DNA of 64,000 nucleotides from Candidatus Omnitrophota bacterium (GCA_023227985.1 JALOCB010000007.1:399-64398); one strand, 5' to 3'. Shown: positions 1 through 64,000, counted from the stretch's first letter. Made by a program: numbers and translations. The notes: generated by a model not told the origin, from the sequence alone.

Positions 1-333
1 GAAGAGATCAGAGAAGAGGAAAGAAGAGAAGCCCGGTTGAGGGCGGAGCGGATCAAACAGGAAAGATTAGAAGAAGAACGCCTGGCTGCGGAAATCCGTC
101 AAGAAGATGAGCAACTGCTGGAGGAAGAGGCCTCTGTCTATGAAGAAATTGAACAACGAGAAGAAACGGAGATGGAAGCGCCCGTGTATCCTGAAGTCAA
201 AACTTCAAGACAGACAAGGGTGATCAAGGTAAGAGTCGATCCTGATAAGGGTACAAAGAAAAGCGCAGAAGTAAATAGTTGGATGGACAAGATCGAAAGG
301 CTGGATGGTTGGGTTAAGAAAGAAATGTGGTAA
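1..333 (+). CDS. 3' fragment of a hypothetical Glu/Arg-rich (coiled-coil-like) protein; the ORF is open to the window start, so its 5' end is missing
   Basis: Frame 1 is open from nt 1 (EEIREEERREARLRAERIKQERLEEERL...) and stops at 333. The ORF track's start at 37 is only an internal TTG. Confidence 0.4.
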   Translation, partial: EEIREEERREARLRAERIKQERLEEERLAAEIRQEDEQLLEEEASVYEEIEQREETEMEAPVYPEVKTSRQTRVIKVRVDPDKGTKKSAEVNSWMDKIERLDGWVKKEMW

Positions 334-427
334 TATTTGCAGCATATGTTTAGTATATACAAACATACTCAGACATACTCAGACCATATTATAATAATCA
401 TTAAGAACTAATGATAATACTTAAAAT

Positions 428-619
428 ATGATAGGGAATCGGTTATTTACAGCTCAGGAAGTTGCGGAAAAACTTGGCATATCCAAGCAGACTCTGTTCC
501 GCTATGAGAAAAAAGGCGTTTTTCCGAAGGCTCGGCGGAATTTGATCAATCGTTGGCGTTTATATTCCGAGGAAGATGTAAATGCCTTGATTGAGATCAT
601 CAGGGGGAGCGTCGGTTAG
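428..619 (+). CDS. Small helix-turn-helix DNA-binding protein, excisionase/MerR-like HTH_17 family
   Basis: 63 aa. The motif FTAQEVAEKLGISKQTLFRYEKKGVFP...NRWRLYSEEDV matches the AlpA/Xis-type HTH pattern. Confidence 0.55.
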   Translation: MIGNRLFTAQEVAEKLGISKQTLFRYEKKGVFPKARRNLINRWRLYSEEDVNALIEIIRGSVG

Positions 620-687
620 ACCGGGTACTGAACTGTGATGCCAACCAAGACCGGGAATGCCGGTTTTCAGGATGAGTTAAAAAAATC

Positions 688-716
688 TTGACAACGAATG
701 TGGTTATGTTAAACTA
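688..716 (+). promoter_or_regulatory. Candidate sigma70-like promoter for the pilin gene
   Basis: TTGACA at 688-693 with a ~17-nt spacer to TAAACT. An RBS GGAGGTG lies at 727-733, ahead of the ATG at 738. Confidence 0.35.
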
Positions 717-737
717 TTTTCAAAATGGAGGTGTTGG

Positions 738-1136
738 ATGAGGAGAAATAAGGGCTTTACTCTTATTGAGTTGGTGTTGGTAATTGTCATCATTGGTATA
801 TTGGCGGCGGTGGCTATTCCCCGGTTCGTTGATCTTCGGACTGAAGCTGTCAGGGCGCGTTGCCAGTCGGATGTAGGTGCGATCAGGTCTGGGGTATCGT
901 CGTGGTATGCTAAATATCACGCAAGCAATGCTTGCCCTACCGGCGGCACATGTTCTGCGACAGGTTTTCCGGCAGTGGCGGAATTGGGCAATGTCACTTC
1001 GACTTTCGCAGTTTTGACTTTTGCGAATGGGACCTTGCCTGACACCGCAAATATCGTGGGTGCTACCAAGGACTGGTCAAATTATTATAACGAAACAACC
1101 GGCGTAATGGATATAGTAAGCTGTTGCGGAAGCTGA
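738..1136 (+). CDS. Type IV pilin/pseudopilin with an N-terminal prepilin cleavage/methylation motif
   Basis: The N-terminus MRRNKGFTLIELVLVIVIIGILAAVAIP is a canonical class III signal (G|FTLIE). The C-terminal region is Cys-rich and variable. Confidence 0.75.
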   Translation: MRRNKGFTLIELVLVIVIIGILAAVAIPRFVDLRTEAVRARCQSDVGAIRSGVSSWYAKYHASNACPTGGTCSATGFPAVAELGNVTSTFAVLTFANGTLPDTANIVGATKDWSNYYNETTGVMDIVSCCGS

Positions 1137-1161
1137 TCTATAGCGTTAGTAAAGTATCATT

Positions 1162-1203
1162 AAGGCCTTCTGGGTTACAATGCTCAGAAGGCCTTTTTAT
1201 TTA
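1162..1203 (+). terminator. Rho-independent terminator after the pilin gene
   Basis: AAGGCCTTCTG (1162-1172) pairs with CAGAAGGCCTT (1185-1195) and is followed by TTTTTATTT. Confidence 0.7.
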
Positions 1204-1267
1204 AAGTTATTTTTATTCTAACCATCGGGATAAAAATAGGTTATAACTAAGAAATCCAGGATTTTGC

Positions 1268-1295
1268 TTGACATAATATTGTGAGGATTTATAAT
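1268..1295 (+). promoter_or_regulatory. Candidate sigma70-like promoter of the chemotaxis operon
   Basis: TTGACA (1268-1273), a 16-nt spacer, then TATAAT (1290-1295). A ~110-nt leader with CCGGTAT direct repeats follows before cheC at 1406. Confidence 0.5.
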
Positions 1296-1405
1296 TTTTA
1301 AGAGAGATACTGCGTGTTGACCGCGGCGCCGGTATACTGGTATGTCCGGTATCGTGCCGGCAGGTTTTATTGATAGAGGCGTTAAATAATATCATAAAAT
1401 AAATT

Positions 1406-2014
1406 ATGGCCGATATGAATTTCACCGATATCCAGAAAGACGCATTGCAGGAGATCGGAAATATCTGCGCCGGCAACGCAGCTACCGCCCTGTCGCAGTT
1501 ATTGGATAGGCCTATAAATATAGTTGTTCCCCGTATCCTTTTCCTGCCTATAGAAGATGTCCCCAAGGCGGTCGGCGGAAGCGAGAAGCTTGTCGTTGGG
1601 CTTATGCTGCGGGTTTTCGGCGACTTGCCCAGCAATATAGTCTTCATATTCTCTCAAAGGGACGCGATGATCCTGGCGTCTCTTGTTACCGGAAAACCTG
1701 TATCTGAATCAACCGTTATATCCGAGATGGAGCGCTCGGCCCTGAAAGAGATCGGGGTTATCCTGGCTAACGCTTATTTAGGGGCCCTGGGGAGCTTTGT
1801 CGGCCTCGGCCTTGTGCCTACCGTTCCGGAGTTGATAATGGATATGGCCGGGGCTATCCTGGATTACCTGCTGATTGAATTAAGCTGTAAGTCGGAATTC
1901 GCTTTATTGGTGGAATCCGAACTGCATGAACCCGTAGCCTCGGTGACCGGGCATTTTTTCCTTATTCCCGATCCGGCGGGCATGGAGCTTATTACCAGGG
2001 CCATAGGCAAATAG
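1406..2014 (+). CDS. cheC: CheC-family chemotaxis phosphatase (paralog 1)
   Basis: DALQEIGNICAGNAATALSQLL matches the CheC signature (E-IGN-x-G-x-AATAL). It is 202 aa with a second repeat in the C-terminal half. Confidence 0.75.
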   Translation: MADMNFTDIQKDALQEIGNICAGNAATALSQLLDRPINIVVPRILFLPIEDVPKAVGGSEKLVVGLMLRVFGDLPSNIVFIFSQRDAMILASLVTGKPVSESTVISEMERSALKEIGVILANAYLGALGSFVGLGLVPTVPELIMDMAGAILDYLLIELSCKSEFALLVESELHEPVASVTGHFFLIPDPAGMELITRAIGK

Positions 2015-2064
2015 CCGCGTTTATTTTATAAAACAAGCAATATTAAACAAGAAAGATCCAACTT

Positions 2065-4056
2065 ATGCAAGATAGTTACCGGGAACTATTCCTTTCCGAA
2101 TCGCAGGAGTACTTGAGTAATATCAGCAGTTGCCTGGTGAAGCTTGAAGAAAAACCTTCTGATCCGTCTTCGATAAACGAGATCTTCCGCTGCGTGCATA
2201 CCCTTAAAGGAATGTCCGCCACCATGGGCTATGAAAAACTGACCACATTGTCCCATGAGATGGAAGACCTTCTTGACGAGCTGCGCAATAAGAAACAGGA
2301 GCTTAGTCCCGAGATTATGGACACATTATTTGCGGCGGTGGACATTCTGGAACAATTATTCACAGAGATAAAGGGAAAGAAGGAATCGGTCCTGGATATA
2401 TCCGAGATCGGCAATACCTTGAAAAGCTTTCTTGCGGAGAATCAGCGAAATAAACCCAGAGGAAAAGGAAAGGGCGCGGTAGTTGCCCCTGTCAAGGATT
2501 TTACCGAATTCGAGCTTAAAAAGCTCAAAGACTCGAAATCAAAGAAATTAAACGTGTTTAATGTGCGGATAAACCTGAGCAAGGATTGCGCGCTGAAGGA
2601 AGCCCGGGCATTCCTGGTGATCACTAACCTGAAGCGGTTCGGGGAGATAATTTCGACCCAGCCTTCGATAGAAGACCTTAAGGCGGGTAATTTCGAGTAT
2701 TCGTTTACGGCAATGTTTTCCAGCAAAGAAGATTCCGGGATAGTGCGCCAGGAATTGATGAATATATCGGAAGTAGACGAGGTGAGTATCTCCTCCCAGG
2801 ACCTCTCCGGAACTGGTCCTTCCGATGGTAAACAGGGGCAGCCGTCAGCGGCAAATCATCCGGCTAACGCCCCGGCGGCCGGGCCTGTTTATGTAAAGAA
2901 GATACAGAGCATGCGCATTCCGGTGGAACGGTTGGATAAGATCATGAACCTGATGGGTGAGCTGTCGATCGCCAAAATCCGGCTGGTGCAAATAGTCCAG
3001 ACATATAAGCTGGAGCCTCTTGAAGAAGTCGGTTTTTCCCTTGACCGCCTGATCTCCGCCTTGCAGGATGAAGTCATGCAGACCAGGCTTTTGCCTGTAG
3101 CGTATATACTTGACGCTTTCCCGCGGGTAGTCAGGGATGTGGCAAAGAAGCAAGGCAAGGATGTGGAACTGGAGATATTGGGCGGCGAGATAGAGCTGGA
3201 TCGTATGGTCCTGGATGAGATGAGCGATCCCCTTTTGCACTTGGTAAGAAATGCCGTGGACCATGGGCTGGAGACATCGGAAGAGAGAAAGAAGAATAAC
3301 AAAGACCCCCGCGGTAAGCTTACTATACAGGTGAGCCGCCAAAGGGGACAGATCTATATAGAAGTTATTGATGACGGTCAAGGGATTGATTTTGAGGCTG
3401 TCTGCAAAATCGCTATAAGTAAAGGTTTGGTCACCCCGGAAGAAACAGCGGAAATGGATGAAAAAAAGGTCCTGGACCTGATAACCATGCCGGGATTTTC
3501 CACCGCCAAGGCCATAACCGATATCTCCGGCCGCGGGGTAGGGTTGGATGTGGTAAAATCCAAGATTGAAGCTTTAGGCGGCAGGGTGGATTTTGAGACG
3601 AAAAAAGGCGAAGGCAGCCGGTTTATCCTGACATTACCTCTGACATTGGCTATCATCAAAGCGATGTTAGTCAAGGTGGAAGAAGAAATATTCGCCATCC
3701 CCCTGATGAATATCCGGGAAACTATAAAGATAAGGACTGACGAGCTTAGATATCTGCAGAACTTTGAAGTGGTCAAGGTAAGGGAAGAGGTTATCCCGGT
3801 GATCAGGCTGAATAAAGAACTGGGAATAAGCAGCGCGAAGGTCGCAAGTGAAGAATCCGACGACCGGGTATCCCTGGTTATCGTGGAATATGGAAAGAAG
3901 GCTTTGGGTTTGGTGGTTTCGCAGGTTTTGGGAGAGCAGGATATAGCTGTTAAACCGCTTGGCTCTTTAGTCAAGCGCACCAAAGGTATTGCCGGCGCGA
4001 CTATACTGGGCGACGGGAGGGTGGCTTTGATCCTGGATATAATGAGCCTGCGTTAA
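2065..4056 (+). CDS. cheA: Chemotaxis histidine kinase CheA
   Basis: An Hpt domain (FRCVHTLKGMSATMGY), dimerization and HATPase domains (DDGQGID, GRGVGLDVVK), and a C-terminal CheW-like domain. 663 aa. Confidence 0.9.
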   Translation: MQDSYRELFLSESQEYLSNISSCLVKLEEKPSDPSSINEIFRCVHTLKGMSATMGYEKLTTLSHEMEDLLDELRNKKQELSPEIMDTLFAAVDILEQLFTEIKGKKESVLDISEIGNTLKSFLAENQRNKPRGKGKGAVVAPVKDFTEFELKKLKDSKSKKLNVFNVRINLSKDCALKEARAFLVITNLKRFGEIISTQPSIEDLKAGNFEYSFTAMFSSKEDSGIVRQELMNISEVDEVSISSQDLSGTGPSDGKQGQPSAANHPANAPAAGPVYVKKIQSMRIPVERLDKIMNLMGELSIAKIRLVQIVQTYKLEPLEEVGFSLDRLISALQDEVMQTRLLPVAYILDAFPRVVRDVAKKQGKDVELEILGGEIELDRMVLDEMSDPLLHLVRNAVDHGLETSEERKKNNKDPRGKLTIQVSRQRGQIYIEVIDDGQGIDFEAVCKIAISKGLVTPEETAEMDEKKVLDLITMPGFSTAKAITDISGRGVGLDVVKSKIEALGGRVDFETKKGEGSRFILTLPLTLAIIKAMLVKVEEEIFAIPLMNIRETIKIRTDELRYLQNFEVVKVREEVIPVIRLNKELGISSAKVASEESDDRVSLVIVEYGKKALGLVVSQVLGEQDIAVKPLGSLVKRTKGIAGATILGDGRVALILDIMSLR

Positions 4057-4102
4057 ACGCGCTAAGCCAGCGCATCCCGGCCTGATCCTGGAGGATATCA
4101 TT

Positions 4103-4723
4103 ATGGAAAAGCTCAATTTAGGCAACGAACAGTTGGATCTTTTTAAAGAAATAGGGTCGATCGGCGGAGGCAACGCCGCTACCGCCCTAAGCCAGATATT
4201 GGCAAGCAAGGTCACCATATCCGTTCCCCAGGTTAAACTCGTCAGCTCCGAAGCGGTGACTAATTCTGAGTTTCAGATCGAGCCTGAAGAGGTCGGCCTG
4301 GCTATTGATTTTAAGATCCTGGGCGCCCTGCAGGGAGGGATGGTCATATTGTTCTCCCAGAAGAGCGCTCTTTTAATGATCGATATCTTGTTGAAGAAAA
4401 AGATAGGCTCGACCCAATTGATAAACCTGATGGAGGCGTCGGCGCTGTCCGAGGTATCGCACATAATCTCGGGAAGTTATATAAACGCGGTGGGGGAATT
4501 ACTGGAACTGCATCAATTGATACCATCCATCCCCCGGACGATAGTCGACCGTATGGACCGGTTGAACAAGCTGTTGATCAGAAGGTTATCCGATGACAGC
4601 TCAGGTTATCTTCTTCCAATAGAGAATAATCTCGTCATAGAGGATATTAAGGTCGATCTGTTCGTAATATTCCTCCTGGAACAGGAAAGCATAAGGAAGG
4701 TGCTTAAATTAAGCGGTTTATGA
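4103..4723 (+). CDS. cheC: CheC-family phosphatase (paralog 2)
   Basis: LDLFKEIGSIGGGNAATALSQIL. 206 aa. Its stop overlaps the next ATG (ATGA). Confidence 0.7.
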   Translation: MEKLNLGNEQLDLFKEIGSIGGGNAATALSQILASKVTISVPQVKLVSSEAVTNSEFQIEPEEVGLAIDFKILGALQGGMVILFSQKSALLMIDILLKKKIGSTQLINLMEASALSEVSHIISGSYINAVGELLELHQLIPSIPRTIVDRMDRLNKLLIRRLSDDSSGYLLPIENNLVIEDIKVDLFVIFLLEQESIRKVLKLSGL

Positions 4724-6861
4724 AAGAACAAATATTCGCTTTAGATATCGGCACGCGAAAGGTCATGGGAATTGTCGCTCAGAGATGCGAGGATTCTCTG
4801 GAGATAATCGACGCCGAGGTTATCGAACATGTTGCCCGGCCTATGCTGGACGGCCAGATCCACAGCATTGAAGAAGTGGCCAGGACAGTAAAAAAGATCA
4901 AGGAACGGCTGGAATCCCGGTTGAGCAAAAAACTTGATAAGGTCGGTGTCGCCGTCGCCGGCAGGAACCTGTTGACTTATAAAAGCAGGGTAAAACGCGA
5001 TTTCCCGGCCCATGAGGAGATAACCCCGGATATTATCCGCGACCTGGAGCTGGAAGCGATAGACAAGATAAATACTGATTCGGGTAAGGACCTTTCAGAA
5101 TTCTATTGTGTGGGTTACAGCCCGGTTTATCATGAGCTCGACGGAAACAGGATAAATAACCCTGTCGGCCACAGAGCCCGTTCGATAGCTGCCGAGGTGA
5201 TCGTAACGTTTCTTCCCCGGCTGGTGCTGGACAGTATATTTGCGGTCTTGAAGAAAGCCAATCTTGAAGGGACTAATATAACCCTTGAGCCTATTTCCGC
5301 TATTAACGCGATAATTCCCGCGGAGATGCGCAATTTGAATATAATCCTGGTGGATATCGGAGCCGGGACCTCGGATATGGCCCTGGCTAAGGATGGGATG
5401 GTTTTTGCTTTCGGTATGGTCCCTGAGGCCGGTGATGAAATAACCGAATTCATATCGGAAAATCTGCTTGCGGATTTTTCGACTGCCGAGCGGATCAAAA
5501 GGTCTATTCAATCCGACGGCGCCATCGAATATCAGGATATCTGGAACCGGCCCAGGTGCATAGATTCCGCCACGTTCAGAGAAACAATTGTCCCGGCAGT
5601 AAAAAAACTTGCCGGCTCTGTATCCAGCGCGTGCCTTGATCTCAACGCCGGACTGCCGCAGGCGATAGTCCTGGTCGGCGGAGGCAGCATGACTTGCGGT
5701 TTGATCGAAGAGCTGGCTTTAAGCATTGGGCTGCCGCCTTACAAGATAGGAATACGCCTGCCTGAACTGATAAAAGGCGTTAAGGATAAAACCGGAAAAT
5801 TGAGCGGCCCGGAGGCGGTAACCCCTATCGGTATCGCCCTGATGACCGATAGATCCCAGGGATTGAGGTTCATCCACGCCGAGGTTAATCATAAGAAAAT
5901 AATTATGCTGGATTTTCAGCAGAAAAAAGATATAATGGGAGCACTTACTTTGTCCGGGGTGGTGAACGAAAAAAGGCTCTATCCTCATCCGGGGCTGGCC
6001 CTTACAGCTAAAGTAAACGGCCAATTAAAGGTTATAAAGGGGACGATGGGATGCCCCGCCAAGATATTGCTTAACGGCAAACCGATAAATTCGCTGGCGG
6101 ACAAGATCGAGGACGGGGACAAAATAACTTTTGAAGAGGCGCTTAACGGCACGGATGCCTCGGCAATTGTTTCGGATGTAGCGGATATCAACAAGGTCCG
6201 CTGTATTTTCAACAACGAGATAATCGAAGTGGCGCCGAGTGTTTTTGTCGAAGGCGAGGCCGCGGCCCTGGACGCGCCGGTTGCTGACCGGGCCAGTATA
6301 ACTGTTTCCGCGGTTACCGCCAGAGAGGTGTTGAGGTCCAGGGGGGTTAGCCTTGAGTCTTTGAGCGAGAGGCAGATATTGATAAACCTTAACAGTTCTC
6401 CGAAGATATTGACACAGCGTAATTTTTCCCTTAGCCTTAATAAAGAGGCTTGCGGCGTGGATACGCTGGTAAAGCCGAATGATATAGTCGAATTTTCCTC
6501 CCACACCCCGACCGCTTACCGGATAAAGGATGTGGTGGAATTCCCGAAAGACTTTGAAAGGATACGCATAAAGGTCGATGACAGGGATATCGAGGTTATC
6601 CTGGATACTATCCAGGTTTTTATGAACGGCCGCCAGGTGCAGCCGGAAGAGTTCCTGATCGACGGGGCGGATATCCAGGTGTACCAGACCAAGGAGCGCA
6701 AGGTCCTGCTTTCCGAGATTTTTCGGTATATAGATGTCCAGCCGCAAAAAGTTTACGGCAAAAGGATCAAGCTGTTCGTCGATGACATTCCGGCAGGGTT
6801 TACCACGCCTTTGACCGACGGTTCGAGGGTCAGGATACTTTTTGAAGACAGGGACGGATAA
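4720..6861 (+). CDS. FtsA/actin-fold ATPase-like protein (N-terminal ~380 aa) fused to a ~330-aa C-terminal region of tandem beta-grasp-like repeats. Its function is unknown and it is embedded in the che operon.
   Basis: Phosphate-1 motif ALDIGTRKVMGIV. Phosphate-2 motif LVDIGAGTSDMALA (compare FtsA VVDIGGGTMDIAV). Adenosine motif AIVLVGGGSMTCGL. C-terminal repeats carry NG+x...L.DGDxI signatures. It is translationally coupled to cheC. Confidence 0.55.
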   Translation: MKEQIFALDIGTRKVMGIVAQRCEDSLEIIDAEVIEHVARPMLDGQIHSIEEVARTVKKIKERLESRLSKKLDKVGVAVAGRNLLTYKSRVKRDFPAHEEITPDIIRDLELEAIDKINTDSGKDLSEFYCVGYSPVYHELDGNRINNPVGHRARSIAAEVIVTFLPRLVLDSIFAVLKKANLEGTNITLEPISAINAIIPAEMRNLNIILVDIGAGTSDMALAKDGMVFAFGMVPEAGDEITEFISENLLADFSTAERIKRSIQSDGAIEYQDIWNRPRCIDSATFRETIVPAVKKLAGSVSSACLDLNAGLPQAIVLVGGGSMTCGLIEELALSIGLPPYKIGIRLPELIKGVKDKTGKLSGPEAVTPIGIALMTDRSQGLRFIHAEVNHKKIIMLDFQQKKDIMGALTLSGVVNEKRLYPHPGLALTAKVNGQLKVIKGTMGCPAKILLNGKPINSLADKIEDGDKITFEEALNGTDASAIVSDVADINKVRCIFNNEIIEVAPSVFVEGEAAALDAPVADRASITVSAVTAREVLRSRGVSLESLSERQILINLNSSPKILTQRNFSLSLNKEACGVDTLVKPNDIVEFSSHTPTAYRIKDVVEFPKDFERIRIKVDDRDIEVILDTIQVFMNGRQVQPEEFLIDGADIQVYQTKERKVLLSEIFRYIDVQPQKVYGKRIKLFVDDIPAGFTTPLTDGSRVRILFEDRDG

Positions 6862-7090
6862 TTTACACCCGGCACAATCGGAATACGTGCCGGTGTTGCG
6901 TTTCTAGTATTTACACCCGGCACAATGGCATCCGACTTTAGTGCACCTGACTTTATCGGAAAAGTCAGTGTGTGTTTGTACACAAGAATAAGTCGGTATC
7001 CGCCTCGGGGCGGAGAATATGCACCGGTGTCGCGTTTTTAGTATTTACACCCGGTGCAATCGGAATATGCACCGGTGTCGCATACGTATG
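6862..7090. repeat. Cluster of ~34-bp palindromic hairpin repeats (REP-like): copies at 6865-6898 and 7047-7080, plus a third copy split into halves at 6913-6926 and 7015-7032 by an 88-bp hairpin-rich insert
   Basis: ACACCCGG-YRC-AATCGGAATAY-GYR-CCGGTGTYG with the flank TTT...CGTTTYTAGTA. Stem bases covary (CAC/GTG versus TGC/GCA). Confidence 0.6.
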
Positions 7091-7105
7091 CGAGGAGGGA
7101 TAACG

Positions 7106-7369
7106 ATGAAGATCCAGAATTATATGGAAGATGTGGTTCAGGAAGAACTGGAATTGCTTCTTGCCGAGAGGGATGATATCTGTAAATGCCAGAAATGCAA
7201 GTTCGATATGATGGTTTGGACCCTGAACAGGCTGCCTCCGAAATACGTTATCACTAATAGGGGCCGGTTATATACAAAGCTCAAGGAACAGGAGATACAA
7301 TTCAAGGCGGACGTGGTCAAGGAACTCACTAAAGCAATCGAATATATCGGGAAAAACCCGCAGCATTGA
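7106..7369 (+). CDS. comFB: ComFB-family (late competence ComFB / CdgR-like) small protein
   Basis: 87 aa starting at MKIQNYMED after the RBS GAGGAGG. The conserved Cys cluster is DICKCQKCKFDMMVWTLNRLPPKYV. The ORF track's upstream extension lies inside the repeat region. Confidence 0.55.
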   Translation: MKIQNYMEDVVQEELELLLAERDDICKCQKCKFDMMVWTLNRLPPKYVITNRGRLYTKLKEQEIQFKADVVKELTKAIEYIGKNPQH

Positions 7370-7377
7370 GCACCAGT

Positions 7378-8205
7378 ATGGCAGATATTACGGATAAGGG
7401 GAAATATACCGAAGAAGATCTGAAGAAAGCGCTTAAATTTATAAGCGAGCGCCGGGGCATCGACTTGTGTTCTTACCGGCAGAACTTTGTTTTTCGCCAT
7501 CTGCGTTCCCGGCTGCAGGATGTCAATGTAGCCAGCGGGGCTGAATATGTGGAGTACATCAAGGCGAATCCGGATGAAATAGATGTTTTTATGGATGCCT
7601 TGTCCATAAGCGTTACGCATTTCTTCCGGGATTCCGATGTTTTTGAATCATTCCGGAAAAACGTCATTCCCGCTGTAATGAAACGCAAGGAGGGCGCGGA
7701 ACAAAAGATGATCCGGATGTGGTCGGCGGGCTGCGCCACCGGACAGGAGGCTTATTCCATAGCCATATTGATGCAGGAAGCCCTGGCCGGAAGAAACGAT
7801 TATCTGGTTAAGATCTGGGCCACTGACATAGATATGGACGCGATCGAAAAGGCGAAAAAAGGAGAGTACGAACTGCGCGATTTCCGGGAGATGGAAAGAA
7901 AATACCGGGATAAATATTTCGAGCAAAAAGGGGACAAGCTCTTTCTGAAAGACGAGATTAAGCGTATGGTCAGGTTCGAACGGGTAAACCTGATCACCGA
8001 CCCGGGGCTTAAATTCATGGATGTGATCTTCTGCCGCAACGTGATGATCTATTTTAACCGTCAGCAGCAGGAGGAGCTTTTTAAGAAGTTCCATCAGGCC
8101 CTTAATATTAAAGGGTATCTGGTAGTGGCAAAGGTGGAGACGATATGGGACAAGGATCAATTCGTCCCTATAGACCCACCGCAGAAGATATACCAGAAGA
8201 TTTAA
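7378..8205 (+). CDS. cheR: Chemotaxis protein methyltransferase CheR
   Basis: An N-terminal CheR all-alpha domain and a SAM-methyltransferase fold (WSAGCATGQEAYSIAILM). The alternative TTG start at 7366 overlaps the comFB stop. Confidence 0.85.
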   Translation: MADITDKGKYTEEDLKKALKFISERRGIDLCSYRQNFVFRHLRSRLQDVNVASGAEYVEYIKANPDEIDVFMDALSISVTHFFRDSDVFESFRKNVIPAVMKRKEGAEQKMIRMWSAGCATGQEAYSIAILMQEALAGRNDYLVKIWATDIDMDAIEKAKKGEYELRDFREMERKYRDKYFEQKGDKLFLKDEIKRMVRFERVNLITDPGLKFMDVIFCRNVMIYFNRQQQEELFKKFHQALNIKGYLVVAKVETIWDKDQFVPIDPPQKIYQKI

Positions 8206-8269
8206 CCGGTATAAGCCCGGCCGGGTTTGTCAAGCGCTATCGTTTATAAAAATGAAAAGGGAGGTAGAA

Positions 8270-8641
8270 ATGGCAAGAGTTTTAGTTGTTGACGACGCGT
8301 TGTTCATGCGCAGGATGCTTTCCGATATCCTCAAAAAAGAGGGGATCGAGATATGCGGGGAAGCCGAGAATGGCAAGGATGCCATATCCAAATACCAGGA
8401 ATTCAAGCCCGACCTGGTTACTATGGATATCGTTATGCCCAGGATCGAAGAGATCGACGGTATAGGCGCGGTCAAAGAGATCATCAAGGCTGACCCTCAG
8501 GCCAAGATCATTATGGTCTCGGCCATGGGCCAGCATTCGCTGGTAGTGGAGGCCATTCAGGCAGGTGCAAAGGACTTTGTTACCAAACCGTTTCAGCCTT
8601 CCAGGGTAATCGAAGCTGTAAAGAGGGCCTTAGGCGGTTGA
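8270..8641 (+). CDS. cheY: Chemotaxis response regulator CheY
   Basis: A single-domain receiver (VLVVDDALFMRRML...DLVTMDIVMP...K near the C-terminus). An RBS GGGAGG precedes the ATG at 8270. Confidence 0.85.
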   Translation: MARVLVVDDALFMRRMLSDILKKEGIEICGEAENGKDAISKYQEFKPDLVTMDIVMPRIEEIDGIGAVKEIIKADPQAKIIMVSAMGQHSLVVEAIQAGAKDFVTKPFQPSRVIEAVKRALGG

Positions 8642-9141
8642 TGGAAAAGATTATGGAAGAAAATATCATCGAAGTACAAATGGCCGATATGCAGTTTGGC
8701 CAGGCGCCTGCTATATTGATCACCCGGGGGCTTGGTTCGTGCCTGGGCATCACTTTTTACGACCCTGCCAAAAAAATCGGGGCTATGGCCCACGCTATGC
8801 TCCCCGATATTAACATCGCGAAGATAAAGAGCAATCTTAACCGTTTTGTGAATTCCGCAATAGCCGCGATGCTGGCTGAGTTTGAAAAAAGAGGCTGTCC
8901 CAAGGGCCGCATTGTCGCCAAATTGTTCGGCGGCGCGCATATGTTCAGTTTTATAAGCAGCGACAGCGTGCTTAACGTCGGTCAGAAAAACATCGATACC
9001 GCCCTGGTCGTCCTGAAAGAGCATAATATCAAGATAGTCGGACAGGAAGTGGGCGGAACCTTTGGTAGGACTATCGAGTTGAATCTGGAGACAGGCGTAG
9101 TCCTGGTAAAGACCGTTTCCTGGGGAGAGAAGGAAGTGTAA
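8641..9141 (+). CDS. cheD: Chemoreceptor glutamine deamidase CheD
   Basis: GLGSCLGITFYDP contains the catalytic Cys motif. It overlaps the cheY stop. Confidence 0.85.
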   Translation: MEKIMEENIIEVQMADMQFGQAPAILITRGLGSCLGITFYDPAKKIGAMAHAMLPDINIAKIKSNLNRFVNSAIAAMLAEFEKRGCPKGRIVAKLFGGAHMFSFISSDSVLNVGQKNIDTALVVLKEHNIKIVGQEVGGTFGRTIELNLETGVVLVKTVSWGEKEV

Positions 9142-10187
9142 TGGAAACAGAAAAAATAAAGGTCATAGTTGTTGACGACTCGTTTTTGATGCGCAGGATT
9201 ATTTCCGATATCATAAACAGCGACGGATCTTTGGAGGTTGTCGCCCGGGCAAAAGACGGCAGGGATGCCTTGGAAAAGGTTCTCAGCCTGTCCCCCGACG
9301 TGGTGACCCTGGATATAAATCTTCCGGATATCAACGGCATAGACGTGCTTCAGGAGATAATGAAGAAGAGGCCCACCAGGGTGATCATGCTCTCCGCGTA
9401 TACCCGGTCGGGGGCGTCGGCCACAATGCGGGCATTGGAATTGGGCGCGGTTGATTTTATCGCCAAGCCTGCGGGGGAGATTTCTTTGGGGCTGGATAAA
9501 TTAAAGTCCGAGATAATCGCCAAGATAAAGACCGCGGCCAAGATCAATTTGGATAAATATCTGGACGGGTTCCGGGCGAAAGCGGATATTGCCGAAGACA
9601 AAAAGAAAGTATCAGATACCAAGAAATTAGTGGTTATCGGCGCTTCTACCGGCGGCCCCAAGGCGGTATTGGATATAATGCGTGATATCCCCGTTGATAT
9701 ACAGGCTTCATTTTTGATAGTGCAGCATATGCCAAAGGGCTTCACCCAGACTTTTGCCGAGAGGATAGGTTGGCAGTCGGGGATACGGGCAAAGGAGGCC
9801 GAAGAATCGGATAGTCTAGCTCCGGGCAGGGTTTTTGTCGCGCCGGCGGGATTCCATCTGGTGCTGGAAGAGTATAAGGATGAAGTGAAGATAAAGTTGA
9901 ATCAGGATCCTCCGGTGAATTTCGTCCGGCCTTCTATAGATGTTACGATGTTATCGACGGCCCGGATTTTCGGCAACAATGTGATCGGGGTGATACTTAC
10001 GGGGATGGGTAAAGACGGCTTTGAAGGCGTGAAAAAGATAAAGGAATGCGGCGGTAAGGTTATTGTTCAGGATGAGGCGACCTCGGTCGTCTGGGGTATG
10101 CCTGGCTCGGTGGCCCGGGCAGGTTTGGCGGATTCGATTTTGCCACTCTCGAATATCGCCCAGGAATTGCTGAAGTATATAAGATAG
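9141..10187 (+). CDS. cheB: Protein-glutamate methylesterase CheB (receiver plus methylesterase)
   Basis: An N-terminal receiver (KVIVVDDSFLMRR) and a C-terminal CheB domain (VVIGASTGGPKAV, IVQHMPKGFT). Confidence 0.9.
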   Translation: METEKIKVIVVDDSFLMRRIISDIINSDGSLEVVARAKDGRDALEKVLSLSPDVVTLDINLPDINGIDVLQEIMKKRPTRVIMLSAYTRSGASATMRALELGAVDFIAKPAGEISLGLDKLKSEIIAKIKTAAKINLDKYLDGFRAKADIAEDKKKVSDTKKLVVIGASTGGPKAVLDIMRDIPVDIQASFLIVQHMPKGFTQTFAERIGWQSGIRAKEAEESDSLAPGRVFVAPAGFHLVLEEYKDEVKIKLNQDPPVNFVRPSIDVTMLSTARIFGNNVIGVILTGMGKDGFEGVKKIKECGGKVIVQDEATSVVWGMPGSVARAGLADSILPLSNIAQELLKYIR

Positions 10188-10215
10188 AACATAAAAGCGG
10201 AGTCAATACTTATCG

Positions 10216-10821
10216 ATGGACGAAAAATTATCTCTTAACCAGGTGGACGTATTGAAAGAGATAGGCTCTATTGGTTCGGCGACTGCAGCCACCGCCCTGG
10301 CGGATATGATAGCTGAAAAGGTCGAGATCAATGTGCCTGAGGTCAGCATTGTTCCCCTGGAGAAGATATCTACTCTTTTTAACGGCGCGGAAAGACTGTT
10401 TTTTGTCCTGGATATGGAGATAAAAGGCGATATAGGCGGCAGGATATTCCTTATGCTTCCGCCCGAGGACGCCAAGTTCCTTTCCGGCGCTTTGCTGGGC
10501 AAGCCCAAAGAGGACATAGACATCAATGACGATATGTTCAAATCTTCTTTGCGGGAGGTTTGTAATATTCTTGGCGGGGCGTACGTTTCGGCATTGGCGG
10601 ATATGACCGGCCTGATGATACTCACCTCCATCCCTTCAATGGCTATGGATATGGTGGGCGCCATACTGGATTTTATATTCATCCAGATCGCCCAGGAATC
10701 AGAGGAGGCTATGTTCATCAAGACCGATCTTATTGTGAAAGGGCTGAAGCTCGAGGGTTTGTTCCTGTTGTTCCCGGATAATGAATCGTTAAAGAAGATA
10801 TTCGAGATATTGAAAGTTTAA
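10216..10821 (+). CDS. cheC: CheC-family phosphatase (paralog 3)
   Basis: VDVLKEIGSIGSATAATALADMI. 201 aa. Confidence 0.7.
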   Translation: MDEKLSLNQVDVLKEIGSIGSATAATALADMIAEKVEINVPEVSIVPLEKISTLFNGAERLFFVLDMEIKGDIGGRIFLMLPPEDAKFLSGALLGKPKEDIDINDDMFKSSLREVCNILGGAYVSALADMTGLMILTSIPSMAMDMVGAILDFIFIQIAQESEEAMFIKTDLIVKGLKLEGLFLLFPDNESLKKIFEILKV

Positions 10822-10837
10822 ACCAGGAGGAAGCGCT

Positions 10838-11338
10838 ATGGCTGAGCAGAAACCAAAAGAATACCAGTTGGTTGTTTTTACGATCGGGGAGGAAGAATTC
10901 GGCGTTGACATAAGCCAGGTGCGTGAGATCGTCCGGCTGGTCCAGATCACATATCTGCCCAAGGCCCCGGTATTTATTGAAGGCGTGGTTAATCTGCGCG
11001 GCCAGGTATTGGCGGTCATTGATCTTTCCAAACGGATCGGCGTGTCATCCAAGGAACGGGGCGAGAATACCCGGATCATCGTGGTCGAAGTGGGCGAGAA
11101 TACGGTTGGGATGATCGTGGATTCTGTTTCCGAGGTTTTAAGGCTTACATCCGATGCGGTTGAGGAAGTCCCCAGTCTGGTTGATACCGAGGTCCCGGAG
11201 CATTATATCCGGGGCGTGGGTAAACTTAAAGACAGGCTGTTGGTGCTTCTGGACCTGAATAAGATCCTGACCCCGGAGGAATTCCAGCATATGGAACGGC
11301 ATGTGAAGTCAGTGTCGGAAAAAGAAGGAAAGGCATAG
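10838..11338 (+). CDS. cheW: Chemotaxis coupling protein CheW
   Basis: A single CheW domain (YQLVVFTIGEEEFGVDISQVREIV). 166 aa. Confidence 0.9.
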   Translation: MAEQKPKEYQLVVFTIGEEEFGVDISQVREIVRLVQITYLPKAPVFIEGVVNLRGQVLAVIDLSKRIGVSSKERGENTRIIVVEVGENTVGMIVDSVSEVLRLTSDAVEEVPSLVDTEVPEHYIRGVGKLKDRLLVLLDLNKILTPEEFQHMERHVKSVSEKEGKA

Positions 11339-11400
11339 TAAACAATACGTTAGGTTTAACGTTTCGTTTAACGCTCAAGCCTTTTTAGCTTTTTCGCCAT

Positions 11401-11431
11401 CCGCCAGCCTCTCTGGCGGTTTATGGTTTTT
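11401..11431 (+). terminator. Probable intrinsic terminator at the end of the che operon
   Basis: CCGCCAG-cctct-CTGGCGG followed by TTTATGGTTTTT. Confidence 0.45.
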
Positions 11432-11439
11432 AGACAACC

Positions 11440-12084
11440 TTGAAAAAAATGAAATATTATCCGGTATTATTAGACCTAACAGGCAGGAAATGCTGCGTGG
11501 TCGGGGCGGGCTCTGTGGCTGAACGCAAAGCCAGGTCGCTTATCGATGCGCAAGCTGCGGTTGAGGTGATCAGCCCTGTGCTTTCTTGCGGATTGAAAGT
11601 TCTTTTGCGCAAAGGCAAGATCCGTCATATTGCCTCTGATTACCGCCCAGCCTTGATCAAAGGCGCGTTTTTAGTCATTGCCGCCACCGATCATAATAGA
11701 GTGAACCTGGCAATATCGCGTGACGCCCAAAAACACGGGATCCTTACCAATATCGTGGATGTCCCCGATATAAGCAACTTTATTGTCCCCTCGGTGATCC
11801 ATAAACACGGTTTGATCATAGCTATTTCCACCAGCGGCATGGCGCCCTGCCTTTCCAAGAAGATAAGGATTGAGCTTACAAAGGATTTCCTGCCGCGTTA
11901 CCTGAAACTTTTGAAGATAGTTGATGCGGCAAGAAAAGAGCTTAAGTCTTCCTGTCTAAAAGGGACAGTCAGGAAAGAACTGTTGACCCGGCTGGTTAAT
12001 TCGCCTAAGGCCTGCGGTTACAGTAAATGTTTTTCTAAAAAAGTACCCGGTAAGATCATCCGGGAAATTCTGTCTGAATTATAA
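11440..12084 (+). CDS. Precorrin-2 dehydrogenase / sirohydrochlorin ferrochelatase (siroheme synthase N-terminal domain; SirC/Met8-like)
   Basis: A Rossmann motif (CCVVGAGSVAERKARSL). 214 aa. It sits at the head of the heme operon. Confidence 0.7.
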   Translation: MKKMKYYPVLLDLTGRKCCVVGAGSVAERKARSLIDAQAAVEVISPVLSCGLKVLLRKGKIRHIASDYRPALIKGAFLVIAATDHNRVNLAISRDAQKHGILTNIVDVPDISNFIVPSVIHKHGLIIAISTSGMAPCLSKKIRIELTKDFLPRYLKLLKIVDAARKELKSSCLKGTVRKELLTRLVNSPKACGYSKCFSKKVPGKIIREILSEL

Positions 12085-12908
12085 TGCCTTTATACGAGAT
12101 TATTTTTAAATCCACATTCGGTTTATACCTGCTGGCCAGCGCGGGATTTTTTCTTTTTTTTATTACCCAGAATCATCGGATAGGATCAACGGCCGCCATA
12201 GCCGGTTTTTGCGGGTTTCTGTTGCATACGTCCATTCTTGTTTACCGCAGCCTTGCTCTCGGGTATCTGGCGGTCTCCAATCTTCACGAGTCTCTTTCAT
12301 TCTTTGTTTGGTTGGTCATGCTGGTTTATTTTATCGTAGAATCACGGCGCAGATTATGGGCCCACGCCGCGTTTATTATGCCTCTTGTGGTCTTAATGAT
12401 GGGATACGCCCTGGTCTTGGATAATCAGTCCAGTCCTTTGCCCGTCGCCCTTAAGAGCCCGTGGCTGGCGATACACGCTACTTTGTGTTTTTTGAGCTAT
12501 GCCTGTTTCCTTATGGCTTTTTGCCTTGGGATAATGTATCTTTGGCAGGAGCGTGAGCTTAAATCCCGGAAACCGGATATGTTCTTTTTTCGCCTGCCTT
12601 CATTAGGGTTGATGGACCGGCTGGGTTTCCGCGCTGTGAGTTTCGGGTTCGTTTGTTTGAGCCTGGGGATCATCAGCGGATCGGTCTGGGCCCAGCAGGC
12701 CTGGGGATCGTTCTGGAGTTGGGATCCCAAAGAAACCTGGTCGTTGGTCACATGGTTTATTTATTTGGTATATCTGCACGGCCGGTTTATATCCGGCTGG
12801 CAGGGCAGGAAAAGCGCTTATGTGGCTATCCTGGGTTTTTTGACCGTGCTTTTTACTTATTTCGGGGTCAGCCTGTTGTTTTCCGGGTTGCATTCTTATT
12901 TCAAGTAA
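12084..12908 (+). CDS. hemX: HemX / CcsA-family membrane protein (cytochrome c assembly-like), found in the hemAXCDBL-type context
   Basis: Polytopic, with a Trp-rich WGSFWSWDPKETWSLVTWFIYLVYLHGR (WWD-like) motif. It lies immediately upstream of hemA. Confidence 0.6.
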   Translation: MPLYEIIFKSTFGLYLLASAGFFLFFITQNHRIGSTAAIAGFCGFLLHTSILVYRSLALGYLAVSNLHESLSFFVWLVMLVYFIVESRRRLWAHAAFIMPLVVLMMGYALVLDNQSSPLPVALKSPWLAIHATLCFLSYACFLMAFCLGIMYLWQERELKSRKPDMFFFRLPSLGLMDRLGFRAVSFGFVCLSLGIISGSVWAQQAWGSFWSWDPKETWSLVTWFIYLVYLHGRFISGWQGRKSAYVAILGFLTVLFTYFGVSLLFSGLHSYFK

Positions 12909-12909
12909 T

Positions 12910-13956
12910 ATGAACATACAAATAATCGGCCTTAACCATAAAACCGCTCCCATAGAGGTGCGCGAGCGGATATCTATACGCCCGGAAACCATTCCCGGCG
13001 CTTTAAGCGCGTTGAAGAGCTGCGGCTGTATACAGGAAGCGTTGATCCTGTCCACTTGCAACCGTACCGAGATATACGCTGTAGCTGAGAATAACCCTCA
13101 GGGGCTGATCTCGATAAGAAGTTTTATCAGCGACTTCCATAAAATAGCCTTAAATGCCTTTGAAGGCCATCTGTACAGTTTTAGCGGCAAAGACGCGGTA
13201 AGGCATTTGTTCAGGGTGGCCTCTTCCCTTGATTCGATGATCGTGGGTGAAACGCAGATCTTCGGCCAGGTAAAAGACGCTTATTTCGCGGCCAGGCAGT
13301 ATAACGCCGCGGGCCGGTGTTTATCCTGCCTGTTTGAAGAGGCGATCAGGGTCGGTAAAAAGGTGCGCACTGATACGCAGATCGGCAAAGGAGCGGTATC
13401 CACCACTACCGCGGCCATAGAATTGTCGCGCAAGATATTCGAGACCCTGGAAAATAAAAAGGTTTTGATAATCGGCGCGGGAAAGATCGGCGAGCTTACG
13501 GTGAAAAATCTTAATTCGCGCGGGGTAAGGACGGTAATGGTGGCTAACCGCACTTTCGCCAGGGCGGAGGAACTGGCCCGGATATTCTGCGGCGAGGCGA
13601 TCAAGTTTGAAGGGATATCCGCAGCGCTAAAAAACACTGATATCGTGATCAGCTCTACCAGCGCCCCGCATTTTGTCCTGAATAAGGAGGATATCATTGC
13701 GGTCATGCGTTCCAGGAAGAGCGGGCCTTTATTCATGATCGACCTGGGGCTCCCCCGCAATATCGATCCGCAGGTAAACGGGATCGATAATGTTTATCTT
13801 TATAACATCGATGACCTGGCCCAGGTGGCCGACGCTAATATAAAAGACCGCCGCAAGGAGGCAGCCAAGGCCGAGGCGATAATCGATCTCTGCGTGGAAT
13901 CTGCGGTAAAAAGGTTGAATGAGATAAAAGAGCAGAAGGAATCTATCTTAAAGTGA
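12910..13956 (+). CDS. hemA: Glutamyl-tRNA reductase
   Basis: IIGLNHKTAPIEVRE, the active-site motif LSTCNRTEIY, and an NADP-binding GAGKIGE. Confidence 0.9.
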   Translation: MNIQIIGLNHKTAPIEVRERISIRPETIPGALSALKSCGCIQEALILSTCNRTEIYAVAENNPQGLISIRSFISDFHKIALNAFEGHLYSFSGKDAVRHLFRVASSLDSMIVGETQIFGQVKDAYFAARQYNAAGRCLSCLFEEAIRVGKKVRTDTQIGKGAVSTTTAAIELSRKIFETLENKKVLIIGAGKIGELTVKNLNSRGVRTVMVANRTFARAEELARIFCGEAIKFEGISAALKNTDIVISSTSAPHFVLNKEDIIAVMRSRKSGPLFMIDLGLPRNIDPQVNGIDNVYLYNIDDLAQVADANIKDRRKEAAKAEAIIDLCVESAVKRLNEIKEQKESILK

Positions 13957-14873
13957 ATAAAAGAATGATAACCGTCGGAGCCAGGGGAAGCCTTTTGTCC
14001 GTGGCTCAGACTGAAGGCGTGATCAGGTCGTTAAAACGCAGATTTCCCCGATACGTTTTTACTTTAAAGCGGATAACCACTTTGGGCGATACGAGCAAGA
14101 CCTGGAGCCGTCAGGATCAGGGGATATTCGTAAAAGAGATAGAAGAGCAGCTTTTAAACGGGCAGATCGATCTGGCTGTTCACAGCGTCAAGGACCTGCC
14201 TTCGCAAATACCCCCGGGTCTTAATCTCGCCGGTATTACCAAAAGGGTTGATCCCCGCGATCTTCTGGTCAGCCGGGATGGAGCGGCTCTGGGCGATCTG
14301 AAACCGGGAGCGCTGGTGGGGACCAGTAGCCTGCGCCGCAAAGCATTCCTGATGATCCACAGGCCGGATCTGCGGGTCAGCGATCTGAGGGGCAATCTCG
14401 ACACCCGGCTGCGCAAGCTCAATGAAGGCCAATATGACGCGATCATAGTGGCGGCAGCGGGAATTAAAAGGCTGGGGATCAAGGGGTTCAAAGGGAAAAA
14501 GATCTCCGCGGATATTATGCTTCCTGCCTGCGGCCAGGGCGCGTTGGGGATCGAAGTAAGATCAACAGACCGGCAAATGGTCAGGCTTGCCCGCGCGATA
14601 AATTGTCCCCGGACATATGCCTGCGTTTGCTGCGAACGGGAATTCTTGCGCCGGGTCGGCGGAGGGTGCCGTTTACCCATAGCGTCATTTGCCAGGATGA
14701 TCAAAGGCAATATTTGCCTGAGCGTGTTGATCGCCAGTTTAGACGGTAAAATATCAGTCAGCTTGAAAAAAACTGTTCCGGTAAAAAAATATCTTGTTCT
14801 GGCCAGGGAGCTGGCTGAACAGGCTTTGGATAAAGGCGCAAGGCGGATACTAGAGGATATAAATAATGGGTAA
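13953..14873 (+). CDS. hemC: Porphobilinogen deaminase (hydroxymethylbilane synthase)
   Basis: ITVGARGSLLSVAQTE. 306 aa. Overlaps hemA. Confidence 0.9.
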   Translation: MNKRMITVGARGSLLSVAQTEGVIRSLKRRFPRYVFTLKRITTLGDTSKTWSRQDQGIFVKEIEEQLLNGQIDLAVHSVKDLPSQIPPGLNLAGITKRVDPRDLLVSRDGAALGDLKPGALVGTSSLRRKAFLMIHRPDLRVSDLRGNLDTRLRKLNEGQYDAIIVAAAGIKRLGIKGFKGKKISADIMLPACGQGALGIEVRSTDRQMVRLARAINCPRTYACVCCEREFLRRVGGGCRLPIASFARMIKGNICLSVLIASLDGKISVSLKKTVPVKKYLVLARELAEQALDKGARRILEDINNG

Positions 14874-16395
14874 GAAGAATAAAGGCAGGGTTTATCTTAT
14901 CGGCGCAGGCCCCGGTGATCCGGAGCTTTTAACGCTTAAAGGGAAAAGATTATTGGGTCAGGCCGATGTTGTAGTCTACGACCGGCTGGTCAATCCGCGG
15001 ATCTTGGAGCATATCCCTGCCGGCGTGGAACGCATTTATGTCGGGAAGGCTTCCAGTAGGCATACCTTATCTCAGGATAAGATCAATATGCTCCTGGTCA
15101 AGCTGGCGGAAAGCGGCAAAGACGTAGTGCGCCTAAAAGGAGGCGACCCTTTTGTTTTTGGCCGGGGAGGAGAAGAGGTGTTGACCCTGGTCAGCCGGAA
15201 GATCCCGTTCGAGATCGTGCCGGGAATAACCAGCGCGATCGCCGTGCCCGCTTATGCCGGTATTCCTGTCACTCAGAGAGGGCTGACTTCCTCTTTTGGG
15301 ATATTCACCGGGCAGGAAGACCCGGAAAAGGAAAACTCCAGCATAGATTGGCAGAAGATATCGACCGGTTTGGGGACTCTGGTGTTCCTGATGGGTTTTG
15401 AGAACCTGGAAAAGATAACCCGCACGCTTATGAAATTCGGCCGCAAGCCCAATACCCCATGCTGTCTTATACAATGGGGAACTTTGCCGGGGCAAAGAAG
15501 TCTGGTGGCCGGATTGGGCGATATATTCATCAAAGCTAAAAAAGAGCGATTTTCCGCACCGGCTATTTTGGTAGTGGGAGAGGTTGTTTCACTAAAGAAG
15601 AAAATAGACTGGTTCGAGAAAAGGCCGTTATTCGGCAAGAAAATACTGGTTACTGTTCCGTCTGATGATTCAGCCCGGTTGAGCAGGATGATGGAAGGCC
15701 AGGGCGGTGAGTGCCGGGATCTTCCGATGATCGCCATTAAGCCTTTGGACGATTATAGCGCCTTAGATAAAGCGATAAAACAGATCGCTGAGTTTGACTG
15801 GGTGATCTTTACCAGCCGCAACGGGGTAAAGTTCTTTAGATCCAGGCTGGACCAGCTTAAGAAGGATGTGCGGATATTAAAAGGGGTGAAACTCGCGTGC
15901 ATCGGCCCTAAGACGGAGGAGAGTCTGAAGGATGCTCTGGGCATAGGAGTGGATATCCGGCCTGAAGAATTCCGCCAGGAAGGTTTGCTCCAGGCTTTCA
16001 AAAAAGCCGGCGTCAAGGATAAAAAGATATTGATAGTCCGGGCTATGGAAGCCAGGGATGTTCTGCCCGAAGGTTTGCGTAAAATGGGCGCGGATGTGCG
16101 GGTTTTAGCGGCTTATAGGACTGTTCCGGCAGGCCGCAAGCCGGGCGGAGATAAAGACCTTAAAGAGATAGCTATGGTTACTTTTACCAGTTCTTCCTGC
16201 GTAGAAGGATTTTTCAGGGCTTTCTCGACCAGGGCTATCCGGACGGCAAAGCGCCGGTTTTTGACTTGTTCGATCGGCCCGGTAACTTCGGCGACTTGCA
16301 GGAAATTCGGGCTTAAGGTAGATATCGAGGCAAAAGAATATACCCTGGAAGGCTTGGTCAAGGCTGTTACCGGATATTTCAGGAAAGGCAAGTAA
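14866..16395 (+). CDS. Uroporphyrinogen-III C-methyltransferase fused to uroporphyrinogen-III synthase (CobA-HemD)
   Basis: An N-terminal SUMT (VYLIGAGPGDPELLTLKG) and a C-terminal ~250-aa HemD-like half. 509 aa. Confidence 0.85.
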   Translation: MGKKNKGRVYLIGAGPGDPELLTLKGKRLLGQADVVVYDRLVNPRILEHIPAGVERIYVGKASSRHTLSQDKINMLLVKLAESGKDVVRLKGGDPFVFGRGGEEVLTLVSRKIPFEIVPGITSAIAVPAYAGIPVTQRGLTSSFGIFTGQEDPEKENSSIDWQKISTGLGTLVFLMGFENLEKITRTLMKFGRKPNTPCCLIQWGTLPGQRSLVAGLGDIFIKAKKERFSAPAILVVGEVVSLKKKIDWFEKRPLFGKKILVTVPSDDSARLSRMMEGQGGECRDLPMIAIKPLDDYSALDKAIKQIAEFDWVIFTSRNGVKFFRSRLDQLKKDVRILKGVKLACIGPKTEESLKDALGIGVDIRPEEFRQEGLLQAFKKAGVKDKKILIVRAMEARDVLPEGLRKMGADVRVLAAYRTVPAGRKPGGDKDLKEIAMVTFTSSSCVEGFFRAFSTRAIRTAKRRFLTCSIGPVTSATCRKFGLKVDIEAKEYTLEGLVKAVTGYFRKGK

Positions 16396-17573
16396 TGATA
16401 AATATTACAAAACTGTTGTGCGACCTGTCGTCTTATGGAGACGAGCTCAGGTATAAAAAGGGGATGACCGCTTATAACCGCCGGCCGATAGTGGTCTGGA
16501 ATTGCTCGCGCAAATGCAACCTTTCCTGTATCCATTGTTATTCCAATTCCGCGAATGCCGATTACGAAGGCGAGCTTTCCACGCAGGAAGCAAAAAAGAT
16601 GATAGATGATCTGGCGGAATTCAAAGTCCCGGTGCTTTTATTTTCCGGCGGCGAACCTTTGCTTAGGCAGGACCTTTTTGAGCTTAATGATTACGCCCAT
16701 AAGCGGAATATTAAAACGGTTATTTCCACTAACGGCACTCTGATCGATAATGTCCTGGCCCGCAGGATAAAAGACGCAAGCGTGGATTATGTGGGCGTCA
16801 GCCTGGACGGGATAGGTCCGAACAACGACCGGTTCAGAGGGATGAAAGGCGCGTTTGATCTGGCCCTTTCCGGGATAAGGAGCCTGGTCGAGGTAAAACA
16901 GAAGGTGGGATTGAGATTTACCATCACCCGGCATAATTATCCCGACCTGAAAGGGATCTTCAAGCTGGTTGAAGATGAGGCTATTGACCGGATCTGTTTT
17001 TATCATCTGGTTTATTCCGGCAGGGGGTGCAAAATGACCGAGGATGACCTGGAGCGCTCTGATATGCGCCAGTGCATCGACGATATCTGCGCCTGGGCTG
17101 TTGCTATGCACAAAAAGGGGATGAATAAAGAGGTCCTCACCGTGGATAACCACGCTGACGCGATTTATATTTACCTTAAAACCAGGAAGAGCGATCCGGC
17201 CAAAGCAGGGGAAGTCCTTAGGCTGCTGCAATACAATAAAGGCAATGCTTCGGGTATTGCCATAGCTAACGTGGATAACCGGGGTTTCGTTCACCCTGAC
17301 CAGTTCTGGCAGAGCCAGACTTTTGGCAACGTCCGCCAGCGCAAATTCGGGGATATCTGGATGGATACCTCCAACGAGGTGATGGCGAAATTAAAAGAAC
17401 GCATACCTCATATCAAGGGCCGCTGCGCCAGATGCGGGTTCCTGACCCTTTGCAACGCCAATTTCCGGGTCAGGGCGGAAACGATATTCAAGGATATGTG
17501 GCAGGAAGATCCGGCGTGTTATCTTACCGAGGAGGAAATATGTTTTATCCCGTCTGTCGTCCTAAAAGATTAA
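16395..17573 (+). CDS. Radical SAM enzyme of the alternative heme pathway, probably AhbC-like (Fe-coproporphyrin synthase) or NirJ-like
   Basis: A CxxxCxxC motif (CNLSCIHCY) in a heme operon. 392 aa. The AhbC-versus-AhbD assignment is inferred from length and C-terminus only. Confidence 0.55.
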
Positions 17574-18532
17574 GGCAGAACGATAAATTCCGCAGGCTGG
17601 TCAGGGAGAACCGGGTCAGCCCGGATAATCTTATCGCGCCTTTTTTTGTCTTACCGGGTAAGAATATCAAGAAGCCGATCAACGCTATGCCCGGAAATTT
17701 CCAGTTGTCGATAGACAACCTTTTGCGTGAGGTAAAACAGGTAAGGGACCTGGGCATACCGGCGATAATGCTTTTCGGGATACCCCGGAAAAAAGACAAC
17801 CTGGGGACAGAGGCGTACGCCGAATACGGAATAGTGCAGCAGGCGATCCGCGAGATAAAGAAAAAGGTGCCGGATATACTGGTGGTCACAGACGTGTGCC
17901 TGTGTGAATACACCAGCCATGGCCATTGCGGCATTGTCACCAAGGCAGGCAAAGAAAAGGGTTATTTTAATATCGACAATGACGCTACCCTGGAACTATT
18001 AGCTAATACCGCTATTTCGCATGTCCAGGCAGGCGCGGATATGGTCGGGCCTTCAGCGATGATGGACGGACAGGTCCAGGCGATCAGGCAAGGGTTGGAT
18101 GAAGCCGGTTATCTAGAAACCCCGATCATGGCTTACAGCGCCAAATACGCCTCGGGTTTTTACGGGCCTTTCCGCCAGGCGGCAGGATCAACTCCGCAAT
18201 TCGGCGACCGCAGGTCATATCAGATGGACCCGGCTAACAGCCGTGAGGCGGTCAGGGAAGTGGAATTGGATATTGCCGAAGGCGCGGATATCGTTATGGT
18301 CAAGCCCGCTCTGGCATATTTGGATATAATCGCTAAAGTTAAAGATAAATTCAATGTCCCGGTGGCCGCGTATAACGTGAGCGGGGAGTTTTCCATGGTC
18401 AAGGCCGCGGATAAGGCCGGCTGGATAGACGGGCAAAGGGTGGCCCGGGAAATTTTGACCGCGATCAAGCGCGCCGGAGCGGATATCATTATCACCTATC
18501 ACGCTAAAGAGATCGCCGGTTCATTGAAATGA
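17540..18532 (+). CDS. hemB: Porphobilinogen synthase (delta-aminolevulinate dehydratase)
   Basis: Start at [13 protein letters not shown] after the RBS GGAGGAA. Conserved active-site lysine regions are present. The ORF track's upstream extension overlaps the preceding gene. Confidence 0.9.
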
Positions 18533-19044
18533 AACTTTCGTATTGCTCTTTATAAATTTTAACGGGTCCTGTTTTTAGCTTTGTGGCTTTGCTTCGCGCA
18601 CGGAGTATTTTTGCCGTACGCTACGGTTTACGCCTCATTCCCGTAGCGGCTTTCGCCAGGCGTTTCGATACTCCCATTCGGCGTAATCCCTTGCGTACAT
18701 CTGCCGGAAATCTCCTGATTGTGCGCTCCAGCAAACCCACAAAAGTATAATCTAATTCGTTAAAACGAGAATTGTTCAAGAACAGTTTAATTGAATAAAT
18801 GAATCTGGCGGTTTGCGAGCGAATGGAGGTTTTAGCCAAAGCAGCTTGAGCTGGCGAGGGCATCCAAACGCGTAAACATTTGGACGACGAGCATGTTCGA
18901 GACCGTCTTGGGCGGTAAGCCCGACGGGCGAGTTGCGCAGGAGCCGAGAAAGCGAAAGACCTTTGGCGGCCTGATAGGGTAAAACCGACTTTGAGCGAGG
19001 AACCCGGCAGATTCATTAATCAGAATATTATTTTTAAGAAAACT

Positions 19045-20028
19045 ATGATAATTTCCTGGAATACTACAAAAGCCTGTAATTTGAAGTGCGAGCACTGCTA
19101 CCGCGACGCCGGGCTTAAGGATCCTCAGGAGTTGAATACCTTTGAGGGCAAAGACCTGTTGTCGGAAATCGCCAAAAGCGGTTTTAAGATAGTTATACTC
19201 AGCGGCGGCGAGCCGTTGATGCGCAAAGATATTTTTGAGCTGATCTCTTTTGCCAAGGAGCAAGGATTAAGGCCGGTGTTGGGCTCTAACGGCACGTTGA
19301 TTACTTCGGATATTGCCAGGCGATTAAAGGAATGCGGCCTTAGCCGGGCGGGGATCAGCTTGGATAGCACGGATCCTGTTATACATGACGATTTCCGAAA
19401 GCAAAAGGGCGCGTGGCAAGCTACGGTGGACGCGATGAAGATATGTAAAAAAGAGGAGTTGGATTTTCAGGTGCATACTACTGTTACGAAGAGGAATTGG
19501 CGGGAGATCATCAAGATCACTGATTTTGTAGAGGGACTGGGCGCGAAAGCGCATCATATATTCTTCCTGGTCCCCAGCGGCAGGGGTAAGGAGATCAGCG
19601 ATGTCTTCATTTATTCAGAAGAGATCCGCCAGGTATTGGAAGAGATCTTAAATAAACAAAAACAGACAAAAATGGAATTAAAACCGGTTTGCGCCCCGCA
19701 GTTCGTGCCTTTGGCCCGCGAGATGGGATTGGACCTGCGTTTTCAAAAAGGCTGCCTGGCCGGAATAAGTTATTGCTGCATACTGCCTAACGGGGATGTA
19801 CATCCTTGCCCGTACCTTCCGCTCCTGGCTGGCAATGTCCGCCGGACCAAATTCAGCGAGTTATGGAAGAGCAGCGATATTTTTCTTAAACTGCGCTCAG
19901 GTGATTACAGCGGTTCATGCGGGTCCTGCGTGAATAAGGATTCCTGCGCGGGATGCCGGGCGCGGGCTTATCATGACAGCGGGGACCTTATGTCAGAGGA
20001 CCCGGAGTGTTTTTATAATGTTAAATAA
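19045..20028 (+). CDS. Radical SAM/SPASM-domain enzyme, probably AhbD-like heme synthase
   Basis: CNLKCEHCY plus a Cys-rich C-terminus (CCILPNGDVHPCPY...CGSCVNKDSCAGC). The start at MIISWN is inferred. Confidence 0.55.
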   Translation: MIISWNTTKACNLKCEHCYRDAGLKDPQELNTFEGKDLLSEIAKSGFKIVILSGGEPLMRKDIFELISFAKEQGLRPVLGSNGTLITSDIARRLKECGLSRAGISLDSTDPVIHDDFRKQKGAWQATVDAMKICKKEELDFQVHTTVTKRNWREIIKITDFVEGLGAKAHHIFFLVPSGRGKEISDVFIYSEEIRQVLEEILNKQKQTKMELKPVCAPQFVPLAREMGLDLRFQKGCLAGISYCCILPNGDVHPCPYLPLLAGNVRRTKFSELWKSSDIFLKLRSGDYSGSCGSCVNKDSCAGCRARAYHDSGDLMSEDPECFYNVK

Positions 20029-21004
20029 GAGTGACCGGTTATTGCTGGAGGAATTGCAGGATGGATTCCCGTTAAACTCCCGTCCGTACGCACGGATCGC
20101 CGCCAGGATCGGGATGAGCGAAAAAGCGCTTATCCATAAGCTTAAGAAGTTAAAGAAGGATAAGGTTATCCGTTATGTGGGGGCGATCTTTGATAACCGG
20201 GCGCTGGGGGTTAATTCGACGTTAGTGGCGATGGCTGTGCCGGAAAATTCGCTATCCCGAGTGGTTGATCTGGTTAACGCTCTTCCGCAGGTAAGCCATA
20301 ATTATTTAAGGGGCGGGGAATTCAACCTTTGGTTCACACTTTCCGCGGCGGACAAAGCCGGATTGAAAAAGTTGTTGGCGTGGATAAAGAAAGAAACCGG
20401 GATAAAGAAGTGTCTGGGGCTGGATACTGTAAGGGTGTTTAAGATCAACGCCAGGTTTGATCTGGGAACGGGCAATAAATCGAAAGTGGCAATGGCCGCA
20501 AGCTGTAAAAAACATTGCGGTACGGCTCCCGCGTCAGAGATAAAATATATTTCCGGATTGAATAAGCCCATGGAGATTACTGAGCGGCCATTTGCGCTTT
20601 TAGCCGATAATCTGGGGTTGAGCACGGAGCGCGTGCTTAAACTACTCGCGGGTTATAAGAAGAAAGGATGGCTGCGCAGGATCGGGATGATCCTGGATCA
20701 TTTAAGCGCCGGGCTCAGATCAAATGCCTTGGTGGTATGGAAAGTCCCGGAAACTAGGATAGAAGCCGCGGCAAAGTGCTTCAGCGCGTTTTCCGGGATA
20801 AGCCATTGTTACCAGAGACGTGTTTTTACGGATTGGCCGTATAATATTTATACCATGCTGCACGCCTCGGATAAGAAATCAGCTGTTGAACTGATAAAAC
20901 GCATTTCTGATAGCGCCGGCCTGAAGCAATACCGGGTTTTGTTTACCCTGAAAGAACTGAAAAAGGAAAAGACCGATCTTGAAAAAATATTTAACCCCTG
21001 TTAA
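20018..21004 (+). CDS. Fused siroheme decarboxylase AhbA/AhbB (NirDL/NirGH-like; two Lrp/AsnC-type repeats)
   Basis: Two tandem repeats. The first begins MLNKSDRLLLEELQDGFPLNSRPYARIA (wHTH plus RAM-like), the second at ~175. Overlaps the upstream gene. Confidence 0.7.
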   Translation: MLNKSDRLLLEELQDGFPLNSRPYARIAARIGMSEKALIHKLKKLKKDKVIRYVGAIFDNRALGVNSTLVAMAVPENSLSRVVDLVNALPQVSHNYLRGGEFNLWFTLSAADKAGLKKLLAWIKKETGIKKCLGLDTVRVFKINARFDLGTGNKSKVAMAASCKKHCGTAPASEIKYISGLNKPMEITERPFALLADNLGLSTERVLKLLAGYKKKGWLRRIGMILDHLSAGLRSNALVVWKVPETRIEAAAKCFSAFSGISHCYQRRVFTDWPYNIYTMLHASDKKSAVELIKRISDSAGLKQYRVLFTLKELKKEKTDLEKIFNPC

Positions 21005-21019
21005 CAAGGCAGGCTGATT

Positions 21020-21370
21020 ATGGATGAGCGAAGGAAATATATCAGGGTTAGCAGTAAAATAAGGGTTGTTTGTAAAGCGGCCGGTGACACCCAGGAACAT
21101 AATGCTTATACGGCCGATATATCCGCTGGAGGCGTTTGTTTGTGGCTGGTGAAGATAATCAAGCCGGGAACTATGCTGGATATGGATTTTTATCTTCCTG
21201 CGATCAAGGAGCCGTTTATCTGCAAGGGCCGGGTCCTGCGACAGAGTTTGCGGCCCCATAAAGGACCGGACGACAAGTTCTATTATGAGACAGGTATGGT
21301 TTTTGATGGTCTTTCTCTCAAGAACCGGATGGCGCTGATTTATTACGTGCACGAAAAAATGAAGGAATAA
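21020..21370 (+). CDS. PilZ-domain protein (c-di-GMP receptor-like)
   Basis: RRKYIRV...DISAGGVCL matches the PilZ RxxxR and DxSxGG motifs. 116 aa. Confidence 0.6.
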   Translation: MDERRKYIRVSSKIRVVCKAAGDTQEHNAYTADISAGGVCLWLVKIIKPGTMLDMDFYLPAIKEPFICKGRVLRQSLRPHKGPDDKFYYETGMVFDGLSLKNRMALIYYVHEKMKE

Positions 21371-21428
21371 AGGGCGTTAGCCCGGGTTTATTGCCTAAAG
21401 ATATTCTTGCCAAAAGAAAGGCTGAGAA

Positions 21429-21797
21429 ATGATAAAAGAAAAAAGAAAATATAAGCGGGTCATGGTAAAGATAAACCTCATTTATAAAGTGATGGGGGTT
21501 AGAGGAGAGGCTTCATTGTGGACCGTGGATCTGGGCGGCGGCGGTCTCAGGCTGCAGCTTAGAGAAAAGGCCAAGCCCGGGACGATGGTGGAAATGGGCA
21601 TATCCGTTCCTCCAGGTGACCCGATATTTTTCTCTCTGGGCAGGATCGTCTGGCAGCGCAGATGCCCGGATAATGTGGAGGAACCTTTAAGATACTACGA
21701 AACCGGGGTGGAGTTTGTGAAGATGGATGTTGAGAACCGGGCCAAGGTGATCAAGTTCGTGCACGCGAAATTAAAAGAGACGGGAAATGAATCTTAA
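21429..21797 (+). CDS. PilZ-domain protein, tandem paralog
   Basis: KRKYKRV...DLGGGGLRLQ. 122 aa. Confidence 0.6.
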   Translation: MIKEKRKYKRVMVKINLIYKVMGVRGEASLWTVDLGGGGLRLQLREKAKPGTMVEMGISVPPGDPIFFSLGRIVWQRRCPDNVEEPLRYYETGVEFVKMDVENRAKVIKFVHAKLKETGNES

Positions 21798-23067
21798 GCG
21801 TTCGGAGAAGGCGTTCAAGCAGGCGGTCAAGTTCCTGGCCGGCGGGGTGAACAGCCCGGTGCGGGCCTTTAAAGCTGTGGGCGGCAGCCCGCTTTTTATT
21901 AAAAAGGCTGTTGGTTCGAAGATATCCGATCTGGATAATAATCGTTATGTCGATTATGTGATGAGTTGGGGGGCGATGATCTTGGGGCATTTGCATCCGT
22001 CTGTCGTAAAAGCGGTGAAGAATGCCTTGAATTCGGGGATGAGCTTCGGTGCTCCCACTGAGAATGAAACCCTTCTCGGCCGGATGATCTCGGAGGCTGT
22101 CCCTTCCGTGGAGATGATCCGCTTGGTAAATTCCGGGACAGAGGCTGCAATGAGCGCCATAAGGCTGGCCCGGGGTTATACCAAAAGGGATAAAATAGTC
22201 AAATTCGACGGATGTTATCATGGCCATTGCGACAGCCTTCTGGTAAAAGCCGGCTCAGGCGCGGCGACATTCGGGGTTTCTGACAGCGCTGGAGTTACCG
22301 CGAGCTTAAGCAAGGATACAATAGTATTGCCTTACAATGATATCGACGCTCTGAGGACCGCGTTAAAAGAAAACCATAAAGATATTGCCTGCGTGATAAT
22401 AGAGCCGGTAGCCGCGAATATGGGCGTGGTTATGCCGGAAATAGATTTTTTGGTTTGTTTACGGGAGTTGACCGCGAAATACAAGATCGTCCTGATATTT
22501 GACGAGGTTATCTCCGGTTTTCGTTTCACTTTCGGCGGGGCGCAAAGTCTTTTCGGGATAGAACCCGATCTTACCTGTCTGGGGAAAATAATCGGCGGAG
22601 GCATGCCTTTGGCTGCTTACGGCGGCAGAAAAGAGATAATGGGGTGTTTAAGTCCCTTAGGAGGCGTTTATCAGGCTGGGACGCTCTCCGGCAATCCCAT
22701 AGCCGTGAGCGCGGGGATCTCTACTTTGAATGCACTCTCAAAACTGGATTATCTGGAGCTGAATGAAAAAGCAATTGAACTATGCCAGGTCATGGAAGAC
22801 AGTTTAATGCGGAATAACCGGAAATTTACGATCAACCGGGCAGGTTCGATCTTCACGTTTTTCTTCACTGAAAATAAAGTCCGGGATTTCAAGAGCGCTA
22901 AAGGTTCCGATACCCGGAAATACGCGGTGTATTTCCGGGAGATGCTCAAACAGGGGATATATCTCGCGCCTTCCCAGTTCGAGGCGAATTTCGTTTCTTT
23001 CGCGCATACCGACGAAGACCTGCGTAAGACCGTAAAAGCGTTCAATAAGGCGATAAAGAAAATATAA
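21787..23067 (+). CDS. hemL: Glutamate-1-semialdehyde 2,1-aminomutase
   Basis: GGVNSPVRAFKAVGG and the PLP-lysine region. 426 aa. Confidence 0.9.
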   Translation: MNLKRSEKAFKQAVKFLAGGVNSPVRAFKAVGGSPLFIKKAVGSKISDLDNNRYVDYVMSWGAMILGHLHPSVVKAVKNALNSGMSFGAPTENETLLGRMISEAVPSVEMIRLVNSGTEAAMSAIRLARGYTKRDKIVKFDGCYHGHCDSLLVKAGSGAATFGVSDSAGVTASLSKDTIVLPYNDIDALRTALKENHKDIACVIIEPVAANMGVVMPEIDFLVCLRELTAKYKIVLIFDEVISGFRFTFGGAQSLFGIEPDLTCLGKIIGGGMPLAAYGGRKEIMGCLSPLGGVYQAGTLSGNPIAVSAGISTLNALSKLDYLELNEKAIELCQVMEDSLMRNNRKFTINRAGSIFTFFFTENKVRDFKSAKGSDTRKYAVYFREMLKQGIYLAPSQFEANFVSFAHTDEDLRKTVKAFNKAIKKI

Positions 23068-23084
23068 ATTAATCGGGGGGTTGT

Positions 23085-24098
23085 ATGTGCCTGTCTGGGT
23101 TGAAAGAAAACAAAATAGTTAAATTTCTTGGTTCGATAAAATTAGCTTTTATATTGTTTTGCTGTTTGATCCTGGCTTGCCTGTACGGGGCCCTGGTTCC
23201 CGAAGAGCTCAGGCCGGAAGTATATTATAGTTGGTGGTTCTTGTCGTTGTTGTTCTTATTCGCCGGCAATCTTTTGATCTGCGGTTTATCCAGGTTTGCC
23301 AGGTCTTTTAATAAATTAGGCTCCACTCTTACGCACGCGGCTGTTCTGGTTATTCTGGCGGGATCGCTGTACAGTTATCTTTTCGCGGTGCGCGGGACCA
23401 TTGAATTCACCGAAGGACAGGGGATCGATAGTTTTGTCTCCAATAAAGGAGAACAATCCCTGGGGTTTGAGGTGGTCCTGGATGATTTTAACCTCGCCTG
23501 GTATGCGCCCTATAATTACAAGGTTAAGTTTTTTGTGCAGGATAAGGGAATAAAGGGAGTAGCACTGGTAAAACAGCATAAGCCGTACGCTATAAAAGGG
23601 AGCGGTTATTTGTTCACTGTGCTGGAATATTTTCCGGATTTCAAGATGGGCGAGGATGGCGTCCCGCGGAATAATTCCGAACAGCCGGATAACCCGGCGG
23701 TCCTGATCGAGATCAAGGGCCTCGGAGGCATCGAGCAGAGATGGTTGTTCGCCAGACATCCGGAGATCTCGATGTCCAGCGACAAGAATATAAAATTCCT
23801 GTTCAGCATAGCCCCGGCGATCCGTGAATTTTCCAGCAGGGTAAGGTTCATAGACGGCAGCCAACAGGCGCAAAGAGTGATCAAGGTCAATTCGCCCTGT
23901 GAATTCAAAGGCTATACTTTTTATCAGTCCGGTTATGACGCAGGAAGGCTGGATTGGACAGCTTTGGATGTGGTAAAAGACCCGGGTGTTTTTTGGGTCT
24001 TTATCGGTTTTATACTTTTAAACTTCGGTATAATCATTAATTATCTTCAGAAGATAAAGCCGGTTAAAGATGGCGGAAAGGGGGCTGCATGCAGGTAA
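23085..24098 (+). CDS. ccsB: ResB/CcsB-like cytochrome c biogenesis protein (short form)
   Basis: N-terminal TM helices, a large soluble domain and a C-terminal TM. It sits directly upstream of ccsA and overlaps it. At 337 aa it is shorter than typical ResB. Confidence 0.5.
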   Translation: MCLSGLKENKIVKFLGSIKLAFILFCCLILACLYGALVPEELRPEVYYSWWFLSLLFLFAGNLLICGLSRFARSFNKLGSTLTHAAVLVILAGSLYSYLFAVRGTIEFTEGQGIDSFVSNKGEQSLGFEVVLDDFNLAWYAPYNYKVKFFVQDKGIKGVALVKQHKPYAIKGSGYLFTVLEYFPDFKMGEDGVPRNNSEQPDNPAVLIEIKGLGGIEQRWLFARHPEISMSSDKNIKFLFSIAPAIREFSSRVRFIDGSQQAQRVIKVNSPCEFKGYTFYQSGYDAGRLDWTALDVVKDPGVFWVFIGFILLNFGIIINYLQKIKPVKDGGKGAACR

Positions 24099-24880
24099 TC
24101 TTTCTAAGGATAGCCCTTGGTTCTTATCTGCTGTCATTTTTGTCAGGCTGGTTGAATTCATATTTTAGAAACGATCTTTTCCCGATGCTGGCGGTATGGC
24201 TGTTGAAGGCGGGGTTTTTACTGCATACGCTGATACTGGCTATGCGCTGGTATGAGGCTAAGCGTCCCCCCTTCGCTAATATGTACGAGGCGTTGGTGCT
24301 TTTCGCCTGGTCAATAATACTTATTTACATGCTTTTTGACCTTATTTACAAGATCAGGTTTATCTCCAGGCCGGTCACTGCGTTGGTCCTTATTGTCATG
24401 GGTTTTGCCGCGGTTTTAGATAATTCCATCGGGCCGTTAATGCCGGCGCTGCAAAGCAGGTGGATAATCATTCACGTGGTAAGTTATTTCCTGGGATACG
24501 CGGCAATGAGCTTATCGGTTATTTGCGGGATATATTTTTTGAATAGCAGCAAGGGCGTTAATCCGAATGAGGAAAAATTAAGAACCCTGGACAGTTTGGG
24601 TTATTACAGCATAGCTTTTGCGTTCCCTTTTTTGACTATAGGTATGACCACAGGGTCGATATGGGCGAATGTGGCCTGGGGCACATACTGGAACTGGGAC
24701 CCTAAAGAGACTTGTTCATTGATTACCTGGATGGTCTACGCTTTATACCTGCATCTGAGGATGTTTAAAGGGCTGAAAGCCGAAAAAGCGGCATGGCTTT
24801 CCGTGATCGGATATTTTGCCGTGCTCTTTACCTTTGTCGGCGTGAATTTCATTCTCCCCGGCTTGCACAGCTATTCCTAA
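24089..24880 (+). CDS. ccsA: Cytochrome c-type biogenesis protein CcsA/ResC (system II heme lyase)
   Basis: A WWD motif (WGTYWNWDPKETCSLITWMVYALYLHLR) in a polytopic membrane protein. Confidence 0.8.
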   Translation: MQVIFLRIALGSYLLSFLSGWLNSYFRNDLFPMLAVWLLKAGFLLHTLILAMRWYEAKRPPFANMYEALVLFAWSIILIYMLFDLIYKIRFISRPVTALVLIVMGFAAVLDNSIGPLMPALQSRWIIIHVVSYFLGYAAMSLSVICGIYFLNSSKGVNPNEEKLRTLDSLGYYSIAFAFPFLTIGMTTGSIWANVAWGTYWNWDPKETCSLITWMVYALYLHLRMFKGLKAEKAAWLSVIGYFAVLFTFVGVNFILPGLHSYS

Positions 24881-24886
24881 CCCCCT

Positions 24887-24995
24887 GTAGACGTTGTACG
24901 TAATTAATTGTCCCACTTAGAGTTACAAATAAATGTTTTTAAAAAACATTTATTTGTAACTGCCTATTCCGTAGCAGGTTAGCTACAACGTCTAC
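24887..24995. repeat. MITE-like palindromic element with 12-bp terminal inverted repeats and an internal 39-bp perfect palindrome
   Basis: GTAGACGTTGTA...TACAACGTCTAC flanks GTTACAAATAAATGTTTTTAAAAAACATTTATTTGTAAC (24922-24960). A degenerate second copy is at 36679-36790. Confidence 0.55.
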
Positions 24996-25008
24996 CGGTT
25001 TTATTTTA

Positions 25009-25037
25009 CTTGACATGATTTTGGAATAGTGTTATTA
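25009..25037 (+). promoter_or_regulatory. Candidate sigma70-like promoter for nikR
   Basis: TTGACA with a 17-nt spacer to TATTAT. The RBS GGAGAGGGG precedes the ATG at 25070. Confidence 0.4.
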
Positions 25038-25069
25038 TTTTAATAATCGTAATATTAAGGAGAGGGGTA

Positions 25070-25486
25070 ATGTCGGAACTGGTAAGGTTCGGGGTATCGC
25101 TGGAAAAGGAGCTTTTACGCAAGCTTGATGGGTTGCGCCTAGAAAAAGGTTATCCCAACCGCTCAGAGGCGATCCGGGACCTTGTGCGCAAAGAGCTGGT
25201 CAAGAAGGAATGGGATGATGGCAAGGAAGTGGTCGGAGCGATAACTCTGGTTTATGACCACCATAAAAGAGAGTTGGTCAATAAACTGACTAATTTACAG
25301 CATGATTTTACCGGCTTGATCTTCGCCAGCCAGCATATTCATATCGATCATCATAATTGCATGGAGATTATAGCGGTGAAGGGCGCCCCGTCGAATATCG
25401 AAGAGCTTTCCGATAAGATGAAAGGGACTAAGGGGGTTAAATTCGGGGCTTTAAGCATGGCTACTACGGGTAGGGGCTTGGAATAA
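25070..25486 (+). CDS. nikR: Nickel-responsive transcriptional regulator NikR
   Basis: An N-terminal ribbon-helix-helix (MSELVRFGVSLEKELL...RSEAIRDLVR) and a C-terminal His/Cys metal-binding region (HIHIDHHNC). Confidence 0.8.
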   Translation: MSELVRFGVSLEKELLRKLDGLRLEKGYPNRSEAIRDLVRKELVKKEWDDGKEVVGAITLVYDHHKRELVNKLTNLQHDFTGLIFASQHIHIDHHNCMEIIAVKGAPSNIEELSDKMKGTKGVKFGALSMATTGRGLE

Positions 25487-25554
25487 TTATGGGGATTATT
25501 TTTTTGTCCGTTGGTAACACGATTATTTAAATCGTGCTAAAAAAGGAGGTGCGC

Positions 25555-26907
25555 GTGTTACGGGGTAGAATGGCCATAAATATTCTTTTGGGGATTTGTG
25601 TTGTCTTCTGTTTCCGGCAGGGCGTCGGTTTTGCCGCGGATACTGTCGCGAATGAGGATGTGCTCGAGCAGATACGGTATCTTAAGAAAACCATCCGGGA
25701 ACAGCAGCAAAAGATCGAAGCGCTTGAGCATCGGGTATCCCGTCAGGAAAACACCGGCCGGGAGATCGGAACTATTGTGCCGGTTTCGGAGATCGACCGG
25801 CGTATTGACGAACGCCTCTCCCAGAAAGCCCCGGCGTATCAATTAATGGAAGGGTTATCCATGAGCGTGGGAGCTACCACTATTGTGCAGTCAGTGCACA
25901 ACGCCAATGGGGCAACCCAGCTTTCCGGCAAAGAGGATGTTACCGATAGCTCTGTTTCCACCGATATCACGCTCAATAAGAAATTCGAGGATTACGGTGA
26001 AGGGTTCGTGTATGTTACCGCGGGTCAGGGCAAAGGCGTTGAAGATGAGTTACAGTTGTACAGTAATGTGAACTATGACGCTGACGATGACCAGAATGTG
26101 CGTTTGTCAGAGGCGTGGTATGAACATTATTTCAAGTCTGTTTCCGGGGCGCTCGCTTTCGGTAAACTTGATCCCACAAAATATATCGATACTAACAGTT
26201 ACGCTAATGACGAGACAACGCAGTTCCTGGGCAGGATGTTCCGGAATTCCGCGGTCGTTGAATTTCCCTCTAACGCTGGCGGCGCGCATTTCGGAGCCTC
26301 GCCTAGCGAGTTTTACAGTATTAATCTTGTGGCAGTGGACGCGGATGCGGATTGGGAGGATGCGTTCGACGGGATGTTCCTCGCCGGCCAGTTTAATCTC
26401 AAACCTAAACTGTTCAACCGGGAAGGCAACTACCGTTTCTTTGTCTGGAATAACGGGGCCAACCACAGTAATTGGTCGGATCCGGCAAAGGATAAGGAGA
26501 ACGGTTATGGATACGGCTTAAGCTTTGACCAGGAATTGACCGATAACCTGGGTATTTTTGCCCGTTACGGCTGGCAGGACCCCAAGGTATATATGAACGG
26601 CAGCGATTTCTCGCTTGAACAATCATGGAGCATCGGACCGCAGATCAAAGGGGTTTTATGGGGCAGGCCGGATGATGTTGTTGGTATAGGCTTTGGCCAG
26701 ATCATACCTTCCAATAAGTACAAGCAGGCGAATAACCTTCAGGCTAAGACTGAAAGTCATATGGAATGCTATTATAATTTCAAGATTAATGAGCATTTAA
26801 GCCTCAGCCCGGACCTGCAGGTTATCTGGCAGCCTTACGGCAAGGACAGCGCTAACGGCGACGGGACTATTGTTGTGGGCGGCTTGCGGGGACAGTTGGA
26901 CTTTTAA
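25555..26907 (+). CDS. Outer-membrane beta-barrel porin-like protein (OprB/carbohydrate-porin-like) with a signal peptide and an N-terminal coiled coil
   Basis: GTG start after AGGAGG. Signal peptide AINILLGICVVFCFRQGVGFA. A coiled-coil segment (EQIRYLKKTIREQQQKIEALEHRV). The rest is beta-rich and ends in ...GQLDF, an aromatic terminus. Confidence 0.45.
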   Translation: MLRGRMAINILLGICVVFCFRQGVGFAADTVANEDVLEQIRYLKKTIREQQQKIEALEHRVSRQENTGREIGTIVPVSEIDRRIDERLSQKAPAYQLMEGLSMSVGATTIVQSVHNANGATQLSGKEDVTDSSVSTDITLNKKFEDYGEGFVYVTAGQGKGVEDELQLYSNVNYDADDDQNVRLSEAWYEHYFKSVSGALAFGKLDPTKYIDTNSYANDETTQFLGRMFRNSAVVEFPSNAGGAHFGASPSEFYSINLVAVDADADWEDAFDGMFLAGQFNLKPKLFNREGNYRFFVWNNGANHSNWSDPAKDKENGYGYGLSFDQELTDNLGIFARYGWQDPKVYMNGSDFSLEQSWSIGPQIKGVLWGRPDDVVGIGFGQIIPSNKYKQANNLQAKTESHMECYYNFKINEHLSLSPDLQVIWQPYGKDSANGDGTIVVGGLRGQLDF

Positions 26908-26946
26908 CGAAAAACTAGTATAATATTTAACAATGGAGGAATTGCG

Positions 26947-28005
26947 ATGCATATGGCAGACGCGTTGATATCCCCGGTTGTGGGCGGGGCTATGTGGGCT
27001 GTTACCGCGGGGCTTATCGCGTACAGCGCTAAAAAGGTCAGGGAGGAAGCGGATGACCGTAAAGTTCCGCTTATGGGCGTGCTGGGCGCTTTTATATTCG
27101 CCGCGCAGATGATCAATTTCAGCATTCCGGCTACAGGATCAAGCGGCCATTTGGGCGGAGGGATGATCCTGGCTATCATCTTAGGGCCTTACGCGGCTTT
27201 TTTGGTCATGGCCTCAGTGCTTATCGTCCAGGCGCTTTTTTTTGCCGACGGAGGCCTGCTCGCGCTGGGCTGCAATATTTTTAATCTGGGATTCTTTCCT
27301 GCTTTTATCGCCTACCCTTTGATCTATCGCAAGATCGCCGGAGATGGTTCTTCATCAAAGCGCATTATGACGGCTGCGATTATTGCCGGGGTGATCGGGT
27401 TGCAATTGGGCGCGTTTAGTGTTGTCCTGGAAACGATATTTTCAGGCATATCCGAACTGCCGTTCAGCACATTCGTATTGTTGATGCAGCCGATCCATTT
27501 GGCTATAGGTGTTGTGGAAGGGCTGGTTACCGCCGCAGTGGTAACCTTTGTCTGGAAGGCCCGGCCGGAGATATTGAACGCTGCCGCGCATTCTACGGCG
27601 ATAGAGAAAGTAGATACCAGAAAGGTCATTACGGGGTTATTAGTGGCCGCTATTGTAGTTGGAGGGGCATTAAGCTGGTTCGCTTCAGCCAATCCTGACG
27701 GTCTGGAATGGGCGATGTTCAAGACTTCGGGCAAAGAAGAACTAGAGAGCGTTGATCCTGTCCACGTTTCTGCTTCCAGCATCCAGGAGAAAACCGCGTT
27801 TCTGCCGGACTATGGTTTTAAGAAAAACGAATCTGCTCAAGTATTTACTGATGTCAACGCTTTAGAAGCAGCGGTAAAACCATCCTGGCCGGCGGTTGAT
27901 CCGGGGACCTCTGTATCAGGGCTGGCCGGGGGAGCTTTGACCATAGCCTTGGTATTTTTGATCGGACTATTGGTTAAACGCCGTACTCCGAAAAGCGCGG
28001 GTTAA
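26947..28005 (+). CDS. ECF-type Ni/Co transporter substrate-capture component CbiM/NikM with a fused N-like C-terminal extension (NikMN)
   Basis: Starts MHMADAL (a CbiM-type N-terminus with His2). The CbiM core is followed by an extra ~120 aa containing a TM segment. 352 aa. Confidence 0.7.
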   Translation: MHMADALISPVVGGAMWAVTAGLIAYSAKKVREEADDRKVPLMGVLGAFIFAAQMINFSIPATGSSGHLGGGMILAIILGPYAAFLVMASVLIVQALFFADGGLLALGCNIFNLGFFPAFIAYPLIYRKIAGDGSSSKRIMTAAIIAGVIGLQLGAFSVVLETIFSGISELPFSTFVLLMQPIHLAIGVVEGLVTAAVVTFVWKARPEILNAAAHSTAIEKVDTRKVITGLLVAAIVVGGALSWFASANPDGLEWAMFKTSGKEELESVDPVHVSASSIQEKTAFLPDYGFKKNESAQVFTDVNALEAAVKPSWPAVDPGTSVSGLAGGALTIALVFLIGLLVKRRTPKSAG

Positions 28006-28065
28006 CCCGATCATTTACATAAAGGGGCATTCAGCAGGCAGTGCCGGTAGCCGGTACTGCCTGCC

Positions 28066-28890
28066 TTGTCTATAAGAATGAATAAGATCAACGGTAATTT
28101 TCTGGATATAGGGTATATGGATACTTTGGCCTGCGCCGACAGCCCTGTGCACAGGCTGGATCCCCGGGCCAAATTAATAGCCACGTTTGTTTTTATCGTG
28201 ACTGTCGTGTCTTTTGACAGGTATGCCATATCCGGGTTGCTGCCGTTTTTTATCTTTCCCGTGGTAATGATCTCCGTTGCCGGGTTGCCGGCCAGGTATA
28301 TCCTTAGAAAAGTGCTTTTGATCTCGCCTTTCGCGATATTGATCGCGATATGTAATCCTTTTCTGGACCGGAGTATTCTTTTTCATGTAGGGGGGATCAA
28401 TATTTCCGGCGGCTGGGTTTCTTTTATCTCTATACTCCTGCGTTTCTTTTTAACGGTGACCGCGGCATTGGTATTGGTTGCATCCACCGGTTTTAACGCG
28501 GTCTGCCTGGCATTGTCCAAGCTGGGACTGCCTAAGCCTTTTGTTATGCAGTTATTATTTCTCTACCGATATATTTTTGTCCTGCTGGAAGAAACAGAAA
28601 GGCTGGTCCGGGCCAGGGCGCTGAGATCTTTTAGCGGCACCGCTATGAAGTTAACAACGTTCACTTCCCTGATCAGCCATCTTTTACTGCGCACGCTGGA
28701 CCGCGCCCAACGTATATATCTGGCCATGTGTTGCCGCGGTTTTGACGGGAATGTCCGGCTTATCCGGTCAATGAAGAAGGGTCGCAGCGAAATAATATTC
28801 GTGGCAGGCTGGTCGGTATTGTTCATTATTTTAAGGTATTGGAATATTCCTTTACATGTCGGCGCGTTGATCACCCGGAGGAGTCTATGA
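28066..28890 (+). CDS. ECF transporter transmembrane (T) component CbiQ/NikQ
   Basis: A polytopic CbiQ-family protein. 274 aa. Its stop overlaps the next ATG. Confidence 0.7.
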   Translation: MSIRMNKINGNFLDIGYMDTLACADSPVHRLDPRAKLIATFVFIVTVVSFDRYAISGLLPFFIFPVVMISVAGLPARYILRKVLLISPFAILIAICNPFLDRSILFHVGGINISGGWVSFISILLRFFLTVTAALVLVASTGFNAVCLALSKLGLPKPFVMQLLFLYRYIFVLLEETERLVRARALRSFSGTAMKLTTFTSLISHLLLRTLDRAQRIYLAMCCRGFDGNVRLIRSMKKGRSEIIFVAGWSVLFIILRYWNIPLHVGALITRRSL

Positions 28891-29636
28891 GCCACCATAT
28901 CGTCGAAGCTATGGACCTGCATTATACCTATCCTGACAAAACCGCGGCGTTGGCCGGCGTATCCTTCCGGATCTCCCATGGGGAATCAGTGGCCCTGGTA
29001 GGCGAGAACGGCGCAGGCAAATCCACGCTGTTATTGCATTTGAACGGATATCTGCGCGCCACGTCCGGCAAGGTGCGTATCGGGGATTGTTTGTTGACTC
29101 CCCAGAACCTGTCGATCGTGCGCCGCAGCGTAGGGATGGTATTCCAAAATCCCGACGACCAATTGTTCATGCCTACGGTATTTGATGATGTGGCTTTCGG
29201 CCCGCTTAATCTTGGCTTGCCCAAAGAGGAGGTGGAGCGCAAAGTCGTTGTGGCCCTGGAAACCGTGGGCATGGCGCATCTGGCAAAGCGTCCGCCGTAT
29301 AAGCTCTCCCAGGGGGAAAAGCGCTCCGTGGCTATAGCCACGGTCCTGGCCATGTCGCCGGATATCCTGGTTATGGATGAACCTACTTCCAGCCTTGACC
29401 CGCGCTCGCGCAGGCGGCTGATCGAACTGCTCAAGACCTTCCGCCATACCAAGATAATCGCCACTCACGACCTGGATATGGCAATGGACCTTTGTGAGAG
29501 GGCTATTGTTCTTCACCGGGGAAAGGTCACTGCCGACGGTCCGACGGCAGAACTTTTCCAGGATGAAGGCCTTCTTTCCCGCAGCTGCCTGGAGAAACCG
29601 CTGCGCATGCAGCATTGTGCAAAGACCGGGTCTTGA
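28887..29636 (+). CDS. ECF transporter ATPase CbiO/NikO
   Basis: Walker A (GENGAGKST), the ABC signature (LSQGEKRSVAIA) and Walker B (LVMDEPTSSLD). The start at MSHHIVEAMDL is inferred. Confidence 0.85.
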   Translation: MSHHIVEAMDLHYTYPDKTAALAGVSFRISHGESVALVGENGAGKSTLLLHLNGYLRATSGKVRIGDCLLTPQNLSIVRRSVGMVFQNPDDQLFMPTVFDDVAFGPLNLGLPKEEVERKVVVALETVGMAHLAKRPPYKLSQGEKRSVAIATVLAMSPDILVMDEPTSSLDPRSRRRLIELLKTFRHTKIIATHDLDMAMDLCERAIVLHRGKVTADGPTAELFQDEGLLSRSCLEKPLRMQHCAKTGS

Positions 29637-29639
29637 AAC
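29622..29639. repeat. 18-nt palindromic element AAGACCGGGTCTTGAAAC, copy spanning the nikO stop codon
   Basis: An identical or near-identical element recurs at 40946-40960 and 40987-41004. Confidence 0.5.
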
Positions 29640-29712
29640 CGGTTGGGGCAGCGATATTTATTGAATAAATATGCCGGGATGATACAATTTAAAATAACCG
29701 GGATGACCTTGT

Positions 29713-30522
29713 ATGCAGGCAGCGGATAAACTAAAGAAGCTTCGGTGTATCTTAAAAGAAATGCGTTCGGTGCTGGTCGCTTTTTCCGGTGGAGCGGACA
29801 GCGCTTTCTTGCTTGCGGTAGCGGAAAGTGTCCTTAAGGGGGATGTGCTGGCGGTAACCGGGGTTTCCCCGTCGATATCCCTTAAGGAGATCGATGAGGC
29901 GTCCCAATTGGCTAAAATACTGAAAGTCAGGCACAGGAGGATAAAATATAGCCTGTCCAAAGAATTCTGGCGAAATTCCGCCAAACGGTGCTATTATTGT
30001 AAGAAGGCTTTATTTATAAGATTAAAAAATATTGCCGGAAGGCAAAAGCTGTCTTGTATTGCCGATGCCACAAATACCGATGACCGCCTTGATTATAGGC
30101 CAGGCGCAGCGGCTCTGAAGGAATTGGGAATAAGGAGCCCGCTTCAAGAAGCGGGATTGAGCAAGAAAGAGATCCGGCTGCTTTCCCGTAAGATCGGCCT
30201 TAAGTCCTGGGATAAGCAGGCGTCAGCCTGTCTTGCTTCCCGGATCCCTTATAATGAGCGCATAACTCCGGAAAAGCTTTTGCGGGTCGGCAAAGCCGAG
30301 GAATTCATCCGCGGGCTGGGTTTTGATCAGGTTAGGGTGCGTTCGCACGCAGGACTGGCTAGGGTGGAATTGGGCCGGGGAGATATTCCCAAGGCTGTTA
30401 AGGTGAAGGAAAAGATATTACGTAAATTGCGGAGCCTGGGTTTTGTTTATGTGACTGTTGATCTGGAAGGTTACCGCGTCGGTTCGCTGAATGAGGTATT
30501 GGGATGGAAAAAAATAAAATAA
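29713..30522 (+). CDS. larE: LarE-like ATP-dependent sulfur transferase (PP-loop ATP pyrophosphatase) of nickel-pincer cofactor biosynthesis
   Basis: A PP-loop (SGGADS). 269 aa. A Cys in ASACLASRIPYNE. Adjacent to larB and the Ni transporter. Confidence 0.65.
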   Translation: MQAADKLKKLRCILKEMRSVLVAFSGGADSAFLLAVAESVLKGDVLAVTGVSPSISLKEIDEASQLAKILKVRHRRIKYSLSKEFWRNSAKRCYYCKKALFIRLKNIAGRQKLSCIADATNTDDRLDYRPGAAALKELGIRSPLQEAGLSKKEIRLLSRKIGLKSWDKQASACLASRIPYNERITPEKLLRVGKAEEFIRGLGFDQVRVRSHAGLARVELGRGDIPKAVKVKEKILRKLRSLGFVYVTVDLEGYRVGSLNEVLGWKKIK

Positions 30523-31262
30523 CCGCGCTGCTTAAGCGTGTAAGAGAAAAAAAGATAACGATCAACGATGCTTTCATGAAATTAAGGCATCTGCCTTATG
30601 AGGACCTGGGTTTTGCCAAGGTCGATCATCATCGTTTGATGCGCACTGGTTTCCCCGAGGTGATCTTTTGCCAGGGGAAAACCCCGGAACAGATACTGGC
30701 GATATTCAAGGCGCTTTCCCGGAAGAATAAAAAAGTGCTTTTGACCCGTGTTGACGGGAAAATGTTCAAGAAGATCAAAAGCATAAACCGCAGGGTATTT
30801 TATAACGCGCAAGCTCGGACTGTTTGTCTTGACGGGGCAAAGCCTGTCCGGGAAGGATTGGTTTCAGTGGTCTGCGCAGGCACAGCCGATATCACGGCGG
30901 CTGAAGAGGCGGCGGTCACGGCTGAGCTTTTTGGCAGCCGCGTGGAAAGGGTCTATGATGTGGGTGTGGCAGGCCTGCACCGTCTTTTAGGCTCGTTTAA
31001 AAAAATCTCAGCAAGCCGGTGCATCATTGTTTTAGCCGGAATGGACGGTGTTTTGCCCTCGGTAATAGGCGGTCTTGCTTCCTGTCCGGTGGTCGCTGTG
31101 CCGACATCAGTGGGTTACGGCGCTAATTTTAAAGGTATCGCGCCTCTTTTGACGATGCTCAACAGCTGCGCCCCGGGAGTGTCCGTGGTTAATATCGATA
31201 ACGGCTTTGGCGCCGGATACATCGCTTCTCTTATCAACAGGGGCGCGGCATGCGTGACCTAA
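30504..31262 (+). CDS. larB: LarB-like nickel-pincer nucleotide biosynthesis carboxylase/hydrolase (PurE-like fold)
   Basis: EDLGFAKVDHHRLMRTGFPEVIFCQGKT, VVCAGTADITAAEEA, AGMDGVLPSVIGGL. 252 aa. Confidence 0.7.
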   Translation: MEKNKITALLKRVREKKITINDAFMKLRHLPYEDLGFAKVDHHRLMRTGFPEVIFCQGKTPEQILAIFKALSRKNKKVLLTRVDGKMFKKIKSINRRVFYNAQARTVCLDGAKPVREGLVSVVCAGTADITAAEEAAVTAELFGSRVERVYDVGVAGLHRLLGSFKKISASRCIIVLAGMDGVLPSVIGGLASCPVVAVPTSVGYGANFKGIAPLLTMLNSCAPGVSVVNIDNGFGAGYIASLINRGAACVT

Positions 31263-31579
31263 AGCCTGTTTTGAAACAGATAGAAGGCAACGAACGGTTC
31301 CAGCGTTTGCTCGCCGGAGCCCCTTTTACCGCCGGGATCAAATCAGGGGCAGTGATACTGGCCCCCGGCGAATCCGTGGGCGAGCATAAAACCGAATCCC
31401 GGGAAGAGGCGATCGTCATATTGGAAGGCCGGGCGGATGTTCATATCCAAGGTAAATCCGCGTTTACCGCTGAAGCGCAAAGCCTGGTCTATATACCCCC
31501 TGAAACAAACCATGACATAAAAAATAACGGCGATAAGAAACTGCGCTATGTTTATGTGGTTGTTCCTGTCCTGCCTTGA
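31250..31579 (+). CDS. Cupin-domain protein
   Basis: The cupin motif GESVGEHKTESREEAIVILEGRADVHIQGK...YIPPETNHDIKN. 109 aa. Confidence 0.55.
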   Translation: MRDLKPVLKQIEGNERFQRLLAGAPFTAGIKSGAVILAPGESVGEHKTESREEAIVILEGRADVHIQGKSAFTAEAQSLVYIPPETNHDIKNNGDKKLRYVYVVVPVLP

Positions 31580-31692
31580 GTTTATTAATATGCCACGTTG
31601 TGCTTGGCGGGTGATATAAATCTCATTGCCTAATAAGATATCCCGGGGTAAAATAATACCAAATAACTAATTCTCCCAAATAAGAGGTGCTT

Positions 31693-32940
31693 ATGAGTGG
31701 CGTGCTCTGCATAATCCTGGGCGGCGGAAGAGGGACAAGGCTTTTTCCTTTGACCAAATACCGGGCAAAGCCCGCGGTTCCTATCGCCGGGAAATACCGT
31801 CTGATCGATGTGCCGATAAGCAATTGCCTTAATTCCGGGTTCAATAAGATATATATCCTGACCCAATTCAACTCAAAATCTCTGAATAATCATATTTCCC
31901 GCGCTTATAAGCTGGACTCATTCTTCGGTGGTTTTGTGGAGATCATTGCCGCTGACCAGGCGATGGATCATGGAGACTGGTTCCAGGGCTCGGCTGACGC
32001 GGTGCGCAAAAGCTTCAAGCATTTTAACGACCCGAGGATCAAGCATATCCTGATCCTTTCGGGGGACCAGTTGTATAAAATGGATTTCAGCAAATTATTC
32101 AATTTTCACCTGGAGAAAAAATCCCAGATAACCGTCGCCTGCAACGCGGTGGATGGGAAGGATACCTCGGAATTGGGCATCATGGGCGTAGATAAGAACC
32201 AGCGGATAAAAACTTTTGTCGAAAAGCCCGGTTCTGCCGGGGCTATTCAGGGAATGGATGTGCGGGTAGAAGGCAAGGAGAAATTTCTTGCTTCGATGGG
32301 TATTTACCTGTTTGACAAAAGCGTCCTGGAAGGCCTGTTGGCGGATAACCGCAAGGATGATTTCGGTAAAGAGGTGATCCCTCAGGCGATCGCGGATAAA
32401 CCCGCGCACGCCTTTATCTATAACGGGTACTGGAAGGATATTGGTTCTATTGAATCGTTCTACCAAGAGAATATGGCGTTCACTGACCTGAAACCGCCGC
32501 TTGACCTGTTTGACGAGGACTGGCAGTTCTATACCCGTCCGCGTTATCTGCCTTTATCCCGGGTGATAAAAAGCGAGATAGAGAATTCCAATGTCGCCGA
32601 GGGGGCGATCATCGAGAGGTCCCGGATCACCCATTCTATCGTGGGTTTGAGAAGCAGGATCGGCGCGGATTCGGTTATCGAAGACTCGATCCTTATGGGT
32701 AACGACTATTATGATATGGATGCTTCCGGCGGCAAGGCTAATGCCCAGCCCGGTCTGGGTATCGGCAAGGGGTGTGTGATCAAAAAGGCGATAGTGGATA
32801 AGAATGTTCGGATCGGGGATAACGTAAAGATCGTCAACGACAAGAATGTCCGGGAATTCGAGAATGAATATTGCGTGATCCGCAACGGGATAATAATCGT
32901 TCCCAAGAATACGGTCATGCCTTCAGGCACGGTCATATAA
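31693..32940 (+). CDS. glgC: Glucose-1-phosphate adenylyltransferase
   Basis: IILGGGRGTRLFPLTKYRAKPAVPIAGKYRLIDVPISNCLNSG. A C-terminal left-handed beta-helix. The RBS AAGAGG precedes the ATG at 31693. Confidence 0.85.
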   Translation: MSGVLCIILGGGRGTRLFPLTKYRAKPAVPIAGKYRLIDVPISNCLNSGFNKIYILTQFNSKSLNNHISRAYKLDSFFGGFVEIIAADQAMDHGDWFQGSADAVRKSFKHFNDPRIKHILILSGDQLYKMDFSKLFNFHLEKKSQITVACNAVDGKDTSELGIMGVDKNQRIKTFVEKPGSAGAIQGMDVRVEGKEKFLASMGIYLFDKSVLEGLLADNRKDDFGKEVIPQAIADKPAHAFIYNGYWKDIGSIESFYQENMAFTDLKPPLDLFDEDWQFYTRPRYLPLSRVIKSEIENSNVAEGAIIERSRITHSIVGLRSRIGADSVIEDSILMGNDYYDMDASGGKANAQPGLGIGKGCVIKKAIVDKNVRIGDNVKIVNDKNVREFENEYCVIRNGIIIVPKNTVMPSGTVI

Positions 32941-32944
32941 ACAG

Positions 32945-33316
32945 ATGATAAACAAGAAAAAGGTCCTGGTGATAGATGACAGCAAGCTTATCCTCACGAT
33001 GATCGCGGATGAGCTGGAAATGCGCGGGTTCGAGTTCATTGCGGTTTCCGACGGAGCTCAGGGCCTGAAGAAAGTAAAAGAATCAAAGCCCGATATTATT
33101 ATCCTGGATCTTATATTGCCCGGTCTTTCCGGTGAAGAGGTGTGCCGGGAGATAAGAAGGGATGAGAGGACATTCGATATCCCGGTTATCATGCTTACCG
33201 CCAAGAATACGGACGCGGATAAGATCATCGGCAAGGTTATCGGAGCCGACTGCTATATCCCCAAGCCGTTTGAGATGGATAACCTTTTGAAGGAAATAAC
33301 CCGGCTCATTAAATAA
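32945..33316 (+). CDS. Stand-alone response regulator receiver domain protein
   Basis: KVLVIDDSKLIL...DIIILDLILPGLSGEE...K near the C-terminus. 123 aa. No output domain. Confidence 0.75.
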   Translation: MINKKKVLVIDDSKLILTMIADELEMRGFEFIAVSDGAQGLKKVKESKPDIIILDLILPGLSGEEVCREIRRDERTFDIPVIMLTAKNTDADKIIGKVIGADCYIPKPFEMDNLLKEITRLIK

Positions 33317-33330
33317 CAGGTAGCATTACG

Positions 33331-34695
33331 ATGAAGCTGCGCCGCTGCCTTTTGTTGCTCCTTGTTTTGGGAATAGCCGGTTCTCCGGCTGCCCGGGCTG
33401 AAACAGCCCAACTTTCCTGGAAAGTCCTCTCCCAGAAACTGCAAAGCCGGGTGGATAAAGGTCTCCTGGGTAATGATGTAAGGGTTTCTTTTCAGAACTG
33501 CCCTTTAGGCGACTATAAAGCTGAAGAACTGATGGCTTACACTATGCGCGGTGACGGGTGGGTTGTCATCCAGATGCGCAATAAGGTCAAGGAACTGAAG
33601 GTATCGCCTGCCGAGCTTATCTGGCTCTCTAAATTTCTGCTCGAGCATAACCTGGGGGATTTCCCGGAACAAGAATCGCCGGCGGATAACAGCGCTTCTT
33701 ATGGGATAATCATCAGCATAGAAGGTCATCGTAAATCCATTCAGCTTTATAATTTGCTTAATGATGTTGACCGGGAGATCGTCTGGCAATACCTTTTCCG
33801 GCTAGGTCAGCTTATCCTGACGGAAGTGGGATTACGGGATAAAGCTGAGCCGCTGTTGCCGGTATGCAAAGGCGTAGTCGGGTATACCGAGATCGACAGC
33901 AATAACGACAGACGGGCCGAATGGCTGCGGCTGGAGCTGGGATTTTACAGCTTTAAACCGGGGGATTATACAGTTAACTTCGGCGGGTATAGACAAAATA
34001 TATTTTTATCTCAAGGTAATTCCATCCGGGAGTTCGCGTTAAATACCTATTTATTGTCCAGTCCTGATCTTCAGTTGAAAGAATACCTGCAATTCGCGAT
34101 AAATTCCCCGGGAGATGACCCGTTAAAACCTTATAAAATGGACCTGGGATTGGATTCTTATTTATACAAGTTAAATGTTTCCCGTTTGCAGCCGGATCTT
34201 TTTTTTAAAGGGAGCGGCCGGCATAGTTTTAGATTAGGTCTGGATCAGACCGTGTTCCTGGGGGTTAAAAGGAATGACGCGTATCCGGATGAGGTCATCC
34301 ACCGCTTCAGCATATCCGGAATAGCGCCGGGTGAGGTTAGGCTTGGCCCCGGGGAAGGCGAAGGCCAGACGATAAAAGTGGATGATAATGAGATCACCTT
34401 GGATTTTTACGGATGCATTTCCAGTGCGCTGCGGCTTAAGGCGATAGAAGGTAATTACGCGGTATTTGAGACTGGGTGGAATATCCCGGATAAAGATTTG
34501 CTTAAGGAAAAGATAAGCGATTACCGGGATTACATTGCCAGCGGTAAATTCAAAGATAATGAAGAGTCTCTGAAGTTTTCTATCGGCTATTACGAGGAGT
34601 GCCTGGGGGATTTGCGCACGCTCGATGATCTGGCGGTAAGGGTGATTTATTCCCAGCCTTCAACTGGGGAGATGTTATGGGAAAATGGGTCATGA
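33331..34695 (+). CDS. Hypothetical secreted protein (signal peptide), no recognised domain
   Basis: MKLRRCLLLLLVLGIAGSPAARA signal peptide. 454 aa. Confidence 0.5.
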   Translation: MKLRRCLLLLLVLGIAGSPAARAETAQLSWKVLSQKLQSRVDKGLLGNDVRVSFQNCPLGDYKAEELMAYTMRGDGWVVIQMRNKVKELKVSPAELIWLSKFLLEHNLGDFPEQESPADNSASYGIIISIEGHRKSIQLYNLLNDVDREIVWQYLFRLGQLILTEVGLRDKAEPLLPVCKGVVGYTEIDSNNDRRAEWLRLELGFYSFKPGDYTVNFGGYRQNIFLSQGNSIREFALNTYLLSSPDLQLKEYLQFAINSPGDDPLKPYKMDLGLDSYLYKLNVSRLQPDLFFKGSGRHSFRLGLDQTVFLGVKRNDAYPDEVIHRFSISGIAPGEVRLGPGEGEGQTIKVDDNEITLDFYGCISSALRLKAIEGNYAVFETGWNIPDKDLLKEKISDYRDYIASGKFKDNEESLKFSIGYYEECLGDLRTLDDLAVRVIYSQPSTGEMLWENGS

Positions 34696-34937
34696 GGATA
34701 AATTTTTGTCTGTTGGGGGTTATTAATTCCCGCAGCCCGTTTTCTGTCCAGGCGCAAGAGGATAGTATCCCCCGCGGTCAAAGGTAACCCGAAAAGGAAG
34801 TTTGCTGGTCTTGGGAAATACCGCTGAATATGCCGGTCGCAGGATATTGGATATGCACGAGGAGTCTGAACAATTGGTTGAAGACGAGCGACAGCAAATT
34901 AATCCATAAAACGGTATTTTTTTCTGCGAATGATTGT

Positions 34938-35618
34938 ATGAAAAAGATCAAGTATGAACGGTTGTTGTTTTTGATGTGTGTAATTATCAGCGGCTGCGCC
35001 GCAGTGAATTTCTCGGCCAATTATTACGATCCTCCGGATAATTACCGCGCTCAGGTAATGGGTATCTGGGACGAATTGACCGCAAGCGTAAAGGTCAGCG
35101 GTTATCAGGTGGCCATAGTCCCTGAAGGCGTATGCAAAATGGGGATCCCGGAGATCGAGGGCAGGTTGGTAAAACTGCCGGACAGCTTCATAAAATACGT
35201 TTTTCAGAATTATTACGCCGACAGAAAGAAGGTGTTCATTTGTGTGGCCAGCCATGAGATCTCTCATGTGGAGTATAACCTGCATAACATGTCAACGCCA
35301 AAAGAGCATTATGAAGTGGATAAGAAAGCCATGGAGCTGTTGAGTAACGCGGGCATATGCCGGCCGCAGGATTATTATAATACATTTCTTGTGTTGAAGG
35401 ATTACTGGTTCGCCCGCAAAGGAATGGCCGGGCATATGGCTAACGCCGGATGGAATTTGGTGAGCGCGGCCAGCGTGGCCTGCGGAGGCCCGGGTTATTT
35501 CGCCAACTGGTTCGCCACTGATCTGGATAAAAGAATAGCACTTATCCGTAAGTATAACAAAATACCGCGTGGCAGCCGGTTTAAAAGGTCCAGGAAGAAA
35601 GGCGATAAGGAATGGTAA
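34938..35618 (+). CDS. Putative lipoprotein with an HExxH zinc-metallopeptidase-like motif
   Basis: Lipobox (VIISGCAA). HEISH motif at CVASHEISHVEY. The start at MKKIKYERLL is inferred within the longer track ORF. Confidence 0.45.
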   Translation: MKKIKYERLLFLMCVIISGCAAVNFSANYYDPPDNYRAQVMGIWDELTASVKVSGYQVAIVPEGVCKMGIPEIEGRLVKLPDSFIKYVFQNYYADRKKVFICVASHEISHVEYNLHNMSTPKEHYEVDKKAMELLSNAGICRPQDYYNTFLVLKDYWFARKGMAGHMANAGWNLVSAASVACGGPGYFANWFATDLDKRIALIRKYNKIPRGSRFKRSRKKGDKEW

Positions 35619-36481
35619 AGATATTCCGCAGGCCGGTTCATTTGATCATTATTGTGCTGTCCTTGTCATTGGCAGGATGCATGATGTCCGGCAGGATAGA
35701 AAATTCGTTATTCCTGGGGGGAAAAGGCGGTTTGACCAAATATGCCCGGGATATCGTGATCGTTCCGCCGGATTCGCGGCTGCCTGAATATGAAAAGCTG
35801 ACCTATGAGATGAACTGGATCGGCATACCTGTCGGCACGCTTACTACGTCGGTAAAGGGAATAAAGAACATTAACGGCAGGGACGCGTATGTGTTGGAGG
35901 CGGTTGCCAAGACCAACGGTTTCTTTTCAAAGATCTACAGGATAGATGACCGGTTCATTTCATATATGGATGTCGAGAAGCTGCATACTTTGCGTCACGA
36001 GGTCTATCGCCGCGACGGCAGTTATAAGAAGGACGCGATAACCGATTTCGACCAGATAAGCCATAAGGCCCATTTCAAGAATTCCCTGGATAAATCCGAA
36101 AAGCATTTCGATATCCCTGATAATATCCAGGATATCTTGAGCGCCTGTTATTATTTTCGGCTTCTCGGGTTAAAAGTGGGGGACAAAGTGGAATACGATG
36201 TCTGCAGCAATGAAGACAATTATCGTTTCCTGGGTTTGATCCAGTCCAAGATGTTTATCCGGCTGCCGAAGATCGGCGAGAATGAGGCATTTCAGCTTAT
36301 GCCTTACGCGAAGCTCCAGGACAAGAAGGTGGATAAAGGCAGGGTTAGCGCTTATTTTAGCTGCGATAAAAGAAGGATACCTTTATGTGCGGCGGTCAAA
36401 GGGCCGATATTCACCGAGGTGGGGATTACCCTGACTAAAATAGAATCTGAACCGCCAAACAGCATTAAAGCCAAACCTTAA
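35612..36481 (+). CDS. Hypothetical lipoprotein (DUF3108-like)
   Basis: Lipobox (LSLAGCMM). YEMNWIGIPVGTLT resembles DUF3108 proteins. 289 aa. Confidence 0.4.
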   Translation: MVKIFRRPVHLIIIVLSLSLAGCMMSGRIENSLFLGGKGGLTKYARDIVIVPPDSRLPEYEKLTYEMNWIGIPVGTLTTSVKGIKNINGRDAYVLEAVAKTNGFFSKIYRIDDRFISYMDVEKLHTLRHEVYRRDGSYKKDAITDFDQISHKAHFKNSLDKSEKHFDIPDNIQDILSACYYFRLLGLKVGDKVEYDVCSNEDNYRFLGLIQSKMFIRLPKIGENEAFQLMPYAKLQDKKVDKGRVSAYFSCDKRRIPLCAAVKGPIFTEVGITLTKIESEPPNSIKAKP

Positions 36482-36493
36482 CAGGAGGTATTA

Positions 36494-36676
36494 ATGGCCG
36501 AATATATCTGCCCGCATTGCCGTAAACCGGTCTATGATGATGAAGCGCTGTTGTGCCTTTATTGCGGGGAGAGCCTTAATCGCGGCAAGTTTTTTTTGAA
36601 ACCCAAGCCCCTTCTGATGGTAATCGTAATAATTATTCTAATCAGCTTTCTTGCCTTTATGCTGCAGACGTTGTAG
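36494..36676 (+). CDS. Small zinc-ribbon protein with a C-terminal TM helix
   Basis: CPHCRKPV...CLYCGE followed by a hydrophobic tail. 60 aa. Confidence 0.4.
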   Translation: MAEYICPHCRKPVYDDEALLCLYCGESLNRGKFFLKPKPLLMVIVIIILISFLAFMLQTL

Positions 36677-36678
36677 CT

Positions 36679-36790
36679 AACATCCTCCGGGGCATATAGA
36701 TACAAATAAATGTTTTATGGGCTATTTCTGTATTCATTTGTAATCCTTAGATATGCAATTAGATGCGTACAGCGTCTACGGTTCGTCTAC
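36679..36790. repeat. Degenerate second copy of the MITE-like element seen at 24887-24995
   Basis: It shares GCAGACGTTGTAGC, TACAAATAAATGTTTT, CATTTGTAA and GCGTACAGCGTCTAC with the first copy. Confidence 0.45.
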
Positions 36791-38550
36791 TGTTTATGGG
36801 AGGGAAGTTTACGCCTGGAGAAGATGTGGCTGCTTAATTTATTCGTGGCCAGAAAGATCACGCCGATAGATAACAGGATGAGCAGAAAAGCGGTGATGCT
36901 TAGCGGGTGTTTGTTCTGCGGCATATATTGCGTGGTCAGCATCTGCCAGAGCGAATAAATGGTGGTCACCATCATGAATATCGCCGGCAGGATGGTAAAA
37001 AAGGTAGCTTTTTTACGCTGGGCAAGCCATACCGAGACTACGATCAGGGTTAATGCCGCCAGGAGTTGGTTCGCCGAGCCGAAGACGGGCCATATCTGCT
37101 TAAAGCTGTTAGTATAACATAAAAGCAGCATCAGCCCGGCTGATAGACTGGCGTTGAACATATAAGATCTAAAGATCTTCGGCGGTTTTTTAATTAGTAC
37201 CGACCAGAGTTCTTCGAAAAGATAACGGTTAAGCCTTACCGCGGTATCCAGCGTAGTGATCACGAATCCTTCGACCAACAATATTCCAAAGACCGTGCCT
37301 CCGGCGACCGGAAGGCCCAGCGATTTGTTCAGCAATGCGCCCATGGATAAGGCAAACGCCAGGATAGGATTCCCCTCCGTTCCTTTGCCGGCGGGATTTA
37401 GAATGCTGCTGTAGGTAGTGAAATCCAGCCCTCCTGCTACTGTCAGGATCACCAGAACAGCTAAAAGCGATTCCAGGAGCATTCCGCCGTACCCGATTTT
37501 TCTTGCGTCTGATTCCCGGGTTATTTGTTTTGAAATGGTTCCCCCGGCGACCAGCGCATGGAATCCGGAAATGGCTCCGCAGGCAACAGTAATAAAAAGG
37601 AAAGGCCAGATCGATCCCAGGATATTGGTTCCTTCGGCTATATTCAACGCCGGCGCCTGGAGCTTGATCCCCATAAAACCTCCAGAGATCACCCCGATGA
37701 ACAGGAAGAAAATACCTATATAAAGTAAAAAAGAATTGGTGAAATCCCGCGGTTGAAGAAGCATCCACACCGGGACCCGGGCAGCTACAATAACGTAAAG
37801 GGTTAACAGGATCATCCAGATTTTGGGATCGAGGGTGACCGGAAGGACCACGCCTATGATTATGGCGAGCATCCCGATGACCAAGGCAAAAAGCCCGACT
37901 ATCGCGACATTGCGCTGTTTTTTATAGAGCAGGAAGCCGATGAATGGCGCGCACAGGGTCATTATGATCACTGAAGTTGACGCGATCCCGCCGATGCGGG
38001 CTTTGACTATGCCGTCGGATCCGGTTATGGTTTTTAGTATTGTTTCCCCGGGGCCGACTTTCATGGCTTCCAGCGGGACCATGGATGTAAGCGATATGGT
38101 GGTCAAGGCGAGAAAGGCGGAAGTGACATAAACCAGCATTATAATGGTGAAAGAGATAAGCAGAAAAAAACCGAATCGGCCCAGGGTGCGGTCAGCGACC
38201 TCGGCGATAGAATGCCCTTTTTCCCGTATGCTTACAAAAAGCGCGGTGTAATCCTGGACCGCGCCTATAAAGACCGTACCCAGGACCACCCATAAAAATA
38301 CCGGAAGATAACCGAATATAAGGGCTATTGTCGGCCCGATTATAGGGCCTGCTCCGGCTATGGAAGCAAAATGGTGTGAGAAGATCACTTCCAGCTTTGT
38401 CGGCACGTAATCTACGTCATCCTTCATAGCAACAGCCGGGGTGGGGGTTTTGTCGTTTTCGTTAAATACGCGGGAAATGAATTTTCCGTAGAAACGGTAG
38501 GCAAGGAAATAAACCGGCAGGGAGAGTATTAGTAATAATCCTATATTCAT
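36787..38550 (-). CDS. cstA: Carbon starvation protein A (CstA-family peptide/pyruvate transporter)
   Basis: 587 aa, polytopic. The N-terminal region MNIGLLLILSLPVYFLAYRFYGKFISRVF and HHFASIAGAGPIIGP are characteristic of the CstA family. Confidence 0.85.
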   Translation of the reverse strand: MNIGLLLILSLPVYFLAYRFYGKFISRVFNENDKTPTPAVAMKDDVDYVPTKLEVIFSHHFASIAGAGPIIGPTIALIFGYLPVFLWVVLGTVFIGAVQDYTALFVSIREKGHSIAEVADRTLGRFGFFLLISFTIIMLVYVTSAFLALTTISLTSMVPLEAMKVGPGETILKTITGSDGIVKARIGGIASTSVIIMTLCAPFIGFLLYKKQRNVAIVGLFALVIGMLAIIIGVVLPVTLDPKIWMILLTLYVIVAARVPVWMLLQPRDFTNSFLLYIGIFFLFIGVISGGFMGIKLQAPALNIAEGTNILGSIWPFLFITVACGAISGFHALVAGGTISKQITRESDARKIGYGGMLLESLLAVLVILTVAGGLDFTTYSSILNPAGKGTEGNPILAFALSMGALLNKSLGLPVAGGTVFGILLVEGFVITTLDTAVRLNRYLFEELWSVLIKKPPKIFRSYMFNASLSAGLMLLLCYTNSFKQIWPVFGSANQLLAALTLIVVSVWLAQRKKATFFTILPAIFMMVTTIYSLWQMLTTQYMPQNKHPLSITAFLLILLSIGVIFLATNKLSSHIFSRRKLPSHKQ

Positions 38551-38621
38551 ATTCTTAAGAAATAAACGATAGTTATATAAAGTTTACGCCTGGATAGTAT
38601 TGCCGTCAAGATTTTTATAGT

Positions 38622-39626
38622 TCAACAGATGCGGGGGAGTTGTTCGCCGGTAAGCATGTCCAGGATCCTGGTTGACCCTATAGCGGTGCGCAGCAATACC
38701 AGAGGGGTATCTTTTTTGATTACCTCCCCGATGATGCGGGAATTTTTTCCCAGGGGGTTCTTGCGCATCGCCGATAATATTTTTTTGCTTTCACTTCCCG
38801 GGGCAAATACCAGCACCTTGCCTTCGTTAGCCATGTATAAAGGATCAATGCCTAAGAGCTCACAAACGCCTTTTACCGCTTCGGGTATCGGCAGGCTGTC
38901 TTCGTCGACCTGGATGCGCACACCGGATTGCAAGGCGACCTCATTAAGGGTGGTAGCCACGCCGCCTCGGGTGGGATCGCGCATTACATGGACCTTAGAA
39001 GAGGTTTTTAATATACAGGCTATCAGGTGATTAAGGGCGGCGCAGTCGCTTTTTATGTTGGTTTCCAGCTTGTAATCCTGCCGGGCGGACATTACCGCTG
39101 CCCCGTGCTCGCCGATGTTGCCGTTGATGATGATTGCGTCACCAGCCTTAGCGTTATTGCCTGATACCTTTACTTTGGCATCAACCATTCCTATCCCTGT
39201 AGTATTGATAAAGATCCCGTCGCAAGAGTTTTTCTCAACCACCTTGAAATCACCGCCGATGATCTCGACCCCGGCGAGTTTTGCTGCCTCGGCCATTGAG
39301 CGGATCACTTTCTTCAATAGGCTGATCTCAAATCCTTCTTCTACTATGCAGGCGGCAGTAAGGTATAATGGCTTGGCGGCCATTACCGCGAGGTCGTTTA
39401 CAGTGCCGCAGACCGCCAGTTTACCGATATCCCCTCCCGGGAAGAATAGGGGGTGGACCACAAATGAGTCGGTGGTGAAGGCGAGCCTGCCTTTGCAGTC
39501 AAATATCGCGGCGTCGTCGGCCTTATCCAGAATGGGGTTGGAGAAGCAAGGGAAGACGACCTCTTTTAAAAGTCTGTGGCTTAGCTTCCCGCCGCTGCCG
39601 TGTCCTAAAAGTATCCGTTCTTCCAT
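38622..39626 (-). CDS. hypE: Hydrogenase maturation carbamoyl-dehydratase HypE
   Basis: Starts MEERILLGHGSGG (compare E. coli MNNIQLAHGSGG). An AIR-synthase-like fold. Ends in ...PRIC. Confidence 0.9.
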   Translation of the reverse strand: MEERILLGHGSGGKLSHRLLKEVVFPCFSNPILDKADDAAIFDCKGRLAFTTDSFVVHPLFFPGGDIGKLAVCGTVNDLAVMAAKPLYLTAACIVEEGFEISLLKKVIRSMAEAAKLAGVEIIGGDFKVVEKNSCDGIFINTTGIGMVDAKVKVSGNNAKAGDAIIINGNIGEHGAAVMSARQDYKLETNIKSDCAALNHLIACILKTSSKVHVMRDPTRGGVATTLNEVALQSGVRIQVDEDSLPIPEAVKGVCELLGIDPLYMANEGKVLVFAPGSESKKILSAMRKNPLGKNSRIIGEVIKKDTPLVLLRTAIGSTRILDMLTGEQLPRIC

Positions 39627-39627
39627 A

Positions 39628-40710
39628 TCAACGATTGTATTTATACCAGGCGGCACAGGTCCCTTCAGAAGAGACCATGCACGGGCCATAAGGATTTTCC
39701 GGGGTGCAGGCTTTCGCGAAAAGTCCGCATTGATCCGGGGTTTTTACTCCTCGTAATACCTGTCCGCATAAACAATTCCCGGGCCGGACCGGGTTTTTTA
39801 CCGTCAGATCGAATTTTTCCTTTGCGTTGAATTTCTTGAAATCGCTGTTCAGGTTAAGTCCGCTTTCCGGAATTGTCCCTAATCCCCGCCATCTGGCTTC
39901 GGTCGTCGTGAATACGTCTTTGAGCAATTCCCGGGCAAGGGGATTTCCTTCGGGGCGCACCGCGCGCTTATACTGGATCTCAACCTCAGCGCGCTCTTCG
40001 CGGATCTGTTTCAAAAGCATCAGTATCGATTCCAGTATATCCACCGGCTCAAAGCCGGAGATAACGCAAGGTATTTTATGCTGGGAAGCGACGAATTCGT
40101 AACTCGCGCTGCCGATTATGCTGGAAACGTGCCCCGGGCAGATAAAACCGTCCAACCTCAGTTCTTTTGCTTTAAGCAAAGCTTCCAACGCCGGCGGTAT
40201 AAGCTTATGGCAAGGGTAGATCGAGAAATTATCCAGCTTATTTTCGCGCGCGTCGGAGACTGCCGAGGCTATGGCAGGAGAGGTGGTCTCAAATCCCACT
40301 GCCAAGAAAACCACTTCCTTGTTCTTATTCTCCCTGGCTATTTCCAGGCTGTCTAACGGGCTGTAAACGCTGCGTATATCGCATCCCTTGGCGCGTTCTT
40401 TTTCCAGGGAGCTGGTTGTTCCCGGAACCCTGAGCATATCCCCGAAGGAAGTAGAGATGACATTCTTTATCCCGGCCAGCTTGAGCATGCTGTCAATATC
40501 CCCTTGATCGGTCACGCACACCGGGCATCCAGGGCCGGAGATTATGTTAACTCCTTGCGGCAGTATTTGTTTTATCCCTGAGCGGAATATGGCCATGGTA
40601 TGCGTCCCGCAGACTTCCATTAGATTTATATTCTGCGGTTTCAGCCTTTTTATCCGCTGCGCCAGTTTTTTAACAATATCTTTGTCACGAAATTCGTCTA
40701 TATATTTCAT
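39628..40710 (-). CDS. hypD: Hydrogenase maturation factor HypD
   Basis: CGTHTMAI and GPGCPVCVTDQGDID (CPVC) motifs plus a C-terminal Cys cluster. Confidence 0.9.
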   Translation of the reverse strand: MKYIDEFRDKDIVKKLAQRIKRLKPQNINLMEVCGTHTMAIFRSGIKQILPQGVNIISGPGCPVCVTDQGDIDSMLKLAGIKNVISTSFGDMLRVPGTTSSLEKERAKGCDIRSVYSPLDSLEIARENKNKEVVFLAVGFETTSPAIASAVSDARENKLDNFSIYPCHKLIPPALEALLKAKELRLDGFICPGHVSSIIGSASYEFVASQHKIPCVISGFEPVDILESILMLLKQIREERAEVEIQYKRAVRPEGNPLARELLKDVFTTTEARWRGLGTIPESGLNLNSDFKKFNAKEKFDLTVKNPVRPGNCLCGQVLRGVKTPDQCGLFAKACTPENPYGPCMVSSEGTCAAWYKYNR

Positions 40711-40712
40711 TT

Positions 40713-40931
40713 TTACTCGTCGTAATATATCTGTTCCAGCAATTTAAGGGTTTCCTTTGCCTGTTCTTCATCGATTTTCTCAATAGCGAAACCCGCGTGC
40801 ACCAGGATATAGTCGCCGACTTGCAGGCCTTCCAGGAAACGCACATCTACCAGGCGTTTTACGCCGGCCATATTCACTTGCGCGGAATTTTCTTTTATCT
40901 TGATCACTTTAACTGGTATGGCAAGGCACAT
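40713..40931 (-). CDS. hypC: Hydrogenase maturation chaperone HypC
   Basis: Starts MCLAIPVKV (the essential Cys2). 72 aa. Confidence 0.85.
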   Translation of the reverse strand: MCLAIPVKVIKIKENSAQVNMAGVKRLVDVRFLEGLQVGDYILVHAGFAIEKIDEEQAKETLKLLEQIYYDE

Positions 40932-40945
40932 ATTGTTTTCCTTTT

Positions 40946-40960
40946 CAAGACCCGGTCTTG
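40946..40960. repeat. Palindrome CAAGACCCGGTCTTG (inverted copy of the 18-nt element) between the hypF stop and the hypC start
   Basis: Related to the copies at 29622-29639 and 40987-41004. Confidence 0.45.
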
Positions 40961-40964
40961 TAAC

Positions 40965-43298
40965 TTATTCTGCCGCAGCGTTTTGTAAGACCGGGTCTTG
41001 AAACGCGTTGGCGATGGCTGCTTGGCCGAGTGAAATCGCTCCGTCATTAGCCGGCAAAAGCTGGTTATAATAAACCGTGAATTTATCCCGGCGTAGATTA
41101 TCCAGGCATGTTTCAAGGAACAACCTGTTCTGAAAAACCCCGCCGGAAAGGACTGCCGTTTCGAGACCGTTCCTCTCGCGCATTATCCTGCAGGCCTGGG
41201 CCACGGCCTTTGCCAGTCCGTTGTGAAATTTCCGGGCAATGTCTTTTTTATCGATCCTTTTTTTAATATCTTCGACCAGCTGCCGGATAGCCGTTTGGGG
41301 CTTGATAATGAATAGACCGTTATCATTCCGTATCATAAAATCGTAACTTTTATCGCTGCGGGATCCTTCGGCAAGCATTTGTAATCTTATCGCCGCTTCA
41401 GCCTCAAAAGTTATTATATCACAAATTCCCGCCAGCGCACTCACTCCGTCAAAAAGGCGGCCGCAACTGGAAGTAAGCAGGGGATTTATCTGGGCGGAGT
41501 TGATGACTCGGTCCAGGTCCTTGCGGTATTTCGCGGTAAAGGGGATCTTTATCCCGGACAGGTCCGGGCCAAAGGTCTTATACAGGTAACTTATGCCCAT
41601 GCGGAAAGGCTCCTGCGTCGCTTTATCCCCGCCGGGCATCGGCGTATATTCCAAGTGCCCTTTCCTTTGAAAGCCTTTCAGGTCTCCGGCGAAGAACTCT
41701 CCGCCCCATACCTTGCCGTCCGTGCCATAACCTATCCCGTCCAGGCAGACCCCGATGACCTTTCCTTTTATCCGGTGTTCGCAGATAACGCTGGCCAGAT
41801 GGCTGTGATGGTGCTGGATCTGGATGATTTTTACCTTTGGTTTATTTTCTTTGTATTGCAGCGCGTATTTTGTGGAAAGATAATCCGGGTGAAGGTCGCA
41901 GGCGATTATTTCCGGTTTCATTCCCAACAATCCGCAAAGCCTGTTTATTGTCTCCTGGTAAAAGGTGAATGCGGGGTAAGTCTTCAGGTCGCCGATGAAC
42001 TGGCTTAAGAAAGCGAAATTATCTTTTGCCAGGCAAAATGTGTTTTTAAGTTCGGCCCCGCAGGCCAGAATATTCTTCATCCGGTTGTCAGTGAAGAACG
42101 GGAAAGGCGCATATCCCCGGCTGCGGCGCAGGAGTACGGGTTTTTCGTCCATTATCTGGACGATGGAATCGTCGGTCCGGTTATGTATACGGCGGTTATG
42201 GACCAGGAAATAATCGCAGACCCCGCCCAGGTTATTTATTGCCAGGGTATTCTCTATTTCTATGGGTTCGTCGCTGATATTCGCGCTGGTCATTACCAGT
42301 TTGCTTAACGCATTGCCGGGCAAGGTCTCTGCGTCCAAAAGAAGATGGTGCAGGGGCGCGTAAGCCAGCATCACGCCCAAACAATTATTATAAGGACTGA
42401 GCAGGCGGGTGATCTTATTCTCCAGCTTCTTCTTTAATAAAAGGATCGGGCTTTCCGGGCTGGAAAGTATCTTTTCCTCAAGGCCGGATATCTCGCACCA
42501 TCGGGTTAGCTCTCGGATATCTTTTACCATTATGGCAAAAGGTTTATACGGCCGTTTCTTGCGCTCTCTTAAAAGACGGATCGCTTTAGGGTTATCCGCG
42601 TCGCAACTGATATGAAATCCGCCGATACCTTTTATGGCTAAGATCTTGCCTGATTTCAATAATTTTACAGTCTCAAGAAGGGCTTTTTTCCCTTTGGCCA
42701 GGGTTTTTGTCCGGCGCCCGCGAAGCTGAACTAATTCCAGGGCCGGGCCGCATATAGAGCAGGCATTAGGCTGGGCGTGAAAGCGTCGCTGATCGATATC
42801 CTTGTATTCGGCCTTACAGTCAGGACACATTTTGAAGCCGGCCATGGTAGTCAGAGGCCGGTCGTAGGGAAGGTCTTTGATAATCGAGAAACGCGGGCCG
42901 CAATTGGTGCAATTTATAAAAGGGTAAAGAAATCTGCGGTCAGAGGGATCAAAAAGCTCTTTAAGGCAGTCAGGGCAGGTCGCTATGTCAGGGCTTATTA
43001 ATGCCGATTGTCCCCGGGTTTTTAGGCTTTCCTTGATCGAGAAATCACTGTAACCGGCAGGTTTAACAAAGTTTATATCTTTCTTGGTGACCCTTGCCAG
43101 GGGAGGGAGTTCCTTTCCCAGGTTTTCAAAGAATGATAATATATTTTCCCTGACAGCCTCCACGTGTATCTCTACTCCGCTGGAAGTGTTTAAGACGAAA
43201 CCGGTTAACGCAAGTTCGCGGCAGAGGCGAAGGATGAACGGCCGGAAGCCTACTCCTTGGACAACTCCTTCGAGGTGTATTTTCGCAGCGTAGACCAT
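40965..43298 (-). CDS. hypF: Hydrogenase maturation carbamoyltransferase HypF
   Basis: Acylphosphatase (VQGVGFRPF), two Zn-finger CxxC pairs, YrdC-like and Kae1-like domains. 777 aa. Confidence 0.9.
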   Translation of the reverse strand: MVYAAKIHLEGVVQGVGFRPFILRLCRELALTGFVLNTSSGVEIHVEAVRENILSFFENLGKELPPLARVTKKDINFVKPAGYSDFSIKESLKTRGQSALISPDIATCPDCLKELFDPSDRRFLYPFINCTNCGPRFSIIKDLPYDRPLTTMAGFKMCPDCKAEYKDIDQRRFHAQPNACSICGPALELVQLRGRRTKTLAKGKKALLETVKLLKSGKILAIKGIGGFHISCDADNPKAIRLLRERKKRPYKPFAIMVKDIRELTRWCEISGLEEKILSSPESPILLLKKKLENKITRLLSPYNNCLGVMLAYAPLHHLLLDAETLPGNALSKLVMTSANISDEPIEIENTLAINNLGGVCDYFLVHNRRIHNRTDDSIVQIMDEKPVLLRRSRGYAPFPFFTDNRMKNILACGAELKNTFCLAKDNFAFLSQFIGDLKTYPAFTFYQETINRLCGLLGMKPEIIACDLHPDYLSTKYALQYKENKPKVKIIQIQHHHSHLASVICEHRIKGKVIGVCLDGIGYGTDGKVWGGEFFAGDLKGFQRKGHLEYTPMPGGDKATQEPFRMGISYLYKTFGPDLSGIKIPFTAKYRKDLDRVINSAQINPLLTSSCGRLFDGVSALAGICDIITFEAEAAIRLQMLAEGSRSDKSYDFMIRNDNGLFIIKPQTAIRQLVEDIKKRIDKKDIARKFHNGLAKAVAQACRIMRERNGLETAVLSGGVFQNRLFLETCLDNLRRDKFTVYYNQLLPANDGAISLGQAAIANAFQDPVLQNAAAE
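40987..41004. repeat. 18-nt palindromic element AAGACCGGGTCTTGAAAC embedded in the last codons of hypF
   Basis: The reverse complement encodes the C-terminal ...QDPVL... of HypF. Confidence 0.45.
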
Positions 43299-43380
43299 AA
43301 GTCATTTTAACATAAGAATCCGGATAAAGCACGAATATTTGAAAGCTATTGAGATTATTAAGGTAAGAATTAAAATTTTC

Positions 43381-43409
43381 TTGACAACCCTGTGTATTTA
43401 TGTTAAAAG
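43381..43409 (+). promoter_or_regulatory. Candidate promoter (weak -10) in the hypF/hydrogenase divergent region
   Basis: TTGACA with a 17-nt spacer to TAAAAG. It lies ~250 nt upstream of the hydrogenase small-subunit start. Confidence 0.3.
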
Positions 43410-43497
43410 AAAACAGGTCAGTGCAGGTAAAAGTAAATTCACAAGGGTCAGAAAAATTGATAAAAGCCACGTTTATCAAAATTTAGAAATCCTGTAA

Positions 43498-43526
43498 GCT
43501 CAAGCAATGCTTGAGCTTTTTTGTTT
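43498..43526 (+). terminator. Intrinsic-terminator-like hairpin inside the hydrogenase 5' region (attenuator or 3' end of a small RNA)
   Basis: GCTCAAGC-aat-GCTTGAGC followed by TTTTTTGTTT. No + strand CDS lies upstream for it to terminate. Confidence 0.55.
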
Positions 43527-43656
43527 CCCTTGCTTAGAGAGTGTGGCTTGTTTTTGGGATAAATGTTCGGGGAATGAAGTAGGGATGGTTCCTGGATTCC
43601 CGGCGGCTTGCCGCGGGGAGCTTCATTTCTAAAGATGATTAAAAAGGAGGTAGCAA

Positions 43657-44601
43657 ATGGAACTTACGAGGCGAGAGTTTTTGAAGCTGTGCAGCGCTTC
43701 AGCGGTCGGTATGGGTATTTCTCAGCTTGTTATCCCGGAATTGGTCCAAGCTATGGAACAGGCTGCTTCTACCAAACCCCCGGTTATCTGGCTTCAGGGT
43801 TCTAATTGCACCGGCTGCGTTGTTTCTTTGCTTAATACCGCGCATCCTACTATAGCGGAGGTCTTGCTTAAGATCATTGACCTGCATTACCTGCCGACTG
43901 TTATGGCAGCTTCAGGGGAAACAGCTGTTAATTACCTTGATATAATATCTGAAAAGGCAAAAGGCGAATATTTCCTGCTGGTTGAAGGCGCTGTGTCGAC
44001 AAAAGACGATGGTATCTATTGCACCATCGGCCAGAAAGACGGCAAGGAGATGACTTTCCTTGAGACTATCAAGACCCTCGGGCCCAAGGCCAAGGCGATT
44101 ATTTCTGTTGGAGATTGCGCTTCGTTCGGAGGGATATCTGCGGCAAAACCGAATCCTACTGGATGTAAACCGGTAAGTGAGGTTGTTTCCGGAGTCCCAA
44201 TTATTAATATCCAAGGCTGCCCGCCGCATCCGGACTGGTTATTGGGAACAATTGTCCATGTGCTTCTTTTCGGATTGCCTGAACTTGACGATAAAGGCAG
44301 GCCGAAAATGTTCTATGGAGAGACAGTTCATCAAAATTGCCCGAACTATTCTTATTTTGCAGAAGGGAAAATGGCCACCAAGATCGGCGAAAAAGGTTGC
44401 CTTATTCAATTAGGCTGCAAAGGCCCGATGGCCAGCTCGGATTGTCCTTTACGCAAATGGAACTCAGGCGTTAATTGGTGTGTCGGCGTGGGCGCGCCTT
44501 GTATCGGTTGCTCCAGCCCGGATTTCCCGGATGGGATGTCGCCGTTCTATTCCGCTCTGCCTAAGGATAAATGGCCTAAAAAGGATAGCGAGATTGCTTA
44601 G
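43657..44601 (+). CDS. [NiFe] hydrogenase small subunit with a twin-arginine signal (periplasmic, group 1-like)
   Basis: The Tat motif RREFLK, then proximal-cluster Cys motifs (WLQGSNCTGC, GDCASFGG, GCPP) and distal/medial cluster cysteines. 314 aa with no C-terminal TM anchor. Confidence 0.9.
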   Translation: MELTRREFLKLCSASAVGMGISQLVIPELVQAMEQAASTKPPVIWLQGSNCTGCVVSLLNTAHPTIAEVLLKIIDLHYLPTVMAASGETAVNYLDIISEKAKGEYFLLVEGAVSTKDDGIYCTIGQKDGKEMTFLETIKTLGPKAKAIISVGDCASFGGISAAKPNPTGCKPVSEVVSGVPIINIQGCPPHPDWLLGTIVHVLLFGLPELDDKGRPKMFYGETVHQNCPNYSYFAEGKMATKIGEKGCLIQLGCKGPMASSDCPLRKWNSGVNWCVGVGAPCIGCSSPDFPDGMSPFYSALPKDKWPKKDSEIA

Positions 44602-44645
44602 TCAATTTACCGGACACCCCGCGCTGAAAGGATTGCGCTGGGCGG

Positions 44646-44679
44646 ACACCCGGCGCAATCGGAATATGCGCCGGTGTTG
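44646..44679. repeat. Copy of the covarying hairpin repeat, sitting between the hydrogenase small and large subunit genes
   Basis: ACACCCGGCGCAATCGGAATATGCGCCGGTGTTG. The stem variant CGC/GCG is compensatory relative to the copies at 6865 and 7047. A partial copy is at 44611-44625. Confidence 0.6.
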
Positions 44680-44702
44680 ATTATCTAATCAAGGAGGTTT
44701 TG

Positions 44703-46121
44703 ATGGCTACTCAGAAAATAGTAATAGATCCGGTAACAAGGATCGAAGGACATTTAAAAATAACCTGCGAAGTGGATGACGGGAAAATAATCGACGCGTA
44801 CAGCTCCGGGACTATGTGGCGCGGTATCGAGGTTATTTTAAGAGGCCGCGACCCGCGTGACGCCCAGCATATTACCCAGAGGATCTGCGGGGTATGCCCT
44901 ATGGCCCATGGAACAGCCGCGACCCTCTGTTTGGACGACGCGTTCAAGGTCACTATCCCGGATAACGGCAGGATCATCCGTAACCTGCTTTTAGGTTCCA
45001 ACCACATTCAATCGCATATACTGCATTTTTATCACCTGGCAGCCCTTGACTATGTTATCGGGCCGGATATTCCGCCGTTCGTCCCCAGGTATAAAGGGGA
45101 CTTTCGTCTGCCCAAAGACTTGAACGACGCTTATGTGGCGCATTACCTGCAGGCTTTGGAGATGCGTAAAAAGGCCCATGAAATGCTGGCGGTTTTCGGC
45201 GGCAAAATGCCTCCCCAGATGACCATGCTTCCCGGCGGTGTAACTGTTACGCCTACCGTGGATAAGATCGCCTCGTTTCTCTGGCGTCTGCGTGAACTTC
45301 AGGCGTTCATCAATGACGTGTATATCCCGGATGTCTTAGGTGTTGCCGAGGTGTATTCCGACTACAAGAAAATCGGTATCGGGCATGGCAATCTTCTTGC
45401 TTACGGAGGATTCCCGCTGGACAGCCAAAACAAAGAAAAATTCTTCAAGGCAGGGCGTTATACCAAAGGCAGTATCGTCGGGTTTGATCCTTTAAAGGTC
45501 ACCGAGGATATAAAATATTCCTGGTATAAAAGCGGAGGTTCAGGTAAGAATCCTTATGACGGGGTTACTGACCCTGATGCTGAAAAGAAAGATGCCTATA
45601 GCTGGTTGAAAGCCCCCAGATACGACAATCAGCCGTATGAAGTGGGTCCGTTGGCCAGAATGTGGGTAAACGGCGATTATCGCCAGGGTATTTCTGTTAT
45701 CGACCGCCATGCGGCCCGCGCTATAGAGGCTAAGAAGATCGCCGAGGCGATGGAAGGCTGGCTGCTTCAATTAAAACCCGGCGCTCCGTCCTGGGCAGAA
45801 TACAAGGTTCCGGAATCCGGAGAGGGTATGGGGTTGACCGAAGGCGCCCGTGGAGCTTTGGGACATTGGATCAAGATAGCAAAGGGCAAGATAGAAAATT
45901 ATCAGGCGGTAGTTCCTACTACCTGGAATTGCGGCCCGCGCGATGATAAAGGCGTACGCGGACCGGTGGAAGAATCGCTGGTAGGCACCGCTATAGCTGA
46001 TGCCGAGAATCCTCTGGAGATAGTCAGGATCATCCGTTCGTTCGACCCTTGTATTGCCTGCGCGGTCCATTTGATCAGGCCGAACAACGGCGCAGAGATC
46101 AAGAAGTTCCGCGTTGTCTGA
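44703..46121 (+). CDS. [NiFe] hydrogenase large subunit
   Basis: N-terminal RIEGHLKI, the Ni-binding RICGVCPMAH, and a C-terminal DPCIACAVH followed by a 16-aa extension cleaved by the protease. The RBS AGGAGG precedes the ATG. 473 aa is short for group 1. Confidence 0.9.
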   Translation: MATQKIVIDPVTRIEGHLKITCEVDDGKIIDAYSSGTMWRGIEVILRGRDPRDAQHITQRICGVCPMAHGTAATLCLDDAFKVTIPDNGRIIRNLLLGSNHIQSHILHFYHLAALDYVIGPDIPPFVPRYKGDFRLPKDLNDAYVAHYLQALEMRKKAHEMLAVFGGKMPPQMTMLPGGVTVTPTVDKIASFLWRLRELQAFINDVYIPDVLGVAEVYSDYKKIGIGHGNLLAYGGFPLDSQNKEKFFKAGRYTKGSIVGFDPLKVTEDIKYSWYKSGGSGKNPYDGVTDPDAEKKDAYSWLKAPRYDNQPYEVGPLARMWVNGDYRQGISVIDRHAARAIEAKKIAEAMEGWLLQLKPGAPSWAEYKVPESGEGMGLTEGARGALGHWIKIAKGKIENYQAVVPTTWNCGPRDDKGVRGPVEESLVGTAIADAENPLEIVRIIRSFDPCIACAVHLIRPNNGAEIKKFRVV

Positions 46122-46128
46122 TCCGGGA

Positions 46129-46575
46129 ATGAAAAGAGTCATCGGCTGCGGTAATCTTCTGATGCAAGATGAAGGCATCGGGGTGCATCTTATAGAGTAT
46201 CTCAAGGGGAAAACTATCCCTCAGGGCGTGGAATTGGTTGACGGCGGTTGCAGCGGTTTTGACCTTCTGGGATTCATTCAGGAATCCCGGGAAGTCGTTA
46301 TCGTTGACGCGGTAAAAGCCGGAGGCAAGCCCGGGGATATTTATAAGTTCTCGCCGGATGATTATCGGACCGATACCTTCCCCAAGACTTCGCTTCACGA
46401 TGTCTCGCTTAAAGATATCTTCGAGATCGTTAAGAAGACCGGCAACTTGCCCAGAATAACCATTTTCGGGGTAGAACCAAAAACAATAGACTGGGGTATG
46501 GAGCTTACGCCGGAGGTGGGTGAGGTCTTGCCCAGGCTCGCGGAATTGGTCATAAAGGAGATTCATCATGCATGA
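46129..46575 (+). CDS. Hydrogenase maturation endopeptidase (HyaD/HybD family)
   Basis: VIGCGNLLMQDEGIGVHLIEYL and VDGG motifs. ~149 aa. Confidence 0.8.
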   Translation: MKRVIGCGNLLMQDEGIGVHLIEYLKGKTIPQGVELVDGGCSGFDLLGFIQESREVVIVDAVKAGGKPGDIYKFSPDDYRTDTFPKTSLHDVSLKDIFEIVKKTGNLPRITIFGVEPKTIDWGMELTPEVGEVLPRLAELVIKEIHHA

Positions 46576-46804
46576 GGTTGGCGTAGCCCGTGAGATCTTG
46601 AAATTAACCCTGGAGAAAGCGGGCAATAAAAAAGTAAAAAGCATAAAGATCGAATTAGGCGATGACGGGCACACAACGCCGGAGACATTAATCAACGCTT
46701 TTCAGATGGTCGCCAAGGGGAGTATTGCTGAATCAGCCAGGCTGGATATAAATAAGGGGCAGGGCCTGGAATCCCGGGTATTGGAACTGGAAGTGGAGAA
46801 TTAG
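46568..46804 (+). CDS. hypA: HypA-like nickel-insertion protein, N-terminal domain only (no zinc-finger region)
   Basis: Starts MHEVGVAREILKL (the MHE Ni-binding N-terminus). It aligns to the HypA N-domain. The CxxC...CxxC Zn ribbon is absent and the protein ends at 78 aa. Confidence 0.55.
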   Translation: MHEVGVAREILKLTLEKAGNKKVKSIKIELGDDGHTTPETLINAFQMVAKGSIAESARLDINKGQGLESRVLELEVEN

Positions 46805-46805
46805 T

Positions 46806-47033
46806 ATGTTCAATATCGGGATGCCGGAGTTGATCATTATTTTCATAGTGGCACTGGTGATCTTGGGCCCTAAGCGCCTCCCGGAGATCGGCCGCCAGAT
46901 CGGCAAGGCTATGTCCCAGCTAAAACGTGTTACAAGCGATCTTAAGCAGGCATTGGAAAACGAGCCGCCTGAAGATATAAAAGACGAAGTCAGGGAAAAA
47001 CTTGGAAAAATCCCCGAAGATAAGACAACCTGA
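46806..47033 (+). CDS. tatA: Twin-arginine translocase TatA/E
   Basis: MFNIGMPELIIIFIVALVILGPKRLPEIGRQIGKAM. 75 aa. Confidence 0.8.
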   Translation: MFNIGMPELIIIFIVALVILGPKRLPEIGRQIGKAMSQLKRVTSDLKQALENEPPEDIKDEVREKLGKIPEDKTT

Positions 47034-47727
47034 TGATCCTATCCCCTTGCTGGAGCATCTGGGTGAGTTAAGAAACGGCCTGGTTTATTCGGCAATAGCG
47101 ATATTTATCTGCGGCAGCGCGGTTTACTCCAAGGTTAATATTGTAATCGAAAATATCGCCGCGCCGGTCGGCAAACTCTATTTTATAAGTCCGTTCGAGG
47201 CCTTCTGGTGCCAGATCAAGATAGCTTTTTTTCTGGGGCTTTTATTAAGCCTGCCGGTCGTTCTCTTTCAGTTGTGGAGTTTTGTCCAGAAGGGGCTTTT
47301 GCCTAAGGAGAAAAGGTATATTCTCCTGGTGACGCTGGTTTCTTTCCTGCTTTTTGTCGGCGGGGTGTTTTTTTGCTATTTTCTGATTCTTCCGGTCGGG
47401 GTCAAGTTCCTTTTGGCTAGCGGATCCGATGTGGTCCTCCCGATGCTGAGCATCTCGAGGTACCTTTCTTTTGTGATCGGCCTGGTGTTTTCATTCGGGA
47501 TGGTCTTTGAGCTGCCGGTGGTCATCGGATTTCTGGTCAAGGCGGGTATGCTTAAGGCGCAGACTTTGATCCGGCAGTGGAGATTCGCAGTTGTTATTAT
47601 ATTCATCGCCGCCGCCGTGCTTACGCCCGGGCCTGATGTTTTCTCCCAGGCGTTAATGGCCGGGCCGTTGTTGATCTTGTACGCAGCAAGTGTGGCTATA
47701 GCTAAAATAATCGAGAGGAGGAAATAA
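47002..47727 (+). CDS. tatC: Twin-arginine translocase TatC
   Basis: [13 protein letters not shown], the N-terminal TatC signature, and six TM helices. The start is uncertain (TTG at 47002 overlapping tatA, or a later TTG at 47047). Confidence 0.8.
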
Positions 47728-47897
47728 TGAAAGGTATAGGCATGGGAGAATTGATCGTTATCCTGCTGATAGTCCTGGTTATTTTCGGCGCGGGAAAGAT
47801 ACCGGATATATTCAAGTCTTTCGGCCAAGGGATCAAGGAATTCAAGAAGGGAATCAATGAGAAGCCCGACGACGAAAAACAGGATAAGAAGGAATAA
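47727..47897 (+). CDS. Second TatA/TatB-family protein (56 aa). It is absent from the ORF track because it falls below the 60-aa cut-off.
   Basis: [42 protein letters not shown]...: a TM helix, a hinge Gly, then an amphipathic helix. Its ATG overlaps the tatC stop (TAATG). Confidence 0.6.
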
Positions 47898-47903
47898 AAA
47901 GGC

Positions 47904-47932
47904 TTGACAAAACGGGCATTGTTTTGTATCCT
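47904..47932 (+). promoter_or_regulatory. Candidate sigma70-like promoter for the tetraheme cytochrome c gene
   Basis: TTGACA with a 17-nt spacer to TATCCT. The RBS AAGGAGGTG precedes the ATG at 47993. Confidence 0.4.
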
Positions 47933-47992
47933 AAGTATCAAAAGGATAGATATTTAAGTATAAATTAGAGGCCATAATAAAGGAGGTGCTGG

Positions 47993-48448
47993 ATGAGGAA
48001 ATGGGCGTTGTTGGTTTTATTGCTAACCTTTGGTTTTGTGACAGTAGGGGCTTTATTCCTGGGAGGCGCTACTGTCTCGGCGCAGGAACAGAAGTTTGTC
48101 GGGGCTGAAAAATGCAAAGGCTGCCATCCTCAGCAGTTCACGGATTTTGAGAGCCGTAAATTCACCAAGGCCTGGACAGTCCTGCAGATGCGCGGCAAGA
48201 CCAAGGACCCCGCATGTTTAGTTTGCCATGTCACCGGATACGGCCAGCCCGGAGGGTTTATTTCCGAAGATGTCACTCCGCAGTTAAAATACAAGCAGTG
48301 TGAGGTCTGCCATGGGGCCGGAAATACTCATGTTATGAACCCCGGCGATACCGTTGCCCGTCAGGCAATGAAGGATTACGTGAGCAAGCGTAATGTTTGC
48401 ATCGATTGCCACAAATGTATGAAGACCCACAAAGAAGCGGATTTTTAA
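47993..48448 (+). CDS. Periplasmic tetraheme c-type cytochrome (cytochrome c3-like candidate redox partner of the hydrogenase)
   Basis: A signal peptide and four CxxCH motifs (CKGCH, CLVCH, CEVCH, CIDCH). 151 aa. Confidence 0.8.
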   Translation: MRKWALLVLLLTFGFVTVGALFLGGATVSAQEQKFVGAEKCKGCHPQQFTDFESRKFTKAWTVLQMRGKTKDPACLVCHVTGYGQPGGFISEDVTPQLKYKQCEVCHGAGNTHVMNPGDTVARQAMKDYVSKRNVCIDCHKCMKTHKEADF

Positions 48449-48659
48449 GAGTAAATTTAAAATAAACCGAAAAATGTGTTTTTGATGTGTTGATCCAAAC
48501 GCGGCTCCCGGTGAGCGACGAGAGTTGCCGGGAGCCGTAGTAATAAGCAGGGATTCAGCGTTTTTATCATAAATCATATTCCATAGATCGAAAAACAGGG
48601 TGGGGTCAGAGAAAGCAAGCAAATCGATATTATTAACAGGGTGAACCCGGGAGGGGTAA

Positions 48660-50381
48660 ATGTTGGAAGTCTTGAAGAAATCCATAGGAACAAAACTTAC
48701 CTTATGGCTGAGTATCGGCTTGATCATTATCCTTTCAATAATCACCGTGATGAACGTCGTATCCCAGAATAAAACATTGTTCAATAGGGAGAAAGACACC
48801 GCAGATAAGCTTTCGGATACGGTTTTTACCGCCATCCGTTATCCTATGATGACCGGGGACCAGGACGTGATCCAGATGCAATTCGACCAGTATAAAACCC
48901 TGGAAGGGATAGTCGGGATGCATCTTTTGGACCATACCGCGACCATCAAACGGACTACCGAAAAGGATTTAAAGGATCAAAAACTCAGCGTTGCCAATAT
49001 AGATGCCGCGCTGAAGGGCAAAGCATTTTCCGGTTTAGAAAAATCATTGGTCGGGCAAAAGAAGGTTTTTACGATAATCCGGCCGATAAAGAATGAAAAG
49101 AAATGTTTTTCCTGCCATGGTTCGGCCACAGAGGTTTTAGGCGTTTTGCGGATCGCTTTAGATTGGTCTCCTATCGAGCGCGATATGTCAATGACGAAAA
49201 AGTCAAACATCTTCTTTTCTTTGGTCGGCCTGGGCCTGATGAGCTTCCTGGTCTTTTTTCTGCTAAAAGTAATGTTGAGCGTTCCGGTAGGCGTGCTTAT
49301 AAAAGGGAGCATCCCTTTGAGCATGGGCGACTTGACCCAGAAGATCAAGATCACCGGAAAAGATGAATTGGGAAGGCTCGCCGATTCTTTCAATATGATC
49401 ATCAGTTCAATGAACCAGATCGTGTCGCAGGTGCGTTCCAGCGCCGACAAAGTGGCCAGTTCCGCGCAGGAGATGTCGTCTTCAGCCGAGGAAATGAACG
49501 CCACTACCCAGGAAGTATCCAACGCTATACAGAAGGTCAGTAAAGGCGCGAATACTCAGGCGGAGAAAGTCGAAGAAACCTTCGAGACTATGGAAAAGAC
49601 CTCGACCAGCATCAAGCAGATGGTATCTAACGCCCAGACCGCCAGCCTTGCCGTGAGCCATACCAGCACCAGGGCGGAGGCCGGCCGTGTTACTGCCCAG
49701 GAAACCGTGGATAAGATCGAGAGGCTGACTGCCACCGTAGGCGATACAGCCAAGGTTATCCAGAATCTCGGACAGATGTCGCAGCAGATCGGAGAGATCA
49801 CCGAGACCATTACTTCTATCGCGGATCAGACAAATCTTCTCGCTCTTAACGCCGCTATCGAAGCCGCGCGCGCCGGCGAGGCCGGACGCGGGTTTGCGGT
49901 AGTTGCCGAGGAAGTAAGGAAACTTGCCGAAGGATCGGCGGAAGCTGTCAGGAAGATTGGAGGGCTTATCCGTTCTATCCAGAGCGAGACCAACCGCGCG
50001 GTCAATGCCATAGAGGCAAGCTCCAAGGAAGTCCAGGAAGGCAAGATCCAGGTTTCCAAGATCGCCGATGTGTTGACCGAGATCAATAAAGCCGCCCGCG
50101 AGGCAGCAGGCGTCGCCAATGATATCGCTACTGCCGGTCAGGAACGGATAGTTGAGGTTGATCGCACAGTAAAATCAATAAATGAAGTCGCTTCTATCGC
50201 CAAGGAATCAGCTTCTACTGTTCAGGAGGTGTCTTCCAGCACTCAGGAGCAGACCGCTTCAATGGAAGAGATGTCCGCGTCTGCCCAGGAGCTTGCCCGT
50301 CTGGCCATGGACCTGAAAGAGATGGTCGGAAAGTTCAAGCTGGATGATAAAGAAAACTCCGGCAGGAAAAGAGAAGCGTAA
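48660..50381 (+). CDS. Methyl-accepting chemotaxis protein with a CxxCH heme-binding motif in its periplasmic sensor domain
   Basis: Two TM helices flank a ~150-aa periplasmic domain containing [13 protein letters not shown] domain and an MCP signalling domain (the [32 protein letters not shown] hairpin tip) follow. Confidence 0.85.
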
Positions 50382-50404
50382 AAGGTAAAATATTGCCCGT
50401 AACA

Positions 50405-50442
50405 AAAAAGCCCCGCAGATAAAATCTGCGGGGCTTTTTGTT
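50405..50442. terminator. Bidirectional rho-independent terminator between the MCP (+) and PilZ (-) genes
   Basis: GCCCCGCAGAT-aaa-ATCTGCGGGGC flanked by A-run and T-run. Confidence 0.8.
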
Positions 50443-50452
50443 CTAAGGCTTT

Positions 50453-50758
50453 TTAAATCGGGATCGTGCTTACTTTATTGAATTTAACGCCGACTTCAAA
50501 ACGGTTGCTGTTGTTCTGGGCGTCTTTTAGCGGATTGATCCAGGCAACTTCTCCTTTGACGTAAAATGGGCCTATATGCGGGATGATCTTGAATTGCCCT
50601 GATATTACCGAGCCTACCCGGGTCTGACTCTCCAGAAGTATCCTCATTCCGCCGGGGCTGATATCCATAAGAAAACCTTCTTCGGCGTCTTTGCCGTCTT
50701 TGTTCAATGAGGTTTTTCCTTTTGTCGCCAGCCTGGTGTATCTGCGTCTTTCTTTCAT
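50453..50758 (-). CDS. PilZ-domain protein
   Basis: Starts MKERRRYTRL (RxxxR) and contains DISPGGMRI (DxSxGG). ~101 aa. The track's upstream extension is unlikely to be real. Confidence 0.6.
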   Translation of the reverse strand: MKERRRYTRLATKGKTSLNKDGKDAEEGFLMDISPGGMRILLESQTRVGSVISGQFKIIPHIGPFYVKGEVAWINPLKDAQNNSNRFEVGVKFNKVSTIPI

Positions 50759-50967
50759 TCTTATTCCTCCTTGTGCAGAGGCGCGCCCCAATCTCTCAAA
50801 TAAGATTGGGGGGAGCAGAGGTGTTGCGTCAGCTATCCTATTAGGTTTCCGAGGTGCATGCACACGGCGTGCATACCGGCCAATCATTTATGGCCGGGTG
50901 CACCAATCTAACATCCATATTATACCCAAAAAATCCCAAAAATCAAGGTTCGGTTTTGAGAATACTA

Positions 50968-50996
50968 TTGACTAAAAAGGTTTTTCTTTCTATTAT
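50968..50996 (+). promoter_or_regulatory. Candidate sigma70-like promoter for hldD
   Basis: TTGACT with a 17-nt spacer to TATTAT. Confidence 0.4.
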
Positions 50997-51033
50997 ATAT
51001 TAAATATCCTACAGAATGAAAGGATGAAAAAAG

Positions 51034-52002
51034 ATGAGAGTGGTCGTTACCGGCGGCGCCGGGTTTATCGGCAGTTGCCTGATCCATAAGTTAAACGAGC
51101 AGGGGATAAAAGATATAATCGTTGTTGATCACCTTGACGAGTCTTTGAAATGGAAGAACCTGGTCGGAAAAGCCATTGAGGATTATATCGCCAAAGAGAA
51201 ATTCCTGGATGCGCTGGAATCGGCTAAACTGAAAGCCTCTTTTGATTTTATCATCCATATGGGCGCCTGTAGCTCGACCACCGAGACTGACGGCGAATAC
51301 CTTATGGAGAACAATTATCTTTATTCCAAACGGCTGGCTAAATGGGCCTTAGCCAAAAAAGTCCCCTTCCTTTATGCCTCGTCCGCGGCGACGTATGGTG
51401 ACGGATCGTTGGGTTACAGCGACGAAGATAGTGTTTCCGAGAATTTAAAACCGCTGAACCTGTACGGTTATTCCAAACAGCTTTTTGACTTGTGGCTTAT
51501 AAGGAACGGTCTGACCGCGAAGGTCACCGGGTTCAAGTTCTTTAATGTTTTCGGCCCTAATGAATACCATAAAGAGAATATGCGCAGCGTTATCGCCAAG
51601 GTCTTTGACGGGGTAAGCCGCGGGGAAAAAATGCGTTTGTTCAGGTCTTACGTGAAGCAATATCCCGACGGGGAACAAAAACGCGATTTCATATATGTCA
51701 AGGACGCGGTGGACATCGTTTATTATTTTATGGAGCACCCGGATAAAAAAGGCATATTCAACGCAGGCACGGGAAGTGCCCGCAGTTGGAATGATCTTGC
51801 CCGCGGACTTTTTGCGGCCTTGGGCAGAACGCCTCAGATCGAATATATCGATATGCCCGAACAGATCCGCGATAAATACCAGTATTTTACCCAGGCGGAC
51901 CTGGGCAAATTACGAAAAGCCGGTTATGCAAAAGAGTTCCGTACTCTCGAAGAAGCGATCGCCGACTACTCGGGATATTTGAAAAATAACAGTTATCTGT
52001 AA
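51034..52002 (+). CDS. hldD: ADP-L-glycero-D-manno-heptose 6-epimerase-like NAD-dependent epimerase
   Basis: VVTGGAGFIGS Rossmann motif, a YxxxK catalytic region (YGYSKQLFD) and KFFNVFGPNEYHK. 322 aa. Confidence 0.7.
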   Translation: MRVVVTGGAGFIGSCLIHKLNEQGIKDIIVVDHLDESLKWKNLVGKAIEDYIAKEKFLDALESAKLKASFDFIIHMGACSSTTETDGEYLMENNYLYSKRLAKWALAKKVPFLYASSAATYGDGSLGYSDEDSVSENLKPLNLYGYSKQLFDLWLIRNGLTAKVTGFKFFNVFGPNEYHKENMRSVIAKVFDGVSRGEKMRLFRSYVKQYPDGEQKRDFIYVKDAVDIVYYFMEHPDKKGIFNAGTGSARSWNDLARGLFAALGRTPQIEYIDMPEQIRDKYQYFTQADLGKLRKAGYAKEFRTLEEAIADYSGYLKNNSYL

Positions 52003-52009
52003 AGGACAA

Positions 52010-52366
52010 ATGAAAAGATTCATATTCTATATGATCAGATGGCAGTTAAGCACGCCTATACTCTGGCTGGTGGTAAAACAGCTTGGTGTGGGCATATGGT
52101 CTACAGTGGTCGCCAACCTTATCGGCGGAGCTATATTCTTCTGGGTGGACAGGTTCATCTTCACCTCCGCGGCGTTTGAGATATGGCATACTAAGGATAA
52201 AGGCACGTGCGATAAATGCGGCAAGGCCGCCAGTGTCTGGCGGTTGGTAAAGACAAGGGATTACGACCGTTCAGGAGCCGAACCTAAATTCCTCTGTATC
52301 AAGTGTTCCAAGGAGAAGCTTAAAGAGCTGCAGGACAAAGGGATAAAGACAGGGCACAGATTTTGA
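52010..52366 (+). CDS. Hypothetical small membrane protein (GtrA-like N-terminus) with a C-terminal zinc ribbon
   Basis: Two hydrophobic helices, then CDKCGKAA...CIKCSKEK. Confidence 0.4.
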   Translation: MKRFIFYMIRWQLSTPILWLVVKQLGVGIWSTVVANLIGGAIFFWVDRFIFTSAAFEIWHTKDKGTCDKCGKAASVWRLVKTRDYDRSGAEPKFLCIKCSKEKLKELQDKGIKTGHRF

Positions 52367-52367
52367 T

Positions 52368-53033
52368 ATGAAAGACGGGATTATAGTCATAAATAAACCT
52401 AAGGGGATGACCTCGCACGATGTTGTGGATTTTGTGCGAAAAAAGCTGAAGATGCGCAAGGTCGGCCACGCCGGGACCCTGGATCCCGCTGCCACAGGGG
52501 TTCTGGTGATCCTTTTGGGCAGATGCACCCGGTTGTTCGATAAGTTTTTAAGTTATGACAAGGAATATGTGGCTACCCTGACCTTGGGTTCAAGGACCTC
52601 AAGCGGCGATCTTGAAGGCGATGTTCTGGAAACCAGGGATTATAACCACATAGACGAGAATATGGTGAAAAACGCCATGCCCGCGTATATCGGCGATATT
52701 AAACAGGTACCGCCGATGGTCTCCGCGGTAAAATACAAGGGCAAGCGGCTGTATAAGTTGGCGAGGAAAGGTCAGCAGGTCGAGCGTACTCCCCGTGATG
52801 TGCGGATCAAGGAACTTAAACTTCTGGAATTCAAGCTCCCGGATGTAGAGTTTTATCTTAAATGTTCCCGGGGCACTTATGTGCGCCAGTTGGCTGAGGA
52901 TCTGGCAGTTGACCTGAATTGTGTGGGCCATGTTTCCAGGATCGAACGCTTGAGCATAGGCCCGTTCAATATTAAATCCGCGTTAGGGCTTTCGGACATA
53001 GAAGAAAGCAGGATCCAGCCGTTTTTCGGTTAA
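52368..53033 (+). CDS. truB: tRNA pseudouridine(55) synthase
   Basis: IIVINKPKGMTSHDVVDFVRKKL...GHAGTLDPAATGVLVI (catalytic Asp). Confidence 0.9.
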   Translation: MKDGIIVINKPKGMTSHDVVDFVRKKLKMRKVGHAGTLDPAATGVLVILLGRCTRLFDKFLSYDKEYVATLTLGSRTSSGDLEGDVLETRDYNHIDENMVKNAMPAYIGDIKQVPPMVSAVKYKGKRLYKLARKGQQVERTPRDVRIKELKLLEFKLPDVEFYLKCSRGTYVRQLAEDLAVDLNCVGHVSRIERLSIGPFNIKSALGLSDIEESRIQPFFG

Positions 53034-53117
53034 AATCCGCAGTAAATGCGCTTTTTCCGCTGCTAAATCCCTTTAAAAAGGCTGATTTTCTCCGCGTTTT
53101 ACTCAAATCTATTAAGA

Positions 53118-53146
53118 TTGACACAGCGTAATTTATACTATATAAT
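53118..53146 (+). promoter_or_regulatory. Candidate sigma70-like promoter for lysS, with a very short leader
   Basis: TTGACA with a 17-nt spacer to TATAAT. It ends ~10 nt before the lysS ATG and there is no obvious SD. Confidence 0.4.
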
Positions 53147-53155
53147 TATAGAACT

Positions 53156-54610
53156 ATGGAACTTAATGAGATCATCTCACAGCGGAAGGCTAAATTAGAG
53201 GCCTTAAAAGATAAGGGCATACCTGTTTACGATAAGCCGTATTCAGGGTGCCTGGATATTGCCGGGGTTATCAACGGTTTTCAGGAAGGACTGAAGGTCG
53301 CTGTCTGCGCCAGGCTTACCGCCAAACGCGGGCACGGCAAAGTCGTCTTTGCCGACTTAAGGGATTCCACCGGCCGGATCCAGCTTTATTTTAAAGCGGA
53401 TGTGATCGGGCCGGAAAAGTCCGCTATCCTGGAAAATATCGAGGTCGCGGATTTTATCGGGGTCAAGGGGGAATTATTCAAGACCCATACCGGAGAACTG
53501 ACGATCAAGGTAGAGGATTTTATCGTTTTATCCAAGGCTATGCGCCCTCTGCCTGAGAAATGGCACGGGTTAAAAGACGTGGAGATCCGCTACCGCCAAC
53601 GTTACCTGGACCTGGTCTCCAACGAGGATGTGCGCAAGGTTTTTGTGGCCCGTTCCCGGATCATCAAGTCTTTGCGAAAGACACTGGATGAAAAAGGTTT
53701 CCTGGAAGTGGAGACCCCGATGATGCACGATATCGCCGGAGGGGCGGCGGGAAGGCCTTTTAAGACGCATCATAATGAGTACGATATGGACCTTTTTCTG
53801 CGCATCGCCCCGGAGCTTTATCTTAAAAGGCTTTTGGTCGGGGGCATGGATAAGGTGTATGAAATAAACCGTTCTTTCCGCAACGAAGGGGTTTCCATAA
53901 AGCATAACCCGGAATTCACTATGCTTGAGGTTTACGCGGCATACGCCAACTATGAAGTTATGATGCATTTATGCGAAAGCCTGATCGTTGCCGCCGCCCA
54001 GGACGCGTGCGGGAAGATGGAACTGAGCTATCAAGGCAAGTCAATAGACCTTACCCCCCCGTGGAAAAGAATATCGTTCGCGGAACTGGTAAAAGAGAGA
54101 TTCGGAATAACGCCGTCTGATACGGAGCAGGTTATGCTGGAGAAGCTCAAGGCCAGCGGTTTTGCCAGGGATACGGATAAACTAAGCCGGACCCAGATCA
54201 ATAAAGTGATCGAGGATACCCTGGAAGAGGGTTTGAACGTTAACCCCACTTTCGTCACCGATTATTACACCAGCCTTTGCCCTCTGGCGAAGACGAAAAA
54301 GGATAATCCTTTGATATCAGAAAGGTTTGAGCTGTTCATTGCCGGCATGGAGGTAGGCAACGCCTATTCGGAGTTGAACGATCCCCAGGAACAAAAACTG
54401 CGTTTTGAAGAAGAAGTTAAGAACCCCGGAGAGACCGGACATAAGGTGGTGGACGAGGATTATGTCCTGGCATTGGAGCATGGTATGCCGCCTGCCGGAG
54501 GCCTGGGTATAGGCATAGACCGTCTGGTCATGCTTTTGACCGACCAACCTTCTATCCGCGATGTCATTTTATTTCCCCTGTTAAGACCTGCGGGGGAAAA
54601 ACAGGGTTAA
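53156..54610 (+). CDS. lysS: Lysyl-tRNA synthetase (class II)
   Basis: An N-terminal OB anticodon-binding domain and class II motifs (FRNEG, GGLGIGIDRLVMLL). 484 aa. Confidence 0.9.
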   Translation: MELNEIISQRKAKLEALKDKGIPVYDKPYSGCLDIAGVINGFQEGLKVAVCARLTAKRGHGKVVFADLRDSTGRIQLYFKADVIGPEKSAILENIEVADFIGVKGELFKTHTGELTIKVEDFIVLSKAMRPLPEKWHGLKDVEIRYRQRYLDLVSNEDVRKVFVARSRIIKSLRKTLDEKGFLEVETPMMHDIAGGAAGRPFKTHHNEYDMDLFLRIAPELYLKRLLVGGMDKVYEINRSFRNEGVSIKHNPEFTMLEVYAAYANYEVMMHLCESLIVAAAQDACGKMELSYQGKSIDLTPPWKRISFAELVKERFGITPSDTEQVMLEKLKASGFARDTDKLSRTQINKVIEDTLEEGLNVNPTFVTDYYTSLCPLAKTKKDNPLISERFELFIAGMEVGNAYSELNDPQEQKLRFEEEVKNPGETGHKVVDEDYVLALEHGMPPAGGLGIGIDRLVMLLTDQPSIRDVILFPLLRPAGEKQG

Positions 54611-54622
54611 AGTCCCGCTTAA

Positions 54623-55813
54623 ATGCGCGCAAATTTATTAATCAGCTGGCGGTATTTAATCACCAAAAGAAAAGAGAAATTCTTATCTTTGATAAGTATC
54701 ATCTCTATCTTGGGCATCGCCATAGGCGTAATGGCCTTGATCGTGGTGATCGGGGTAATGTCCGGTTTTGACAAGGACCTGCGCGACCGGATAATCGGCA
54801 ACTACGCGCATATCACTGTCTCTTCATACCGGCCGATGGATTACGCGGATTTTGAATCTATCGCGGAGAAGTTAAAAGCCGAGCCGCATATCCGCGGCCT
54901 GAGCCCTTATTTGCAGGGGCAGGTCCTGATCGAAGAGAACAATAAATTCATGGCCCTGGGGATCAAGGGGATCGACCCCGCGAAAGAAAAAAAGGTCACC
55001 CGGCTGGAAAGATACATGGTCAAGGGATCACTGGCCGGGCTTAAGGAAGACACGGTCATAATCGGCAAGGAGCTGGCTTTATACCTCGGGCTTGTTCCCG
55101 GCTCGGAGTTGAATATTTATTCGCCGTTAGGCAAGCAGTATAAATTAACGGTCTCCGGGGTTTTTAATTCCGGGATGTATGATTACGACCTGAACCTTAT
55201 CATCGTAGGCCTGGCGACAACTCAAAAGATATTGGGCGCCCAAAACCAGATCAGCGCCATAGCTGTCAAACTGGACGATCTTTATCTGGCTGATAAGCTG
55301 AAAAAACGCATTGCCGGCCTGGTGGGGTATGATTACAGCCTGAAGACCTGGATGGAGGCGAACCAGAATTTCTTCGCGGCGCTTAAGCTGGAGAAATTGA
55401 CCATGTTCATTATCCTGACCTTGATCATCCTGGTGGCCTCTTTCAATATCATCAGCACCCTGGTTGTGCTGGTTGTGGAAAAGACCAAGGATATCGGGGT
55501 CCTCAAGAGCATAGGTATGAGCGAGTCCAACATACGCAAGATATTCACATATGAAGGTCTGATCATCGGTTCGTTAGGCACTGTTATCGGCACTTTGGGA
55601 GGGCTGGTTATTTGCGGCCTGCTGAAGAAATACCAGTTCATTAAATTGCCGCAGGATATATATTATATAGATAGCCTGCCGGTGGCTTTGGAGATCTGGC
55701 CGGACCTGATCCTGATATCCGCGGCAGCGATGGGCATTACCATGCTGGCGACCATTTATCCGGCTTTAAAGGCCAGCCAGATGAAGCCGGTAGAGGCATT
55801 ACGCTACGAATAA
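54623..55813 (+). CDS. lolC: Lipoprotein-releasing system permease (LolC/LolE, FtsX-like)
   Basis: MacB/FtsX-type topology with a periplasmic domain. It is followed by lolD with a 1-nt overlap. Confidence 0.8.
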   Translation: MRANLLISWRYLITKRKEKFLSLISIISILGIAIGVMALIVVIGVMSGFDKDLRDRIIGNYAHITVSSYRPMDYADFESIAEKLKAEPHIRGLSPYLQGQVLIEENNKFMALGIKGIDPAKEKKVTRLERYMVKGSLAGLKEDTVIIGKELALYLGLVPGSELNIYSPLGKQYKLTVSGVFNSGMYDYDLNLIIVGLATTQKILGAQNQISAIAVKLDDLYLADKLKKRIAGLVGYDYSLKTWMEANQNFFAALKLEKLTMFIILTLIILVASFNIISTLVVLVVEKTKDIGVLKSIGMSESNIRKIFTYEGLIIGSLGTVIGTLGGLVICGLLKKYQFIKLPQDIYYIDSLPVALEIWPDLILISAAAMGITMLATIYPALKASQMKPVEALRYE

Positions 55814-56487
55814 TGATAGAGGCGATAAACATACATAAGGGTTATACGAACGCCGGCAAGGAGCTTAACGTATTGAGAGGGTTAAGCCTGAAGATAGAAA
55901 AAGGCGGATTTACCGCGCTGGTCGGGCCTTCGGGAGCGGGAAAATCCACGCTTTTGCATATATTGGGCGGTTTGGACGAGCCGACCCGGGGCAAAGTTGT
56001 TTTTAACGGCGAGGATATTTACCGGCTTAATGATCAGGCTCTTTCCCGGATAAGGAATAAACAGATCGGTTTTGTTTTTCAGTTCTATAACCTGCTTTCG
56101 GAATTCACGGTATTGGAAAACGTGATGATGCCGGCTTTGATCGGTTGCGTGAACAAGGCCCAACAGGCGGCTGCGCAGAGTAAGGCCTTAGAGCTTTTGG
56201 GTAGGATGGGATTGGCGCAAAGGATAGGGCATTTCCCTTCGGAGCTTTCCGGAGGCGAGAAACAAAGGGTGGCCATCGCCCGAGCGCTCATAAACGATCC
56301 CGGGCTGCTTTTATGCGATGAGCCGACAGGCAACCTTGATTCCCGTACCGGCGAAGAGATACTCGCGTTGATCAGGAAGGTAAGCGGGGAAAATAAGATG
56401 ACCGTGGTTATGGTAACCCATAACCAGGAGTTAGCCGCGACCGCCCAGCGGGTGTATCATTTGAAAGACGGGATATTGGCGAATTGA
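55813..56487 (+). CDS. lolD: Lipoprotein-releasing system ATPase
   Basis: Walker A (GPSGAGKST), LSGGEKQRVAIARAL and Walker B (LLCDEPTGNLD). Confidence 0.85.
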   Translation: MIEAINIHKGYTNAGKELNVLRGLSLKIEKGGFTALVGPSGAGKSTLLHILGGLDEPTRGKVVFNGEDIYRLNDQALSRIRNKQIGFVFQFYNLLSEFTVLENVMMPALIGCVNKAQQAAAQSKALELLGRMGLAQRIGHFPSELSGGEKQRVAIARALINDPGLLLCDEPTGNLDSRTGEEILALIRKVSGENKMTVVMVTHNQELAATAQRVYHLKDGILAN

Positions 56488-56532
56488 TATAATTAACGCT
56501 TGTTTTTTCGAGCGCACTATTACGGAGGAGAG

Positions 56533-57402
56533 ATGAAGATATATATCAACGGTAAATTCTACGATAAAGAAAACGCCAAGATATCGGTTTTTGACCACGG
56601 GCTTTTATACGGCGACGGTGTATTTGAGGGCATCCGGGCATATGACCGGCTGGTCTTTAAACTAAAAGAGCATATCGTGCGGTTGTATGAATCCGCGCAT
56701 TCGATAATGCTCAAGATCAATATTACCCAGGAACAGATGATCAAGGCCGTCGTCCAGACCCTAAAAGCAAATAATCTGGATAACGCCTATATCCGTCTGA
56801 TAGTGACCAGAGGTGCGGGCGATCTTGGGCTTGACCCGCGTAAATGCAACGGCAACAGCACGGTTATTATTATCGCCGATAAGATCGCGCTTTATCCGGA
56901 AAAATTGTATAAAGAGGGGATGGAGATCATTACCGTGCCTACTGTGCGCAATATGCCGGAGATGGTCAACCCTCAGATAAAGTCGCTGAATTACCTGAAT
57001 AATATCCTGGCCAAGATCGAGGCGTTGAACTGCGGTTATGATGAAGCGATAATGATGGATTCGCTGGGTTATGTCGCGGAATGCACAGGGGACAATATCT
57101 TTATCGTCAAGAACAGCGAACTGTACACCCCGCCGCAGTGCATGGGGACTTTAAGAGGTATTACCCGCGACGCGGTGTTGGAGATCGCTTCCCGGGCAAA
57201 GATCCCGGTGCATGAGCATGTCCTTACCCGGCATGAGGTTTATATAGCCGATGAAAGTTTCCTTACCGGCACCGCCGCGGAGGTCATTCCCGTGGTCAAG
57301 GTGGACGGCCGGATGATAGGCAAGGCCAAGCCCGGCAAGGTTACCCTGGAATTAATGAGGCTGTTCAAGAAGATGACCCAAAAATACGGAGTGAAGTATT
57401 GA
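56533..57402 (+). CDS. ilvE: Class IV aminotransferase (branched-chain amino acid / D-amino acid aminotransferase-like)
   Basis: FDHGLLYGDGVFEGIRAY and the PLP-fold class IV signature. Start at MKIYING after GGAGGAG. Confidence 0.75.
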   Translation: MKIYINGKFYDKENAKISVFDHGLLYGDGVFEGIRAYDRLVFKLKEHIVRLYESAHSIMLKINITQEQMIKAVVQTLKANNLDNAYIRLIVTRGAGDLGLDPRKCNGNSTVIIIADKIALYPEKLYKEGMEIITVPTVRNMPEMVNPQIKSLNYLNNILAKIEALNCGYDEAIMMDSLGYVAECTGDNIFIVKNSELYTPPQCMGTLRGITRDAVLEIASRAKIPVHEHVLTRHEVYIADESFLTGTAAEVIPVVKVDGRMIGKAKPGKVTLELMRLFKKMTQKYGVKY

Positions 57403-57923
57403 TGTTGTGCGACAACTGCAAGAAAAATCCGGCTACAGTGCATCTGACTGAGATAGTCGATGAGCAAATGACCGAGTTGCATCTGTGCGAGGAATGCGCC
57501 AAGAAGAAGAGCAGCCAGATGGAACAGCAGTTCGGGCTCTCCGATCTTTTGGCCGGATTGGCGGATTTCGAAAAGCCGGTAGAAGATAAAGAGGCCGTGT
57601 CTATCCAGTGTCCTAACTGCGGGCTTACGTACAAGGATTTCAAGAAGATAGGCAGGTTGGGCTGCAGCGAATGTTACGACACGTTCAAGAAATTCCTTTC
57701 GCCTCTTTTGAAGAGGATACACGGCTCAAGCGCTCATTGCGGCAAATGCCCGGTCAAGGCCGGCAAGCCTTCGAAGAAGGAGCTTGACCTGGTGGACCTG
57801 CGTTTAAGGCTGCAGAAGGCGGTTGAGGCTGAAGAATATGAGGAAGCGGCGAAACTGCGCGACCGTATAAAACAGATCCAGGATAAAAAGGCGCAAGCCG
57901 AAGATAAAGGGCTTGAAAGTTAA
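57402..57923 (+). CDS. mcsA: McsA-like protein-arginine kinase activator (zinc fingers plus UVR domain)
   Basis: CDNCKK...CEEC and CPNC...CSEC zinc fingers, plus a C-terminal UVR (LRLRLQKAVEAEEYEEAAKLRDRI). Confidence 0.8.
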   Translation: MLCDNCKKNPATVHLTEIVDEQMTELHLCEECAKKKSSQMEQQFGLSDLLAGLADFEKPVEDKEAVSIQCPNCGLTYKDFKKIGRLGCSECYDTFKKFLSPLLKRIHGSSAHCGKCPVKAGKPSKKELDLVDLRLRLQKAVEAEEYEEAAKLRDRIKQIQDKKAQAEDKGLES

Positions 57924-57924
57924 T

Positions 57925-58977
57925 ATGGTGCTTAACGACCTGTTAAATCATACCAGCGAGTGGCTTAAAGGGACGGGGCCTAACTCCGATATTGTTATTT
58001 CCAGCCGGATCCGTTTTGCCCGCAACCTGGATAAAACGCCTTTTCCCCACTGGGCCGATAAGAAACAGTCTAAGAATGTCCTGGATACGGTAGTAAAAGG
58101 CGCTGGCGAATGCGATTATCTTAAGCGCACCACTGTTTTTGAACTGGTTGATATGGATAACGTGGATAAGCAATTCCTGATCGAACGCCACCTGATGTCC
58201 TATGAACATGCGCAGAAGAACGAGTCCAAGGCGGTAATAATAGATGACGAGGAGATAATTGCGTTGATGGTCAATGAAGAAGACCATTTAAGGCTGCAGG
58301 TTATGCAGTCCGGTTTCAACCTTTATGAATGCTGGAATATCATAAACAGCATAGACGACAGCCTCTCTAAGAAGTTATCTTACGCCTTTCAGCCTGATTG
58401 GGGGTATTTGACCGCCTGTCCGACCAATACCGGAACAGGCATGCGCGGATCGGTGATGCTGCATCTTCCCGCGCTGGTGATGGCCAGGCAGATAAATCAG
58501 GTGCTGGCGGCCATATCCAAGCTTAGTTTTACCGCCCGGGGTTTATACGGGGAAGGCACCCAGGCGATGGGCAACTTTTTTCAGGTTTCCAACCAGGTAT
58601 CTTTGGGGCACAGCGAAACCGAGATAATTGAGAATATAAACAGCCTGATCCGCCAGATCATCGAGCAGGAAAATCAGGCCAGGGATGTCATACTTAATCA
58701 GAATAAGGCGCTGTTGGAAGATAAGATCAACCGCAGCTACGGCATCCTGAAGAGCGCGCACATAATCACCAGCCAGGAGACCACTGATTTGATGTCCCTG
58801 GTCAGGTTGGGCTGCGATATGGGCATTATAAGGGATATAGACCGCAGGACGGTAAATGAGTTGTTCATTATTACCCAGCCCGCGCATTTACAGAAGATAG
58901 AGGGGAAAAAACTTTCCGCGCAGGAAAGGGATTTGAAGAGGGCGGAACTTATCCGCAACCGGCTGAATAAGTCATAA
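57925..58977 (+). CDS. mcsB: Protein arginine kinase McsB (guanidino kinase fold)
   Basis: The N-terminus aligns to B. subtilis McsB (SDIVISSRIRFARNL). Phosphagen-kinase motif CPTNTGTGMR. Confidence 0.85.
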   Translation: MVLNDLLNHTSEWLKGTGPNSDIVISSRIRFARNLDKTPFPHWADKKQSKNVLDTVVKGAGECDYLKRTTVFELVDMDNVDKQFLIERHLMSYEHAQKNESKAVIIDDEEIIALMVNEEDHLRLQVMQSGFNLYECWNIINSIDDSLSKKLSYAFQPDWGYLTACPTNTGTGMRGSVMLHLPALVMARQINQVLAAISKLSFTARGLYGEGTQAMGNFFQVSNQVSLGHSETEIIENINSLIRQIIEQENQARDVILNQNKALLEDKINRSYGILKSAHIITSQETTDLMSLVRLGCDMGIIRDIDRRTVNELFIITQPAHLQKIEGKKLSAQERDLKRAELIRNRLNKS

Positions 58978-59008
58978 TAATAACCATTCAATAACAAGGG
59001 GTAGAGCA

Positions 59009-61422
<2,414 letters not shown>

Positions 61423-61426
<4 letters not shown>

Positions 61427-62208
61427 TAAATAGAATAATAGACAGAACGTCTGCCCGGCTGGAAGAGTTCCTTTATTTCCTGGGCGGTATGGCGAAATTG
61501 ATCTCCCAGACTTTTGTCTGGACATTCATTCCGCCTTACAGTCGGAAGCGCATATTCGAGCAGGCCAAGAAAGCCGGGTTGGATAGTTTGCCGATAATCG
61601 GGCTGATCTCGTTCTTTTTGGGGGTTATCTTTGCTTTCCAGATATCCTATTTGATGCGCAGGCTGGGCTCGGAATTGTACATCGCCAGCATTGTTTCTCT
61701 GGCTATTGTCCGGGAGCTCGGACCGGTAATAACCAGCCTGGTAGTGGCCGGCAGGGTAGGGGCAGCGATCACCGCGGAGATCGGCTCTATGCAGGTCACC
61801 GAACAGGTCGACGCCTTGGAGACTCTGGCCGCGAATCCGGTAAAATACCTGGTAGTGCCGCGTTTCATAGCGCTGACCCTGATGCTGCCGATATTGACCC
61901 TTTTCGCGGATGTCATCGGGATCTTCGGCGGATGGCTTATCTGCGTGGCCAAGTTGGGCATATCTTCGCAGATGTACCTGAATATCACTATCGACGCTTT
62001 GATGTTCAAGGATATATTCACCGGTCTGGCCAAGACGATATTCTTCGGGATGATCATCGCCTTTGTCAGCTGTTATGAGGGGTTTAACGTTAAAGGCGGG
62101 GCTGAGGGCGTGGGTAAGGCTACCACGCAGTCAGTGGTTGTTTCTTTTATACTGATCATCGCCTGCGACTGTTTCTTTACCGCGCTGTTCTATTTTATTT
62201 TTCCTTAA
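61423..62208 (+). CDS. mlaE: Mla-type ABC transporter permease
   Basis: MlaE/TTG2B-family polytopic permease. Overlaps the clpC stop. Confidence 0.8.
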
Positions 62209-62210
62209 AA

Positions 62211-62966
62211 ATGGTTGAAATCCAGGGTTTGTATAAATCGTTTAATTCGCATCAGGTGCTCAACGACTTGAATCTTTTTATCAAGAAAGGCACGACGCTG
62301 GTAGTTATCGGCCGCTCCGGATGCGGTAAGAGCGTTATGCTCAAGCATATGATCGGGGTTTTAAGGCCGGATAGCGGGCGGGTATTCGTTGACGGGCAGA
62401 ATATCTGGGATCTTAAGCGCCGGGATATGGAGCGGTTGAGGAAACGGATGAATATGGTCTTTCAGGGCGGGGCATTGTTCGATTCTTTGACCGTGGGCGA
62501 GAACGTGGGATTCGAGCTGATTGAAGAAGGCAGGCTGGGCGAGGCTGAACTTAGGCGTCGGGTCAAAGAGTCTCTGGGAATGGTTGATCTTTCCGGGATC
62601 GAAGGCCTTATGCCTTCGGAATTAAGCGGCGGAATGCGCAAGCGCGTGTCCCTGGCCCGGGCGATCTGCACTAAACCCGAGCTTTTGCTTTACGATGAGC
62701 CCACTACCGGGGTTGATCCGATCACCGCGGACAGCATCAACGAATTGATCCGCAGTCTTCATGATAAATTAAATGTTACTTCCATAGTGGTCACCCACGA
62801 TATGAAAAGCGCTTATAAGATAGCGGACCGGATCGCCATGCTTTATCAGGGCAGGATCATCGCCGAAGGGACACCTTCGCAGATCCAGAATACCGATAAC
62901 CCGGTAGTCAGCCAGTTCATCAACGGTTTGGCCCGCGGGCCGATAACTGAATCCACCGACAATTAA
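62211..62966 (+). CDS. mlaF: Mla-type ABC transporter ATPase
   Basis: Walker A (GRSGCGKS), LSGGMRKRVSLARA and Walker B (LLYDEPTTGVD). Confidence 0.85.
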   Translation: MVEIQGLYKSFNSHQVLNDLNLFIKKGTTLVVIGRSGCGKSVMLKHMIGVLRPDSGRVFVDGQNIWDLKRRDMERLRKRMNMVFQGGALFDSLTVGENVGFELIEEGRLGEAELRRRVKESLGMVDLSGIEGLMPSELSGGMRKRVSLARAICTKPELLLYDEPTTGVDPITADSINELIRSLHDKLNVTSIVVTHDMKSAYKIADRIAMLYQGRIIAEGTPSQIQNTDNPVVSQFINGLARGPITESTDN

Positions 62967-62984
62967 TATAAACGGAGGTTTGCA

Positions 62985-63689
62985 ATGACATTCGGGGCCA
63001 GCAAATTAGAATTAAAAGTAGGGGCGTTTGTTTTTATCGGCTTGATCGTGCTTTCTGTTTTTGTGTTATTGGTGGGGGATTTCAAGACTATGCTTTCAAC
63101 CCAAAAGATAAATTTCGTTTTTAATTTCATAAACGGGGTGAAGAACGGCGCGCCTATCAGGTACGCCGGCGTAGATATCGGCGAGGTAAAGAAGATAGGC
63201 CTTTTCTATTCCCCGGAAGAAAAGAAGGAGAAGGTCGTGGTGTCCGGAGTGGTTAAGAAAGGCGTGCGTATCCCGGTGGATTCGAGCATCTGGGTCAATA
63301 CCCTTGGCCTTCTGGGAGAGAAATATATCGATATTATGCCCGGCAAGGATTATGATAATTTCATCAAAGAAGGGCAGACATTGGCGGGGATCGATCCGTT
63401 CGCCATGCATGAGTTTGGCGAATTGGCTAAAAATATCGCCAAGAAGCTTGATGACAGCATCGTAGAGGTGCAGGAGTTGGCAGGCTCGGTCAGCTCGTTG
63501 GCCAGGAACCTTGATGACGGCATTTCCAAGGTCAAGAACGCCGAAGGGACGATCGGAAAGCTGCTGTACGACGATTCACTGTACAATGACCTGAGCGATA
63601 TGGTCGCGGATATCAAGAGGAATCCCTGGAAATTGTTCTGGAAGAGCAAGGAAAAGCCGGCGCCGAAGAAGGAACCCGTTAAGAAATAA
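62985..63689 (+). CDS. mlaD: MCE-domain substrate-binding protein
   Basis: An N-terminal TM helix then the MCE domain (GAPIRYAGVDIGEVKKI). 234 aa. Confidence 0.75.
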   Translation: MTFGASKLELKVGAFVFIGLIVLSVFVLLVGDFKTMLSTQKINFVFNFINGVKNGAPIRYAGVDIGEVKKIGLFYSPEEKKEKVVVSGVVKKGVRIPVDSSIWVNTLGLLGEKYIDIMPGKDYDNFIKEGQTLAGIDPFAMHEFGELAKNIAKKLDDSIVEVQELAGSVSSLARNLDDGISKVKNAEGTIGKLLYDDSLYNDLSDMVADIKRNPWKLFWKSKEKPAPKKEPVKK

Positions 63690-63711
63690 AACGTATTTTT
63701 AAGGGTAAGGA

Positions 63712-64000
63712 ATGAAGATAAAATCAGTATTCAGTTGCCAGAATTGCGGGTGCCAGTCGGCAAAATGGCTGGGGAAATGCCCGGATTGCAATAGCTGGAA
63801 TTCATTTGTCGAAGAGGACTACGCCGAAACTTCCTCTAAGCCCAAAGAGAGGAGCGCGTTATATAAAGATTCGCCGGTCCTCTTAAAAGATATCCGGATA
63901 AAAGACGCCAACCGCATACCTACGGATATAGGCGAATTGGACCGTGTGTTAGGCGGAGGGATTGTGCTGGGTTCGGTGGTATTGGTTGGAGGAGATCCGG
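63712..64000 (+). CDS. radA: DNA repair protein RadA/Sms, 5' fragment (continues past the window end)
   Basis: An N-terminal C4 zinc finger (CQNCGCQSAKWLGKCPDCNSW), then ...IPTDIGELDRVLGGGIVLGSVVLVGGDP leading into Walker A. Confidence 0.8.
   Translation, partial: MKIKSVFSCQNCGCQSAKWLGKCPDCNSWNSFVEEDYAETSSKPKERSALYKDSPVLLKDIRIKDANRIPTDIGELDRVLGGGIVLGSVVLVGGDP

Follow-up and report, generated by a model that had tools for sequence, protein, structure and literature searches.

Gene content and metal specificity

The window, a 64-kb stretch of DNA from an uncultured Candidatus Omnitrophota bacterium, encodes a nickel-responsive repressor followed by an OprB-family porin, an ECF-type metal importer, the LarE and LarB enzymes of nickel-pincer nucleotide (NPN) synthesis, and a small cupin (Table 1). 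Pfam and NCBIfam profiles confirmed the coordinates, plus-strand orientation and identity of every gene named in the initial annotation, and the importer is complete, with nikMN (the fused MN component), nikQ and nikO all present. The same gene order recurs in sister-species loci (L002, L003, L010 and L168), which argues that it did not arise by chance. Operator motifs and synteny are conserved between loci, while the operon boundaries used here are those that we infer. For the porin, both gene calling and the location of the ribosome-binding site (RBS) favor the GTG start at 25555.

Table 1. Genes and candidate regulatory features of the locus, in window coordinates
Feature	Position	Strand	Description and support
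nikR promoter, sigma-70-like	25010-25038	+	TTGACA, 17 nt, TATTAT, with TG; 11/12 consensus positions, best in region
NikR box 1	25029-25055	+	GTGTTAT-N13-GTAATAT; overlaps -10 of nikR promoter (putative autoregulation)
nikR	25070-25486	+	138 aa; nickel-responsive ribbon-helix-helix repressor; RHH_1 and NikR_C; NCBIfam NikR equivalog NF003381, 177.9 bits (cut-off 105)
Candidate porin-operon promoter	25504-25532	+	TTGTCC, 17 nt, TTAAAT; preceded by conserved TATTATTTTTTTG tract; putative assignment from sequence
NikR box 2, reversed orientation	25514-25540	+	GTAACAC-N13-GTGCTAA (palindrome GTAACACGATT-N5-AATCGTG); directly upstream of porin RBS
OprB-family porin	ORF 25534-26907; preferred 25555-26907	+	450 aa; preferred start GTG; Pfam OprB 94.4 bits (22.9)
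nikMN, fused substrate-capture component of ECF nickel importer	26947-28005	+	352 aa; CbiM residues 2-209 and PDGLE/N-type domain 225-345
Stem-loop between nikMN and nikQ, intra-operon	28034-28064	+	GC-rich 14-bp hairpin; terminator-like scan and sequence
nikQ, ECF T component	28117-28890	+	Pfam CbiQ; TIGR02454 142 bits (111.8); gene call
nikO, ECF ATPase	28887-29636	+	ABC_tran; TIGR01166 (cbiO subfamily) 215.7 bits (211.8); gene call
Candidate larE-larB-cupin promoter	29661-29688	+	TTGAAT, 16 nt, TG-n-TACAAT; NikR box absent; putative assignment
larE, PP-loop sulfur insertase, CxxC-C ([4Fe-4S], catalytic) type	29713-30522	+	TIGR00268 303 bits (150); SGGADS
larB, NaAD carboxylase/hydrolase	30504-31262	+	NF033503 289 bits (175)
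Small monocupin	31250-31579	+	109 aa; Cupin_2 51.8 bits (27.2); overlaps larB stop by 13 nt
hypE, hypD, hypF (- strand) and [NiFe]-hydrogenase small and large subunits (+ strand)	38622-46121	mixed	Pfam AIRS, HypD, HypF, NiFe_hyd_SSU_C, NiFeSe_Hases

NikR matches P. horikoshii NikR (2bj1) with an E value of 1e-37, and the nickel-site motif QH...HxHxDHHNC is aligned. NikMN can be aligned with the NikM2 structure 4m58 starting at its first residue, and both Met1-His2 and the GxxxH histidine (His68) are conserved. The top NCBIfam names for the transporter genes are ‘cobalt transporter CbiM/CbiQ/CbiO’, and sequence separates the CbiM family poorly from the NikM family, but the reading of this ECF system as a cobalt importer (CbiMNQO) is very improbable. 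The matches to the CbiM equivalogs all fall far under their cut-offs, nikR adjoins and NikR boxes are present, and no cobalamin genes are adjacent, whereas [NiFe]-hydrogenase, hyp and lar genes lie near. An Rfam scan of the window returned no riboswitch of any family, B12 riboswitches included, which argues for nickel rather than cobalt. According to Rodionov and colleagues, the specificity of these systems is to be judged from context and regulator.

Candidate NikR operators and the OprB-family porin

NikR-box-like palindromes were sought, and one was found at the nikR promoter and one at the porin promoter. Box 1 is the sole match in 64 kb with at most three mismatches to GTGTTAC-N13-GTAACAC. 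Box 2, the porin operator, has its half-sites in reversed order and is the only match with two mismatches in the window. The delta-proteobacterial NikR box, GTGTTAC-N13/14-GTAACAC, includes a reversed form (Rodionov 2004, PMC545781), and this orientation is documented in Desulfotalea psychrophila and for D. vulgaris nikK (PMC545781). The window's two best NikR-box matches occupy the short spacers on either side of nikR, for which the expected joint chance is ~3e-5.

Both sites are conserved among relatives. Upstream of nikR, the pattern TTGACA-N13-15-GTG[TC]TAC-N13-GTAA[CT]AC is found at the same promoter position in ~50 Omnitrophota loci. GTARCAC occurs within 165 nt upstream of nikR in 42/50 loci, and a GTARCAC half-site lies within 115 nt past the nikR stop codon in the nikR-porin spacers of 34/44 loci, compared with 0.14 per kb as background; such loci are phylogenetically non-independent, so p-values for operator and locus counts are overstated. 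Box 2 is kept in L002, L003, L009, L010, L011 and L013, and right after the nikR stop codon of most loci a T-tract/TTG, GTA[AG]CACGA and an A/T-rich -10 follow one another in conserved order. In many loci the second porin half-site forms a direct repeat (GTAGCAC-N13-GTAGCAA), an arrangement not validated for any NikR. From these motifs, we infer that NikR binds the predicted boxes at 25029-25055 and 25514-25540.

The porin has a signal peptide, an N-terminal (periplasmic) coiled coil, and a C-terminal ...GQLDF that supplies a final Phe. Its AF2 model (pLDDT 81.2) places 16 long strands within residues 101-449, and the top PDB match found by Foldseek is P. putida OprB (4gey; E 9.3e-23, TM 0.66-0.70), in line with the earlier suggestion that the ORF encodes a beta-barrel. 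The mature protein is acidic, with a pI of 4.7 and 61 D+E to 38 K+R. Across 80 Omnitrophota species-representative loci, a porin homologue is adjoined by nikR and/or nikM in 60 and has nikR directly upstream in 44. Of the 20 loci without nearby nik genes, 13 carry other divalent-metal systems: 11 have DtxR-FeoB and 2 have GDT1 plus a P-type ATPase. Given the nik adjacency in 60/80 loci and the conserved NikR-box half-sites at its promoter, the porin is predicted to be a member of the nickel regulon, and the NikR control first proposed for it is strongly backed by this comparison between species.

An ordinary carbohydrate or general porin whose place beside nikR is incidental is suggested by its Pfam family name, by the database label ‘carbohydrate porin’ and by the nearest solved structure, the glucose porin OprB. 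This explanation, already disfavored, is highly improbable when set against the nik neighbors and the NikR-type operator described above, the divalent-metal systems that stand in for nik genes elsewhere, the acidic barrel, the absence of sugar-utilization genes next to the porin, and the name ‘high affinity Mn2+ porin’ that KO-based annotation gives to several homologues. The description of the porin as a dedicated nickel channel, in turn, goes too far. Close paralogues have DtxR-FeoB or GDT1/P-type ATPase genes as neighbors, and nickel-linked and iron (Feo)-linked copies intermix in a neighbor-joining (NJ) tree, so there is no sequence mark of nickel selectivity. The protein is best interpreted as an acidic cation porin under metal regulation that was recruited for nickel uptake, rather than as a nickel-specific channel; nickel would pass through it, and it may simply be a cation porin that is placed under different regulators.

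The larE-larB-cupin module

LarE carries the motifs SGGADS, RCYYCK and ASAC, the third Cys being one residue off L. plantarum Cys176. The [4Fe-4S]-dependent LarE of T. maritima has the same one-residue shift together with the SGGxDS PP-loop and CxxC-C arrangement (PMC9283937), and sequence features place the Omnitrophota protein in the same putative class. LarB shares 50% identity with L. plantarum LarB across 239 aa and retains the MLNSCA segment. The TTGAA(T/G)...TACAAT spacing of the promoter-like site upstream of larE is conserved in L010.

The initial annotation reported neither larA nor larC in the window, and this was borne out by tblastn with L. plantarum and C. butyricum seeds (E <= 1e-3) and by a Pfam search for Lar_N and LarC domains that covered most ORFs of at least ~250 aa. 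It had also considered that the genes might lie just outside, but contigs carrying identical edge proteins contain neither within ~10 kb of either window end, for a total of ~84 kb covered around the island. Among the nearest non-Omnitrophota LarB loci, 28/46 are without larC within 10 kb. Dispersed lar genes are therefore normal, and their absence here is weak evidence. We assume that the genes for LarC and for an NPN-using enzyme most likely lie in another part of the genome.

What the initial annotation missed is that the cupin is a conserved, and sometimes fused, partner of LarB. In each of the 10 independent contexts sampled from Omnitrophota, larE, larB and the cupin gene occur together as a three-gene module, and LarB::cupin fusions make up four protein clusters (P0174, P0195, P0207 and P0235). 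In a further 19 LarB/cupin pairs, the longest contigs of the two proteins have identical lengths, some of only 2.2-5.1 kb. The module sits after nikO in L001-3, L010 and L168 but precedes nikR in L174, so that its linkage to the nik locus takes two different forms. Its constancy, the fusions and the fact that LarC is never found within 10 kb together suggest that the cupin is tied to pincer-cofactor biology.

The cupin (AF2 pLDDT 93) has the invariant residues H46, E52, E53, H88 and N92, which include a His/Glu/His triad, and lacks an invariant lysine, as positions 31, 47 and 91 vary. Its structural neighbors in the PDB are generic monocupins, and it follows nikO in L057, L064 and L077 with no larE or larB nearby. 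We tentatively regard it as a metal-binding partner of LarB/LarE, whose likeliest task would be nickel handling in pincer-cofactor synthesis, either as a chaperone or by helping insertion. This role is a guess, given the nikO-linked copies without lar genes, the lack of an invariant lysine and the generic structural neighbors.

Two more specific roles were weighed. The cupin could replace LarC. Omnitrophota genomes would then have no LarC gene, and pincer-cofactor synthesis would rely on LarB, LarE and a small nickel-binding cupin, which would either carry out the last step, nickel insertion, or make it possible. The Omnitrophota larB contexts have the cupin adjacent in 10/10 and LarC within 10 kb in 0/10, compared with 0/46 and 18/46 at the nearest non-Omnitrophota LarB loci (Fisher p = 2e-10 for the cupin and 0.02 for LarC, on the first 9 contexts, both overstated given the phylogenetic non-independence of loci), and the fusions and the invariant triad fit this role as well. 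LarC, however, is a large hexameric enzyme that carries out a CTP-dependent cyclometallation (PMC13510736), whereas the cupin has 109 aa and no nucleotide-binding features. Most of the ordinary LarB loci likewise have no LarC nearby, and the cupin is present at nik loci with no larB in the vicinity. Zero LarC matches were found in 1.38 Mb of Omnitrophota sequence, but these fragments are centered on nik and lar loci and are uninformative, with ~0.5 matches expected by chance placement. We consider replacement of LarC improbable.

The cupin could instead use NPN itself, as an enzyme of a new, non-LarA fold to which the pincer cofactor binds, analogous to the recently discovered aldo-keto-reductase-type NphT family. 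New NPN enzymes have already come to light among genes that co-occur with those of NPN biosynthesis, and the pathway occurs without LarA in ‘hundreds of prokaryotes’ (PMC13524815; PMC11796402). The cupin strictly adjoins larB in a window without LarA, and small cupins, as among its PDB neighbors, are often isomerases or epimerases. Yet there is no invariant Lys for the thioamide tether, 109 aa leave scant space for a nucleotide cofactor, and fusion to the first biosynthetic enzyme suits a pathway partner more than an end user. The cupin is also seen at metal-transport loci without lar genes, and other Omnitrophota do have LarA homologues. An enzymatic role of this kind is unlikely.

Relation to known systems and a model for nickel acquisition

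The closest parallels to the core of the island are the NikR-regulated nik(MN)QO operons of Geobacter and Desulfovibrio (PMC545781), which share with it NikR, a fused-MN ECF importer, the half-sites GTGTTAC/GTAACAC spaced 13-14 nt apart (reversed orientation included), and nearby hydrogenase genes. The island differs in its host phylum, in the lar genes and cupin appended to it, and in the OprB-family porin between nikR and nikMN, which has its own operator, resembling a half-site direct repeat in many relatives. OprB-type metal channels have precedents in MnoP, an OprB-domain Mn2+ channel of Bradyrhizobium japonicum (Hohle et al. 2011), and in an OprB porin of G. sulfurreducens that is encoded upstream of feoAB and predicted to be under Fur control (PMC545781). 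Common to all is a passive OprB-type barrel, co-located and co-regulated with the inner-membrane transporter of one divalent metal, but the regulator and partner transporter of the Omnitrophota porin are those of nickel. MnoP also has an extra N-terminal OMP domain, whereas the Omnitrophota porin has a coiled-coil N-terminus. The cyanobacterial NCBIfam ‘iron uptake porin’ family NF033921 is a third precedent of this kind, against which the porin scores only 28.6 bits (cut-off 100 bits). A nickel example of an OprB-domain metal channel is not described in the searchable literature.

NikR also governs outer-membrane nickel transport in H. pylori, through the TonB-dependent transporters FrpB4 and FecA3, and TonB-dependent receptors are present at NikR loci of Caldithrix abyssi. 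As predicted here, an outer-membrane protein under NikR supplies an inner-membrane nickel importer, but those receptors are energized 22-strand proteins, unlike the 16-strand predicted diffusion porin of Omnitrophota, which has no TonB/ExbBD genes nearby. The association of NPN biosynthesis genes with a fused-MN Nik/Lar(MN)QO importer is likewise shared, with L. plantarum, where larABCDE is linked with larR(MN)QO, and with C. butyricum (L085), where lar genes adjoin a nickel ECF importer in the order larB-larC-larE-ECF(MN)QO-AKR. In contrast to both, the Omnitrophota island has no larC, larA or AKR, its order is larE-larB, and the third position is taken by the cupin that is fused to LarB in some relatives.

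Taken together, we are fairly confident in reading the locus, from its sequence, as a NikR-controlled nickel-acquisition island. When cytoplasmic nickel is sufficient, Ni-NikR would occupy both operators, one over its own -10 and the other in the porin promoter, and switch off nikR and the porin-nikMN-nikQ-nikO operon. Under nickel scarcity, the porin and the ECF pump would be made and act in series: the acidic, probably trimeric OprB-type porin would increase the flux of cations, Ni2+ among them, through the outer membrane, and NikMNQO would then capture Ni2+ through Met1-His2/His68 of NikM and transport it to the cytoplasm at the expense of ATP. The larE-larB-cupin genes would be expressed from their own sigma-70-like promoter, with possible read-through from nikO. 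Their products LarB and LarE would carry out the first two steps of NPN synthesis, LarB carboxylating and hydrolyzing NaAD and the [4Fe-4S] LarE inserting two sulfurs. Imported nickel would also feed the [NiFe] hydrogenase encoded 12 kb downstream. The initial annotation had overlooked these [NiFe]-hydrogenase and hyp genes, an obvious nickel consumer 7-15 kb downstream of the island, and they are likely a main consumer of the imported nickel. The searchable literature contains no description of the porin and cupin as partners of such a nickel locus. Most of the island is an ordinary nickel system; the porin and the cupin are its conserved partners.

Gene content and predicted regulation of the nickel island

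The eight co-directional genes that the initial annotation had listed at 25070-31579 are all present as described (see table). The island is flanked upstream by genes of the siroheme-dependent heme pathway, hemL, and cytochrome c biogenesis (resB/ccsB), and downstream by glgC, with hypE/D/F and a [NiFe] hydrogenase further along. The roughly 10 kb covered past each window end carry genes for housekeeping, chemotaxis or pili. What the evidence supports best is a nickel-uptake island autoregulated by NikR, in which a regulated outer-membrane porin and a NikMNQO pump would act in series. This uptake system would be joined to the early steps of nickel-pincer nucleotide (NPN) cofactor synthesis and would sit near a hydrogenase, another nickel user.

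Features of the nickel island and its surroundings in the window
Feature	Position	Description
Tetrapyrrole block	12910-24880	co-directional
Terminator-like element	24888-24994	between ccsB and nikR
AT-rich palindrome	24921-24961	41 bp, perfect
Candidate NikR dyad, nikR	25029-25055	GTGTTAC form
nikR	25070-25486	RHH + NikR_C; NCBIfam equivalog
Candidate NikR dyad, porin	25514-25540	reversed form
OprB-family porin	ORF from 25534, end 26907	GTG 25555 favoured by RBS and gene caller; 450 aa
nikMN	26947-28005	CbiM + PDGLE fusion, 352 aa
GC-rich hairpin	28034-28064	14 bp, perfect
nikQ	28117-28890	
nikO	28887-29636	
larE	29713-30522	TIGR00268, 303 bits
larB	30504-31262	NF033503, 289 bits
Cupin	31250-31579	109 aa; 13-nt overlap with larB stop
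hypE/D/F, [NiFe] hydrogenase	38.6-46.1 kb	

The long tetrapyrrole block directly 5' of the island comprises hemA, hemC, a fused cobA/hemD, two radical-SAM (Ahb-type) genes, hemB, a fused ahbA/B-like NirDL gene, two PilZ genes, hemL and resB/ccsB. In the gap between this block and nikR lies the palindrome AGTTACAAATAAATGTTTTT-A-AAAAACATTTATTTGTAACT, enclosed by a terminator-like outer stem (GTAGACGTTGTA ... TACAACGTCTAC) with a T-rich run after it. The element is part-conserved in the two sister-species loci (L002 and L003), and its palindrome may serve a different regulator as operator or be a nested element.

NikR has an N-terminal ribbon-helix-helix and a C-terminal ACT-like domain (Pfam RHH_1, NikR_C; NF003381 177.9 bits vs 105). 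It can be aligned over its full length with P. horikoshii NikR and retains the QH...HxHxxxxxC nickel-site pattern, with QH-(10 residues)-HIHIDHHNC aligning with QH...HVHMDEHNC of the P. horikoshii structure 2bj1. We take the high-affinity nickel site, in E. coli NikR numbering, to be H76', H87, H89 and C95.

The NikR box of delta-proteobacteria is GTGTTAC-N13/14-GTAACAC, and the reversed arrangement, GTAACAC-N13/14-GTGTTAC, is also on record (Rodionov et al., PMC545781). Two candidate dyads in the island, each with two half-sites of the delta-proteobacterial consensus at the ~13-16 nt spacing of a NikR dyad, are conserved in ~50 loci. The first is the sole match in the window to the first form of the box and overlaps the -10 of a near-consensus promoter, 15 nt 5' of nikR. 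The second is the window's best match to the reversed form and lies in the 68-nt nikR-porin spacer, directly 5' of the porin AGGAGG. Either match by itself is unremarkable in 64 kb; the chance expectation for both landing in those two short spacers is ~3e-5. Conservation of the predicted operators across loci matters more than these window-only statistics: TTGACA-N13-15-GTG[TC]TAC-N13-GTAA[CT]AC stands ahead of nikR in ~50 loci, and GTA[AG]CAC is present in 34/44 nikR-porin spacers, against a background of 0.14 per kb. A search for palindromes of this kind upstream of the porin and nikM had been suggested. Of the two, only the porin has one: neither a NikR box nor an Rfam element was found 5' of nikMN or larE, where only sigma-70-like sites are present.

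The palindrome of the predicted porin operator, GTAACACGATT-N5-AATCGTGTTAA, is kept in close relatives and is replaced in more distant ones by a direct repeat, GTAGCAC-N13-GTAGCAA. As a predicted operator, the direct repeat is of unusual geometry for a NikR tetramer, and we know of no NikR demonstrated to use such an arrangement of half-sites. The direct-orientation second half-site occurs in the nikR-porin spacers of L016, L017, L024, L025, L034, L039, L047, L065, L066 and other comparison loci, and the nikR promoters of those loci retain inverted half-sites.

Two further layers of control were considered. An Rfam scan of the window and of two comparison loci (L019 and L055) found no riboswitch, so control by a B12 or NiCo RNA is excluded here. 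The nikO-larE spacer holds a conserved, extended -10 promoter-like site, so expression of the lar module may be partly independent of nickel status.

An OprB-family porin and a NikMNQO importer

The initial annotation had described the second gene as porin-like, and modeling agrees. The 457-aa ORF exceeds the gathering score of Pfam OprB (PF04966 / TC 1.B.19; 94.4 bits vs 22.9) over residues 160-457. An AlphaFold2 model built on a 27-sequence alignment (pLDDT 81) shows a barrel of 16 long strands, from residue 101 to 449, preceded by a signal peptide and two long helices (residues 33-98). Its top PDB match by Foldseek is P. putida OprB 4gey (E 9e-23, TM 0.66-0.70), the next reaching E 2e-10. 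At 28.6 bits against a cut-off of 100 for NF033921 ('iron uptake porin'), the protein is not a member of that NCBIfam family. The mature porin is acidic (pI 4.7; 61 D+E vs 38 K+R), and this composition is the one feature of the protein that supports a predicted conductance for divalent cations.

A scan of one genome per GTDB species yielded 80 loci with a porin homologue, nearly all titled Omnitrophota and a few with other taxon labels. Both nikR and nikM are nearby in 42 loci, nikR only in 10 and nikM only in 8; a DtxR-type repressor with FeoB accounts for 11, a GDT1 antiporter with a P-type ATPase for 2, and none of these for 7. Directly 5' of the porin homologue is nikR in 44 of the 80 loci. 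With metal regulators and metal transporters beside 73/80 homologues, the family is consistently attached to divalent-metal import systems, nickel most often. The window porin is itself co-located, and predicted to be co-regulated, with a metal regulator and an importer, as a metal-uptake porin of the MnoP-like kind would be. This context, which is no test of selectivity, argues against a carbohydrate-selective channel.

The porin had also been proposed as a dedicated nickel channel under NikR control. The conserved predicted operator supports the second half of this proposal; the first half we drop, since in a neighbor-joining tree of 81 porins the nickel-linked and Feo-linked (iron) copies do not form separate groups, and a nickel-specific clade is thereby rejected. 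Taking the metal-system contexts together with this tree, we read the protein as a probable cation porin, wired to a given metal by its regulator, rather than as a channel of proven nickel selectivity.

Several of the comparison loci are of note. The DtxR-FeoB-linked paralogues, with the porin 3' of both, are found in L021, L022, L026-L029, L035, L043, L060, L069 and L075 (11 loci). Those linked to the GDT1 cation antiporter and P-type ATPase are L005 and L006. Paralogues of both kinds are intermixed with nickel-linked copies in the tree. A single MAG encodes two copies, one FeoB-linked (L043) and one without metal genes nearby (L083). Between nikR and the porin, seven loci (L015, L019, L032, L041, L045, L050, L055) have an extra small ORF of ~48 aa, which in L019 matches DUF2292. 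This ORF is followed by a conserved CGACTGGAYAACCAGAG motif, ~20-30 nt 5' of the porin RBS. The L055 and L032 copies of the motif are complementary to the RBS/start region (TTGTCCAG), a hint of translational control; Rfam gave no match in L019 or L055.

The importer next to the porin is a group I ECF transporter with N-type, T and ATPase components all present. NikMN begins Met-His at residues 1-2, and its GSSGH segment (His68) aligns with a metal-site His of NikM2 (4m58); the Met-His and the conserved His presumably serve as ligands, as in the planar metal site of that structure. The N-type component is a PDGLE domain fused to M, with a weak CbiN match, and NikQ (TIGR02454, 142 bits vs 111.8) and NikO (TIGR01166, 215.7 bits vs 211.8) complete the system. 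Sequence alone cannot decide between nickel and cobalt; context and regulator point to nickel, and there is no B12 riboswitch.

A GC-rich hairpin with no clear T-run separates nikMN and nikQ and may act in processing, stability or attenuation within the operon. In the sister species, the transporter cassette (L002:11467-14177, L003:8223-10933) is only 26-38% identical to window 26947-29636, with nikM and the PDGLE/nikN gene split, while nikR, porin, larE, larB and cupin on either side are 76-89% identical. The pattern resembles replacement of nikMNQO in place by a non-orthologous cassette. Fused and split cassette types both recur across the phylum.

Early nickel-pincer genes and an associated cupin

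LarB and LarE carry out the first two steps of NPN synthesis. LarB (NF033503, 288.8 bits vs 175) is 50% identical to the characterized L. plantarum protein and conserves MLNSCA, the Cys of which (Cys221) we take to be catalytic. LarE (TIGR00268, 303 bits vs 150) has the SGGADS PP-loop and RCYYCK and ASAC motifs (CxxC-C), its third cysteine one residue past the position of L. plantarum Cys176. The catalytic [4Fe-4S] LarE of T. maritima is marked by this same CxxC-C pattern and third-Cys position (PMC9283937), so the window LarE is predicted to be of this catalytic type and not of the sacrificial type.

The initial annotation had noted that larA and larC are missing, and this holds beyond the window. 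In Pfam calls and in tblastn searches of the window and the Omnitrophota loci with L. plantarum and C. butyricum seeds, we found no Lar_N or LarA match in the window or in 10 kb past either end. LarC was absent from the same region, from 1.38 Mb of collected Omnitrophota sequence, and from the 10 kb around larB in 10 Omnitrophota contexts. An ordinary lar cluster continuing just outside the window is thus not what we see: without LarC the locus is not a complete NPN biosynthesis cluster (LarC + LarB + LarE), and without a LarA-family enzyme it is not a lar operon. LarA-like genes were found only in another, unrelated Omnitrophota clade (L017, L023, L029, L033, L039), and so NPN-dependent LarA enzymes exist in the phylum. 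In L017 (18821-21162), the LarA-family gene (Lar_N, 1.5e-39) adjoins an FAD-linked oxidase, as in the other four. These genes lie 6-9 kb from a porin homologue, with nik genes adjacent in L017, L023 and L039.

LarB homologues are widespread in Omnitrophota, and in 10/10 independent contexts examined the order is larE-larB-cupin in varied surroundings. These contexts are the window clade, L010, L168, L169, L170, L171, L172, L173/L174, L175/L176 and L177. The module lies 3' of nikO in the window, L010 and L168, 5' of nikR in L174, and far from the nik locus in L169, the complete 3.36-Mb chromosome OY759724.1, which has it at ~1.348 Mb. LarB::cupin fusions make up four protein clusters, and 19 further LarB/cupin pairs share the same longest-contig size, down to 2.2 kb. 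A profile search of 1.84 billion representatives returned 428 cupin relatives at E <= 1e-10, nearly all stand-alone; the sole fusion among the best 150 of the 428 was LarB::cupin (P0235), and no cupin-LarC or cupin-LarE fusions were seen. In L057, L064 and L077 the cupin is also the last gene of a nik operon, one that has no lar genes. From these associations, the cupin is predicted to be functionally tied to LarB/LarE and to nickel loci.

The three operons without lar genes belong to a larger multi-metal island lacking larE and larB, in which the cupin is followed by a ZIP permease, FeoA, FeoB and a ThiI-like PP-loop/NFACT-R gene (L057:5113-9484, L064:14055-18115, L077:14429-18598). A UbiE/COQ5-like SAM methyltransferase gene is directly 3' of the cupin in three contexts (L168:11279-12094, L171:11099-11983, L177:10342-11154) and 5' of larE in a fourth (L173:2565-3158), and may encode a further module member. 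L168 and L171 also have radical-SAM genes close by, and L177 has an AlaDh/PNT-family dehydrogenase gene upstream.

The cupin itself (Cupin_2, 51.8 bits; AlphaFold2 pLDDT 93) has GEHxTxxxEE(x)6G as motif 1, which places a Thr in place of the second His, and PPExxHxxxN as motif 2; the invariant residues of the family are H46, E52, E53, H88 and N92. It thereby has the two motifs of the cupin double-stranded beta-helix, with H46, E53 and H88 as predicted metal ligands. A structure search returned generic monocupins only, with no functional lead. We tentatively favor a role as a metal-handling helper. Substitution for LarC, which a module without nearby larC might bring to mind, we judge improbable. 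The absence of larC and larA near the island is by itself weak evidence, since larC is within 10 kb in only 18/46 of the closest non-Omnitrophota LarB loci (>=6 kb; from a metagenome scan with LarB at 50-61% identity, mostly non-Omnitrophota) and ~15% of surveyed genomes have larBCE without larA (PMC11796402). That the cupin is a new NPN-binding enzyme, a reading in keeping with a locus that encodes no LarA-family partner, is unlikely.

Proposed nickel entry and the nickel-pincer pathway in Omnitrophota

The components of the island are of known kinds, and the cupin could be the one that is new. NikR with Nik(MN)QO and Fe-S LarE are already known, as are lar genes beside a nickel ECF importer, in L. 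plantarum and C. butyricum. The C. butyricum locus (L085; megaplasmid NZ_CP132345.1, 245754-252363) encodes larB-larC-larE, an ECF(MN)-Q-O nickel importer and an aldo/keto reductase, the same layout through which the NPN-dependent AKR family NphT came to light. OprB-type porins under metal control are known or predicted for Mn (MnoP) and Fe. To our knowledge, all NikR-regulated outer-membrane nickel transporters described so far are TonB-dependent receptors, and the passage of nickel across the outer membrane is known from just a few TonB-dependent transporters, those of Helicobacter among them, with 'porins' assumed elsewhere. In the searchable literature we found no description of a NikR-regulated or nickel porin, of a LarB-associated cupin, or of Omnitrophota lar genes.

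Taken at its fullest, the proposal would be that a 105-115-aa His/Glu/His cupin of Omnitrophota, always encoded after larB and sometimes fused to LarB, is an unrecognized third nickel-pincer component (a factor that inserts nickel independently of LarC, or a new protein, other than LarA, that binds NPN), and that nickel crosses the outer membrane by way of an OprB-type porin repressed by NikR, which would make it the first diffusion channel with an assigned part in nickel uptake. We regard this whole as rather unlikely. For the role of the cupin, most turns on whether these genomes encode LarC outside the regions covered.

A porin under a conserved predicted NikR operator, ahead of NikMNQO, in most of 80 sampled species is a concrete candidate for nickel entry, and the same porin family beside DtxR-FeoB offers a natural comparison for what, if anything, sets metal selectivity. 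The search for new nickel-pincer enzymes and for variants of the pathway is active, with AKR-type NphT and an NPAD-dependent cyclodeaminase among its recent results. Published LarC-anchored genome mining would miss the larE-larB-cupin module unless larC were close, and larC is within 10 kb in 0/10 contexts. With its invariant module and its fusions to LarB, the cupin is a candidate for a new protein family in the NPN pathway.
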